In this document: one piece after another, positions 1 to 64,000 of the stretch
Layout: the number at the start of each line of letters is the position of its first letter
Numbering within the stretch: position 1 is the stretch's first letter
From: Heptranchias perlo
Lineage: Eukaryota
Length of the DNA: 64,000 bases
Assembly (NCBI RefSeq): GCF_035084215.1
Contig: NW_027139442.1
Location: 2,232,001 to 2,296,000, forward strand
Reading direction: 5' to 3'
Program-made: the position numbers and the translations under genes
Notes under the pieces: generated by a model
Seen by the model: the letters and a program-made list of their open reading frames with translations, nothing else
What the model was told of the DNA's origin: nothing
Databases searched by the model: none

Positions 1-990
1 TGGTGAGGATCAGTGCACCAGATGGGCTCTGACCAAGGCTCTGTAGAACTGAAGCATCACTTCCTTCCCTTTGTATTCCAACACTGGAGATAAATGCCAT
101 TTGTCTGTGGTTGCTTTTTGCATCTGTGCACTAGCCTTTAGTGATTTGTGTCCATGGACACCCAAATCCTTTTGCTCCTTCACCATTCCCAGTCTCTCAC
201 TTTCAGAAAATACTCCAATGTTTCCTTTTTGCATCCATATTGAATGATCTCACACTTCCCCAATTTGAACTCCATCTGTCACAGTTTGTCCATTCGCTTA
301 AACTTTCCCTTTGTAACTTCCTGCTTCCATCTACACAACTTACTGAACTTCATAACTAAATGTCATCTGGAAACTTGGACCTATTACTCTCTATTGCTTC
401 ATCCAAGTTATTGATAAATATGGTGAAAAGCTGAGGCCCCAGTACAGATCCCTGGGACACCACTAGTCATATCCCGCCAATGAAAGAACGTTCCCTTTCT
501 CCTTACTCTTTTCTCCGACCTCCCAACCAATTCCAACCCAAGTCACAAGGTCACTTTCAATTTTGTACCTTTTATTTATTCTATTAATCTCTTGTGCTGA
601 ACCTTTGCAAATGCATTCTGTAAGTCCATATAGAAAACCTTCATAGATACTCCCCTGTCCACCTTGTTAGATTCCTCAACAAATCCAACTAAATTAGTCA
701 GACATGACCTGCTCTTCACGAATCCAACTTGACTCTCTTTGACCAGCTCCTTTTTTCTCTCATGATAGGTTTAAGTAAGTTCCCCACAACCGATGTTAAA
801 ATGACAAGTCTGTATTGTGCTGGTTTCTCCCTCCCTCCTTTCTTAACTAAACGGAGTGACATGTTCAACATTCATATCCAAAGGCACAATTCCTGAGTCT
901 GGAGAGCTTTGGGAAATTATGATGAATGCATCTGCAATTTCCCCACCTGTTTCCTTTAAAACTCTGGGGTGGAAACCGTCAGGTCCTGGA
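1..990 (-). mobile_element. Degenerate CR1-clade LINE ORF2 (RT region) fragments
   Basis: Minus-strand ORF 10..234 reads EQKDLGVHGHKSLK...EYKGKEVMLQFYRALVRAHL, a CR1 RT C-terminal signature. Upstream remnants resemble the PGPDG, YRLV, HGF and DLQNAF motifs. Confidence 0.8.
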
Positions 991-1021
991 GATTTCATTC
1001 TTAGTTTGCAGTTATTTATTT

Positions 1022-1140
1022 ATCTGACTATGTATAACAGGACTGAGTGTCCCAGCTCTGAGTGTGTGTATAACAGGACTGAGTGTCCCAGCACTGACTG
1101 TGTCGATAACAGCACTGAGTGCCTCAGCACTGACTCTCGA
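1022..1140. repeat. 36-bp minisatellite (~3 units, tgtgtataacaggactgagtgtcccagcactgac-like)
   Basis: Direct tandem repeats; same unit as 50575-50960. Confidence 0.85.
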
Positions 1141-1294
1141 TAGGGAGAGGGAGATTGTCATGGAGGGATTTGAACACGAGGATGAGAATTTTAAAATCGA
1201 GGCATTGCCACACCGGGAGCCAATGTAATGGAACACGAACAGAACAAGACACACACGGAGGTCTCACAACAGAGCATGGACGGTCTGAAAGACC

Positions 1295-1735
1295 ACCTCC
1301 CTCCCGGGGTCACGATACCTCCATCCCGGGTTCGTGGTCACACCATCCCGGGGTCGCGGTCCCTCCGTCTCAGGGGTCGCGGTCCCTCCATCCCAGGTTC
1401 ACGGCCCCTCCCTCCCGGGATCGCGGTACCTCCCTCCCGGGGTCGCAGCACCTCCGTCCCGGGGTCAGTATCCCACTGTACCAGGATCGCGGTCCCCACC
1501 TTCCCTGGGTCGCGGTCCCACCGTCCCGGGGTCGCAGTCCCTCCGTCCCTGGGGTCGCATCCCTCCATCCCGGGGTCGACGCCCCGCTGTCCCAGGATCG
1601 AGGTCCGACCATCCCGGGGTCGCGTTCCCTCCGTCCCGGGGTCTCAGTCCCACCGTTCCAGGGTCTCGGTCCCTGCATCCCATGGTCTCGGTCCCACCGT
1701 CCCGGGCTGTCGGTCCCTCCGTCCCGGGCTTTGCA
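1295..1735. repeat. GC/CpG-rich ~22-bp minisatellite (cgcggtccctccgtcccggggt, ~20 units)
   Basis: Visible tandem periodicity; explains the overlapping Pro/Gly/Ser/Arg-rich ORFs in all six frames. Confidence 0.9.
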
Positions 1736-1739
1736 ACCC

Positions 1740-2130
1740 CATTAACGCCGTTCGGGCCTGAAGTCGGAGGAGCTGTTGCTCGGACCGCCCTCACTGCGCC
1801 ATTCCAAGTCCCCGGGGCCCAGGCCATTTCCAGGTGCGGACCCTCCCTCTGTCGGTCTCGACCCCGCCCACAGCAGCGGCCGCCCGCACTCCGACCGGAG
1901 GCTGCCATCATCATCCTCCCGGCAGGCGCCTGTTGCTAAGGGAACGCGGCAAAGGGACCGCGCGGCGTCCCTCGGGCCGGAGATGCATGTCCGCATCGCG
2001 ATGTCAGCGCGCAAAGGTGAGAGACGGTGCCGCGTGTCACGTGATAGGAGGACTCAGCCCAGGACGCAGGCGGGCAGAGGTGAGAGCTGTCAATCAAAGG
2101 GCCCGGAGTCAGCACTCACTGCGCACAGGG
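1740..2130. promoter_or_regulatory. CpG-island-like segment with GC box, E-box (gtcacgtga) and tgcgca motif; paralogue at 51700-51960
   Basis: High CpG density; ccccgccc near 1862, cacgtg at 2038-2043, cactgcgca near 2117. The GC-rich segment and cactgcgca motif recur in the duplicated copy. Confidence 0.45.
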
Positions 2131-2711
2131 TTTGGAGAATTAGTTTAAAAAATAAAAATAGAAATGTACAAAAAAAGTGGATAAATTGCAAATTCAACAA
2201 TCTGAATTAAAAACAGAAATGTCCAAACTCACATAAGGCTGATGGTTTGGGTTCTCCTGCCACTCTCAGTCTTCTCTACCTGGGGCACAGGATGAGCAGA
2301 ATGCTTGAATCTATATTTTTTAATGCAGAGTGCGCTGGATGTATGGAATGGACCAGCAAGGGAGGCAGTGGGGCCTGATTGTATCAGCAAATTCCACAGA
2401 GTTGGGAAAGTACCTGATAGCGCTACCTTGGGATATGACAGCCTAGAAATTGGGATCTTTCATTCATTTTTTACACTTGTGCACTTATTTTTATTGATTG
2501 GTGTACCTGGACACCCAAACCCCTCTGCTCCTCCACAGTCCCTAGTTTCTCACCCTTAAGAAAATACTCCCTATTTCTCACCTGATGCCTGCAATAAATG
2601 ATATTTGTATAACTTCCAACATCTTTACGTGGAGATGCCGGTGATGGACTGGGGTTGACAATTGTAAACAATTTTACAACACCAAGTTATAGTCCAGCAA
2701 TTTTATTTTAA

Positions 2712-2752
2712 ATTCACAAGCTTTCGGAGGCTTCCTCCTTCCTCAGGTAAAT
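2712..2752 (-). ncRNA. Minimal hammerhead ribozyme, mirror copy in the left palindrome arm
   Basis: Exact reverse complement of 3069-3109. Confidence 0.75.
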
Positions 2753-3068
2753 GTTCAGGAGCTCCTCGAAGCCTACGCATTTATACATATAGAACAATAC
2801 ATGGTGTTTACAGAATGCCCCTGGAACTGCCCGTTGCCAAGGCAATCACCGTGTTCAGACAGAGAGGTGTCACCTGCAGAACCCCCGAATACACAGTTGA
2901 ATGCACGGTTGAATACACGGTTGAATGTGTATTCGGGGGTTCTGCAGGTGACACCTCTCTGTCTGAACACGGTGATTGCCTTGGCAACGGGCAGTTCCAG
3001 GGGCATTCTGTAAACACCTTGTATTGTTCTATATGTATAAATGCGTAGGCTTCGAGGAGCTCCTGAAC

Positions 3069-3109
3069 ATTTACCTGAGGAAGGAGGAAGCCTCCGAAAG
3101 CTTGTGAAT
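3069..3109 (+). ncRNA. Minimal type-I hammerhead ribozyme (PLE-type)
   Basis: Helix I atttac/gtgaat; core CTGAGGA plus extra A; helix II ggagg-aag-cctcc; GAAA; palindromic AGCT mini helix III; CUU cleavage triplet. Confidence 0.75.
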
Positions 3110-3227
3110 TTAAAATAAAATTGCTGGACTATAACTTGGTGTTGTAAAATTGTTTACAAACATCTTTACGATTCGGGTCTGTTTCCACTCTTCAGTGTCC
3201 AATAAGAAGAGACATAGTGAGACTAGA

Positions 3228-3690
3228 ACTTTATTTAATATTTCAAAATATACTTTATTTCATAAAATTCATGAATAGACACAGTTCAATGTAAATATTA
3301 CAATTACAATTCAAAACAAATACAATACACATCATACGATTCCATTATTACAAGTCAAAACACAGTAAATATCTTCTAACACATGCTGTACATTACAAGG
3401 TGGGATAGCGTTACACGGTTGCCTTTCCCCATAAAGCCTTTGTGTAGGCCGCACCTCGCTTCAGTGTGCACCTCAGCATGAAATACTGGACCTTGGATTC
3501 TGCTAGTGGCCAACACTTGGCCGCGGACAGTTCCCTCGGCTGGAAGACCTGCTGGTTTCGGGGGAACAAAGGGCCTCCCTGACCGAATTGATGGTCTTCC
3601 AGCAGCTGTTGATATCTGTCTCGTTGTGCATCTTGGACAACTGCCCATAGAGGACAGCGACCTGTGTTACCGAGCTGTTGGGATGAACTC
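3228..3690 (-). mobile_element. L1/Tx1-clade LINE 3' fragment (ORF2 C-terminus plus 3' UTR)
   Basis: Minus frames give ETDINSCWKTINSVREAL and AESKVQYFMLRCTLKRGAAYTKALWGKATV*, followed by a T-rich UTR and AATAAA. Paralogue at 52555-52980. Confidence 0.65.
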
Positions 3691-5044
3691 CTCTTCGACA
3701 CCACGGTGTAGGGGTTCATTCTCCGTGGATGAGGTTATCACCTTTTACCTGAATACGCGGATCCATTCGCACACATTCATGTTAGTGTTCGGCAAACACT
3801 GTCTGATGTCTTTCACACACCTTTCGAACCTTGGGGTCAGAGACGTAGGGGGTATTTTCACCTTCACATCTTGGGCGGTAAACTGACTGAGCAAAAATTA
3901 AAATCTGGCCGGTTCTATAAGGGGCGGGTGATCGGCTCTACCAGTTCAGTTCCCAGCGATGGTGAAAATTTCCCTCCACGTGTTATGAACCGATGCAATT
4001 TGAGAAAATGGACCAGCTTGTGGGCTTCGAAGATTGATTCTAGCGCGGAGGTCAGGAATGGTGTGGCCGATTTTAAGTATACTCGCCTGGCAGAAATGGG
4101 GTGGTCGAGGCGAGTAAATGGTATCAGGTCACTTACCGCCCCTTTAACACTGGCGTTCCTGCCTCCACCATCGTGGGTCGTGTCCTGAGAAGAGCGGCCC
4201 GAGCAACACCCACCTGTTTCCGGTCAGGCCACTTGTAATATGTAAATCAGATTATTATGACGTACAGGGGAAACCATTTAATGTTGGTGAAAAATCGGTG
4301 GAGGAGCCGCCCTTTAGATGGGCATTGAGTGGTCGAGAAAACTGAGAAGTTTCTTTTTAACTCATATTTTGTGAGGCAAGGAGCAGCAGGAGAGCTTTCC
4401 CTTGGCCTGCTGCGGCCGTGTGAAATCTCCCGCCCTCTGATCGTCTCAGAAATGTATCAGGAGGTTTCCTTCTCGATCTGTGCAACGAGGCCCAGCCTCA
4501 TGTCTCATTAAACTCCCTGCAGTGAGTAAACATTGCTGCACAGCAGCTCAGAGAGGAAACGATCTCCGGAACTCCCCACTGGAGTTAGAAATTACAAGAA
4601 TATTTTATGAGTTATTCTGTTCTGGTCAAAACAAATGTCCCAATGAACAGGACGCTGTCTGACCCTGACAGCTCACCCTCAGTCCATCCCAGCGGGCAGT
4701 GTGTGTGATGGGGAATAATCATCAACCGAAATGGAGCATTTGATTTTATTCATTACAGGATTAAACATTTAATATTGAAATCATATTATTTCCCGACTAA
4801 TAACAGCAAACCTTTTCATGTTAGAATCAAATCTTGTATTATTTCTCAAAAAGCATTTGTTGGATAAAATATAATTCCTGTCTGCTATTTCCAAATTTAT
4901 TTGAAGTATTGGATTGATATCAGTTACTTCAGTGAACTCATTGGTGTCAATGGATAGTAAAATCAGGCGTAGTGAACAATGGGGGCCCGATCCGCTATCG
5001 CCGACTTACTCCACCGCCAAAGCGGAAAATCCACTCTCTTAATT

Positions 5045-5255
5045 AGCAGTTTAAAAAATTCTTATTCCAGCTGATTTGTAGAATCGCATGTGTTGGGGTT
5101 TGAATTGTGAAGCGGATTTTCTCCGCCAGTTTTACCGTCTCACAGAGACTCTCACCCTGAATCTGTGAAAAGGTTATGACCATGAACTGGGACTGGAGCC
5201 GAACACATCCCCAGTTACGGTGTGGCCTGGACACCCCATTCTCTCTGTTTTATAT
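5045..5255 (+). repeat. Displaced copy of the H4-H1 intergenic spacer (homologous to ~16800-17010)
   Basis: ttattccagctgatttg...ctccgccagttttacc...gactggagccgaacac...cccattctctc is shared with 16818-17000 and, inverted, with 41540-41700. Confidence 0.8.
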
Positions 5256-6189
5256 CAGACAGTATTCCACCTTCAAAAACAGCACTCGAGAGAGAAAGCA
5301 AGACACACACTGTCAGTCTTACACTTCCTATCAGTATGTTCATATCACGCTCAATAGCAGTATCCAACCTTCATATACAGCACCAGAGAGTGAGAGAGAA
5401 AGGGAGACAGATACTGTGACAGAGCGAGCGGAGAGGCACAGTGCAACAGTATCAGTTCCAGACTGACTTGTAAAGTTGCGTTTTATCCAGAAATTCCCGT
5501 TGTAGAGACAGAAGATGCAGTCTTGTCTCTCACTGATATACCAGAGACGGACACACCATTAATCCCACACTCAGGGACAGTGCAGAGAGTGACAAAAACA
5601 ATGTGGGCCGAATTTAACCCTCTCTTGCCTGTTGTACTACATTCGGTTTTGCAGATCAGGGCCGTTCGCTATTACTCTCAGTGACCGAGAGTTTCACTCT
5701 GATTATATTAATACATCATATATTAATAATGGACTGTTGCTGTCAGATATTAATCCTACACGCTCCCAGCAAATACACGGACTCCGACTTTCCTCCCATT
5801 TTTCTCCAGGATTGGTTTGAGAATTCCTGCATCCAGTTTCGGAGTCACACGTTACTTAATGGGTAAAGGGGCCAAGTATGAACAGAATCCATTGGTTCAT
5901 TTCAAAATGTCCCACTTTATCTATGAAAGACTATTTTCCATCAAAAGATACCGAGAGAAACAGCAGGGATGAAAACATCTCGTTTAATAGTTAGAGATTG
6001 TAAAGTCAGTCTGAATTCCAGCGTTAGTCACTGGTGGAATCCCATCTGTTTCCCATTCTGGTGCCTGTTCCTGCACTGCCTGTGGACCCCATTCCCTCTG
6101 ACCTTTCCCTCAGCCCCACTTCCTTTGCTCAGACTCTGAAAAATTCCAATTGGGGAAAGTTTCCATCGATTTGTGCATTGGGAATTAAA

Positions 6190-6460
6190 CCAGATATCTG
6201 CGCATGCGTGACTCAGCCCCGCCCCCAGCGCTGATTGTTGGTGAGCAGAAGAGCGCATGCGCGCTCCCCTCCCCCAGCTCGGCCTGTGGGCGCCATTCCC
6301 TCAGTGAGCGGAAGAAGATGGTTTGAAACAGCCGGGAATGGAGAGATCACGGCCCCCGGGGGAAGGGAGCAAAGAGCAGCCTCGTTACAGCAGCTCATCG
6401 CTTCGGGACCGTGTCCGCAGATGGGCTCAGAGATCGGCATTGAGTCCGGGGGAAGGTCCG
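6190..6460 (+). promoter_or_regulatory. CpG-island promoter/first exon of an unidentified gene, cassette copy 1
   Basis: Two NRF1-type gcgcatgcg motifs, tgactca, GC box ccccgccccc, then cggaag+aagatgg (ETS/YY1-like). Near-identical copies at 20288-20555 (+) and 40340-40610 (-). Confidence 0.6.
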
Positions 6461-7120
6461 GGGGCTGTTTGTAAGAGGCGGAGTGGATCAGGAACTGGTC
6501 CCGGAACATGGAGTGAGCGGGGGAAGGGAGAGGTCATTCTCGGGCTGTGTGTGTACAGGGTGTGTCCAGGGTCAGGGAGTCAGAATGAGAAGAACCTGCT
6601 ATTTAAAATCATTGCTGCTTGCTCTCGCCAGACCAGTAGGGAATGTTCCTGGTTTAGGTCCAGTCTCACCCTGTTTATTGTGATTCGACAGTGAAGAGTG
6701 GAACGGAGCCGGACAGTAAGGATGTGGGGAGTTATGCAAAGAGCATCTATTGCAGGCACCAGGTGAGAAGTGTGAAGGACACATTTTAAACAGCGGCTGT
6801 TTTGTTTCGGTTGAACGGTTAGTCCCATGTGAGAGGGGAGTGGAAATCTGACCTGCACAAAGGACCGTGCCACATCGGGTAGTGCCATTTATGGTTGTGT
6901 TGTGTCTGGATGTCACTAAATTGTTGTAAAACAGCCCACCACTCGTGGTGTGCAGAAGCTGAATGCTGCAGTACTGCAGTGGAGTCAGATACTGACACTG
7001 TTTGTGTTGCTGGTTTTGTGGATAATCAAAATAATCATTAACAAAGATATTAATTCGAACACTTTTGTATTTCCTACCTCACTGGTTCTTGAGTTACAAG
7101 AGAAAAATTTCTTCCTACAG

Positions 7121-7207
7121 GCAAATCCTTGAAGGACCCAGAATCAGTGTTATGTTTCCTCCACTCGAGGCACAAGGAACAGTGCAGCCAACTCCTTCTC
7201 CCACACA
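7121..7207 (+). other. Candidate 87-nt internal exon of the unidentified cassette gene
   Basis: Polypyrimidine tract with cctacag| acceptor and |gtaagt donor. AG and GT are conserved in the copies at ~21234, ~25489 and ~39378 (-). Confidence 0.45.
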
Positions 7208-7699
7208 GTAAGTACATTATCACACACAGCGCACAGAGACACAGACAGGTCATCAGTTCCATAGTCTCAGACAGTAGAAGCACTGACCCAAGTTCCACAG
7301 ACACATTTTCAATCCAACATTCAAACAAAGCAGGTGAGGCAGACACTGTTCCATTTCCCCCGAGCTGAGTCCCGCTGACAGGTAGATACAGAAATCCCAG
7401 TCCAATATCACACTATCAGATTGAAAGGCACTGTGTCAATCTCACAATAGGGCAACATCAGCTACGAATTGAATACCAGATCGAAATCACACATGGTACT
7501 CGATTGAAAGGGACAGAATGAAACCCAATAATTTACCCTGAGATTCCAATTGAATAATTGCCCAGAATTCACACACTCACGTGAGTTTAATACACTGTTC
7601 GAATGGATATTGCATGTATCATGTGATACAAATTGCATACGTGTCCAAAACTCATGTACAGTATCAGATTGAGAAATGCTGTGAGAGTGTAACCTGAGA

Positions 7700-10600
7700 A
7701 ACAAATTAGATATCAGTTTATAATACACTCATAGTATGAGATTTATAGATACAGTATCAATTCTATTAGTACAGACTGAGCTACACATTATACACCATTT
7801 GAAAAGTGTCACGAAATCAATTTGAAAGATACATTATCATTCACAACAGTACTCACAGAGATACAGATTTAATAGTAGCTCAAAAAGCAGACAAATTATG
7901 TGATTAAAACCTACAGCGTCAAATCCTACAGAGGACCCATATATACCAGTTAATGAGAAATAAGATCTAAACATGAAGATATTAAAGGTACAATTTTGAA
8001 CGCCATAATGCAATCTTAGAGAATAATTACATACAGATACAGAATGAATCTCACACTCAGGTACAGTACCAGAGACTGACAGATGCAGAAGGAATCCCAA
8101 ACTCACATACAATACTAGAGACTGACAGACACAGAGTGAATCCCACACTCACATATGGTACCAGAGATGACAGATACAGAATGAATCCCACACTGACACA
8201 CTGTTCCAGAGACTGAGAGATACAAAATGAATCACACATTAGTGCAGGCTGAGTAACATTACTTACCAGTTAAAGAAGTATCAGATTGAAAGATACAGTA
8301 TCAATTACATTATTGCAGACTGATCTGCACGTTATAAACCACTACAAAAAACTGATGCAAATTCACTCTGAAATATACAGTATTCCATTGATGCAGACTG
8401 AGCTGCACGTCATATATAAGTTCAAAAATGTCAACATATCAGTTTGGAAGATAAACTAATGCACAATTGTGTTCACATCGATACAGATTTAATAGTAGTC
8501 CGAAAAGTGCCCACATTCTCTGATTATATTCTACAGCATTTCATTATCAACCAATTAAACACTGGGGAAAATATGCACAAATTGAGGTATTAAAGATACA
8601 GTTTTGAACACCATACTGAAAACGGAGAGACTAATTACATACAGATAAAGAATGAATCACATATTCAGATAGAGGGCCAGAGACTGACACACAGAATGAA
8701 ACCAGCACTCACACAATATAACAGTGACTGACAAATACCGAATGAATCCTACATTCACACACAGTACAAGGGACTAACAAATATAGAATGAATCACACAC
8801 TCCCACAATACCAGAGCCTGACAGATACAGAATGAATCTCATACTCACAGACAGTACTAGGGACTGACAGATACAGAATGAATCCCACACTCACACACAG
8901 TACTGGGGACTGACAGATACGGAATGAATCTCACAGTCACACACATTTATGCAGTCTGAGTTACACATTACATATCAGTCCAAAAATCTCATAGTGTCAG
9001 ATTGAAAGATACAGTATCAATTCCATTAGTGCAGACTGATCTACACATTATAAACCACTACAAAAAACTGATACCAATTCAGACTGAAATACACAGTATT
9101 CCTTTCATGCAGACTGACCTACACATTATATACAAGGTCAAAAAAGTCACCATATCATTTTGGAAGATAAACTAATTCACAATACAGATTTAATAGAAGT
9201 CCAAAAAGGTCCACATTCTCTGATTATAACCAACAACATTACATTTTAAAATGTATCATTATCAACCATTGAAACACTGGGAAAAATATTGATACATTGA
9301 GGTATTACAAATAGAGTTTTGAACAACATACTGTAAACGAAGATACAAATTACATATAGATAATGAATGAATCTCACACTCAGATGAAGGGCCAGAGACT
9401 GACACACAGAGTGAAATCAGCACTCACACAACCTAACAGTGAATGACAGATACCGAATGATTCCTGCACTCACACACTGTAGCACAGACTGAAAGAGACA
9501 AAATTTATATCACTCACATACAGTACCAGAAATTGATGGATGCAGAATGAATGACTCCCTCACATATAGCAGCTGAGACTGACGGGAACAGAATGAAACC
9601 CTCATTCGCACACAATACCAGAGACTGATAGATACAGAATGAATCCCACACCCACATACAGATACAGAATGAATCCCACACCCACGTACAGTAACAGAGA
9701 CTGATAGATACAGAATGAATCCCAATCCCACGTACATTACCAGAGACTGACAGATACAGAATGAATCCCACACTCATACACATTACCAGAGACTGACAGA
9801 TACAGGATGATTCCCACACTCATACACAGTACCAGAGACTGACAGATACAGGATGATTCCCACACTCACACACAGTACCAGAGACTGACAGATACAGGGT
9901 GATTCCCACACTCACACACAGTACCAGAGACTGACAGATACAGGGTGATTCCCACACTCACACACAGTACCAGAGACTGATAGATACAGAATGAATCCCA
10001 CACCCACATACAGATACAGAATGAATCCCACACCCACGTACAGTAACAGAGACTGACAGATACAGAATTAATCCCACACTCACACACAGTACCAGAGACT
10101 GACAGATGCAGAATGAATTCCACACTCATACACAGTACCAGAGACTGACAGATGCAGAATGAATCCAACACTCACACACAGTACCAGAAACTGAGTGATA
10201 CAGAATAAATCCCACACTCATACACAGAACCAGAAACTGACAGGAACACAATGAATCCCACACTCACACACAGACATTATTGCAGATCTGAGCTACATAT
10301 TACACACCAGTCCAATAATTTCACAATGAACATATTAAAAGGTACATTATCATTCACAATATCGTTCAGAGATTAAGATGTAACAAAAGTCCAAAACTCA
10401 CACACGTTGTTTGATTGAAGAAAATCGAAAAATATATCCATGGTTACAAATTAAATACTTGACGAAAAACTGCTTATACTTTAAAGTATTAAGGCTGCAG
10501 TTTGAAGTAAAATAGTGGGAACTGAAATAAGAATACAGAATGAATCCAGATTTGCACTTTGTCTCAGGGATTGAATTACAGAATGAATGCCACACTGAGA

Positions 10601-10800
10601 TAAATTAGCATATAATGGCAGATACAGAATGAATCCCACACTCACAGACAGGACCAGAGACTGACAGATACAGAAAGAATCTCACACTCACAAACAGAGA
10701 CTGACAGATACAAAATGAATATCACACTCACACACAGTATCAGAGATTGACAGATACAGATTAAATCCCGCTCTCATACAGAGTACTAGAGACTGGCCTC
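7700..10800. repeat. Compound satellite: 46-bp unit (cagtaccagagactgacagatacagaatgaatcccacactcacaca) interleaved with a related ~82-bp unit
   Basis: Tandem arrays at ~8030-8240, 8640-8945, 9355-10275 and 10580-10800. Confidence 0.9.
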
Positions 10801-10824
10801 TACTGGACGTAGGCGAGAACTGTA
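10793..10824 (-). promoter_or_regulatory. CTCF-like site with upstream (U) module
   Basis: Minus strand TACAGTTCT-N6-CGTCCAGTAGAGGCC. Confidence 0.45.
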
Positions 10825-11420
10825 AAAGAGCGGAACAAATTCACATTATCTGTCGTGGTGACAGTGACAGGACAATGTGCAAGATGAAAAAAAGTTTCAG
10901 TCTGCAATTTCTACTCTCATATTTTTGCACGTTTTCTTATTGGAAAATGAAGACAATTAATTCATAACAAAGTTTTTGTTTTACTCATTCGATAGTTGTG
11001 AATTTACCCCCTTATTTTTGCACTTACGTTGCACAGTATTTCTCTCTGATTTCTCAGGACACGATTTACATTGCTCCTCTACCCCATTTAGACTCGTATT
11101 TCCCAAGCAGTATGTGGCCTCCTTATTCCCCCTAACAAAATTAATCAGATCACAACTTTCTATATTTAAATTCAATGCACATTGACACGACCGTTCTGCA
11201 AGCTGATTTTGTCGCAGTCTTCCTCAGTATTGACTATAGTCCCGAAATCAATTACAATAATTTAACACAGCATTACAACTAACGTATGGTCTAAAAAAAA
11301 TGTGCTTGCATCTCATCTCCATTCCAAGTTTTTCCAAATCTCACTCGTGCAATATAATGTGAAGAATGAGTTCATATTCTGTCCCTCTCTCATCTGCAAA
11401 CTTCAATGTCCCGGGGTTTG

Positions 11421-11451
11421 GGGACATCTACTGGCCGAAAGCAGAATTGCA
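11421..11451 (-). promoter_or_regulatory. CTCF-like site with upstream (U) module, upstream of H2B
   Basis: Minus strand TGCAATTCT-N5-CGGCCAGTAGATGTCCC. Confidence 0.55.
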
Positions 11452-11514
11452 ACAGTTCGGAACAAATTGCTGAAACCGGACAATGTGCAGTGTGATTGGT
11501 GGCAGGTATGAAAT

Positions 11515-11650
11515 CCGATTGGTTTCTTCAGGTATCCAATCAGAGAGTTACAGTGAATAATTATTGTTACGTCATTCCCAGTGACCCAATCATGATCATT
11601 GCCTTCCCCATCCCTCATTAGCATAGGGCTGTGGGGCTGCCTATTTAAGT
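11515..11650 (+). promoter_or_regulatory. H2B promoter (CCAAT boxes, CRE-like ttacgtca, octamer variant ATTAGCAT, TATA)
   Basis: attgg 11518, ccaat 11536 and 11586, ttacgtca 11567-11574, attagcat 11617-11624, tatttaa 11642-11648. Confidence 0.75.
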
Positions 11651-11701
11651 CGAACTTGGAGCGGATTTGGGTCATTTCTGTTTCTGAAATTGAGTTTGAA
11701 A

Positions 11702-12076
11702 ATGCCTGAGGACAAGAAAGCAGCTCCCAAGAAGGGCGCCAAGAAAACCTTGAGCAAAGCACCAGCCAAGGGCGGCAAGAAGCGGAGAAAGTCGAGGAAG
11801 GAGAGTTACTCCATCTACGTCTACAAAGTGATGAAGCAGGTTCACCCCGACACCGGCATCTCCTCCAAGGCCATGAGCATCATGAACTCCTTTGTGAACG
11901 ATATTTTCGAGCGCATCGCGGGTGAGGCTTCCCGCCTGGCCCATTACAACAAGCGGGCGACCATCAGCTCCCGGGAGATCCAAACCGCGGTGCGCCTGCT
12001 GCTGCCCGGGGAACTGGCCAAGCACGCTGTGTCGGAAGGGACAAAGGCGGTGACCAAGTACACCAGCTCCAAGTAA
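11702..12076 (+). CDS. H2B: Histone H2B (replication-dependent), 124 aa
   Basis: [12 protein letters not shown]...[26 protein letters not shown]...[13 protein letters not shown]; intronless, with 3' stem-loop. Confidence 0.99.
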
Positions 12077-12107
12077 AACTCCACAATGTACTGAAAAAAA
12101 AAACAAC

Positions 12108-12123
12108 GGCTCTTTTAAGAGCC
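12108..12123 (+). ncRNA. Histone 3' stem-loop (SLBP site) of H2B
   Basis: GGCTCTTTTAAGAGCC-ACCCA followed by HDE-like gaaagtgctg. Confidence 0.97.
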
Positions 12124-12771
12124 ACCCACAACCTCTCTGAAAGTGCTGCATTTCTTATATATTTTCTTAGTATCTTTTTAATACCGCGATATTGTTCCAA
12201 TCCAATACTGATACTGTAACTACGCCATTGAAATTTCTGACACATGAACTGAACGCGAGTTTATGATCCGCTCCTTCCCATTCGCTTTGTTCTAAAAGCG
12301 TTATTATTCCAGCCACGAACACACCCTGAATGACCACCTTAGCAGTGCTATTATCTCTTTGAATTCAGTCTCCGAAATGTTTACCAACTGATGTGAAAAT
12401 CCCCATATTAACAGCAACCACACCCCTTGCAGTAAAACAGCGGAGTAGGGGCAGAATGAGAACTCCGTCCGGGTCCCTCTTTTCACAGAAGCACACCCGG
12501 CTCTGTGAGAAGGGACCAATCTATAACGTGTCACTTTTATAAAGATTAAATTGAAATGTGTCCCTTCACGGAATGCTGTGAATGGGGATTTAGTCCAGTC
12601 CGATACTGTTTGAAAGCGATGACAGAATGAGCTATAATTTAAAGCAGGTTTTAAAATAGCGCCAGCGATTGGTGACGTGTAGCGCTGAATAAGACAAGGT
12701 AAAAAGAACGGGTTTAAAATCTTGTGCTCAGGGCGACATTGATCTAAATCCGGTGGTTTACTGGACTGAAA

Positions 12772-12880
12772 TTGGCGGGCTTTTTGAAATTCATAAAATT
12801 CCTGGTCTGACCGTTGAGGCCGATAAATCTCGCCCTCTTCTGTTTCTCAGCTATCTGATTGGTTAATGAAATATGCAAAT
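12772..12880 (+). promoter_or_regulatory. H2A promoter with CDE/CHR-like element, CCAAT and octamer
   Basis: TGGCGG-gctt-TTTGAA 12773-12788; attgg near 12858; ATGCAAAT 12873-12880. Confidence 0.65.
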
Positions 12881-12926
12881 GAGGTGTATTAGAGAACAAC
12901 AAATCAGATGATCTTTCAGTCCATAA

Positions 12927-13376
<450 letters not shown>

Positions 13377-13406
13377 AGCGGCCAAGAATTAATCTGATAA
13401 CACAAA

Positions 13407-13422
13407 GGCTCTTTTCAGAGCC
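13407..13422 (+). ncRNA. Histone 3' stem-loop of H2A
   Basis: GGCTCTTTTCAGAGCC-ACCCA, HDE gaaagggctg. Confidence 0.97.
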
Positions 13423-14681
13423 ACCCACTGTATCTATGAAAGGGCTGGATACTGTTTGAACGGAGTCAGAAATTAATTTAATAATAAACAATCTGTTTCA
13501 GATCTGGTGATTTCACGTTCCTTGATTCCGATTCTGGATCTAACTGCCTCCCGTTAGTTCCAAACTAACGATCGCTTGTTAAATACAAATGATCTGTTTC
13601 AGTACTCGCCAACCTCCAATAGGTTGAAATATACAGATTGTATGGAAAATGAGACAAATAATCAGTTCATTAAACTGGGCGGGTGGGATACAGAAATAAC
13701 TGGTGAGTTTGATCATCGGCAACAAGAGGCACTCTATTGTGTTCGAGCAATTATTTTAAGTGTTATTTACAGTCTCATCCTCCCACAACACTTACTCGGT
13801 CTGACTTCCATTACCCAGAAGGTGACGGATGTGTTGATTATTGTGTCAGCGATTGCTGAATCAATGATTGAAATCTGTCTGTTACTAGATGAGAGTGAGA
13901 GATTTATTCTGTCCCTGTCAGTCTGACGAGTACCGCAGTGAATGTGACACTAAGTTTCACACTGCTTCTGATTCTAGCGCTGAAAGAAAACACTTTGGTT
14001 CTATTATTGCGAGTTACAGTGAAACAGCCTCTGTCACTACAGCTGGAGAGGGACAATAGTCAAACTCCATTTGATCCGAGACTGGTTCTTTAGAGATTAA
14101 AGTATTTCCAACAGAGCCAAGCTGACACTATATCGGAAATGAGAACTTGCATCTCTTGTACTTTGGACGCTGCACGATCCTCTCCCTGTATATATGTCCG
14201 AGTTAGATTGACACTGGGGGTGCAGATACCTGATGTGAAAGAGTAGGATCGAATTCAGCCGTTTCTGTACCTGTTTACCAGTAATTTCACTGTCCAAATG
14301 TGGCACTGGATGTGATGATGGGACTCAGTCTGCGCAGTGAGTGGAATTCACCTCCCTCCAATCCTGGGTGTGATGTGTGGAAATTAAACTGTGTCGTTTT
14401 CAAATACCTGCTGTTGGTTAGTCTGGAATTGTCACCCTTGTCTGTTTGTGTATGTTTAACACTGCTACTGTACCTGCCCAGAACTTCACAGATCAGCTCT
14501 ACTCCGAACTATCTCCCATGTTATAACCGGCTATGATATGGACAGTTTATAAATGCTAGTCGTGCCCCGCTTGACATCCGCTACTTCCCTTCATGAATTT
14601 CCCGTGTAATTATTTTTTAAATCTGCACTGTCGCACCATTTCAACCCAGGAGATCACAGCTCTTTCCATCGCCGATTTGGT

Positions 14682-14697
14682 GGCTCTGAAAAGAGCC
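14682..14697 (-). ncRNA. Histone 3' stem-loop of H3
   Basis: Reverse complement GGCTCTTTTCAGAGCC; HDE GGAAAGAGCTG at 14657-14667. Confidence 0.97.
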
Positions 14698-14730
14698 TTT
14701 GTTGCACTTGGTGCTGAAGCCGGGTCGGGT

Positions 14731-15153
<423 letters not shown>

Positions 15154-15204
15154 TCACAAAACAACCTGAGACACACAGACTGTTAATACGGAGTGCTCTC
15201 TGGG

Positions 15205-15600
15205 GCCGCCTTTTAAATGGTCTAAGGGAATCCGCCCCTGGCCTGCGATTGGCTGAAGTCCCACATCCTGTCAGGGATGGACAGCCCCGGGCCTGTGATT
15301 GGCTGGTTTGAACCGAGCTTTCACAGTCAGACCGAAACGGTGGGAGGTATTGGGCCCCCTTGGCTGAGCTGAAATCAATCATCAATTTCAAAAAGCCCGC
15401 CAATTTCAGAGCATCAAATAACAGTTTCAAGAAAATCTAATTTCCCTCCAGCAATTTAAAAATCCCACTGTTTATAATCTCCATTATTTCCCACTCCTCA
15501 GCTCAAATCTCAGGCTGTTTCACATTCCGGTTCATTCTCTGATCTGTCTGCAAACGGGACAAAGTCAGCTTCAATTTCAAAAATCCCGCCAGTTCCGGCC
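15205..15600 (-). promoter_or_regulatory. H3 promoter: TATA-like, two CCAAT boxes, two CDE/CHR-like elements
   Basis: TTTAAAA near 15211; CCAAT 15248-15252 and 15298-15302; TGGCGG-N4-TTTGAA at 15387-15402 and 15576-15591. Confidence 0.65.
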
Positions 15601-15948
15601 CGGTGAACCGGTCCTCACATCGAACTGATAATTGAATGAGGGCAGGAAATAAACACCGAGCAGAGAGGACACAGCGGGAGAGGGAGTGAGGAGGGATTTT
15701 ACTCCGCACGGAGAATGTAATATCTGGGGAAAGACTCTGTATCACCGCCTGTACATTTATACCGTGAAATCGGGAATTCCGCTCCTTCTCTCGGGATGGC
15801 CGAGAACCCCGGCCGTTGTTTCTGATCTCCCTGTACCGAGTGTTGGGGAATCTCCCCATACTAATTAAATATCGGAAACTGCTTCCCCACCCCGAGATCT
15901 TTCCTCTCCCCGTTCCCAGGTCAGTGCTCTCTCTGTGAGGCGGTGGGT

Positions 15949-15964
15949 GGCTCTTAGAAGAGCC
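15949..15964 (-). ncRNA. Histone 3' stem-loop of H4
   Basis: Reverse complement GGCTCTTCTAAGAGCC-ACCCA. Confidence 0.97.
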
Positions 15965-15999
15965 TTTGTTTTGTGTCCGGTTAGAAAGGGTCGAGTTGT

Positions 16000-16320
<321 letters not shown>

Positions 16321-16419
16321 TCACTCAGATCGCTGCTGAATGAACAGCTAACTTATAATGCTTCTATTTTTATGCATCCTACCCCGACCTGACTGAAACA
16401 TGCACAGGGTGAGAGAGGG

Positions 16420-16500
16420 AGGGGAGGAGACAGAGTGAAATATTAAACAGAGAGGGGAGGAGACAGAGTGAGATATTAAACAGAGAGGGGAGGAGAGAGT
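16420..16500. repeat. 33-bp purine-rich tandem repeat (~2.5 units) upstream of H4
   Basis: aggggaggagacagagtga(a/g)atattaaacagag at 16420 and 16453, partial at 16486. Confidence 0.8.
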
Positions 16501-17159
16501 CAGAATGATGGACAGAGGGTTAGAGCGGCCTCTGATCTTCCAGCTCCACCTCCAGCTTTCTCCACCCGCCAATTTCAAACCGTTTTTCGATAATAGAACC
16601 GAAACACAACGCTCCGCACAAACCCTTACAGACTCGGGCTTCATATTCAAGGATTCCCAGAAACCCGCAGCTTTTAAATAAGCCACGTTACAATTAACAG
16701 TCAGTAATATTCCTCCCTTCTCTTACAAGTCAACCCGCCTCCTCCCATTTCAGTCCTAGACCCGATTCTATCTCCCCACACATCCCCTCCCAGACGGGTT
16801 CAGCAGTTTACAAACACTTTATTCCAGCTGATTTGAAGAATCTCATGTGTTCAGGTTTGAATTGTGATAGCGGCGGATCTCCGCCAGTTTTACCCTGTCA
16901 CGGACTCTCGCCCTGAATCTGTGAGAAAAAATGAACTGAGACTGGAGCCGAACACACGCCGGTTACAGTGAGGCCCGGCCCGGACATCCCATTCTCTCTA
17001 TTTTATTTTAGACAGTGGGGGAGGGGCGGGGGGAGCGAATATAAGCCAGTCACCAGGACCCTGGGTCCATTTGGAATGATTTCTATCTGAAATCTGAGCC
17101 CGGCCCCGGGACAGGAATCATCTGATTCCCGGATCAGCTCTTTTCTGAGAGACGTGGGT

Positions 17160-17175
17160 GGCTCTGAGAAGAGCC
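17160..17175 (-). ncRNA. Histone 3' stem-loop of H1
   Basis: Reverse complement GGCTCTTCTCAGAGCC-ACCCA; HDE GAAAAGAGCTG near 17135-17145. Confidence 0.97.
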
Positions 17176-17211
17176 GTTGGGTTCAGATGGTCAAAAGTTG
17201 CACTTGATTTT

Positions 17212-17841
17212 TTACTTCTTTTTGCCCGCTGCTTTCTTCGGCTTTGCTGACTTCGGTTTGGGCTTGGCCCTCGGTTTTTCCACCTTCTTCGCCTTCGCCT
17301 TCAATGGTTTGGGGGTCTTGGGCTTCTTCGCCGCCGCTTTTTTCTTAATTGGTGATTTCGCCGCCTTTTTCGTGGTCGATTTCTTGGCGGCTGTTTTCTT
17401 GGCGGTTAATTTCTTGGCCGTTAATTTCTTGAGGGCTGTTTTTTTGGCCGCTGGTTTCTTTCCTGGAGATTTCTTGGTCACTTGTTTCTTCACCTTCTTT
17501 ACCACTTTTGCCTGGGTTTCCTTCTTAGCGACTCTGAAGGAGCCCGAGGCGCCCGTGCCCTTGATCTGCACCAGGGAGCCTTTTTCCACATTTCTCTTGA
17601 TACTTAATTTGATCTGGGACCTGTGCTTCTCCACATCCAGGCCTTTGGTAGCCAGAACCTTCTTTATCGCGGCCAGGGATATCCCCTTGCGATCCTTGCA
17701 ATTCGCCGCAATCTTGAGGATCTGTTCGCCCAACGGGGGACCGGCTGTCTTGTGTCGGGGAATCGCCTTCTTCTTCGGAGCATTGGTTTGAGCGGCGGCG
17801 GCGGCAGAAGGTGCCTTTTCGGCGGCTGCAGTGTCTGTCAT
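17212..17841 (-). CDS. H1: Linker histone H1, 209 aa
   Basis: Winged-helix domain ending LVQIKGTGASGSFR; Lys/Ala-rich tail with S/TPxK motifs; stem-loop; promoter GC box (17941) and H1 box AAACACA (17986-17992). Confidence 0.97.
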   Translation of the reverse strand: MTDTAAAEKAPSAAAAAQTNAPKKKAIPRHKTAGPPLGEQILKIAANCKDRKGISLAAIKKVLATKGLDVEKHRSQIKLSIKRNVEKGSLVQIKGTGASGSFRVAKKETQAKVVKKVKKQVTKKSPGKKPAAKKTALKKLTAKKLTAKKTAAKKSTTKKAAKSPIKKKAAAKKPKTPKPLKAKAKKVEKPRAKPKPKSAKPKKAAGKKK

Positions 17842-19704
17842 GTCCGGGACTCAGTCGAAAATCTCTCTGACAGTCAGAGCTGGGTCAGAAATGAAACGAG
17901 AGGCGGCGGCACAGAGCAACTTAAAGGCACAGAGCGGACGGGGCGGAGACATCCTGCTGTCAGCTCCAGGCCCCTCCAGCCTCTCTGTGTTTCTCTCCCC
18001 TCTTAAACTTCCCGATTCCAATTAAAATCAGGCATTCCAGAGTCCCAGACTAGCCCCTTCCTATCTCTAACACCGGAATGTTTGCTGTCGTAAAACTTTC
18101 ACCCGAATTAAAAGCACCAATTTCGATATAAACCCGTTTCATTGATGCACTGATCGCGCTCTCTCACCCGATCGCTGACATGATCTCGGTTTTTCGGCTA
18201 AATCTTGAATTGAACTAAAACTTATCCTTAAATTTCCACTTCGGAACTCGGCAGGCGAGGAGGGCGATCGCTTAACGGTGATTTTTTTTGAAGTTAACTC
18301 AAAAGGGTCTCGGAAATCCGGCGATGAGACCGGCCACACAAACACAGTGACATTAATCTAACCCGTCCGCCCCTTGAACACACTCTCTCTGACACAACGT
18401 TCACATCTTCACATTCACAGGACAAACTGGTCGCCAGATTGACAATTCCCGAGACAGGCTTTCCTCCCCGCTCGGCCTGTGCTGCCGATTCTCGGGGGTT
18501 AGTTGCAGTTTCCCAGCTCAGTATCTGTTAAACACTCTGTGGCCGGCGCTCCTCACAATGTCTGGTCCCCAGATTCAGGGGCAGGAGCCAATCACAGCTG
18601 TGGATGTGATAATTCACATCTGGTTTTACATTATTAGATTGTTCGCACACAGGGATATGTGTGGTTTTGACGATAATAATAATTTTCCGCTCTTGGCTCC
18701 TCCAGTCTCTCTGTGTTTCTCTCTCCTCCTAAACTGACTGACAGACAATAGTAACTAATGTCCGATCCATCCCATTCTCAACACCCAGAGACGGCTCGTT
18801 ACTGAATAAATTCAACACTCAAAGGCAGTCCAGTTACAGGCTGTTTCTCTCCATCTTTCTTTACAGGATTGGAGACAGTTAAGTGCACCGTCAGACCGGC
18901 TCATAAAGGACAGAGACGGTTTGAACAACACCACACAGACACAGAATCAGTCTTTCATTTTTTTTCAGTGTGTCCATATTACGCTCAGTAACAGTATCCC
19001 GCCTTCATGTACAGAACTAGAGAGAGAGAAAGACAGACAGAGACACACAGGCAGACAGGCATAGTATCCGTCTCACACTTCTCATCGGTGTGTCAGTTTC
19101 ACACATCAGAAACAGTATCCCACCTTCACGGACAGCGCTCGAGAGAGAGTGATACAGAGAGAGACACAGACAGACACAGTATCAGTCTCACACTTCCCAT
19201 CATTGTGTCCGTTTCACAAACAATAAACAGCATCACACCTTCACGTACAGCGCTAGAGAGAGAGATGCAGACAGGCACAGTATCAGCCTTACGGTTCCTT
19301 TCAGTGTGTCTGTACCACGCTCAAGATCAGTATCCCACCTCCATTTACAGTACAAAAGAGAGAAAGAGAAACTGACCTGTAATTGCCTGTTTTCATCCAA
19401 TAACAAATCAGGAGATATTCCATTCCAATTGCTAACCAAAGTGGAGTGACAGAAGTTGCAGTCTCATTTCTCACTGATATTATTTCGGAGACAGACACAT
19501 TATTCATCCCTCTCTCGGGGACAGAGTCACACATTTAACCCTCTCTTCCATTTTGTACCCTCAGCAATCTTGCAGCTCAGTATTACTCTCAGCAGCCGAG
19601 AGTTTCACTCCGATTAAAATAAACTGGGACTGTTGCCGTTAGATATTATTCCTACACGGTCCCAGCAAATACACCGACTCCCACTTTCCTCCTATATTTT
19701 TCCA

Positions 19705-19892
19705 TGATGTGGAGATGCCGGTGATGGACTGGGGTTGACAATTGTAAATAATTTTACAACACCAAGTTATAGTCCAGCAATTTTATTTTAAATATGTTAC
19801 ATTTGCCTGAGGAAGGAGAAAATCTCCGAAAGCTTGTGAATTTAAAATAAAATTGCTGGACTATAACTTGGTGTTGTAAAATTGTTTACAAT
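19705..19892. mobile_element. Second, shorter palindromic PLE derivative with a 12-bp TSD
   Basis: tatatttttcca is duplicated at 19693-19704 and 19893-19904. Same tail (tggagatgccggtgatggactggggttgacaa) and inverted ~50-bp arms. Paralogous sites near 5800 and 40990 are empty. Confidence 0.85.
19801..19841 (+). ncRNA. Minimal hammerhead ribozyme (variant)
   Basis: atttgc-CTGAGGA-a-ggaga aaa tctcc-GAAA-gc-tt-gtgaat; helix II covaries relative to 3069-3109. Confidence 0.75.
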
Positions 19893-20287
19893 TATATTTT
19901 TCCAGGAATGGTTTGAGGAATCCTCCCTCCTGTTTCGGAGTTACACGATCTATTATCAGTGCAGAGTCCAAGAATGAACAGAACCCATTGGCTCATTCCA
20001 CAGCCGTCCACTTTATCTCTGAAAGACTCTTTACCATCAAAAGATACCGAGAAAAACAGCAGGGATGGAAACATCTAGTTTAATAGTCAGAGATTGTAAA
20101 GTCAGTCTGGATTCCAGCGTTAGGCACAGGTGGAATCCCATCTGTTTTCCATTCTGGTGCCTTTTCCTGCACTGCCTGAGGACCCCATTCCCTCTGACCT
20201 TTCCCCCAGACCCACTTCCTTTGCTCAGACTCTGAAAAATTCCAATTGGGGAAAGTTTCCATCGATTTTTGTATTGGGAATTAAAAC

Positions 20288-20555
20288 AGATATCTGCGCA
20301 TGCGTGACTCAGCCCCGCCCCCATAGCTGATAATTGGTGAGCAGAAGAGCGCATGCGCGATCCCCTCCCCCAGCTCGGCCTGTGGGCGACATTCCCTCAG
20401 TGAGCGGAAGAAGATGGTTTAAAACAGCCGGGAATGGAGAGATCACGGCCCCCGGGGGAAGGGAGCAAAGAGCAGCCTCGTTACAGCAGCTCATCGCTTC
20501 GGGACCGTGTCCGCAGATGGGCTCAGAGATCGGCATTGAGTCCGGGGGAAGGGCA
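20288..20555 (+). promoter_or_regulatory. CpG-island promoter/first exon, cassette copy 2
   Basis: Near-identical to 6190-6460. Confidence 0.6.
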
Positions 20556-21849
20556 GGGGGAGTCCGGGGACTGTTTTGTAAGAGGCGGAGTGGATCAGGA
20601 ACTGGTCCCGGAACATGGAGTGAGAGGGGGAAGGGAGAGGTCATTCTCGGGCTGTGTTTGTGCAGGATGTGTCCAGGGTAAGGGAGACAGAATGGGAAGA
20701 AACTGCTATTTAAAATCATTGCTGCTTTCTCTCCCCAAACCAGTAGTGAATGGTCCTGGTTTCGTTCCAGTCTCACCCTGTTTATTGTTATTGGACAGTG
20801 AAGAGTGGAACCAGAGCCGGACAGTGAGGATGTGGGGAGTTATACAAAGAGCGTCTGTTGCAGTCACCAGGTGAGAAGTGTGAAGGACACAATTTAAACA
20901 ACGGCTGTTTGCTTTCGGTTGAATGTTTCGTCCTCTGGGAGAGGGGATTAGAAACCTGACGTGTGCATAGGTCCCCGCCCCATCGGGTCGTCCCATTCAT
21001 GGATCAGTGCAGAGGTTGGGTTGTGTCTGGATGTCACTAAATTGTTCTAAAACAGCCCAACACACCTGGTATGCAGAAGCTGAGTGCTTCATTACTGCAG
21101 TGGATTCAGACACTGACACTGTTTGTATGGCTGGTTTTCATAATGATCATTAACAGAGAGATTAAACTGATCACCTTTGTATTATCTTCCTCTCTGGTTC
21201 TGGAGTTACAACAGTTACTTTTTCTTCCAACAGGCAAATAATTGAAGGGCCAAGAATAAATGTGATGTTTCCTCCACCCGAGGCACAAGGAACAGTGCAG
21301 CCAGCTCCTTCTCACACACGGTAGGTACATTATCACTCACAGAGCACAGAGACACAGACAGGTCATCAGTTCCACAGTCACAGGCATCACAATTATTCAG
21401 TCTCAGACTGATCCCAAGATTCGGAGACACATTTTCAATCCAAGAGGGAAACAGAGCAGTTGAGGCAGACGCTTTTTCCATTTCGCCCTAACTCAGTATC
21501 TACTAGTATCTACCCGAAAAGGTAGATACAAAAAACCCAGTCCAAAGTCACGCTTTCAGATTGTCAATCTCACAGTAGAGGAACATTAGCTACGAATTAA
21601 ATATCAGACAGAAATCACACATGAAATCCAATGGAAAGGTACAGAATGAATCCCAATAATGTACCCCGAGATTCAAATTGAATACTGGCCCAGAATTCTC
21701 ACACACGTATGAGTTTAATACATGTAGTTTCGATTCGAATAGTGCATCATGAGATATAAATTGCATACCAGTCCAAAACTCTCAGACAAACAATTGGATT
21801 GAGAAATGCTGTGACAGCATAACATGAGAAACAAATTAGATACCAGTTT

Positions 21850-23052
21850 ATAATACACTCATTTTGAGATTTAAAGATACAGTTTCAATTCTATTAGCAC
21901 CGACTGAATTACACATTACATACCAGTCCAAACATATCACCACATCAGTTTGAAAGATACATTATCATTCAAATTTGTGTTCACAGAGATACCAATTTAA
22001 TCATAGTCCAAAAAGCGCACAAATTATCTGATTGAAATCTTCCAGCATCAAATCCTAAAGTGTATCCATATTTTCCATTTAAATAATGACAAAAACTATT
22101 TAAACATTAAGATATTAAAGCTACAGCATTGAATGCAATAATATAATCTGAGAGAAAATTATAGGCAGATACAGAATGAATCTCACACTCACATAACGTA
22201 CCAGAGACTGACAGATGCAGAAGGAATCCCAATCTCTCACACAGTACCAAAGACTGACAGATACAGAATGAATCCCACACTCACATACAGTGACAAGGAC
22301 TGACAGATACCGAGTTCATCCCACACACTCATAAAGCGCAAGAGACTTACAGATAAAGTATGAATCCCACACTCATACAAGCGACCTGATACTGAGATTC
22401 AGAATGAATCCCAAACTAACATACAGTATGAGAAACTGAATATATGGAAATAAATCAACACACACGCACAGTACCAGCGAAGGTGTATACAGAATGAAAC
22501 CCACACTCGCAGACAGTACCAGGAACTGACAGGAACAGACTGAATCTCACTCACACACAGTAACAGAGACTGACATATACAGAATGAATCCCACACTCAC
22601 ACACAGTACCAGAGACTGGCAGGAACAGACTGAATCTCACTCACACACAGTAACAGAGACTGACATATACAGAATGAATCCCACACTCACATACAATACC
22701 AGAGATTGACAGATACCGAATGAAACCCACACTCACAGACAATACCAGAGACGAACATATACAGAATGAAACCCACACTCACAGACAGTACCAGAGACTG
22801 GCAGGAACATAATGAATTCCACACTCACACACAGTACCTTGGACATACATATACAGAATGAATCCCACACTCACACACATTACCAGGATTTGAGAAATAC
22901 GGAAGGAATCCCACAATCACGCAGTGCCAGAGACTGACAGATACACAATGAAGCACACACACACACACACACAGTACCAGAGAGTGACCCAAGGTACAGA
23001 ATGAATTCTACATTCACACACAGTACCAGGGAATGACAGATACAGAATGAAT

Positions 23053-23087
<35 letters not shown>

Positions 23088-24300
23088 AGTACCACCGATT
23101 GACAGATACAGAATGAATCTCACAGTCATGTTACTGCAGACTGAGTTGCACATCACATACCAATCCAAAAATCTCAGTGTCAGATTGAAAGATCTGGTGC
23201 AGACTGAGTTACATATTATATACATTGCTAAATATTCATACAGTATTATAATGAAAAATACAGTATCAATACCATTGGTACAGACGGAGCTACACATTAC
23301 ATACCAGTCGAAAAATCTCATACAATGTTAGACTGAAAGATACAGTAGCAATTTCATTAGTGCAGACTGAGCCACACAATATAGAGCAGTCCACGAATCT
23401 ATTACCATATCAGACTCAAAGATATAATATCAATTCCATTAGCACAGACTGAGCTACATGTTACATACGAGTCCAAAAATCTGATGCAGTATCACATTGA
23501 AAGATTCAGTATCACTTCCATTAGTGCAGACTGAGCTACACCTCACATTCCAGTCCAAAAATCTCATACAATATCAGACTGATGGATACAGTATCAATTC
23601 CTTTATTCCAGGATGAGCTACATATTACTCACCAGTCCAAAAATATCATACAGTGTTAGACTCAAATACAGGCTTAATCCCATTATTGCAGAATGAGCTA
23701 CACATTACATACCAGTCCAGTAATTTCACCATGAACAGAATGAAAGGTACATTATCATTCACAATAGAGTTCAGAGATTAAGATGTAATCCCACTCCAAA
23801 ACTCATAAACGTTGTTTGATTAAAGAAAATCGAAAAGTGTATCCATATTTACAAATTAAATACTCGACAAAGAACTGTATATGATTTAAAGTATTAAAGT
23901 TACAGTTTCAAATACGATACTGTAAACTGAAATAAGAATACAGAATGAATCCAGACTTGTACATTGTTTCAGAGACTGAATTACAGAATGAATCCCACAC
24001 TGAGATAAAGTTGCAGAGAATGGCAGATACAGAATGTATCCCACACTCACAGAAAGCACCAGAGACTGACAGATACTGAATGTATCCCACACTCACATAC
24101 AGCACCAGAGACTGACAGATAGAGAATGAATCCATCACTTATATACAGTACCTGAGACTGACAGATGCAGAATATACCCCATGCTCACACTCAGTACTTG
24201 AGACTGATAGATACAAAATGAATCCCAAACTCACGCACAGTACCAGAGACGGACAGATACAGAATAAACACCACTCTCACATACAATACCAGAGACTGAC
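21850..24300. repeat. Compound 46-bp/82-bp satellite, cassette copy 2, including (CA)n at ~23053-23085
   Basis: Same units as 7700-10800. Confidence 0.9.
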
Positions 24301-26039
24301 CTCTACTGGACGTAAGCGAGAACTGTAAAAGAGAGGAACAAATTCACATGATCTGTCGTTACAGAAACAGTACAATCTGCAATGTGAGGAAAGTTTCTGT
24401 CTGTAACTTCTATCTCGTATTTTTGCGCATTTTGACAGTGAAAAATGAAGACAATTCATTCATAATAAAGTTTTTGTTTTACTCATTCGATAGTTGTGAT
24501 TTTGCCCCATTATATTTCACTGTACATTGCGCAGTATTTCTCTCTGATTTCTCAGGACACGATTTACATTGCTCCTCTACCCCATTTAGATTCTTATTTT
24601 CCAAGCAGTACGTGGCCTCCTTATTCCCCCTGGCAAAATGTAGCACCTCACACTTTTCTATATTGAAATTGAATGGACATTTGCACGGCCGTTCAGCAAG
24701 CTGATTTTGTCACAGTCATCCTCAGTATAGACAATACTCCCGAAATTTAACACAGCATTACAAGTAGTGTTTGATCCAACAAAATGTACTTGTAGCTCGT
24801 CTCCATTCCAGTTTTTCTAAATCCCACTCGTGCAATATAATGTGAAGAATGAGTTTATCTTCTGTCCCTCTCTCTTCCATAAACTTCAATGACCCGGGGT
24901 TTGGGGACATCTACTGGCCGGATGCAGAACTGCAACAGTTCGGAACAAATTGCTGAAACCGGACAATGTGCAGTGTGAGCGTGTTTTTGATTGGTGGCAG
25001 GATTCAAATCTGATTTTTTTTAACCTGCCCATTAACCTTTATTGTTTGTTATTGAAAAGCAAATAGTGCCGGAAAGTAAGGATATGGGGAGTTAGACAGA
25101 GAGCATCCATTGGAGGCATCAGGTGAAAAGTGTGACGGACACATTTTAAACAGCGGCTGTTATGTTTCGGTTGAACGGATAGTCCCATGGGAGAGGCGAT
25201 TAGAAAGCTGACCTGTACAAAGGTCCCTGCCCCATCGGGTAGTCCCATTCATGGATCAGTGCAGGGGTTGGGTTGTGTCTAGATTTCAATAAATTGTTGT
25301 AAAATAACCCAATACCCCTGGTGTGCAGAAGCTGAGTGCTGCAGTGCAGTCAGACACTGACACTGTTTGTATCGCTGGTTTTCATTTGTGGATATTACAA
25401 TGATTACTAACAGAGATTCAATTGATCACTTTTGTATTTTCTACCTCACCTGTTCTTGAGTTACAAGAGATACTTTCTCTTTCTACAGTCAAATCCTTGA
25501 AAGACCCAGAATCAGTGTGATGTTACCTCCACCCGAGGCACAAGGAACAGTGCAGCCAGCTCTTTCTCACACACAGTATGTACATTATCAAAAACAAAGC
25601 ACAGAGACACAGACAAGTCATCAGACCCACAGTCTCAGACAGCAGAAATAGTCAATCCCACACTGATCCCAATCCAACAGTCAAACAGAGCAGGAGAGAC
25701 AGACGGAATTTCCATTTCACAACAACTCAGTACCGCTGACCGAAGTTAATTAATTCCCAGTCCAAAATCACACCCACTATCAGATTGAAAGGCACTGTGT
25801 TAATCTCACATTAGTTCAGCCTTAGCTACAAATTAAATACCCGATAGAACTGACACATGGTACCGATTGTTATGTACAGAATGAATCCCAATAGTGTACC
25901 CCAAGATTCAAATTAAATACCAGCCCACAACTCACACACATTATGAGTTTAAAGATGCAGTATTCATGCCAATAGTGTACACTGAGATACAAATTAGATA
26001 GCAGTTCAGATGTTACCCATGTTTGACTCACATATTTGT

Positions 26040-28535
26040 CCAAAAAAACCTCATAGTATCAGAATGAAATGTACAGTTTCAATTCCTTTACTGCAGACTG
26101 AGCTACACATTAGATACCAATCCAAAATTCTCATAGCGTATCAGAATGAAAGACACAGTATCCATTCCATTAATGCAGACTGAGCTACACATCACATGCC
26201 AGTCCAAAAATCTCAGTGTCAGATTGAAAGATACAGTATCAATTCCATCAGGACAGAGTGAAATGCACATTAGATACCTGTCACTGACATTCACTTTCAA
26301 ACTGAAAGATACAGTTTCGATTTGATTGGTACTGACTGAGCTAAACGATACATACCAGTATACAAATCTCACACAGTAGCAGACTGAAAGATACAGTATC
26401 AATCTCATTAGTGTGGACTGAGCGACACATTAAATACCTGTCCAAAAATCACATTCAGTGTCAAACTGAAAGGCAGAGTATCAATATCTTTACTGCATTC
26501 TGAGCAACACATTGAATATGATTTCTGGACTGGTATACAGTGTCAGGTTGAAACATACACTATCAATTCCATTAGTGCAGATTGAGCTACACATTAGATA
26601 TCTTGCAAAATTTGAATACAGTAACGTACTGGAAGATACAATCTCAATTTGTTTACTGTAGACAGAGGTACACATTAGATACCTGTCCAAAAATCTCATA
26701 CAGTATCAGACTGAATGAGATAGAATCAATTCTATTAGTGCAGACTGAGCGACACATTGCATACCAGTTCAAATAAAAATCAGTGCCAGCTTGAAAGATA
26801 CAGACTCAATTTCATTTGTGCAGGCTGAGCAACACAATGTATACAGTCCAAAAAAAACATTCAGGGTCATGCTGAAAGATACAATATGAATCCCAGTCGT
26901 GCAGACTGAGCTACACATTATATACAGTCCAAAAATCACATTCAGTATCAAACTGAAAGGCATAGTTTCACTTCCATTAGTGCAGACTGAGCTACATATT
27001 GTATACAGTCCAAAATTCGTATGTTTATTATCATTCTGAAACATACAGTATGAATCCTATTAGTGTAGACGAAGCTACACATTATATACCAGTCCAATAA
27101 TCTCTTCAAGCTGATGCTGAAAGTACGGCATCAATTCCATGAGCGCAGACTGATTTATTCCTTAAACACCAGTCCAAGTATAGCACACAGTGTCAGCCTG
27201 AAAGATACAGTATCAATCCCATTAATGCAGACTGAGCTACACCTTACATCCACATCCGAAAATCACACAGTGTCAGCTTGAAAGATAAAGTATCAATTCC
27301 ACCAGCCCAGACTGAGCTACTTAATAAATACCAGTCCAATAATTTCATTGTAATAGATTGAAATGTACATTATCATTTACAATGGTCTTCACAGAGATTA
27401 AGATGTAATCCTACACCAAAACTCACACATTGTTTGATTAAAACAAAATCCATAAGTGTATCCATATTTACAAATTAACGCAAGACGAAGGACTGTGCAT
27501 ACGTTAATGTATTAAAGATACAGTTTCAAGCAACACACTTTAACCTGATATAAGAATACAGAAGGAATCTAGACTTGCATTTTGTCCCAGAGACTGAGTA
27601 ACAGAATGAATCCCACACTGAGCTAAAATATCAGACTGACAGTCACAGAATGAATCCCACACTCACAGATAGAACCAGAGACTGACAGACAAAGAATGAA
27701 TCCCACACTCACACACAGTACCAGAGACTGACAGATTCAGAATGAGTCCCACATTCACACACACAGTACCAGAGACTGATATATTCAGAATGAATCCCAC
27801 ACTCACACACAGTACCAGAGACTGACATATTCAGAATGAATCACACACTCACACACAGTACCAGAGGCTGACAGATACAGAATGAATCCCACACTCACAC
27901 ACAGTACCAGAGACTGACATATTCAGAATGAATCCCACACTCACACACAGTACCAGAGGCTGACAGATACAGAATGAATCCCACACTCACACACAGTACC
28001 AGAGACTGACATATTCAGAATGAATCCCACACTCACACACAGTACCAGAGACTGACATATTCAGAATGAATCCCACACTCACACACAGTACCAGAGGCTG
28101 ACAGCTACAGAATGAATCCCACACTCACACACAGTACCAGAGACACACATATAGAGAATGAATCCCACACTCACACACTGTACCAGAGACTGATATATAC
28201 AGAATGAATCCCACACTCACATGCAGTACCAGAGACTGACAGATACAAAATGAATCTCACACTCTCACACTGTACCAGAGACTGACAGAGACAGAATGAA
28301 TCCCAAACTCACACACAGTACCAGAGGCTGACAGATACAGAATGAATCCCACACTCACAGACTGTACTGGAGACTGAGAGATTCACAATGAATTCCACAC
28401 TCACACACAGTACCAGACACTGACGGATAGAGAATTAATCTCACACTCACATACAGTACCAGTAACTGACGGATAGAGAATTAATCTCACACTCACATAC
28501 AGTACTGGAGACTGACAGATACAGAATGAATATAG
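26040..28535. repeat. Compound satellite, cassette copy 3: ~82-bp units (26040-27340), then homogeneous 46-bp units (27555-28535)
   Basis: 46-bp period measured between agtacc at 27811 and 27857. Confidence 0.9.
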
Positions 28536-28904
28536 AGTCTGACATCTACTGGCCGTAAGGGAGAACTGTAGCAGATTGGAACAAATTCACATCATTGTGA
28601 CAGAAACAGGACAAAGTGCAATGTGAGGAAATAGTTTCTCTCTGTAACTTCTACTCTCGTATTTTTTCATATTTCACATTGAAAAATGAAGACAATTGAT
28701 TCATAATAAAGTTTTTGTTTCGCTCATTGAAAAGTTATCAATTTCCACATTATATTTCACTCGACATTGCGCAATATTTCTTTCTGATTTCTCAGGACAC
28801 GATTTAGATTAATTCAAATAAATCGAAATAAAACACAAATAAAAACTGAGCACAAAGCTGGAAGTTTTAATGGCGACCGTCAAAAGTGAAAGGGATAAAA
28901 TATA

Positions 28905-29016
28905 GAAAAAAATAAAAATGAAACTGCTGGAGAGATTCAGCAGGTCCGGCAGCATCTGTGGAGAATTGAATCTCGGGTTAACGGTTCAGGACTATGACCC
29001 TTCTATAGTTCAGAAC
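28905..29016 (-). mobile_element. Degenerate remnant resembling the pLTR of a second Penelope-like family
   Basis: gctggagagattcagcaggtccggcagcatctgtggag...gttaacggttcagg resembles, from memory, a common shark PLE terminal repeat. The hammerhead core is eroded. Confidence 0.4.
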
Positions 29017-29288
29017 GTTTAATCCGATATAACTTAAATAAGGAACGGGAATCAGCAGAGGGAAAAACTTCAGAAAATCAATTAATTTCACTGAATGTGG
29101 GCAATTGTGTCTCGTATCCACGATACAGGTCAGGACAAATAATAATACCAAGGGACAAAGTTAAATTCAACGTTATGGGGGCAGAAATGAATTCTAAAAG
29201 TATTTTTTATATAAATTAGACCCGTTTGGAAAAATTATCGCTCTGAACATCATCAAATTCGGTTCCAGACTTGGTGTTTCTGAATTCA

Positions 29289-29357
29289 GCGTGCTGGGAT
29301 TCAAACCTGTTGGAATTAACTGTTTGGAAGGCAGCTATACTCACCATTATAGCGCCT
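29289..29357 (-). pseudogene. Degenerate tRNA-Gly(TCC) relic
   Basis: Minus strand ctataatggtgagtatagctgccTTCCAaacagtt...ggtttgaatcccagc keeps the D-arm, anticodon arm and B-box of vertebrate tRNA-Gly(TCC). The acceptor stem is broken. Confidence 0.7.
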
Positions 29358-29539
29358 TATTTCACTCGGAGGTAGAAATAGTGTGTTTCTGTGGAATTTC
29401 GGACTGAATTGCTCCCTTTGGGTTTCTGGCATTTTAATCAAAGACAATAAATAGTTCCCAAACATCAGCCCCTGAACAGACAAAACAAGCTGGTGGAATT
29501 TCTCATTCATAGATATTAAAAAACAGGATGACAAAAGCG

Positions 29540-30530
29540 TTAGGAAGAGGTTTGGAAGAAGTCACAAAAACAATTAGGGAAGCAAACAGGAACCACGAAA
29601 TCAAATTATCAAGGAATGTAAAAATAAATAGTAAATTATTCTACAGACACAAAAATAACAGAAAGAATATCAGAATATCTTGAGTGCCACTCAGGGATTC
29701 ACAAGATAAACTCACAGGTAATGTCAGCGAAATGGCAGAAATATTGAATTATTACTTTGCCTCAGTATTTACCCGGGAGATTAACAGGGTGAATTTCATA
29801 TTAGAGGAAGAGGTCAATAAAGATATCAAGACATTTAAGTGGAAAGGGTGGTTAAACTCTGGTCCAGTTGGATTACATCCGCACATATTAAGTGAAGCAA
29901 AGGAAGAGATAGCAGAGGCACTGTTACATATATAGGAAAAAAATAATCACAAAAAGGAATAATACCAGAGGGCTAGATGAAAGTTAATAGCATTCTTATG
30001 ACTTAAAACAGGAGATAGAACAAGTCCGGGGAACTATAGACCAGTTAACTAAAGGTCGGTGGTAGGAATAATCATGGAATCTTTTACTCAACAAAGCAAT
30101 AGAAAAACATCTAGAAACCGAAAATATAATAAAGAATAGTTAGCACGGATTTCAGAAAGGGAAGGTTTAACAGTTTGACAGAAGGTATGAAAGTTTAAAT
30201 TACAGTGCAACATAACTTATCTGCTTTTCAATTCTATTCCTCTAGAAATAAACCTCTGTGTTTTCTTTCTATGGCCTTATCAACCTGTGTTGCTACTTTT
30301 AATGATTTGTCAATCTGTACCCCTAAACCCCTTTGCTCTTCTACCCCATTTAGAATCGTATTTTCCAAGCAGTACGTGGCCTCCTTATTCCCCCGAGCAA
30401 AATGCACCACCTCACAACTTTCTTTATGGAAATTCAATGGCCATTTACATCGCCTTTCAGCAAGCTTATTGAAGTCTTCTTGAATTTTGTTAGATTCTTC
30501 CTCACTATAGGCTGTACACCCTAAATTAAT
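29540..30530. mobile_element. CR1 LINE fragments (+ strand 29540-30165, - strand ~30200-30530)
   Basis: Plus strand: EMAEILNYYFASVFT, SGPVGLHP, NYRPV, HGF. Minus strand: CEVVHFARGN...EQRGLGVQIDKSLK. Confidence 0.8.
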
Positions 30531-30976
30531 TACAAGCATTTAATACAGCATTACAACGAATGTTTGGTCTAACAAAATGTTCTCCATTCGGAGTTTTTCG
30601 AAATCCCACTCTTGCAATATAATGTGAAGAATGAGTTTATCTTCTGTCCCTCTCTCATCTGCAAACTTCAATGACCCGGGGTTTGGGGACATCTACTGGC
30701 CGGAAGCAGAACTGCAACAGTTCGGAACAAATTGCTGAAACCGGACAACGTGAAGTGTGAGCGTGTTTGTGATTGGTGGCAGCTATTAAATCAGATTGGA
30801 TATCTGAAGAAACCAATCAGAGAGTGAAAGGAAACGTTGACAGAGCATCACTCCCAATGAGCCAATCACAACATGCCTTCCCCCATCCCTCATTACCATA
30901 GGGCTGTCGGGCTGCCGATTTAACCCGAGCTCGGAGCAGATTTGAATCATTTCTGAGTCTGAAATTGAGTTTGAAA

Positions 30977-31351
30977 ATGCCTGAGGACAAGAAAGCAGCT
31001 CCCAAGAAGGGCGCCAAGAAAAACTTGAGTAAAGCACCAGCCAAGCGCGGCAAGAAGCGGAGAAAGTCGAGGAAGGAGAGTTACTCCATCTACGTCTACA
31101 AAGTGATGAAGCAGGTTCACCCCGACACCGGCATCTCCTCCAAGGCCATGAGCATCATGAACTCCTTTGTGAACGATATTTTCGAGCGCATCGCGAGTGA
31201 GGCTTCCCGCCTGGCCCATTATAATAAACGCCACACCATCAGCTCCCGGGAGATCCAGACCGCCGTGCGCCTGCTGCTGCCCGGGGAACTGGCCAAACAC
31301 GCCGTGTCGGAAGGGACAAAGGCGGTGACCAAATACACCAGCTCCAAGTAA
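30977..31351 (+). CDS. H2B: Histone H2B copy 2, 124 aa (several substitutions)
   Basis: Intact ORF; stem-loop GGCTCTTTTAAGAGCC at 31390-31405. Confidence 0.95.
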
Positions 31352-32224
31352 AACTCCACAATCAACTGAAAAAGAAACTTAAACAAAAAGGCTCTTTTAA
31401 GAGCCACCCACAGTCTCTCTGAAGACGCTGTACCGACACTTCTGCATGGACTCATTTTACTGTCGATAGTTTGATACTAACTGTCTCTATATAACTTCTG
31501 CTTTTGTAATTTCTCTTGAAATCTGGAAGATTCTCATAATCACTGCCAGGTATAATCTGTGCGTCGCTTTTTATTTATTCCCAAGAACAAAAATCGTGTC
31601 CCTGATCCTCTCATTCCCGTTCATATTCCGCCCCTTCCTCCGCATCTGCCCCTTCAGAGCCGTCTTAAGGCGGTGGATTAGAGTTCAGTCATTTCTTTCT
31701 CCTTTTCACGTTTATTTGTTCATTATTCCGGAATATCACTTTCAGAACCGCAATCCTTTGAAATGCAGCAACGCTGAAAGGGACTTCACACCGAGTACAG
31801 AATAGTCTAAAGACTCTATAACTGTTCGACTTCTTACACCAGGAGTCTCGGCTCCGGTTTCGATCGCGCTGCAGCTCCTGTGAACAGGGATCAATCCACA
31901 ATCCGTGGTTTGTTACTATTACAAAGATTGAGCTGGAATCTGTCCCGTTACAAAATGGGGCTTTATTCCCGCCGGATTGAAAGCGAACGGAGAATGAAGC
32001 GACTTCTAACTGGAATGTAAAAGATTCTGGAAGTTGTGACGGAAAACGTGGAATAACAGAGTAAAAGGAGAGAGATTTTTAAACCTTTGTCTTTACGCGA
32101 CATTATTTACTAAATCCGCTTCTGGTGTTACAAATATATTGGCGGGCTTTCCAAATTTCAAAAAAACGGTTCAGTTCGGTATTTTCCGCCTTTTTCGCAT
32201 TGCCGGCTATTGATTGGTGAATAA

Positions 32225-32770
<546 letters not shown>

Positions 32771-32924
32771 ATCGGCCAAGATTTAATCTGATAAAACCAA
32801 AGGCTCTTTTCAGAGCCACCCACTGTATCTGTGAAAGGGCTGGTTACTGTCTGAAGAGACTGACCTATTGATCACAGGTGTCCCCGGTCTACGTTAATAT
32901 ATTACATTACTACAGCGGTTAAAG

Positions 32925-33250
32925 TAATGGGAGCCAATGTAAGTCACCGAGCACATGGGTGACAGGTGAACGGGAGTTGGTGGGAGTTCGAATAGGGCAA
33001 CGGAGATTTGGAGAAATTCATGTTCACAGAGGGCGGAAGATCGGAGGCTGACCAGGAGAGCATTGGAATAGCAAAGTCTGGAGGTATCAAGGGAATGGAT
33101 GAGGGTTTCAGCACCAGAGGAGCTGAGGCAGGGGCGGAGACGCGCGATGTTTCAAAGGTGGAATTAGGTCTTGGTGATGGAGCGGATATGTGGTCGGACG
33201 CTCATCTCAGGGTCAGATTGGACACAAAGGTTACGAACGGTCATATTTCG
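32925..33250 (-). mobile_element. L2-clade LINE fragment
   Basis: Minus strand resembles L2 ORF2 C-terminal region (ETLIH..DTSRLCYSNALL). Confidence 0.6.
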
Positions 33251-33269
33251 GACCACACAGTGACCAGGG

Positions 33270-33930
33270 ACTAGTCTCTGTCCATCCCGGTCCCGGAATC
33301 TATCCAGTCCGCACACAGGACCTGGGTCTGTCCATCCCGGTCCCTGAATCTATCCAGTCCTCACACAGGACCTGGGTCTGTCCATCCCGGTCCCTGAATC
33401 TATCCAGTCTCGATACAGGACCTGGGTCTGTCCATCCAGGCCCCTGAATCTATCCAGTCCCCATACAGGATCTGGGTCTGTCTATCCCATTCCCTGAATC
33501 TATCCAATCCCTCGACAGGACCTGGGTCTGTCCATCCCGGTCCCTGAATCTATCCAGTTTCACACTGACTCCAGCTCTAATTCAATTCATAATAGCCACA
33601 CATGACCAATCTCCATCCATCCATGTCCATGAATCTAACCAGTCCCACGGAAGATCTGTCACCATCCCGGTCCCTGAATCTATCCAGTCCCCACACAGGA
33701 CCTGGGTCTGTCCATCCAATACCAGAATCTATCCAGTCCCCACACAAGACCTGGGTCTGTTCATTCGGTTCCCTGAATCTGTCCAGTTCCCAATGTTTTC
33801 AGCTCTAATAAACACATTGTACCCACACAGGAACTGTCTCTGTCCATCCCAGGACCTGAATCTATCCAGTCGCCACACAGGATCATTCTCCATTCATCCC
33901 AGTGCCTGATTCTATCCAGTCCCATACTGA
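33270..33930. repeat. 50-bp minisatellite (caggacctgggtctgtccatcccggtccctgaatctatccagtc...)
   Basis: cagga recurs at 33316, 33366 and 33416. Confidence 0.9.
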
Positions 33931-34449
33931 CCCAAGCACGGAAAGGTACAGATTGCCTTCAACACCGATTGATGTTTATTGAACTATTGGGCGCCTCCTG
34001 TCAGCTACAAATCTGAAAACTAAAACTCCCTCTTCCAACGGTTCCGTCGCGGCACTGATTGATTCTGTTACGATGGAGATTGTATTGGATCTGTAGTGGG
34101 ACTCATTTATTCAATTTAAATTTTACTTTCCGCCTTTTTTTCCGAGATATCCTTGAATATTAAGCCGGAGTCTGTAAGGATTGTGTCTGAATTTATGTTC
34201 CGCATTTGTTGCTGGTGAAAATTTTAGACAGAACGGTAACTAATTCCTGGAGGCGGAGCTTGAAGTTCCACGTCCGCTTGTCCGTCATTCTGAGCCAGTC
34301 TCCTCCCCTCCCGCACTTCATGCTCTGTCTGTCATTCAAACACTCCTCCCCGGCCTCTCCGATAATGTGCCTTTCTCAACCAGGTCGGGGCGGGCTGCAT
34401 AAATAGAGAAGAAAGGCGAGAGTTTTTCATTCAGGGGCGGTTTGAGTGA

Positions 34450-34770
<321 letters not shown>

Positions 34771-35299
34771 ACGACTCGACCATTTCCAACCGGACACAAA
34801 CCAAAGGCTCTTCTAAGAGCCACCCACCGCCTCACAGAGAGAGCACTGACCTGGGAACTGGTGCGGGATATATGGGGCTTGGGAATAGTTTTATTATTAT
34901 GAGGAGTTTTCTGGAACACACAGTAACGTAACGTGGGATCGGCGGCGAGCTGCACCGGTTACTGAGAGGAACATTTCCCTCATTGAGTGCACTGAATTAT
35001 CCAGGGAACGTTACAAGTGAGTTTACCCCGAGCTGAATTCCCCACTCAGTAAAATGTTCCTTCACTCCATTCGCTCTGTTTTGGTTCTATTTATCAGTCA
35101 GATGTTGTGATGTGGGACCGGGGGTTTCCATGGGAGAACAGGTTGAGCTGAGCCGCTGTGATAAGGGCCCAGCTTGTGATATGGATTTTCCCTCTGACGG
35201 TTGTTTCTGACACTGATACTGAGAGGGTTTGTGAAATTGAACCGTTTGAGCTCAGTCATTGGGGACCTGGAATTACCACAGGCCCAACTCAAAGTCCGC

Positions 35300-35510
35300 T
35301 GAAAACTGAGACTACCTCTCATTGGTTGCTTTGCTTGAAAACTAATTTTCTTAACCAATCGGAGAGACGACAATAAGAAAACGGAGCAAATGAGTGGCCT
35401 CAATTGACCGATTTTTTTAAATTTGAAAAAGGCCGCCAATTTCAGTGTATGAAATAAGTGAATTACTCGGACATGTCGTTTTTACACAAAGACTTAAAAT
35501 CTCTTTGTAA
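35300..35510 (-). pseudogene. Orphan H2A promoter remnant (CDS absent)
   Basis: Reverse complement aligns by eye to 12715-12870 and 32080-32260 (ctgaaattggcgg..., gattggttaa). It lies downstream of the inverted H2B pseudogene, where H2A is expected. Confidence 0.55.
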
Positions 35511-36139
35511 TAATGTTATTCCGTATTACACGTCCCAAATTCCTTGCGCTGTTTCAAAAATATATTGTCTTCTAACTTGCGGAATAAAACCCAAATGTCA
35601 CTTCTACCTGTAAAAGTAACAAATCACAGGTTATCGATTGATTCCGTTGCAGGGACTGAACAGGAACCGTGTGTCCTGAAAACGGAATCATTGACGAAGC
35701 CTTAAAATGAGCCGATTCTTTTCCCCAAGGCGTTCATTCCGGATTGTTACACTGCAGGGAACGTGTTGCTTATATGCGCGATATTAAGATCAGTAATTAA
35801 TTATTTCAGAGACTCGCTCCACAGTGAGAAAGAGGAAGTAACTAAATTCTGATTCTCAGCCCTGAAAGTGGTGGTTAACGGGAAAACCGGGGGCGGTGCA
35901 AATCTGAATGAGAGCGAGAGCAAAGCAAAAGGGAATTGAACGAATCGCGGACCCGTGTTCACTTTATTGGGCAGTAAATTCTGCAGAGACAAACATTAAA
36001 ATGGGGGAGTTTCACTGACTTTCTTTCAATTTCCCCACCAGATTCAAAGGATGATGATCGAAATGAATAAATTGACGACATAAGTGCTGTGGGCGGCTCT
36101 TAAAATAGCCGTTGTTTTTTTTCAGTACGTTGTGGAGTT

Positions 36140-36509
36140 TTACTTGGAGCTGGTGTTCTTGGTCACCGCCTTTGTCCCTTCCGACACGGCGTGTTTGGCC
36201 AGTTCCCCGGGCAGCAGCAGGCGCACGGCGGTCTGGATCTCCCGGGAGCTGATGGTGTGGCGTTTATTATAATGGGCCAGGCGGGAAGCCTCACCCGCGA
36301 AGCGCTCGAAAATATCGTTCACAAAGGAGTTCATGATGCTCATGGCCTTGGAGGAGATGCCGGTGTCGGGGTGAACCTGCTTCATCACTTTGTAGATGTA
36401 GATGGAGTAACTCTCCTTCCTCGACTTTCTTCGCTTCTTGCTGCCTTTGATGGCGATTTATTCACCGTTTTTTGTTGACCTTCTTAGGAAGTGTTTTCTT
36501 CACCGACAT
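36140..36509 (-). pseudogene. H2B pseudogene
   Basis: ATG 36509 reads MSVKKTLPKKVNKKR*. Length is 370 nt versus 375, consistent with two 1-nt deletions plus one lost codon. I>F and Y>N changes in conserved positions; stem-loop mutated (GGCTATTTTAAGAGCC, 36095-36110). Confidence 0.9.
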
Positions 36510-36616
36510 TTTCAAATTCAATTTCAGACACAGCATCAACCAAAATCCGCTCCGAGTTCAGATTATACGGGCAGCCCTTTCGTTCTGCCAATTCATTCTG
36601 CATCTGTTAGTTTCGA

Positions 36617-38345
36617 GTACTGTGTGTGAGTGTGGGATTCATTCTGTATCTGGTACTGTATGTGAATGTGGGATTCATTCTGTATCTAGTACTGTGTGTG
36701 AGTGTGGGATTCATTCTGTATCTGGTACTGTATGTGAATGTGGGATTCATTCTGTATCTGGTACTGTGTGAGTGTGAGAGTCATTCTGTATCTGGTACTG
36801 TGTGTGAGTGTGGGAGTCATTCTGTATCTGGTACTGTGTGTGAATGTGGGAGACATTCTGTATCTGGAATTGGATTTGAGAGTGGGATTCATTCTGTATC
36901 TGGTACTGTATGAGAATGTGGGATTGATTCTGTATCTAGTACTGTATGTGAATGTGGGATTCATTCTCTATCTGCTACTGTGTGTGAGTGTGGGATTCAT
37001 TCAGTATCTGGAACTGTGTATGAGTGTGGGATTCATTCAGTATCTAGTAATGTGTGTGAGTGAGGGATTCATTCTGTATCTGGTACTGTATGTGAATGAG
37101 GGATTAATTCTCTATCTGTTACTGTATGTGAGTGTGGGATTCATTCTGTATCTAGTAATGTGTGTGAGTGAGGGATTCATTCTGTATCTGGTACTGTATG
37201 TGAATGTGGGATTCATTCTGTATCTGGTACTGTATGTGAGTGTGGGATTCATTCTGTATCTGGTACTGTATGTGAATGTGGGTTTCATTCTGTATCTGTA
37301 CTGTATGTGAATGTGGGATTCATTCTGTATCTGGTACTGTATGTGAATGTGGGATTCATTCTGTATCTGGGACTGTGTGTGAATGTGTAATTCATTCTGT
37401 ATCTGGTACTGTATGTGAATGTGGGATTCATTCTGTATCTGGTACTGTGTGTGAATGTGGGATTCATTCTGTATCTGGTACTGTATGTGAATGTGGAATT
37501 CATTCTGTATCTGGTACTGTGTGTGAATGTGGGATTCATTCTGTATCTTGTACTGTATGTGAATATGGGATTCATTCTGTATCTGGTACTGTATGTGAAT
37601 ATGGGATTCATTCTGTATCTGGTACTGTATGTGAATTTGGGATTCATTCTGTATCTGGGACTGTGTGTGAATGTGTGATTCATTCTGTATCTGGTACTGT
37701 ATGTGAATATGGGATTCATTCTGTATCTGGTACTGTATGTGAATGTGTGATTCATTCTGTATCTGGTACTGTATGTGAATATGGGATTCATTCTGTATCT
37801 GGTACTGTGTGTGAGTGTGGGATTCATTCTGTATCTGGGACTGTATGTGAATATGGGATTCATTCTGTATCTTTCAGTCTCTGGTACTGTGTGTGAGTGT
37901 GGGATTCATTCTGTATCTGTCAGTCTCTGGTGCTGTGTGTGAGTGTCGGAATCATTCTGTATCTTTCAGTCTCTGGTACTGTGTGTGAGTGTGGGATTCA
38001 TTCTGTACCTGTCATTCCATGGTACTCTGTGTGAGTTTGGGATTCATTCTGTATCTGTCAGTCTCTGGTGCTGTATGTGGGTGTGGGATTCATTCTGTAT
38101 CTGTCAGTCTCTGGTGCTGTATGTGGGTGTGGGATTCATTCTGTATCTGTCAGTCTCTGGTGCTGTATGTGAGTGTGGGATTCATTCTGTATCTATCAGT
38201 CTCTGGTACTGTGTGTGGGTGTGGGATTCATTCTGTATCTCTCAGCCTCTGGTACTGTGTGTGATGGATTCATTCTGTATCTGCCAATCTCTGGTACTGT
38301 TTGAGTATCTGGGATTCATTCTGTATCTATCAGTTTCTGGAACAG
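36617..38345. repeat. Inverted satellite: 36-bp units (36617-37865), then parental 46-bp units (37865-38345)
   Basis: gtactgtatgtgaatgtgggattcattctgtatctg equals the reverse-complement 46-mer minus 10 bp. Confidence 0.92.
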
Positions 38346-39548
38346 TCCAAAAGTCAGGATTAATTCCATATCTGTCTTTAAATTGGAGATCAGCTTACAG
38401 TTTGGTGTTTGAATCTCTATCTTGTGTATATCTAAACCTATAAATAGTTTTCCCCATAGTAGTTAATTTTGAAAATATCGTGCACATTCGAATTTCTTGT
38501 TGCAGGTTTTAATGTGACAAGCTGTGTGCCCTTTGGACCAATATTAAACCTGTATCACAATGAACACTAACGCAATTGATCCTGGATCTCAGTCTCAAAC
38601 TTTGAGATTTTTGGATTGCTATACAATGTGCAGCTCAGTCTGCACTCATGGAATTGATATTGTATCTTTCAGGGTGTCACTGTATGAGACTTTAGCACTT
38701 CTATGTAATGTGTTGCTCTGGGTCTAATCGAATTGTAACTTTCAGGTTCATAAAATGGGTGAGTTTTGAACTGGTAACTGATTTTGTTTCTCAGGTTATA
38801 CTATCTTTCAGCATCTCTCACTCTGATACTATATGTGAGTTTTGGACTTGTATGTAATTTGTATCTCAGATTACAGAATTTGGATGGATACTGCATCTTT
38901 TAATATCACAATGTGTGTGAGTTATACTCATTATTTGAGATGAATCTTGGTTTACATTATTGGGGCTATTGCTGTATCTTTCAATCGGGCACCATGTATC
39001 AGTTCTATCTGTGATTTAATTTCGAGCTTAGGCTGCACTATTGTGAAATTGACACATTACCTTTCAATCTGATGGTGGGTGTGATAATGGACTGGGATTT
39101 GTGGATCTACCTGGCAGTTGTACTGAGTTGGGGTGAAATGGAAACAACGTCTGCCTCTCCTCCTCTGACTGTTTATTTGAAAGTGTGTCTGTGGTACTTG
39201 GCATCAGTGTGGGACTGACTACTTCTACTGTCTGAGACTGAGGAACTGATGACCTGTCTGTGTCTCTGTGCTCTGTGTGTGATAATGTACCTACTGTGTG
39301 TGAGAAGTTGGCTGCACTCTTCCTTGTGCCTCGGGTGGAGGAAAATCACATTTTTTCTGGCTCCTTCAAAAATTTGCCTGTAGAAAGAAAAAGTATCTCT
39401 TGTAACTCAAGAACAGGTGAGGTAGAAAATACAAAAGTGATCAGTTTAATGGTCTGTTAATGATCATTTTGAATATCCACAAATGAAAACCAGCGATACA
39501 AACAGTATCAGTGTCTGACTCCACTGAAGCACGCAGCTTCTGCACACC

Positions 39549-39815
39549 ATAGAAACATAGAAAATAGGAGCAAGAGCAGGCCATTCGGCCCTTCGGGCCT
39601 GCTCCACCATTCAAAATGATCATGGCTGATCGCCTAACTCAGTATCCTGTTCCTGCTTTTCCCCCATATCCCTTGATACCTTTGGCATTCAAAAATGTAT
39701 CGATTTTCTTATTGAATACATCTAATGACGAGGCCTCCACTGCCTTCTCTGGTGGCGAATTCCACAGGTTCATCACCATCTGAGTGAGTGAAGACATTTC
39801 TCCTCTCGGTTCTAA
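39549..39815 (-). mobile_element. 5'-truncated CR1 LINE 3' end inserted in cassette copy 4
   Basis: Short tandem tail (atagaaacatagaaa) and gaagggccgaatggcct-type 3' UTR; absent from the other cassette copies. Confidence 0.8.
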
Positions 39816-40339
39816 AGGTGCCAGATGTGTTGGGCTGTTTTAAAACAATTTCGTCACATCCAGACACAACACAACACAACATCTGCACTGATCCATGAAT
39901 GGGACTACCGGATGGGACAGGGACCTTTGTACAGGCCTGGTTTCTAATCCCCTCTCCCATGGGATCGACCGTTCAACCGAAACCAAACAGCCGCTGTTTA
40001 AAATGTGTCGTTCACACTTCTCACCTGATCCCTGCAATCGATGCTCTTTGTATAACTCCCCACATCCTTACTGTCCGGCTCTGTTTCCACTCTTCACTGT
40101 CCAATAACAATCAACAAGGTGAGACTGGAACTAAACCAGGACCATTCACTACTGGTTTGGGGAGAGAATGCAGCAATGATTTTAAATAGCAGGTTCTTCC
40201 CATTCTGTCTCCCTTCCCCTGGACACACCCTGTACACACACAACCCGAGAATGACCTCTCCCTTCCCCCGCTCACTCCATGTTCCGGGACCAGTTCGTGA
40301 TCCACTCCGCCTCTTACAAACAGCCCCCGGACTCCCCCT

Positions 40340-40610
40340 GCCCTTCCCCCGGACTCAATGCCGATCTCTGCGCCCATCTGCGGACACGGTCCCGAAGCGA
40401 TGAGCTGCTGTAACGAGGCTGCTCTTTGCTCCCTTCCCCCGGGGGCCGTGATCTCTCCATTCCCGGCTGTTTTAAACCATCTTCTTCCGCTCACTGAGGG
40501 AATGGCGCCCACAGGCCGAGCTGGGGGAGGGGAGCGCGCATGCGCTCTTCTGCTCACCAACAATCAGCGCTGGGGGCGGGGCTGAGTCGCGCATGCGCAG
40601 ATATCTGGTT
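40340..40610 (-). promoter_or_regulatory. CpG-island promoter/first exon, cassette copy 4 (inverted)
   Basis: Reverse complement of 6190-6460 with few changes. Confidence 0.6.
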
Positions 40611-41539
40611 TAATTCTCAATAAAAATCGATGGAAACTTTCCCCAATTGGAATTTTTCAGAGTCTGATCAAAGGAAGTGGGTCTGGGGGAAAGGTCAGAG
40701 GGAATGGGGTCCACAGGCAGTGCAGGAACAGGCACCAGAATGGGAAAGAGTTGGGATTCCACCAGTGCCGAACGCTGGAATCCAGACTGACTTTACAATC
40801 TCTAACTATTAAACGAGATGTTTCCATCCCTGCTGTTTCTCTCGGAATCTTTTGATGGTAAAGAGCCTTTCAGAGATAAAGTGGGCGGCTGTGAAATGAG
40901 CCAATGTATTCTGTTCATTCTTGAACTTTTTACTGATAAAACTGACGCTTGAGGAAGAAACTGGAGGGAGGATTTCTCAAACCATTCCTGGAGAAAGCAG
41001 GAGGAAAGAGTGAGTCGGTGCATTTTCTGGGACGGTGTAGGATTAATATCTGACAGCAACCGTCCCAGATTAATTTAATCAGAGTAAAACTCTCGATTAC
41101 TGATTGGAATACCGAACGACCTTGAGCTGCAAAACCGAATATAGTGCAACAGGCAGAAGAAGATTAAATTGGCCCATTGTTTTTGACACTCTCTGCAATG
41201 TCACTGAGGGTGGGATTAATAATGTGTCTGTCTCTGGTATAATATCAGTGAGAGATGAGATTTCATCGTCTGTCTCTCCAATGGGATCTTTCTGGAAAAA
41301 AACGGAACTTTACAGGTCAGTCTGCAACTGATACTGTGGCACTGTGTCTCTCCGCTCTCTCACTCACCGTGTCTGTCGCCCTCTCTCTCCCTCTCGCTCT
41401 CTCTGGCGCTTTATGTGAAGGTTGGATACTGCTATTGAGCGTGATATGAACACACTGATAGGAAGTGTAAGTCTGACAGTGTCTCTCTCTCTCTCGCTAG
41501 TACGGACATGAAGGTGGGATACTGTCTGATATAAAAGAG

Positions 41540-42200
41540 AGAGAATGAGATGTCCGGGCCAGACATCACTCCAACTGGGGATGTGTTCGGCTCCAGTCCC
41601 AGTGCATGGTCAAAATCTTTTCACAGATTCAGGGTGAGAGTCTCTGTGGGACGGTAACACTGGCGGAGAAATTCCGCGTCATAACTCAAACCGGAACACA
41701 TTAGACTCTCCAAATGTTTGTAAGGTGTTTGTAAACTGCTGAACACGTCTGGGTGGGGATGTGGGGAGTTAGAACAGGGAAACAGACTGAAGTGGAGGAG
41801 CCGAGTTGATTGTTATTGAATGCAATGTATTCAGGCAGGAACATTACTGACTTTGCATTGTAACGTGGCTTATTTAAAAGCTCCGGGTGTGTTGGAATCC
41901 TTGAATATGCATTTGGACAGTTACATGGGTAAGATGGGTATAGAGCGATATGGGCCAAGTGCAGGCAATTGGGACTAGCTTCGTGGTATAAACTGGGCGA
42001 CATGGACATGTTGGCCCGAAGGGCCTGTTTCCATATTGTAAACTTCTATAAGTCTATGATTCTACAATATGAAGCCCGAGTTTGTAAGGGTTTGTGCGGA
42101 GCGCTGTGTTTCGGTTCGATTATCGTTAGAAATCAGTTGTCGGAGAGAACTGGAGGTGGAGCTGGAAGATCAGAGTCCGCCATCTGCTCTGTCTGTTACT
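41540..42200 (-). repeat. Inverted copy of the H4-H1 spacer (16520-17010) without either gene
   Basis: gaagcccgagt(t/c)tgtaagggtttgtgcggagcg...ggaggtggagctggaagatcagag matches the reverse complement of ~16530-16645. Confidence 0.8.
41910..42065 (+). mobile_element. CR1/HER1-type 3' tail insertion with a 6-bp TSD
   Basis: aatatg at 41904-41909 and 42066-42071; the paralogous site near 16645 is empty. Confidence 0.75.
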
Positions 42201-42689
42201 CTGGCCCCGCCCGCTTTCCCTGTTTAATCCCCCATATGGAATCAAAGCGGGCTGGTGGACTCGAAACACGGTTTACTTGTTAACAGGACGAAAGGTGAGT
42301 AATGTGTCTGATCTCCTCGGCACCAGACAATTCACTGTTATTTGTATCTGTACAAATTTACATCTCAGTGATTCCCCAGTGAGTTTGATGCGTGATGTAA
42401 ATGATCCAACAAAATAGAAGAGAAACAGAGCCAAGCGCTGAATTCCACAGATGTGGAAAGGTTAGTCGAGCAGTTCTGGTGATGCTTTAAGAGCCCAACA
42501 TGGCAAGTAGTTTAAATAAATAAAATAAATTTGGTGATGTGTGGACTGGGGTCTACAGGTCACCGTTTAAAGTACCGGACTGTGGTCGGTGCCCCGACTC
42601 CAGTCCCATTAATACCTCACCTCGCCTACAACGAGAATAAAGCAGCTCAAAGCCACACCAGGAGCATATCAGCGTCTCCGTTCAGCCAG

Positions 42690-42737
42690 TAACCACCACT
42701 TTCACAGATACAGTGGGTGGCTCTGAAAAGAGCCTTT
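42690..42737 (-). pseudogene. Orphan H2A-type 3' stem-loop plus HDE, without a coding sequence
   Basis: Reverse complement AAAGGCTCTTTTCAGAGCCACCCACTGTATCTGTGAAAGTGGTGGTTACT matches the H2A 3' end at ~32799-32848; it abuts a LINE tail. Confidence 0.85.
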
Positions 42738-44150
42738 ACATCGAGTTACTTCGGAACTACGGCGCAGAAACAGGCAATTCGGCCCAACTGGTCGATGCCA
42801 GTGTTTATTCTCCACACGAGGCTGCTCCCTCCCTAATTCATCTCACTCGATCAGAATACGCTTCGATTCCTTCCTTCCTCATGTGTTAATCGAGCTGCCC
42901 CTTAAATGCACCTGTGCTATTTGCCTGAGCTACTGCTTGTGGTAGCATTTTCCACATTCTAACCACTCTTTGGGTAAAGCAGTTTCTCCTGAATTCCCTA
43001 TTGGATTTATTAGCGACTATTTTATATTTATTACCTCTAGTTTTGGACTCCACGCAAGTGGAAACATTTTCTCGATGTCTACCCTACGAAACCCCATCGG
43101 AAGACCTCGATCAGGTCACCCCTCAGCCTTCTCTTTTCTAGAGAAAACACCCCCAGTCTGTTCAGCTTTTCCGAATGAGAATATCCTCTCATTTCTCGTA
43201 TCATGAGAATTTTTTTGCACCTTCGATGTCCTTTATATAACATGGAGACCAGAACTGTGCACAGTACTCCAAGTGTGGTCTAACCAAGGTCACATACAAT
43301 TTTAACATAACTTCATTGCTTTTCAATTCTATCCCTCTAGAAATGAATCCTAGTGTTTGATTTGCCTTTTTATGACCGTATTAACTTGAGTCGCTACTTT
43401 CAGTAATTTGTATATATGTACCACTAAATCCATTTGCTCCTCTATCCCGCTCACCCTCACTGACATTCTATCGTTGAACTGCTGTAATATTGTCCTTTAG
43501 TAATGTTGCTACTCCTCCTCCTTTCCCTATTTCCCTTATTATCCAAGCCGTATGTGACCTCCTTATTCTTCATTCTGCAACTTTGTAAATGTTCTCTTGC
43601 ATTTTGATGCATTCTTCCTTTGTATTAACTATATCCCCCAATTTGTTGTCGTCCACTAATTTTGAAATTGTACTTCCGATTCTCGTGTCCCGAATTTTTA
43701 ATGTAAATTGTGAACAACAGTGGTCCCAACACCGACCGCTGTGGAAATCCACTTCCCACCTGTTTGCCAATCTGAGTAACTACCCTTAACCTCTATTCTC
43801 TGTTTTCTGTTTTGTTGCCAGCTTGCAAACCATTCTTCCACCTGTCCCCTGACTCCGCGTGCACTGAACTTAGCCACGAGTCTCCAACGCGGTACCTATC
43901 AAAGGCCTTCGGAAAATCCAAATATACTGCATCTACGACATGAACCTTGCTCTCCATGGGTCTTTCAGTGTGTTTACACTGCCCGCTCACCCTCACTGAC
44001 ATTCTATCTTTGAACTGCTGTAATATTGTCCTTTAGTAATATTGCTACTCCTCCTCCTTTCCCTATTTCCCTGTCCTTTCTAAATATCTTATAGACTTGA
44101 ATATTAAGCTGCCATTCGTGCCCAACTGGTAATCAGGTCTCTGTAATGAT
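42737..44150 (-). mobile_element. Rearranged CR1 LINE (3' UTR, RT and endonuclease pieces)
   Basis: Minus frames give VDAVYLDFPKAFD, ISKLVDD and KGGGVA; 3' UTR at 42737-42900. Confidence 0.85.
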
Positions 44151-44304
44151 TTAATGTAATTATTTAATTTTACTCAATGGCTGATGTGAGCTGCGGGAAA
44201 ATGTATTTCCAGCTGGTCAAGTATTGCAGGTATCGGCTGTCTCTTCAGTCCGATGTCAGGTGAAGAATCAATGTCTGTTGTGTAATTTCCATTGATTGGG
44301 GGTT

Positions 44305-44337
44305 GGCGTCATCTACTGGGCGAAAACGGGAACTGCA
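44305..44337 (-). promoter_or_regulatory. CTCF-like site with U module upstream of tRNA-Gly
   Basis: Minus strand TGCAGTTCC-N6-CGCCCAGTAGATGACGCC. Confidence 0.6.
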
Positions 44338-44453
44338 ACAGAGCGAGAAAGGATCCGTCAGAAACCAGTTCAAATGAAGGACAAAATTCAACAGCCTGCA
44401 GTGTCTGTTCAGGGTCTGAGGTTTCGGAGCAATTTGCTTGTCTTTGATTGCCA

Positions 44454-44525
44454 GCGATGGTGGTATAGTAGTGAACATAGCTGCCTTCCAAGCAATTGAC
44501 TCGGGTTCGATTCCCAGCCATCGCA
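44454..44525 (+). tRNA. tRNA-Gly(TCC), divergent and possibly a pseudogene
   Basis: 72-nt GCGATGG...CCATCGCA cloverleaf with anticodon TCC, B box GGTTCGATTCC and a T5 terminator at 44534-44538. D-loop GG>AG; mismatches in the anticodon and T stems. Confidence 0.85.
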
Positions 44526-44699
44526 TTTCAGTGTTTTTATTAATTTATATCCTTCATTAAGATTGCCAGCGAATTTGTTGTCGTTCAGCTGGATATTGTT
44601 TCTAAACATAAACTGTTATAATTATAGCAAAATGTTTTCAACGTTAATTTCTTTTCCCTATAGAAGGAATAGAGGACAAACATACTGGAAATAGTGAGC

Positions 44700-45860
44700 T
44701 ACCAAGGGTCTTCTGAGAGTGAGAAAGGCAAATGATATGTTAGCTTTTATTGCAAGGGTGTTGCAATATAAGAGTAATGAGGACTTGCTGCAATTGTACA
44801 ATGAGGAGATATTGTGTAAAATTGGCCTGTATTCGCTGGAGTTTAGAAGAATGAGAGATGATCGCATTGAAAAGTATACAATTTTTCGACGGCTTGAAAG
44901 GGTAGATGCGGAGAGGCTGATTCCCTGGCTGGAGAGTCAAGAACTTGAGGTCAGAGAATCAAGATAAGGGGTTGGCCATTTAGCATCGACATGAGGAAAA
45001 ATTTCATCACTCAAAGGTTTGTGAATCTTTGGAATTCTCCACCCCAGAGGGTTGTGGATGCTCAGTCGTTGAATGTTTTCAAAGCTGAGATCGATAGATT
45101 TTTGGACGCTAATGGAATCAAGGAATATGTGGATCAGGCGGGAAAGTGGAGTTGAGGTCGAAGATCAGCCATCATCTGATTGAATGGCGGAGCAGGCTCG
45201 AGGGGCCGTATGGCCTACTCCTCCTCCTATTTCTTATGTTCTTATGTAGAGAGCATTATATACAAGTCTGCTGATGAAACTAAGTTAGGTGGCACCGTAA
45301 ACATTATAGATGGGAGCAGAAAGTTGCAAAGGGACATTGACAGATTAAGTGAGTGAGCAAAACTGTGGCAGATGGAGTTCAACTTGGGGAAGTGTGAGGT
45401 CATCCACTTTGGACCATGAAAAGATAGATCAGAGTATTTTCTAAATGGGAAGAAACTAGGAACTGTGGGTGAGCAGAGGGATTTATGAGACCAAGTACAG
45501 AATTCACGAAAAGGTGCAAAAATAAGTTAAAATGGGAATGGTATTTTGATGTTTATCTCAAGGGACATGAAATAAAAAGGAATGGAAGTTATGTCACAGT
45601 TATACAGAGCTCTGGTTAGACCTCATTCAGTTTTGGGTACTGCATCTCTGGGAGGATATGAACATATGAAATATGAGCAGGTGTAGACCATACGGCCCCT
45701 CGAGCCTGCTCCGCCATTCAATAGATCATGGCTGATCTTGAAGCTCATCTCCACTTTACCGGTCTATCCCCATATCCCTTGATTTCATGGTTCAAAAATC
45801 TATCAAACTCAATATTGAATACACTAAACGACTGAACATCCACAGCTCTCTGGGATGGAG
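44700..45860. mobile_element. Cluster of CR1 LINE pieces (+ 44700-45247 with tatgttct tail, + 45255-45660, - 45658-45860)
   Basis: KANDMLAFIAR, LYSLEFRRMR, ADETKL motifs and characteristic 3' UTRs. Confidence 0.85.
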
Positions 45861-45879
45861 AGAACAGCATCAATAAAGC

Positions 45880-46578
<699 letters not shown>

Positions 46579-46689
46579 TTCTACATTGTACCGTGAGTGT
46601 CTGTTCAGCAAAACGGCTCTGAATTCCTCAGTCTCTATTTCTCGATACGGTTCTGTGCGCAACTTGGGCAATAAAACACTGATCGACAC

Positions 46690-47060
46690 CCGGCGAGCAA
46701 TGGCGGCCGCAGGCCCCACAATCCCCCGCGCCTCAGAAACCCCTCTATCTCTCCAACGCGGTGATTTCCTGGTCAGGCTGCGCATGCTACCCAGGCCCGC
46801 ATTGTATTTTGGGAGCGCGTCGCTCCTGTGGTTTGTCTCGAGTCGGACTCGGTGGAAACTGGAGAAGAAACTGGGAATCGGCGGGTCGGACGGGGGATGC
46901 CGCCTGTCGGGCCCCGAGCCCCACTCGGTGTTGCTGAGACTCCGCTCAGTGTAAATGCAGGTTGTTGTTGAGCTGCTCCCGTTGGCCTCCGCGTTACCGG
47001 ACAGAATCAGCCAGGGACGGTGGCTGTGCTGCTCCCCATGGTAGAAATGCTGACAGCTCG
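46690..47060 (+). promoter_or_regulatory. CpG island, likely promoter of the downstream zinc-finger gene
   Basis: CpG-rich, with NRF1-like ctgcgcatgc near 46778; lies ~2 kb upstream of the ZF exon acceptor. Confidence 0.5.
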
Positions 47061-47432
47061 GTATATCGGCTCACAAGTACAGAATTACCACTTGGCCGGG
47101 TACTGGAGGGCAAACAGTGACTGGGCCCGAACCCCACCATCACGCAGCACCTTCAGGAGAGAATGGGAGAAAAATTGAGGCTGCGATGAATCTGGATTTC
47201 AAACAGCGAGGACGTGTCAAGGATGGAATGTGTGGAACGGGGGCTTTCCAGCTTAATAGGGGCAAGGAGGGAGAGTGTGTTGGACGGGGAATTTACAGCT
47301 TAATAGAGGCAAGGAGGGAGAGTTTGGCTCGCGGGATTTACAGCTTAGGAGGTGCAAGAGCGTTGTTCCAGAGAAACCAGAACTGTCTGTTGTGAATTTC
47401 TAACCTGTACTTACAGTGATGATTTTTGTAAA

Positions 47433-47870
47433 TGATGAGGACAGATGCATAGACTAGCCTTGTATTGTCTTGAATGTACAAGATTACGCTGTGATCTAAT
47501 TGAGGTGTTGGAGAAGATTAAAGGATTTTATGGGGTAGATAGAGAGAAACTATTTCCTCTGGTGGGGGAGTCTAGAACAAGGGGGAATCACCTTCAAATT
47601 AGAGCTGGGCCTTTCAGGGGTGAAGTCAGGAAGCAATTTTTCACACAAGGGGTAGTTGAAATCTGGAACTCTCTCCCCCTGAAAGCTGTTGAGGCTGGGG
47701 GTCAATTGATAATTTCAAAACTGAGATTGATATATTTTTGTTTGACAAGGATATTAAGGGTTATGGTATCAAGGCGGGTGGATGGAGTTAAGATACAGAT
47801 CAGCCATAACCTAATTGAAGGACGGAACAGGCTCGTGGAGCTGAATGGCTGACTCTTGTTCCTATATTGC
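47433..47870 (+). mobile_element. CR1 LINE 3' fragment
   Basis: ORF 47445..47852 reads RLRCDLIEV...RTRGN...FFTQGVVEIWNSLP. Confidence 0.85.
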
Positions 47871-47954
47871 TAAATGCAGCCATCAGTAATAAGGTTGTGG
47901 ATGGCAAGGGCCTTGTTCACAGTTGAATGGACATCTGGAGGGAGATGAGCAGAG

Positions 47955-48192
47955 AGGAGGTGACTGATCAGGGAGTGTCTGTAAATGAAGTAGAAATGGT
48001 GACGAGGTAGGGAGTGTCTCTAAATGAAGGATAAATGATGATGGGTCAGAGAGTGTCTGCAAACGAAGCAGAAAGGATGACTGGTCAGGGAATATCTGTA
48101 AATGAAGGAGAAATGGTTACGGGTCAGGGAGAGTCTATAATTGAAGTAGAAATGGTGATTGGTCAGGGAGAGATGGTGACTGGTCAGGGAGC
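47955..48192. repeat. 39-bp minisatellite (~6 units)
   Basis: gtgactggtcagggagtgtctgtaaatgaaggagaaatg-like units. Confidence 0.8.
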
Positions 48193-48289
48193 CAAAATCA
48201 CCAAAAGTGGGAGATATCACAGATGGACAACTGACAGGCAGCTATAGGGAGCGACGTATTGTAGAAAAGAGGATGAGAGCATAAACACC

Positions 48290-48695
48290 CAGCCAGAGTC
48301 AGCACCTTCAGTGGAGGACAGGGTGGGGAACCAGTGAGTGGCTGGGTTTAGTTCCACACTCACTGGTTCCCCTCCTTCTCCTCCCCCGAAGGTTCCGAAT
48401 CTGGCTAGGTTCAGTTCTACAGAGTCAGGACCTTCAGGGGAGGAGAGGGAGGGGAACCAGTGAGTGTAGAACTGAACCCAGTCAGAGTCACGCACTTCAG
48501 GGGAGGAGAGGGAGGGGAACAAGTGAGTGTAGAACTGAACCCAGTCAGAGTCAGGACCTTCAGGGGAGGAGAGGGAGGGGAACAAGTGAGTATAGAACTG
48601 AACTCAGTCGGAGTCAGGACTTTCAGGGGAGGAGAGGGAGGGGAACCGGTGAGTGTAGAACTGAACCCAGTCAGAGTCAGGACCTTCAGGGGGAG
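48290..48695. repeat. 63-bp G-rich minisatellite containing one inverted unit (~48342-48420)
   Basis: agagtc recurs at 48421, 48484 and 48547; cacactcactggttcccctcc is the reverse complement of the unit. Confidence 0.85.
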
Positions 48696-48905
48696 TGAAA
48701 ACATAAATAGAAGGAAAAATGTTGGAGATGGTGCGATGGGTTTGGATTTCAGCAGAGGGAGGAGGGTGATTGTGAGGGGCAGGGATTTACAGTCTGGGGG
48801 AATGAGCGGGAAGAATGTTCCATAGAAACTGGAATTGCCTGTTCTGAATTTCTATCCTGTATTCCCAGTATTCACAGTGAGGACTTTCTTCATCTCCTTT
48901 TACAG

Positions 48906-50276
48906 GGTATTAGAAGGGGAGGATTTGCAGATGGGAAACTCAAACCAAACATCACATCAAGATCTGACAGTCACTCGATTCACCAGCACCTGAAGATCAT
49001 CTGCCTTTGAATATAGAAGGAGGAATGTTTGTCTGTTCCGTCTCTGAGAAGAGATTTCAAACATCAGTGTAACTGGAAAAACACCGAGACACACACACCC
49101 GAGTGAGAGTGTTCCAGTGCACTGACTGTGGAAAGAGCTTTAACCAGTTACACAGCCTGAAAAAAACATCGCACCATTCACAGTGGGGAGAAACCGTACA
49201 CGTGTTCTGTGTGTGGACGAGGCTTCAACTGATCATCCAACCTGGAGAGACACAAGGACACCCGGACCACGGAGAAACCGTGGAAATGTGGGGATTGTGG
49301 GAAAGGATTCAGATTCCCGTCCCTTCTGGAAACTCATCGACGCAGTCACACCGGGGAGAGGCCGTTCACCTGCTCCATGTGTGGGAAGTGATTCATTCAG
49401 TCATCCAGTCTTCTGACACATCAACTGGTTCACACTGATAAGAGACCCTTCAAATGTTCTGACTGTGAGAAGAGCTTTAAAAGTAAAACGGAACTACTTG
49501 CACACCAAGGGACTCACACTGGGGAGAGGCCGTTCACCTGCACTGAGTGTGGGAAGAGATTCACCCAGTCATCCCATCTGCTAACACACCAACGAGTTCA
49601 CACTGGGGAGAGGCCGTTCACCTGCTCTGTGTGTGGGACGGGTTTCACTCTGTCACCCAGCCTCACTGAACACCAACTTGTTCACATTGATAAGAGACCC
49701 TTTAAATGTTCTAACTGTGAGAAGAGCTTTAAAGGAACAAGTGATCTGCTGACACACCAGCGTGTTCACACTGGGAGAGGCCGATCACCTGCTCCGTGTG
49801 TGGGAAGGAATTCACTCAGTCATCCAGCCTACTGATGCACCAGCGTGTTCACACTGGGAGAGGCCGTTCACCTGCTCCGTGTGTGGGAAGGGATTCACTC
49901 GTTCATCCAAACTCATTGAACATCAACTTGTTTACACTGATAAGAGACTTTTCAAATGTTCTGACTGTGAGAAGAGCTTTAAGAGAAAAAAAGAACTGCT
50001 GACACACCAACGGACTCACACTGGGGAGAGGCCGTTCATTGCTCGCTGTGTGGCAACGGATTCACTCAGTTATCCAGCCTCATTAAACATCAACTTGTTC
50101 ACACTGATAAGAGATCCCTGAAATGTTCTGTCTGTGAGAAGAGCTTTAAAACAAAGTGGAATCTGCTCACACACGAACGTATTCACACTGGGGAGAGGCC
50201 ATTCACCTGCTCTGTGTGTGGGAATGGATTCAATCAATCATCCCACCTGCTGAAACACCAGCGAGTTCACATGTGA
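48906..50276 (+). pseudogene. C2H2 zinc-finger array pseudogene (~12 fingers plus ~3 degenerate upstream fingers)
   Basis: Repeated CxxC...HxxxH with TGERPF/TDKRPF linkers; acceptor ccttttacag ending at 48905. The probable start before [13 protein letters not shown] is ACG (49269). In-frame TGA at 49389; frameshifts near 49773, 49856 and 50038; final TGA at 50274-50276. Confidence 0.92.
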
Positions 50277-50574
50277 CTGCAGGGGTTGGATTCTGCTGCT
50301 ATCGCTGCTGTGAATCACATCCAGGACTGAACCATGTTCATTCTGACACTTGGGGTTTGTTTCTGATGTTAATAACCCCTTTAACTAGGCTGGAGTTTAG
50401 TATTCTTTACAAGAGTCAAATAAATCATCGTTCCTTTAAAGACAGTGTGTCTAGTGCTTGATATCTTGATGATAAGACAAGCTGATTGTAGATTATTATG
50501 AAGTGAGTAGAATCCATCTTATAACTGGGTTCCTATACCTTTTAAAAGATGGATACACAAGACGTCCAAGTCGG

Positions 50575-50960
50575 ACAGGACAGACTGTCACAGCACTGAC
50601 TGTGTGTATGGCAGGACAGACTGTCCCAGCACTGACTGTGTGTATGACAGGACAGAGTGTCCCAGCACTGACTGTGTGTATGACAGGACAGAGTGTCCCA
50701 ACACTGACTGTGTGTATGAAAGGACAGAGTGTCCCAACACTGAGTGTGTGTTTGACAGGACAGAGTGTCCCAGCACTGAATGTGTGTATGACAGGACTGA
50801 GTGTCCCAGCACTGACTGTGTGTATGACAGGACAGAGTGTCCCAACACTGACTGTGTGTATGAAAGGACAGAGTGTCCCAACACTGAGTGTGTGTTTGAC
50901 AGGACAGAGTGTCCCAGCACTGACTGTGTGTATGACAGGGCAGAGTGTCCCAGCAATGAT
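50575..50960. repeat. 36-bp minisatellite (~10 units)
   Basis: gacaggacagagtgtcccagcactgactgtgtgtat in tandem. Confidence 0.95.
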
Positions 50961-51194
50961 CGTGTGTAGAGTGTACATGGGCTGTGGGCGGAGATAAATG
51001 TGTGGGGTAGAATCCATGATAGGGTGGAGTGGCATGGGGTTGTCGGAGGAGATTACATCGGTTGGAGGAGGTTACAGAGATAGGGAAGGGGAGAGGAACA
51101 TGGAGGGTTTTGAACACGAGGATGAGGATCTCAAAATCGAGACGTTGCCGACCGGGGGCCAGTGTAGTAACACACGAACAGAAACTTACGGGTC

Positions 51195-51700
51195 ACTGCC
51201 GGGCAAACAGGTGGAGAAGACATTGATGTCCGCGGAGGAACAGTCAGGGTCACAGCAGCAGTCGAGGGGTTGAAAATGAGGAGGGGTTTTGATGGAGTCG
51301 ATGGGGAGAAACTGTTGCCACTGGCTGGAGGGTCCGTAACCAGAGGGCACAGATTGAAGGGAATTGGGAAAAGAGCCAGAGGGAGATGAGGAGAATGTTT
51401 TTCGGCAGTGAGTTGTTCTGAGCTGGAATTCACTGCCTGAAAGGGCGGTGGAAGCAGATTCAATAATAACTTTCAAAAGGGAATCGGGTCAATCCTTGAA
51501 GGGGGGAAATTTGCGGGACTGTGGGGAAAGAGCGGGGGAGTGGGACTAATCGAATCGCAATTTCACAGGGCCGGCACGGGCGCGATGGGCCGAGCGGCCT
51601 CTTTCGCAGAGCCGACACAGGCGCGATGGGCCGAGCGGCCTCTTGCACAGAGCCGGCACAGGCGCGATGAGCCGAGCGGCCTCTTTCTCAGAGCCAGCAC
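51195..51700 (+). mobile_element. CR1 3' fragment whose terminal 41 bp is triplicated and CpG-rich
   Basis: cgcgatg recurs at 51581, 51622 and 51663. Confidence 0.7.
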
Positions 51701-52554
51701 CGGAGCCGTCAGCCCGACCCCCGCCAAGCCCGCTCTCCCATCTCAGGCCACTCTCGGGTGCGGGCCCTCCCTTTGTCGGGCGAGGACCCGCAACATCATC
51801 CTCCTGGCCCCGGCACAAGGACCGCGTCTTGACGTCAACGCGCTAAGGTGAGTGACGCTGACGCGTGTCACTTGATGGGAGGAGTCAGCCCGGGGTCCGG
51901 GACGGGGGTGGTGAGAGCTGTCAATCAAAGGGCCCGGAGTCAGCACTCACTGCGCAAAGGGTTTGAAGAATTTGTTTAAAAATGCAAAATCTGCAATAAT
52001 GAAATTAAAATATAAAGGTACAAGAAAGGGAAGAAATTTCAAGTACAACAATCTGAATTAAAAACAGAAACGTCCAAATTCATATCAGGCTGATGGCCTG
52101 GGTCCTCCTGGGTCCTCCTGTGTCCTCCTGTCACTATTAGTCTTCTCTCCCTCGGGCATAGGATGAGCAGAATGATTGAATGTAACCTTTTTAATGCAGA
52201 GTGTGCTGGATGCATGGAATGGTCCAGCAAGGGAGGCAATGGGGCCTGATTGTATCAACAAATTCCAGAGAGTTGGCGAAGTACCTGATAGCGATACCTT
52301 GAGTTATGACAGCCTAGAAATTGGGACCATTATTTTTTTTTACATGTGCAATAACTTTTAGTGATTGGTGTACCTGGACACCCAAACCCCTTTGCTCCTC
52401 TCCAGTCCCTAGTTTCTCATCATTAAGGCATTAATCCTATTTCTCACCTGGTGCCTGAAGTAGATGCTCTTTGTTTATCTCCCCATATTTGTACTGTCCG
52501 GCTGTATCTCCACCATTCACTGTCTAATAACATCAGACACGTTGAGACTGGAAC

Positions 52555-52980
52555 TTTTAAAAATATACTTTATTTCATAACATTTATGAATACAGGCAGT
52601 TCAATGCAAATATCACAGTTACAATTCAAAATAATACAATACAGCTCGTACACACTACGATTCAATTATTACAATTCAACACACGGTACATAGCTTCTAA
52701 TACATGCTGTACAATACAAAGTGAAATGTCCTTGCACGGTGGCCTTGCCCCATACAGCCTTTGAGAAGGCTGCTCCTCGCTTCAGTGTGTCCCACAGCAC
52801 GGACTCCTGGACCATGGTGTGTGCCAGTCAGCAACAATCGGTCGTGGGCAGGTCCTTCTGCTGGAAGACCAGCAAGTATCGGGTGGACCAAAGGGCCTCC
52901 TTCACTGAGTTGATGATCTTCCAGCAGCAGTTGATATCTGTCGCGGTGTGCGTCCCGGGGAACTGCCCTTACAGCACAGC
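52555..52980 (-). mobile_element. L1/Tx1-clade LINE 3' fragment (paralogue of 3228-3690)
   Basis: Minus frame GQFPGTHTATDINCCWKIINSVKEALWSTRYLLVFQ...GKATV. Confidence 0.7.
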
Positions 52981-53888
52981 GGAAATGGGGTGATGGAGGT
53001 GTTAGGTTACTCACGTAAATCGGAGTAGTATGACGTACGCGGGACACTATTCAATGTTGGTTACAAATGGGTGGAGGAGCCGCCCTTTCGATGGGAATTG
53101 AGTGGTGCAGAACACTGAGAAGTTTTATTTTAACTGATATTTTGTGGGTCAAGGAGCAGCAGGAGAGCTTTCCCTTGACTTGCTGCGATCGCGCGAAATC
53201 CCCTGTCCCCTGATAATCTCGGAAACGTATCAGGCGGTTTCCGTATAGATCTGTGCAACCAGGTCCAGCCTCATGTCCCATTAAACTCCCTGCAGTGAGT
53301 AAACATTGCTGCATAGCAGCTCAGAGAGGAAACGATCTCCGAAACGCCCCACTGGAGTTTGAAATTACATTAATATTTTACCAGCTGGTAACGGTCCGGG
53401 TGTTGGTCCATTATTATTCTGTTCTGGTCAAAACAAATGTCCCAATGAACAGGGCGCTGTCTGACCCTGGCAGCTCACCCTCAGTCCATCCCACCGGGCA
53501 GTGTGTGTGATGGGAAATAATCATCAACCGAAAAGGAGGATTTGAGTTTATTCAATTCAGGATTAAACATTGAATATTGAAATCATATTATTTCCAGACT
53601 AATAACAGCAATCCATTTCATGTTAGAATCACATCTTGTATCATTTCACAACACTGCATATGTCGCGTAAAATATAATTCCTTTCTAATATTTCCAAATT
53701 TATTTGAACTATTGGATTGAAATCAGTTACTTTAGTGAATTCATTGATGTCAATAGATAGTAAAATCAGGGGCGGCGAAAAACGGGCGCCCGATCCGCTA
53801 CCGCCCGTCTTACGCCACCGCCAAATGTAAAAAAATATACTCCAACTGACACTTTATTTAATTTTGAATGAAAAGTCTTGAGACGTTT

Positions 53889-56800
53889 CTATGATTTAAC
53901 TATTCTAACAATTATATTCAGTGGGTATTTCACCCCGTTTATCAGCTCCTCTCTGAATTTAGTCTGGGTCACAGCATAAATACACGTGTTGGTGCAGGAA
54001 CTGAGAAGTTGAAGCATGAATGCGGCTGACTCAATGTCACTGGTCATATAGTTCTGGACGTTTGTGAAACGCACAGAGATAACATAAAAAGCTTCTGTGC
54101 TCCATAACAATATAAAACTGCCTGATATACTGAAGAGTAAAATGATGGATTTCCTTCGATTCTCCATCTCTGGATCCTTGTGATTCTCTCCATTGCTGCG
54201 GCCCCGGAGTCCCCTGCGGAGTCTACTGGCCGCTAATATGTGCCTGGCGGTGAGAACATTGAACAGCAAAATCAGAATGAATGGGAGACAAGGCACTAAC
54301 ACAAGATGAAACAAGTCAAACGCTGCCCATGCAGTTGAAGTGAAGAAGGTTGGTTTCAAGACACAACCCCGGGCTACATTGTCCATTGTATATTCCGGGC
54401 CAATTACAAAGTACCAGGGAATGTTTAGGAAACAGCTCAGCGCACTCACCACCCCGATAACAACAGCCACCGTTTTCTCGGTGCAATATTTTGTTTTCAG
54501 CTTCTGACAACAAATGGCCACAAATCGATCAAAGGTGAAAACCACTGTGAACCAGACCGAGGCCGTTGTGGCTGCTAAACTCAGGCTGGCAATGAGACGG
54601 CACACGGGGGTAATGGTCAAGAATGAAACTTGGAAATAAATAACAACAATGCGCCACATTAGGACATCAGTGATAACGACCAGGAGATCGGCCGCCGCCA
54701 TTCCCACCAGGTAACGAGTGATACATTTGGAGAGTCCGCACTTTCCTCGGGACAGGATCGCAATCGCCACCAAGTTAACTGTAAGAGAGAGAAACGGAAG
54801 CAGAGAAATTACTGATCAGACCTGGAGCCAAAGCAGCAGTTTGACAGGATCTGGGGTGAAATTTCTAGCTTTGTCGCTGCATCAAACGTTGGAAACTGAT
54901 TCACTGACCTGGGCAGCGCTTTCGGGCAGAGAAATGTTTTTAAATACAATGATCAAGAATGAATTGGGAAATTGATAAGGAAATTGAATAAAGTGAGCAC
55001 CGGATGCACTGGAAGGGCCGAATGAGGGCGCAGTGCCGGTGGGGAAGGGAGAAGGTGTTTTACGGAGGAATGCAACGTATTGAAGACGGAGTTGGGCTCC
55101 AGACGAAGGGGGGAGAGAGCGCGGGCCGGGAAGGTGAGGGGACAGGGATAAGTGCTGCTGGTTTGTTGCTCTGGGGTCAGAGAGCTGACAGGGGGTGGCA
55201 CAAAACGGGAAAGCCCGATATCCGCGGCGGTGTGTTTCAGGCTTCTGTTCGGATTGGAAAAGACAGCTGGAGGCTGAGCCAGAGAGTGAGATTGGGAGGA
55301 AGACAAGGAAAAATACATGTAGGAGCTGGAGGGGAGTGAGTAGCAGATGATTTGGGAAAGCGGTTAAACTGAATCAACGGATGAGGAGACAGAGGATTCA
55401 ATGCAGTGGGAGGAGAGACTGTGATTCACAGGGAGAGACTGGAGGAGGGTGTTCGAGGGAATTAATGAATTCAACCTTTAATTTTTATGTTTATCTAAAC
55501 AAAAATCTCGGTTTTTTTATATAACGCGGTCAATAAATTTACTTTGCACATTCAATTATAATTAAATTAAAAGGCATTAATTAAATTAGCCTCGTTCTTT
55601 ATTGAATTAAGTTGACACACAATTTTTAGAATACAGTATCCTAATAATCCAATAGGATCAACAAATGGCTGATTTTATTCTTTAATTACATTTCAATTAT
55701 GTTCATGTATTCAGTCATTAAACAAGTAAGTGGAACATTCACATAAACAGACTGAGGACCTGATAGGGTTAAAAACATCCGGCACGAGTACAATAAAATT
55801 CACACATCTATCGACGACATCCTAATAACACCTTCAAGTCTCATTTCCTCTGCATAATTGTACTGCAAATTTCAGCAGTTCATTCCGATATATAATTCAC
55901 AACGCTGCCGCTCTCTCTCTCTCTCTTTATCTGTCTCTCTCTTTCGTTCCTTCTCCCCCTCCCTCTCGTTTTCCTTCTCAGTCGCGTTGTCTATCGCTCC
56001 TCTCTATCTCTCTGCACTCTCTCGACTCTCTTTCTCAATGCCCCTTTTCCCATCCGAGTAAATCCGAACATCCTGCGCCTGCTTTCTCTCCACCAGTCCC
56101 GTGTTCCAACGATCATATTCTTCGTGTCCGTTTGTTAAATGGTGAATCCTCTGTGAACAGTTTAATGTTTCTACAGATCATCCAAGTCTCCACCTGTTCA
56201 CCCACACTGTTCACTTCATCTACAACGCATGTTCCAGAAACACATCGCAAGAATTGAAATTCCTTCTCCTGCAATCATAAAGTACAGCGTTAGATGGCGG
56301 CATTGTTCAATGAACAAAACGCCAACATCACCGCTGCTGCTGAAAATCTACAGATAAATAGAAGGGCTCCTGATTCCAACAGATGAAGTGCAAACTGATA
56401 CAACATAACCTCAAAACATTGCATATTAAAGTGAATTCATCCACAATGGAACAGAGAATGAGATGTGAAAGAATCAGCAGCAAACTCAGTTCAGTAGCCA
56501 GACCTCTGGAGATGCGTGAGATACACACATAATGAAATAATATTTCATAACAGTGACAACCAATAAATACATTGAAATCCCATTTAAACTGAGCCATGTT
56601 ATTGAAGAGGTAGGACATTGCGCTGCCTCCTTGTAACACTAAGACCGTGAGCTGTCTCATTATCAATCACTGAAAACACATTTTTGAAAAAATATTCCAT
56701 GGCAGGTTCGTTCAACAACATGAAACAATTAATGGCTCCTGATGGTCTGATACCAGCTCTTAGCCCAGACACCTGATTCCAATGCATTCAGTGCAGAGAA

Positions 56801-57081
56801 TAATCCAGTAACAATGCCAGCGTTGGATATAAAACGTTCATTAGATAAATAATGCAAAACCAAAAGAGCAGAGATTTTAAATGTTCCAGCATCCAACTGA
56901 TGGAACAGAACAGGCGGTTGTGTAAAACATGGTGGGAGGAAAATAATTAGCCAATTAAAGCAGCACATTTAACAGCGATTTACAATATTCACAGATGAGA
57001 TAACGGCTTACTCGGGACTCCAATGGATGCAAGAACAGGATAGTAAACGCGCTCTATCTGGGACATTATTGGATATCCCAT
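53889..57081 (-). CDS. Class A orphan GPCR, GPR139/GPR142-like, 319 aa. Exon 1 57012-57081, exon 2 53889-54778, phase-1 intron.
   Basis: Exon 1 MGYPIMSQIERVYYPVLASIGVP+A|gtaagc joins ttacag|TT to give ...GVPINLVAIAILSRGKCGLS. Seven hydrophobic segments, MAAADLL (TM2), FTFDRFVAIC (TM3), SCTNTCIY (TM7). 960 nt, intact; TATAAA at 57167-57172. Confidence 0.9.
54960..55460 (-). mobile_element. Degenerate L2-like LINE fragment in the GPCR intron
   Basis: Purine-rich plus strand with L2-like ORF2 linker character; weak. Confidence 0.45.
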
Positions 57082-57559
57082 TTCTGAGAGAAGCAATGAC
57101 TTCTGTTGATCTGAAAACCGCAGTTCCGGCAGGCATTCGGAGCTGACACATTGCAACAAGCTCTGATTTATACAGGGGGTAAATCCCCACTGACACGGTT
57201 ATACCCCTGATCATTGCTGTTAGTTACAGTCTCCAAAACAAACACATTACATCTACAGCTTTGTCTTCAGTGTAAATAATGACGTGGATATATCGCAAAC
57301 ATCTCAATGTTCAGAATCATGTCTTAATGAGACCTCTCCCAGTAATAAAGTTAAAAGCTGTGCTCAGAAAGGACTGGTCCAACAACAAAGAGCGGCTTCA
57401 TTTACAGTTTTCCTATCATTGTATTGACCATGTTCACTCCTGACGATTCATTTTCATCCTGTGGTTTAAATCCCTGCATGGCCTTCCCCTCCCCATCTCC
57501 GCCCACTCCTCCACACCTACGGGAAACCCACCCATGACCTTCTCATTCATCGATCCTGG

Positions 57560-58220
57560 GCCTCTGGTGGTGGGACCACTCTCTCTCGGTTCCACTCACC
57601 AATCTGATCAGAGCCAGGAGAAGCTTCTCTTCCCACCCTATCACCGTTATATCTGATGTCTCTAAAGGTTCAATCCTTGGCCCCCTCCTCTTCCTCATCC
57701 ACATGCTGCCCTTTGGTGACATTGTCCGCAGACATGGATCAGCTTTCAGATGTACACTGACAAAAGCACCGCATGTCTTCACCCATCCAATGTCTTTGAG
57801 TTGTCAAAGCGATATTCGGCTTTAGATGAGCCACAATTTTATCCAGTTAAAAATTGGGAAGTCATGATCTTTGACCCCACGAACTCCACATACTTGCCAC
57901 AGGGTCCATCCGCACCCCTCTCTTTCCGATTGGTGAGTCCCTCACCAATCATCCAGGTCCTACTGACCTTCATTGACTTCCAGTCTCGTAAACCTGCAGT
58001 TCATTTTTATTCTTTCTTGCACTTAAATCCACCCGGGCCTCACGCCTCGCTATCTCTTTCACCTCCTCCTGCAGTCCCTGCCAAATACTCTGCTCCTCCA
58101 CCTCTGGCCGCTTGTGCCTCCTCAGCCCATTTGCCCCACTTTGACAGCCGTGCCTTCAGCCACAGCCACGCTCCAGAATTCCCTCCCGATGCCCCTCCAT
58201 CTCCCTCTCCCTCATTCAGG
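57560..58220 (+). mobile_element. L2-clade LINE RT and 3' fragments
   Basis: SKGSILGPLLFLIHMLPFGDIVRRHG RT motif, then a pyrimidine-rich L2-type 3' region. Confidence 0.7.
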
Positions 58221-58224
58221 CGCC

Positions 58225-58688
58225 AGCCATGTCTCAGTGGTAGCAGTCCAGCTTCTGAGGTTAGAAAGTTGTGAATTCAAGTCCCACCTCAGAGACTTGA
58301 ACACATAATCCAGGCTGACACTGCAGTCCAGTACTCAGGGCGAACTGTATTGTCGGAGGTGCCAACTTTCAGAGCACACGTTAAACCGAGGGCCCATCTG
58401 CCGTCTCGTGTAAAAGATCCCACGGCAATATTCGAAAAATAGCAGAGGAGTTCTCCCTGGTGTCTTGGGCTTTATTTAACCCTCGACCAACATTACCGTA
58501 AACTGATTTTCTGGTCATTTATCTCAGTGCAGTTTGTGGGAACTTTCCTTGTGCAAATTAGCGGGCCACATTTTCTTACATTACCACAGTCACTGCACTT
58601 CAAAATGTACTTCATTTATTGCAAAGCGCTTTGGAATGTCCTGAGATCTTGAAAGGCGCTATATAAAAGTAAGTTATTTCCTTCTTTT
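58225..58688 (+). mobile_element. tRNA-headed Deu-domain SINE (SacSINE1/AmnSINE1-like) with L2-type tail
   Basis: A box ctcagtgg, B box attcaagtcc, central gttaaaccgagg...gtaaaagatccca...gagttctccc, tail aaagcgctttgg...aaggcgctatataaa. Confidence 0.75.
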
Positions 58689-59194
58689 CGATCTTCCATG
58701 AAAGCCATCTCTTGCTTTATGATTTTGACATCCCTCCTAATACCTCCTTCTTTGGTCTTGGGTCAATTTTTATCTGATTATACATCAGTAAATGGTCTTA
58801 CGATATTTATCGATGTTAAATCCGCTATATAAATCCGAGTAGTTATATTTTACCACCCTCCACTCTCTTAATCCCATCTTTGGTGACCATTCCTTCAGGC
58901 ATCTAAATTCTACACTCGAAAACCACCTTATCCCCTCCGTCTCTCCATTTGCTTCTCCTCCTTTTACAACCTCCTTAAACTCAATCGTTAACCAAGGTTT
59001 TGCCAGTCCTCCTTTTACCCACTCCTCAGTGAAGCCTCATTGTACAAACAACATTAAAGTCACAGAGAGCACAATGTGGATTCTCTGGAATGAGGCCAGG
59101 AAAGGTGCACTGTATGAGGAAATATGTAAAATTCCGGGAATTTTTCTATGGAAATGGATATGAGGAGATTTAAATTTCAAAACATGAAGTTGTT

Positions 59195-62110
59195 TGATCG
59201 AGTAATAGAGAATTACTGTATTCTCTGTTTGTGAGAATCAGTGATAGAGTAATAGAAAATTACTGTAACCTCTGGTTGTGAGGATCCGTGATCGAGTAAT
59301 AGAGAATCATTGTATCCTCTGGTTTTGAGGATCAGTGATAGAGTAATAGAGGATTAATTAATAATATCCTAGTTAAGGATCACCTGGGAATGAGTGACCA
59401 TAACATGGTTACATTCAATATCCAATTAGAGGGTGAGAATGTTGGTTCTCAAACAAGCGTACTGAGCTTCAATAAAGGAGACTATGATGGTATGAGAGCG
59501 GACTTGATTAAAGTGGACTGGGAAAGTAGATTAAAGGGTAAGACGGTAGATGAGCAGTGGTGTTTATTTAATGAGTTATTTTACAACTTTCAAAAAATAT
59601 ATATTCCACTGAGGAAAAAAGGGTATTAAAGAAATGACAGCCATGCGTGGCTAAGTAAAGAAATTAAGGATAGTATCCGACTAAAAACAAGGACATATAA
59701 GGTAGCCAAACTTAGTGGGAGGATAGAAGATTGGGAAGTCTTCAAAAGACAGCAAAAAGTAACTAAAGGATTGATTAAGAAAGGGAAGATAGATTATGAA
59801 AATAAATTAGCAAAAAATATAAAAACAGATAGCAAGAGTTTCTACAGTTACATAAAAAGAAAAAGGGTGGCTAAGGCAAACATAGTTCCCTTAGAGGATG
59901 AGACCGGGAAATTAATGGTGGGAAACATGGAGATGGCAAAAATTCAGAACAAATATTTTGTTTCAGTCTTTACAGCAGAGGACACTAAGAATATCCCAAC
60001 ACTGGACAAACAGGGGGCTCTGGGGGCGGGGAGAAGCTAAATACAATTAAAATCACTAAGGAATTGGTAATCAGTAAATTAATTGAACTCAAGGCGGATA
60101 AATCCCCTGGACCTGATGGCTTACATCCGAGGGTCTTGAGGGAAGTGGCAGTAGGGATTGTGGATGCTTTGGTAATAATTTTCCAAAATTCTCTGGACTC
60201 GGCAAAGGTCCCGGCAGATTGGAAAACTGTTAATGTAACACCCTTATTTAAAAAGGGTAGTAGGCAGAAGGCTGGAAATTATAGACCAGTTAGCCTAACG
60301 CCCGTGGTGGGTAAAATTTTGGAGTCTATTATTAAGGAGACAGTAGCAGAACATTTGGATAAACATAATTTAACAGGACAAAGTCAGCACGGCTTTATGA
60401 AGGAGAAGTCATGTCTGACAAATTTGCTTGAGTACTTTGAGGACATAACGTAAAGGGTGGATAAAGGGGAACCAGTGGACGTAGTGTATTTAGACTTCCA
60501 GAAGGCATTCGACAAGGTGCCACATAAAAGATTATTGCTCAAGATAAAGAATCACTGGATTGGGGGTAATATTCTGGCATGGGTGGAGGATTGGTTATTT
60601 AACAGGAAGCAGAAAGTTGGGATAAATGGTTCATTCTCGGACTGACAACCAGGAGCCAGTGGTGTACCGCAGGGGTCGGTGCTGGGTCCCCAACTCTTTA
60701 CAATCTATATTAACGATTTGGAGGAGGGGACCGAGTGTAACATATCAAAGTTTGCAGATGATACAAAGATGGGAGGGAAAGTAGAGAGTGAGGAGGACAA
60801 AAAAACCTACAAAGAGATATAGACAGGCTGGGTGAGTGGGCGGAGATTTGGCAGATGCAACACAATGTTAGAAAATGTGAGGTTATGCACTTTGGCAGGA
60901 AAAATCAGAGACCGAGTTATTATCTTAATGGCGAGAAACTGGAAAGTACTGCAGTACAAAGGGATCTGGGGGTCCAAGTGCAAGAAAATCAAAAAGTTAG
61001 TATGCAGGTGCAGCAGGTGATCAAGAAGGCCAACGGAATGTTGGCTTTTATTGCTCGGGGGATAGAATATAAAAACAGGGAGGTATTGCTGCAGTTATAT
61101 AAGGTATTGATGAGACCGCACCTGGAATACTGCATACAGTTTTGGTGTCCATACTTAAGAAAAGATATACTTGCTCTCGAGGCAGTACAAAGAAGGTTCA
61201 CTCGGTTAATCCCGGGGATGAGGTGGTAGACATATGAGGAGAGGTTGAGTAGATTGGGACTCTACTCATTGGATTTCAGAAGAATGAGGGGCGATCTTAT
61301 TGAAACATATAAGATTGTGAAGGGGCTTGATCGGGTGGATGCAGTAAGGATGTTCCCAAGGATGGGTGAAACTAGAACTAGGGGGCATGATCTTAGAATA
61401 AGGGGCTGCTCTTTGAAAACTGAGATGAGGAGAAACTTCTTCACTCAGAGGGTAGTAGGTCTGTGGAATTTGCTGCCCCAGGAAGCTGTGGAAGCTACAT
61501 CATTAAATAAATTTAAAACAGAAATAGACAGTTTCCTCGAAGTAAAGTGAAGTAGGGTTTACGGGGAGCGGGCAGGAAATTGGACATGAATTTAAATTTG
61601 AGGTTAGGATCAGATCTGCCATGATCTTATTGAATGGCGGAGCAAGCTCGAGGGGCCGATTGGCCGACTCCTGCTCCATTTTCTTATGTTCTTATTATGT
61701 TCTTATGTTCCTCTGGTTGTGAGGATCAGTGATAGAGTAACAGAGAATTACTGTATCCTCTGGTTGTGAGGATCAGTGATAGATTAAAGAGAATTACTGC
61801 ATCCTCTGGTTGTGATGATCAGTGATAGAGTAATATGGAATTACTGTATCCTCTGGTTGTGAGGACCAGTGATATAGTAATTGAGAATTACTGTATCCTC
61901 CGATTGTGAGGATCAATGATAAACTAGTAGAGAATTACTGTATCTTCTGGTTGTGAGGATCAGTGTTAGAGTAATACAGAATCACTGTATCCTTTGGTTG
62001 TGAGGATCAATGATAAACTAACAGAGAATTACTGTATCTTCTGATTGTGAGGATCAGTGACAGAGTAATACAGAATCCCTGTATCATCTGGTTGTGAGGA
62101 TCAATGATAA
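59195..62110. repeat. 47-bp minisatellite (cctctggttgtgaggatcagtgatagagtaacagagaattactgtat) split by a LINE insertion
   Basis: Units at 59195-59350 and 61710-62110; period 47. Confidence 0.9.
59350..61710 (+). mobile_element. 5'-truncated CR1 LINE (~2.36 kb; end of endonuclease, RT, 3' UTR), inactivated
   Basis: [55 protein letters not shown]. Several stops and frameshifts; (tatgttct)n tail. Confidence 0.95.
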
Positions 62111-62429
62111 GGGGTCATCAATTTCAGCTCATCATGAAAGAGTTTACGTGTAAATTGTTCACGCTGAGATTTTTTTGGAGAATGGAACGTTTTACCACAG
62201 GGAATGGAAAAAACAGAAAAGTGGCAATTGCAACTTTTACCATTGTATCATTTATGAGAAAATTGAATACATGTTTCAAATTGATGAAGAGACAGGGCAT
62301 TTGGAGGAATATTAACCATGATATACGTTTTGAATTGCTTTAACCATGAACTGGCACTGATACGATCGGTCAAATGGCCTCCCCTTCTTCTCCAAACCAC
62401 TATACTTCATGTTTCTCCTAGATTGATAT

Positions 62430-63320
62430 TTATGATGTGCTTGGATGATCCTGCTTGAATGTGTTGCCCAATATCTAACAAAATGATTGTGTAACGTACG
62501 GCTGTAACAATAATTCCCCATATAATCTGAACTGGATATTCATGTTTCTGCACTGCCCAATATCTAACACTTTGATAATGTAACCCAGGGATGTTGCAAT
62601 AGTTCCCCTTATAATCTGAACTGGATATTCGCTTCTGCGTTGTCACATCTCTAATAACACGACAGTGAAAACAATGGATGTAACGATAGTTCCCCGTTAT
62701 TTTCTGAACTGGATATTCATGTGCCTGAAACCCCCAATATCTATCAATATGATAGTGTAGCCCATTGATGTAACAAAAGTTGCCGTAATAATCTGAACGT
62801 GATATTCCTGTTGCTGTACTTCCCCATGTCTAACAATACGAGAGAGTAACTCGGGGGTATAACAATAGTTCCCCCTGTAATATGAGCTGGATATTCCTGT
62901 TTCTGCATTGCCCAATATCTAACAATATGACAGTGTAACCCAGGGGTATAACAATAGTTCCCCTTATCATTTGAACGGGATATTCGTGTTTCTGCATTGC
63001 TCAATATCTAACAATGCTACAGTGTCACCCAGGGATGTAACAACAGTTCCTCCTTATAATCTGAACAGGATAATCGTGTTTTTGCACCGTCCAATTTCTA
63101 ACATTACGACGTTGTAACGCAAGGATGTATCACCTGATTCCGTTTTAAATTTAACTGAACATTTGTGTTTCTGAACTGCCACGTAATTAATAATAACACA
63201 GTATAACCCAGGGATGTGACAATAATTCCCCATATAATCTGAACTGGATATTCGTGTTCTGCACTGCCCAATATCTAACTATACGATCGTGTAACCCATG
63301 AATCTAACAGTCGTCACCCA
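62430..63320. repeat. ~89-bp minisatellite (~10 diverged units)
   Basis: ataatctgaactggatattc recurs at 62522, 62611, ~62700 and onward. Confidence 0.9.
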
Positions 63321-63545
63321 TGGGATTAAAGGGACAGTGGCAGCGTGTTTTAAAAACTTCCCATTTATATTCGACATCGGTTTCATCACCACCCATAGTT
63401 TTAAACAATTAACCTGTTCCAAATCTTTTGTTATTTTAGTGAAGTTTGCCATAATGAAATCTGGAATGAGTTGTGAATTTTCAGTACTTTGGCTCTATCA
63501 TCCAATTGGAACCATTTAATATTGAGGTCACTGTTTCTCAGGTTT

Positions 63546-63918
63546 CTTTTTATTCGTTCGTGGGATGTGGGCGTCACTGGCAAGGCCAGTATTTATTGCC
63601 CATTCCTAATTGATCTTGAGAAGGTGGTGGTGAACCATCTTCTGGAACCGCTGCAGTCCATGTGGTGAAAGTTCTCCCACAGTGATATTAGTTGGGGAAT
63701 TCCAGGATTTTGACACAGCAACGATGAAGGAACGGCGATGTATTTCCAAGTCGGGATGGTGTGTGACTTGTAGGGGAACGTGCAGGTGGTGTTATCCTTC
63801 TGGGTGGGAGAGATCGCGGGCCAACCGCTCTGGTAGAATTTGAACTTACGATTCACGAATTGTTAGTCCAGGCCTTTGGATTACCAGTTCAGTAACATAA
63901 CCACTATGCTAACGTACA
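63546..63918 (-). mobile_element. tRNA-headed SINE with LINE-derived 3' tail
   Basis: Minus strand A box tagcatagtgg and B box gttcaaat, then a LINE C-terminal remnant (SHTIPTWKYIAVP) and gacgcccacatccc-A-rich end. Confidence 0.65.
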
Positions 63919-64000
63919 CACGTATATCTGTGTTGGAACTGTCTGGATCAATATGTGAGCTGTCCGAACCTGCGTAGTTGCTGTCTATGTCTAGGTAGGA

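Follow-up and report, generated by a model that had tools for sequence, protein, structure and literature searches.

The locus near the start of this 64,000-nucleotide stretch of DNA (hereafter the window) raises the question of how an ORF-less inverted unit, with one hammerhead ribozyme on each strand, came into being. The sequence-only reading that drew attention to the unit derived it from a PLE, and saw in it either a by-product of PLE integration or a non-autonomous ribozyme hairpin mobilised as such.

The first unit, copy 1, has a left arm at 2662–2895 (minus strand), which corresponds to the pLTR-like 3′ end of an element pointing left, and a right arm at 2926–3159 (plus strand), which is the same sequence pointing right. 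The arms are 234 nt each, with a single mismatch at 2802, and enclose a 30-nt loop (2896–2925). An unpaired PLE-type tail of 32 nt (2630–2661, minus strand) is attached to the left arm and has no counterpart on the right. An exact 12-mer at 2618–2629 and 3159–3170 surrounds the unit as a TSD; its innermost base on either side, such as the last base of the left TSD, could equally belong to the element, giving a length of 11–12 bp. These coordinates reproduce all the dimensions that the sequence-only reading had given for arms, mismatch, loop, tail and TSD. Its description of the unit as fully palindromic is true of the arms and not of the whole, in which 468 of 530 nt are palindromic. The longest exact inverted arm in the window measures 140 nt, against 0–16 nt in shuffled controls (10 of 10 shuffles).

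The arms of copy 1 extend 110 nt upstream of a TATA-like box and end in a short tandem repeat. The loop consists of three diverged 12-nt tandem units (2887–2922) and the beginning of a fourth, with a 2-nt overlap with the right arm (2926–2927). Telomerase-like reiteration was rejected as the origin of these repeats, since the units differ mutually at two positions and the arms at 1 of 234; being more diverged from one another than the arms are, the loop repeats look older than the insertion. The tail is AC-rich in the sense of the element and forms the 3′ side of a stem-loop with the pLTR end (z −2.3; 5 of 200 shuffles fold equally well). A short near-palindrome at 2833–2846, mirrored in the right arm, is reminiscent of an RFX X-box.

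The flanks of copy 1 align gap-free to five empty paralogs, located at 52441–52555 and 40018–40132 on the plus strand and at 6656–6769, 20764–20877 and 25030–25129 on the minus strand. The empty site near 52480 that had been proposed is real, as a diverged paralog with ~79% identity to the copy 1 site and 7 of the 12 TSD bases, and four more can be aligned beside it; the site at 40018–40132 shares 9 of the 12 TSD bases.

The sequence-only reading overlooked a second inverted unit of the same element, copy 2, which self-BLAST revealed at 19705–19892 (188 nt), and nhmmer across the window found four arms only, that is, two copies. Copy 2 is bounded by an exact 12-bp TSD (19693–19704 and 19893–19904), and its site aligns colinearly with two empty paralogs (5750–5865, plus strand; 40930–41045, minus strand). 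It begins with a tail of 35–36 nt (19705–19739, minus strand), followed by a left arm (19740–19793, minus strand) that holds only the portion 3′ of the hammerhead, five junction nucleotides (19794–19798, minus strand), and a right arm (19799–19892, plus strand) that runs from the equivalent of 3067, in copy 1 coordinates, to the tail-less end and contains an intact hammerhead at 19801–19841. Compared with copy 1, it has another fold point, another length and one hammerhead only. In 2 of 2 copies the arrangement is head-to-head and inverted, the tail is present at one end only and an exact 12-bp TSD encloses the whole unit, so that tail, inversion and TSD occur together in both; the empty sites are in each case paralogs, not alleles. 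The near-identity of the arms might raise the suspicion of a fold-back artefact of sequencing or assembly, which we consider next to negligible: on either side the flanking DNA runs colinear with empty paralogs, TSDs surround both copies, there is one arm mismatch in each copy, and a one-sided tail is impossible from read fold-back.

A descriptor for minimal type I hammerheads returned three sites in the 64 kb, with C3 at 2746 (minus), 3075 (plus) and 19807 (plus), compared with a mean of 0.03 in 100 shuffles and none in shuffles at the strict setting. This agrees with the earlier claim of one minimal hammerhead per arm of copy 1, placed here at 2712–2752 (minus strand) and 3069–3109 (plus strand). 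Covariance models did not corroborate the call: Rfam gave no hammerhead at the gathering score in the window, nor at E ≤ 10 in 2500–3300, and the ribozyme assignment is for this reason based on the descriptor and the published consensus. By these, the motif has the CUGANGA core, GAAA, an NUH triplet, helices I and II and a palindromic helix III. In the right arm of copy 1, helix I of 6 bp is followed by the core, a bulged A, helix II of 5 bp, GAAA and a palindromic AGCU helix III, with cleavage predicted between 3103 and 3104 and AATAAA at 3114. Copies 1 and 2 differ at 4 of 93 shared nt, and all four changes fall inside the 41-nt ribozyme and are compatible with its structure (in helix II both partners of a pair change, from G-C to A-U; helix I has one A-U turned into G-U; the fourth change lies in a loop). 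Random placement keeps the ribozyme in 743 of 200,000 trials when any change is allowed (0.4%) and in 6,975 of 200,000 when only transitions are (3.5%), in a comparison of two distinct sequences only.

The hammerhead conforms to the published PLE consensus, and PLE insertions with this kind of tail, head-to-head arms and TSD have been described; these structural marks support a PLE origin of the arms, in line with the original attribution. Were the arms instead to come from another repeat class, with hammerhead and tail coincidental or borrowed, the lack of an Rfam hammerhead match would be accounted for, and the arm's link to PLEs is a structural one; this reading is nonetheless highly improbable, given the rarity of descriptor matches in shuffles, the covariation that keeps the ribozyme, and the co-occurrence of tail, inversion and TSD in 2 of 2 copies. 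Protein comparisons identified no coding relative. Two stop-free frames across copy 1 (126 and 106 aa) have no Pfam match and no homolog at E ≤ 0.01. HMMER on the arm frames gave three weak matches (E 1e-5 to 3e-4), of which two are unrelated repeat proteins and the third came without a matched stretch. Searches for relatives of the arm returned nothing relevant in prokaryotic genomes, in plasmids or, for two arm frames, in protein searches; for prokaryotic genomes and plasmids, this is expected of an animal repeat.

Several other classes were considered and rejected. An autonomous EN+ PLE does not fit, as no single ORF with PLE RT and GIY-YIG exists in the copy 1 frames or among the scanned ORFs (44 of the 115 ORFs of at least 100 aa in the window). 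The scanned ORFs contain no PLE ORF, and with nhmmer finding only the four arms, the autonomous RT+GIY-YIG partner that the sequence-only reading had envisaged was not found in the window. Non-LTR retrozymes are built as head-to-tail arrays in which at least two hammerheads share a strand, which is not what we see. A MITE or foldback DNA transposon is at odds with the one-sided tail and with copies of 530 and 188 nt with differing junctions. Known microRNA precursors were also set aside: matches to MIR840 (57.6 bits against an Rfam gathering score of 150) and mir-3145 (47 against 98 bits) are generic hairpin matches.

We conclude that both units are, very probably, ORF-less by-products of the integration of an endonuclease-bearing PLE, formed as it inserted. 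The outer ends, tailed and tail-less, are common to 2 of 2 copies within 1–4 nt and the junctions are different; shared ends with a junction unique to each copy, seen here within the window and for n = 2, point to an integration by-product rather than to a palindromic family that is mobilised. Of the two options first offered for this locus, the by-product is thus the one strengthened by the second copy, and the mobilised hairpin the one that loses ground. A palindromic, ribozyme-bearing element of the MITE or retrozyme type, non-autonomous and copied as a whole hairpin, would suit the compact, near-symmetric, young and TSD-bounded copy 1, and pLTRs can mobilise DNA in trans according to the accessible part of PMC3846280. 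We judge it improbable, because the only other copy in the window differs in junction, length and ribozyme count, because a full-length copy 1 RNA would be a duplex of −475 kcal/mol, and because the termini are asymmetric and a head-to-tail array is absent.

How such a by-product forms is best approached through copy 2, which is more informative on this point than copy 1. Its five junction bases (19794–19798) equal element positions 3066–3070 in left-arm orientation, after which the left arm resumes at the equivalent of 3108; the palindrome axis of copy 2 therefore lies at 3066, and its left arm is without 3071–3107. This deletion of 37 nt has unique breakpoints, and its end positions 3071 and 3107 form a base pair of helix I; 16 of 2,701 possible deletions have paired ends. 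Helix I has a pairing probability of 0.61–0.77 in the sense RNA and of 0 in antisense RNA and in DNA of either strand. Since the tail is found in the left arm alone and the hammerhead in the right arm alone, each arm has private sequence and cannot have arisen simply by DNA copying from its partner. The left arm might alternatively have started at a ribozyme cleavage product; this was rejected, because the arm begins 4 nt downstream of that point and the 5 nt that follow agree with the 5′ side of helix I, so that a skip fits copy 2 better than a cleavage product.

These observations suggest, with somewhat better than even confidence, that the by-product was made through two separate cDNAs joined head-to-head. 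An RT–GIY-YIG protein, presumably supplied by an autonomous copy elsewhere, would nick the two strands of an AT-rich site at positions offset by 12 nt, and the staggered nicks would leave two 3′-OH ends. From each of these a separate cDNA would be primed on sense RNA, starting in one case at the tail end and in the other at the tail-less end 32–36 nt upstream. Both cDNAs would stop and be joined at their 3′ ends; the resulting unit would be head-to-head, tailed on one side only and enclosed by a TSD. In the junctions observed there is an overlap of 2 nt in copy 1, and copy 2 has an axis of 1 nt. Copy 1 would have derived from a long RNA, truncated in the short tandem repeat, and copy 2 from priming near the 5′ end of an RNA that started in the pLTR, its two arms running to 30 nt past the TATA box. 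In copy 2, one cDNA may have jumped across a folded, uncleaved hammerhead, as its one junction suggests. PMC11167929 describes nicking and extension of each of the two strands by a PLE protein, RT initiation at two sites that delimit the PLE tail, a predicted protein dimer, uncleaved RNA as the main substrate and a lack of RNA-seq reads ending at the cleavage site. Against the model, the 4 ends here share no nick motif, and the ATT motif of the anole protein is present at 1 of 4 cleaved-strand ends only.

The chief rival, which we hold to be possible though distinctly less probable, is that a single tail-primed cDNA folded back and was copied nearly to its start, the asymmetry of copy 2 being due to a later deletion in a palindrome prone to instability. 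Central deletions are known in long palindromes. The arms of copy 1 share their 5′ boundary and differ at 1 of 234 nt, and its junction has 2 nt of pairing that a fold-back could use; because the two arms stop within 30 nt of each other, fold-back is the simpler account of copy 1, which by itself fits either mechanism equally well. Palindromes at inverted PLE junctions have also been published and interpreted as self-priming, and in a variant proposed in the accessible text of PMC3846280 it is an antisense RNA that self-primes. Against fold-back, copy 2 needs a second event that ends exactly on a helix-I pair formed only in sense RNA. Fold-back alone also gives no reason for the copied arm to end 32–36 nt short in both copies, a stop that matches the second RT start site of PMC11167929, as far as that source is accessible. 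The argument for two cDNAs turns on a single junction, read after the fact, and copy 2 itself allows a check on no more than 4 of the 5 bases in it. That junction could instead be a short snap-back, and DNA slippage at a 4-nt direct repeat (3069–3072 and 3108–3111), with a 2-nt duplication, is another possible source.

The two-cDNA reading places the axis of copy 2 at a predicted start of transcription. The TATA-like box lies at 3036–3042 on the plus strand (mirrored at 2779–2785 on the minus strand), and start sites follow a TATA box by 30–31 nt. An Inr-like ACATT begins at 3067, and we predict from the sequence a start site at 3066/3067, 30–31 nt past the TATA-like box, which would function as a promoter element; the axis of copy 2 is 30 nt after the box. 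In silico, RNAs beginning at 3062–3069 fold both hammerhead helices with probabilities above 0.9. With 19–57 nt of upstream sequence both helices fall to ~0, and with 87–117 nt to 0.18–0.28. The stretch between TATA and predicted start (3043–3066, plus strand) pairs with the hammerhead in a duplex of −18.8 kcal/mol and unfolds it in these models; shuffling the 24 nt that follow the TATA box gives 2 equally disruptive sequences in 300, and shuffling the entire upstream arm gives 22 in 300, and the total energy of this anti-ribozyme fold is unremarkable (z −0.89). The folding models thereby suggest that the ribozyme would fold at the 5′ end of the mRNA and would be off in the downstream pLTR.

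The same models bear on what copy 1 might do after insertion. In its whole RNA the arms pair at −475 kcal/mol and helices I and II have a probability of 0; as the antisense arm is transcribed first in either direction, read-through RNA would form a duplex of ~234 bp that hides the ribozyme, and the masking that had been proposed earlier is borne out in silico. Only RNAs from the internal TATA sites could, on this modelling, fold the copy 1 ribozyme. The two hammerheads are on opposite strands, so that one RNA holds one sense ribozyme and no dimer is available in cis. Modelled energies are −19.7 kcal/mol for the active dimer, −22.2 for a pair of monomers and −28.5 for the most stable cofold, with tertiary contacts and help from protein lying outside the model. 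A CpG-rich stretch (CpG o/e 0.88) ends ~500 nt upstream of copy 1, which makes read-through into the unit possible. Copy 1 has most likely been inert since its insertion.

The genomic surroundings are rich in repeats. Both insertions lie inside multi-kb units repeated at 74–86% identity (5045–8238, 19227–22371 and 38600–41740), and long minisatellite arrays accompany these units. A replication-dependent histone cluster occupies 11600–17900, 30900–32850 and 42694–42739, with six ORFs (two H2A, two H2B, H3 and H1, among the 44 of 115 ORFs scanned) and seven 3′ stem-loops, including the one at 42.7 kb. An intronless GPR139-like receptor ORF at 53889–54815 (minus strand) belongs to a family that has expanded in sharks and rays. 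Since 119 of the best 120 listed relatives of this GPCR ORF carry names from sharks, rays or skates, and the remaining one is unnamed, we take the host for a cartilaginous fish. The sole RT match in the scanned ORFs, at 59989–60453, belongs to a broken LINE (59340–61550) that is not a PLE and that we take, by its motifs, to be of CR1 type. Two LINE 3′-end pieces of ~210 nt, 82% alike, stand inverted tail-to-tail, 410 nt apart, at 45036–45861, and a cluster of ~63-nt units, 80–88% alike and in direct and inverted orientation, is found at 48287–48699. A tRNA-like sequence at 44454–44525 (45 bits in Rfam) is probably a pseudogene. To the right of copy 1, broken reading frames at 3230–4240 (minus strand) end in an AT-rich stretch 70 nt from the unit; they recur in the paralog at 52.5–53.8 kb, have no Pfam match and look like an old retroelement 3′ end.

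Taken singly, the locus is an unremarkable PLE scar in a histone region full of repeats; nothing points to a host function, and the value of both copies is mechanistic. The formation of PLE inverted structures and the role of the hammerhead are called open questions in the accessible part of PMC8557442. Two copies in 64 kb suggest many more in this genome, and the positions of their junctions relative to start site, helix I and cleavage site would allow two cDNAs and fold-back to be told apart from sequence alone, and would also bear on ribozyme folding in vivo. If true, an RT jump at the base of helix I would be in vivo evidence for a folded, uncleaved ribozyme in the template. We offer, tentatively and with more doubt than conviction, the idea that short inverted PLE copies preserve the transposition reaction in their junctions like fossils. 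A dimeric protein would make one cDNA per nicked strand and start site and join the two head-to-head; with priming at whichever tail is closest to the 5′ end of the mRNA, both cDNAs would reach the start site, as in copy 2; and a helix-I skip and a ribozyme that folds only at the 5′ end of pLTR-initiated RNA would complete the picture. Palindromes like copy 1 might furthermore supply dsRNA steadily, as with Penelope in Drosophila, where siRNAs from its inverted repeats are described in the accessible portion of PMC3681739.

The two-cDNA reading, the ribozyme skip and the upstream switch were not found in the literature searched, which was mostly without subscription journals and some supplements; the same body of literature yielded no dedicated account of shark PLE structure. 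Within their accessible portions, the alignment rows of PMC4209133 gave no cartilaginous fish and that paper no upstream ribozyme-unfolding stretch, the main text of PMC11167929 no treatment of inverted insertions, the papers on inverted-pLTR Penelope insertions no copy in which one arm has a deletion of ribozyme size, and PMC12910113 nothing of relevance.

The architecture of copy 1 itself is already published for PLE insertions, as far as the accessible sources go. Rotifer Penelope elements have an inverted pLTR, a one-sided tail of 31 bp, a TSD of 9–10 bp, junction palindromes and head-to-head order (PMC3846280), and the same features are given as general for PLEs in what is accessible of PMC8557442, PMC8969392 and PMC2377424. 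The head-to-head inverted pLTR of our copies is like that of Adineta Pen2/Pen2a (PMC3846280), of the PLE scheme in PMC8557442 (Fig. 2) and of D. virilis form C (PMC2377424). Further likenesses to inverted-pLTR Penelope insertions, in the accessible descriptions, are the one-sided tail (31 bp there, 32 and 35–36 nt here), a TSD round the whole unit, a small junction palindrome, and a TATA box with Inr-like ACATT in the pLTR; the D. virilis Penelope is described as having a TATA-less internal promoter (PMC2377424), which counts against the start site predicted in our copies. Unlike those insertions, the copies described here have only 30 or 5 nt between the inverted ends, no ORF and no direct pLTR, and their TSD is 12 bp long, compared with 8–10 bp in the rotifer.

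The hammerheads resemble the minimal hammerheads of metazoan PLEs, as far as PMC4209133 is accessible, in the core, the bulged base before helix II, G10.1-C11.1, the palindromic 15.2-16.2, the NUH triplet and the AU-rich flanks, and their GCUU at helix III and the cleavage triplet also occurs in turtle and rotifer motifs. Their helix II of 5 bp with a 3-nt loop differs from that set. The same paper reports a bracovirus PLE with an opposite-strand motif at its 5′ end and, in Schistosoma, dual minimal hammerheads 100–700 bp apart on opposite strands, a range that includes the 329 bp between the C3 positions of copy 1. Non-LTR retrozymes, reported from a chondrichthyan genome in the accessible text of bioRxiv 10.64898/2026.07.22.740005, are likewise non-coding, PLE-derived and equipped with a type I hammerhead; they are head-to-tail with at least two same-strand ribozymes, whereas the copies here are head-to-head with one ribozyme per strand. 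In Poseidon of Anolis carolinensis (PAc; PMC11167929), the hammerhead contains the start of the ORF, and the tail is located 111–118 nt into that ORF, unlike copy 1, which has no ATG from the hammerhead to the tail end. PAc and the copies described here nevertheless have in common two element ends with an AC-rich tail between them that takes part in a stem-loop, targets rich in AT and uncleaved-ribozyme templates, the last of these as our proposed mechanism would have it.

Follow-up and report, generated by a model that had tools for sequence, protein, structure and literature searches.

A young, severely truncated insertion with a minimal hammerhead motif, very probably of a Penelope-like element, in a histone spacer cassette

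The analysed window, a 64-kb stretch of DNA, contains a vertebrate histone gene cluster whose cassettes are duplicated and separated by 46- and 82-nt satellites. One of the duplicated spacer cassettes hosts the 188-base insertion on which this analysis centres, and an additional insertion of the same family, here called the first copy, lies upstream (Table 1). Elsewhere in the window we observed a tRNA gene-like match (44454-44525, 45 bits), a C2H2 zinc-finger array of 11 units with an 84-nt period spread over several frames (49073-50271), which is probably a broken gene, and a stop-free minus-strand frame of 308 residues that matches a rhodopsin-family seven-helix receptor (53892-54815). Reverse transcriptase fragments (RVT_1, E 3.6e-06) at 59630-61226, presumably from a CR1-like LINE, are unlinked to the insertions. 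Among 42 reading frames scanned outside the first copy, a single one (59989-60450) matches RVT_1, and none of the four frames over the first copy matches Pfam. An exact look-up of two of the histone proteins matched neither of them; the appearance of the H2B start and of the repeat may point to a cartilaginous fish as host.

Table 1 Features of the two insertions and their surroundings (positions within the window).
Feature	Position	Strand	Remark
Histone gene cluster	11627-17850, 30902-36457, 42694-42739		H2B, H2A, H3, H1 frames; 7 histone 3' stem-loops
Target site duplication (TSD), left	19693-19704	+	12 bp, 83% A+T
Candidate ATG	19702-19704 region	-	far end of tail, partly within TSD
One-sided tail	19705-19739	-	35 nt; sequence after pLTR in element RNA
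Left inverted arm	19740-19793	-	3' part of pLTR; end is the base paired at helix I fifth position
Filler	19794-19798	-	5 nt; reverse complement of family bases 3066-3070; marks head-to-head junction
Minimal type I hammerhead	19801-19841	+	sequence read directly; pairs and energies computed
Helix I	19801-19806 with 19836-19841
Core block 1	19807-19813		then extra A at 19814 before helix II
Helix II	19815-19819 with 19823-19827
Core block 2	19828-19831		then 4-nt palindrome 19831-19834 replacing helix III
Predicted cleavage position	after 19835
Right arm	19840-19892	+	3' part of pLTR, without tail; identical to first copy
TSD, right	19893-19904	+	12/12 bases equal to 19693-19704
Empty paralogous site 1	5797-5808	+	insertion-less flanks align without gap at site, 234/272 aligned bases
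Empty paralogous site 2	about 40989-40999	-	insertion-less flanks align with 1-base gap, 260/299
First copy, same family	2630-3158		30-nt tail, 233-nt inverted arms (1 mismatch), hammerhead in each arm
First-copy hammerheads	3069-3109; mirror near 2712-2752	+; -
First-copy TSD	2618-2629 / 3159-3170		12 bp
First-copy centre	2887-2926		12-nt tandem unit, 3.3 repeats, composed of sequence from both arm ends

The architecture proposed in the first-pass annotation of this DNA, a tail combined with inverted termini, is borne out: the arms measure 54 nt, and the left arm plus tail agrees with the first copy at 84 of 85 positions, with a single private change at 19749. The arms (19740-19793 and 19840-19893) are complementary at 53 of 54 positions and spaced 46 nt apart; the family bases that match the filler sit immediately upstream of the hammerhead in the family sequence. 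A 20-mer from the arm occurs four times within the window against 0.01 expected, so the repeat match is not due to chance. Alignment of the flanks also confirmed the empty sites claimed for two paralogous cassettes, each of which carries one copy of the target sequence. Given that the arms differ at one base and the cassettes by 13-14%, the insertion must be much younger than the cassette duplication.

Comparison with the first copy, which has an empty paralog of its own near 52490, shows what is shared and what varies between integrations. Each insertion is flanked by its own 12-mer, as had been noted, with 12 of 12 bases matching in both cases. The tail had been called the same; this holds for its sequence but not for its length (35 nt against 30 nt). 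The arms differ about fourfold in length (54 against 233 nt), the centres are unrelated, and the two insertions carry three hammerhead motifs between them, one arm of the short insertion being without one. The centre of the first copy looks as if microhomology priming had occurred repeatedly where the two halves meet head to head. A base that makes up just 0.2% of family depth in run X3 (public contigs, below) is found in both arms of this copy, which hence derive from one parent. The differing centres and arm lengths, together with this shared rare base, support the proposal that the inverted architecture is formed anew at each integration, a conclusion already published for Penelope-like elements (PLEs; PMC2377424).

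These observations suggest that 19705-19892 is very probably a recent remnant insertion of a PLE, severely 5'-truncated and bearing a minimal hammerhead. PLE insertions are typified by inverted truncated copies, by short duplications and by a tail at a single end (also PMC8969392): PMC8557442 describes a '30- to 40-bp extension' and an 'inverted 5'-truncated copy', rotifer examples in PMC3846280 have a 31-bp tail and 8-10 bp duplications, and Schostak 2008 (PMC2377424) reports a 34-37 bp repeat with inverted repeats whose size differs from copy to copy. The window copies display a head-to-head inverted truncated copy of variable size, a tail at one end only (within or at the edge of the expected 30-40 nt), short and perfect TSDs, and a hammerhead inside the pLTR. 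Relative to endonuclease-bearing PLEs (Penelope/Poseidon, Neptune, Nematis), the head-to-head arms, variable size, 30-35 nt tail and A+T-rich target duplication are the same, whereas here the pLTR region is reduced to its final 94 nt, with no reading frame and with one arm lacking a hammerhead; the TSD is 12 bp here against the 8-10 bp given for rotifer PLEs (PMC3846280). Because none of the frames scanned ties a reverse transcriptase or GIY-YIG domain to the family, membership is based on these non-coding hallmarks, which make it highly likely, and no clade is assigned. We found no literature on this family, which the supplements of PMC4209133 or bioRxiv 10.64898/2026.07.22.740005 may list.

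The conserved hammerhead core (C3-A9, G12-A15.1, U16.1 and H17) is present at 19807-19813 and 19828-19835, along with three PLE-specific features: an extra base between 9 and 10.1 (19814), G10.1-C11.1 (19815 with 19827) and a palindromic 15.2-16.2 (19831-19834). The initial description had the core and helices right and passed over the extra A between core and helix II. Pair probabilities range from 0.59 to 0.96 across the 11 pairs of helices I and II (43-nt stretch). The fold showed no extra stability over shuffles (z -0.2 to -2.0, five stretches), and no hammerhead family appeared among the 8 rows of an Rfam listing or the 23 rows of a second; the microRNA rows in the second listing are far under thresholds and reflect the long hairpin only. 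With the Rfam and shuffle tests unsupportive, the identification depends on the hand-read core letters, the helices and the PLE features. Cervera and De la Pena (PMC4209133) describe PLE minimal hammerheads with the same core, extra base, G10.1-C11.1, 15.2-16.2 palindrome and short helix I, the same absence of helix III and compensatory variation between lineages, and the main text of that paper places PLE hammerheads in fishes, coelacanth, frog and reptiles. Helix II has 5 bp here against 7-8 bp in the Schistosoma hammerhead families of the same paper. Such minimal hammerheads cleave as dimers according to a statement in a review (PMC6765202); simple co-folding of two motifs did not yield an active dimer, and the lone copy at 19801-19841 is probably inert.

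The hammerheads of the two insertions differ at exactly four of 43 nt, every difference being a transition. Helix I changes at 19805 (A to G), turning an A-U into a G-U pair, and the loop-closing pair of helix II changes on both sides (19819 G to A, 19823 C to T), from G-C to A-U; the core letters are the same in both. All of this agrees with the first-pass annotation, which listed the helix changes correctly and omitted the loop change at 19822 (G to A). Its phrase 'across subfamilies' goes too far: at all six family-variable sites downstream of the hammerhead the window copies agree in state, indicating that they are near relatives and not distant subfamilies. Moreover, the hammerhead contains four of the five differences that separate the two copies, which makes it the most variable part here and not the most conserved.

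To place this pair within the family, contigs from four of 18 listed public runs (X3, X7, X9 and X12) were aligned to a 276-base family stretch, 2925-3200; runs X10, X11 and X13-X16, with under five words each, were left out of counts. Runs X3 and X7 come from one sample and X12 from another organism, the contig data are unphased, and the variant cut-off was 2 in 100. Because X7 is only guessed to be RNA and shares its sample with X3, it neither demonstrates transcription nor counts as an independent run. With 17,340 contigs on the stretch in X3 and 2,985 in X7, the family is very abundant and recently active; the one aligned contig of X9 ends short of the hammerhead. The tail extends past the arm end in three of the four runs (119 contigs in X3, 30 in X7, one in X12). 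Further copies were not recovered by wider scans: viral_contigs gave 1, 2 and 0 loci, all three being chance matches without the element, metagenome_contigs gave 0 and 0, and genome_contigs 0. Nine joints to earlier places, of unstated kind, are listed for X3 and X7 together, and the window holds no partial tandem with direct pLTRs.

The hammerhead variant itself recurs in these data. Two contigs of X12 have a 23-letter end that matches 19799-19821 exactly, and in one contig both partners of the A-U pair are present around another loop. Since the variant occurs in contigs of a second organism, it is inherited and does not reflect decay of this copy; it is an inherited minority lineage of the family, possibly from a single event. 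The share of depth that carries the helix I change is 2.8% in X3 and 1.4% in X7, seen in 28 and 24 contigs, respectively. The helix II changes are unlisted for both runs; assuming linkage with the helix I change, they would stand at about 0.7% of depth, below the 2% cut-off. A variant at 3108, which makes up 27-33% of depth in three runs, disrupts pair five of helix I, barring a partner change concealed in the ends clipped before 3073. Loose contig ends just before 3073 number 138 in X3 and 33 in X7, with low agreement (0.48 and 0.43). The X3 consensus of these ends (agreement 0.48) closes on a base that would convert the helix I U-G pair to C-G. Separately, three contigs of X12 skip 69-76 nt directly upstream of the hammerhead (2996-3073), which may represent a shorter lineage of the family.

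As to how the insertion arose, we favour a model in which the parent would be a very abundant endonuclease-bearing PLE and the target a duplicated spacer cassette of the histone cluster. The element protein would nick both strands of the A+T-rich site 12 bases apart, and reverse transcription would begin at two places, 35 nt past the pLTR end to give the tailed left arm and at the pLTR end to give the tail-less right arm; both the two-strand nicking and the two internal starts are taken from published PLE work. Joining of the arms head to head, at a point immediately 5' of the hammerhead, is a step we infer; repair would yield the duplication. Read in this way, the plus strand from the left TSD and the minus strand from the right TSD would both be antisense, as PLE chemistry predicts. 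The hammerhead would be a passenger of the pLTR, the parent RNA most likely being cleaved only as a palindrome dimer or with the element protein, and its four differences would be inherited from a minority family lineage with the fold retained. Alternatively, one arm could have been copied from the other by fold-back of a single cDNA. The near-symmetric arm lengths keep this as likely as priming from both nicks, and the symmetry in both copies fits fold-back better than two independent primings.

The model finds a parallel in PAc, a Poseidon element of Anolis carolinensis. According to PMC11167929, its purified protein nicks A+T-rich DNA on both strands and extends each of them, reverse transcription starts at two internal sites bounding the tail, and hammerhead cleavage needs the protein and is dispensable for insertion in vitro. 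The present insertion would share with PAc the two-start bounds of the tail, the nicking of both strands, A+T-rich targets and a hammerhead in the pLTR. The reading frame of PAc begins at hammerhead stem II (PMC11167929), whereas here the sole candidate for a start codon, an ATG, lies on the minus strand at the outermost end of the tail.

One detail of the junction deserves separate consideration. The left arm had been recorded as differing in length, and it does, but it is not plainly shorter: it lacks 37 nt, equivalent to 19803-19839, and then resumes for the 5 nt of the filler. The missing segment is bounded by 19803 and 19839, which pair with each other in helix I. Of the four helix I pairs that it takes in, two are G-U, and antisense DNA folds helix II only, so that only the sense strand can form the skipped stem. 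It is conceivable, if unlikely, that the reverse transcriptase hopped the folded hammerhead, copying to 19840, skipping 37 nt and resuming for 5 nt on the partner strand. Were this so, the hammerhead would have been uncleaved and in its folded form on the template at the time of integration, and the arms would have been primed separately on RNA from two nicks, which would amount to genomic evidence for PLE twin priming. A later deletion at the centre of the unstable 96-bp palindrome explains the missing segment as well, and so does a tiny fold-back hairpin. No such 37-nt skip is found among the contig joints at the cut-off of 2 in 100, and the skip in this insertion is a single case. We rejected a plain microhomology deletion, which would leave two bases fewer than observed.

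Whether the paired change in helix II reflects selection on the RNA fold, as first proposed, was weighed against chance. With four random changes, some pair is altered on both of its sides in 7.3% of placements, and the core and all pairs remain intact in 5.2% (transitions only; 6,437/123,410 placements) or 2.0% (mixed changes); the fold is kept together with a double change in 1.4% or 0.5%, respectively. These values of 0.5-5% mildly favour the proposal, on the basis of a single comparison selected post hoc, and the covariation itself amounts to one double change between two copies plus unphased contig data. The core-versus-flank check did not separate the two either: variable sites in the public contigs number 0/31 in 3074-3104 against 5/49 downstream (p = 0.15, not significant) and 0/31 against 10/203 elsewhere (p = 0.37).

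The main alternative is that the switch from G-C to A-U is neutral variation at the loop-closing pair, helix II being effectively 4 bp long with a variable 5-nt loop, a reading to which we give a substantial but clearly minor share of belief. It is favoured by the nature of the changes, all four of which are transitions with three grouped within 5 nt round the loop, and by energetics: the changed pair contributes 0.7 kcal/mol in 19705-19892 against 2.1 in the first copy, with a pair probability of 0.73, and the fold weakens from -10.0 kcal/mol in the first copy to -7.6 kcal/mol. The 7.3% rate of two-sided hits, the 2-5% rate of intact folds and the non-significant contrast with downstream sites are also compatible with neutrality. 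Against it stand the A-U pair retained with a different loop in the second organism, the rarity of a kept fold with a double change (0.5-1.4%), and the lack of any position in 3074-3104, the core included, that varies at 2 in 100 or more in any of the four runs. The pair does not prove selection, given a single event at the weakest pair, a null result of 0.5-5%, p = 0.15 and a variant at 3108 that would break a pair. The proposal of selection on the fold remains plausible, having been argued for PLE hammerheads generally in PMC4209133; it is likely for the family as a whole, with this pair of copies insufficient as proof.

Other identities for the insertion were also considered. A short non-autonomous hammerhead element, retrozyme- or SINE-like, mobilised by PLEs and moving as a fixed small unit, would account for the depth profile of X3, which rises about threefold at 3073 (upstream it is about 2.4-3.2 million, across the hammerhead 7.5-11.7 million), and for the loose ends before 3073, which lie near the start of the right half of 19705-19892. 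Precedent exists in the pLTR-derived retrozymes reported from vertebrates, including one chondrichthyan (bioRxiv 10.64898/2026.07.22.740005): these non-LTR retrozymes are likewise non-coding, pLTR-related and equipped with a type I hammerhead, but they are made of tandem hammerhead units, in contrast to the single inverted insertion here. No tandem array covers 19705-19892 (none among 55 rows), the two window copies have unrelated centres, and the loose ends agree poorly and come from contigs, which cannot show starts; we therefore consider a fixed unit very unlikely. A MITE or a fold-back DNA transposon whose likeness to a hammerhead arose by chance is scarcely credible. Long inverted arms and a direct duplication would suit it, but the left-end tail lies outside the inverted repeat, fixed inverted repeats at both termini are missing, the arms, fourfold different in length between the two insertions, simply repeat one sequence in inverted orientation, and the hammerhead core is complete with PLE-specific features.

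Taken as a truncated PLE insertion, the locus presents structural features that are all already published for PLEs, and compensatory changes in PLE hammerheads were likewise reported in 2014 (PMC4209133); the skipped 37 nt is the one new detail. Its value is as an entry point to a very abundant, recently active family with thousands of young insertions. Such a family could show whether the pLTR hammerhead is selected although its cleavage is, according to PMC11167929, unneeded for insertion in vitro, and how the inverted arm arises, by fold-back or by priming from both nicks.
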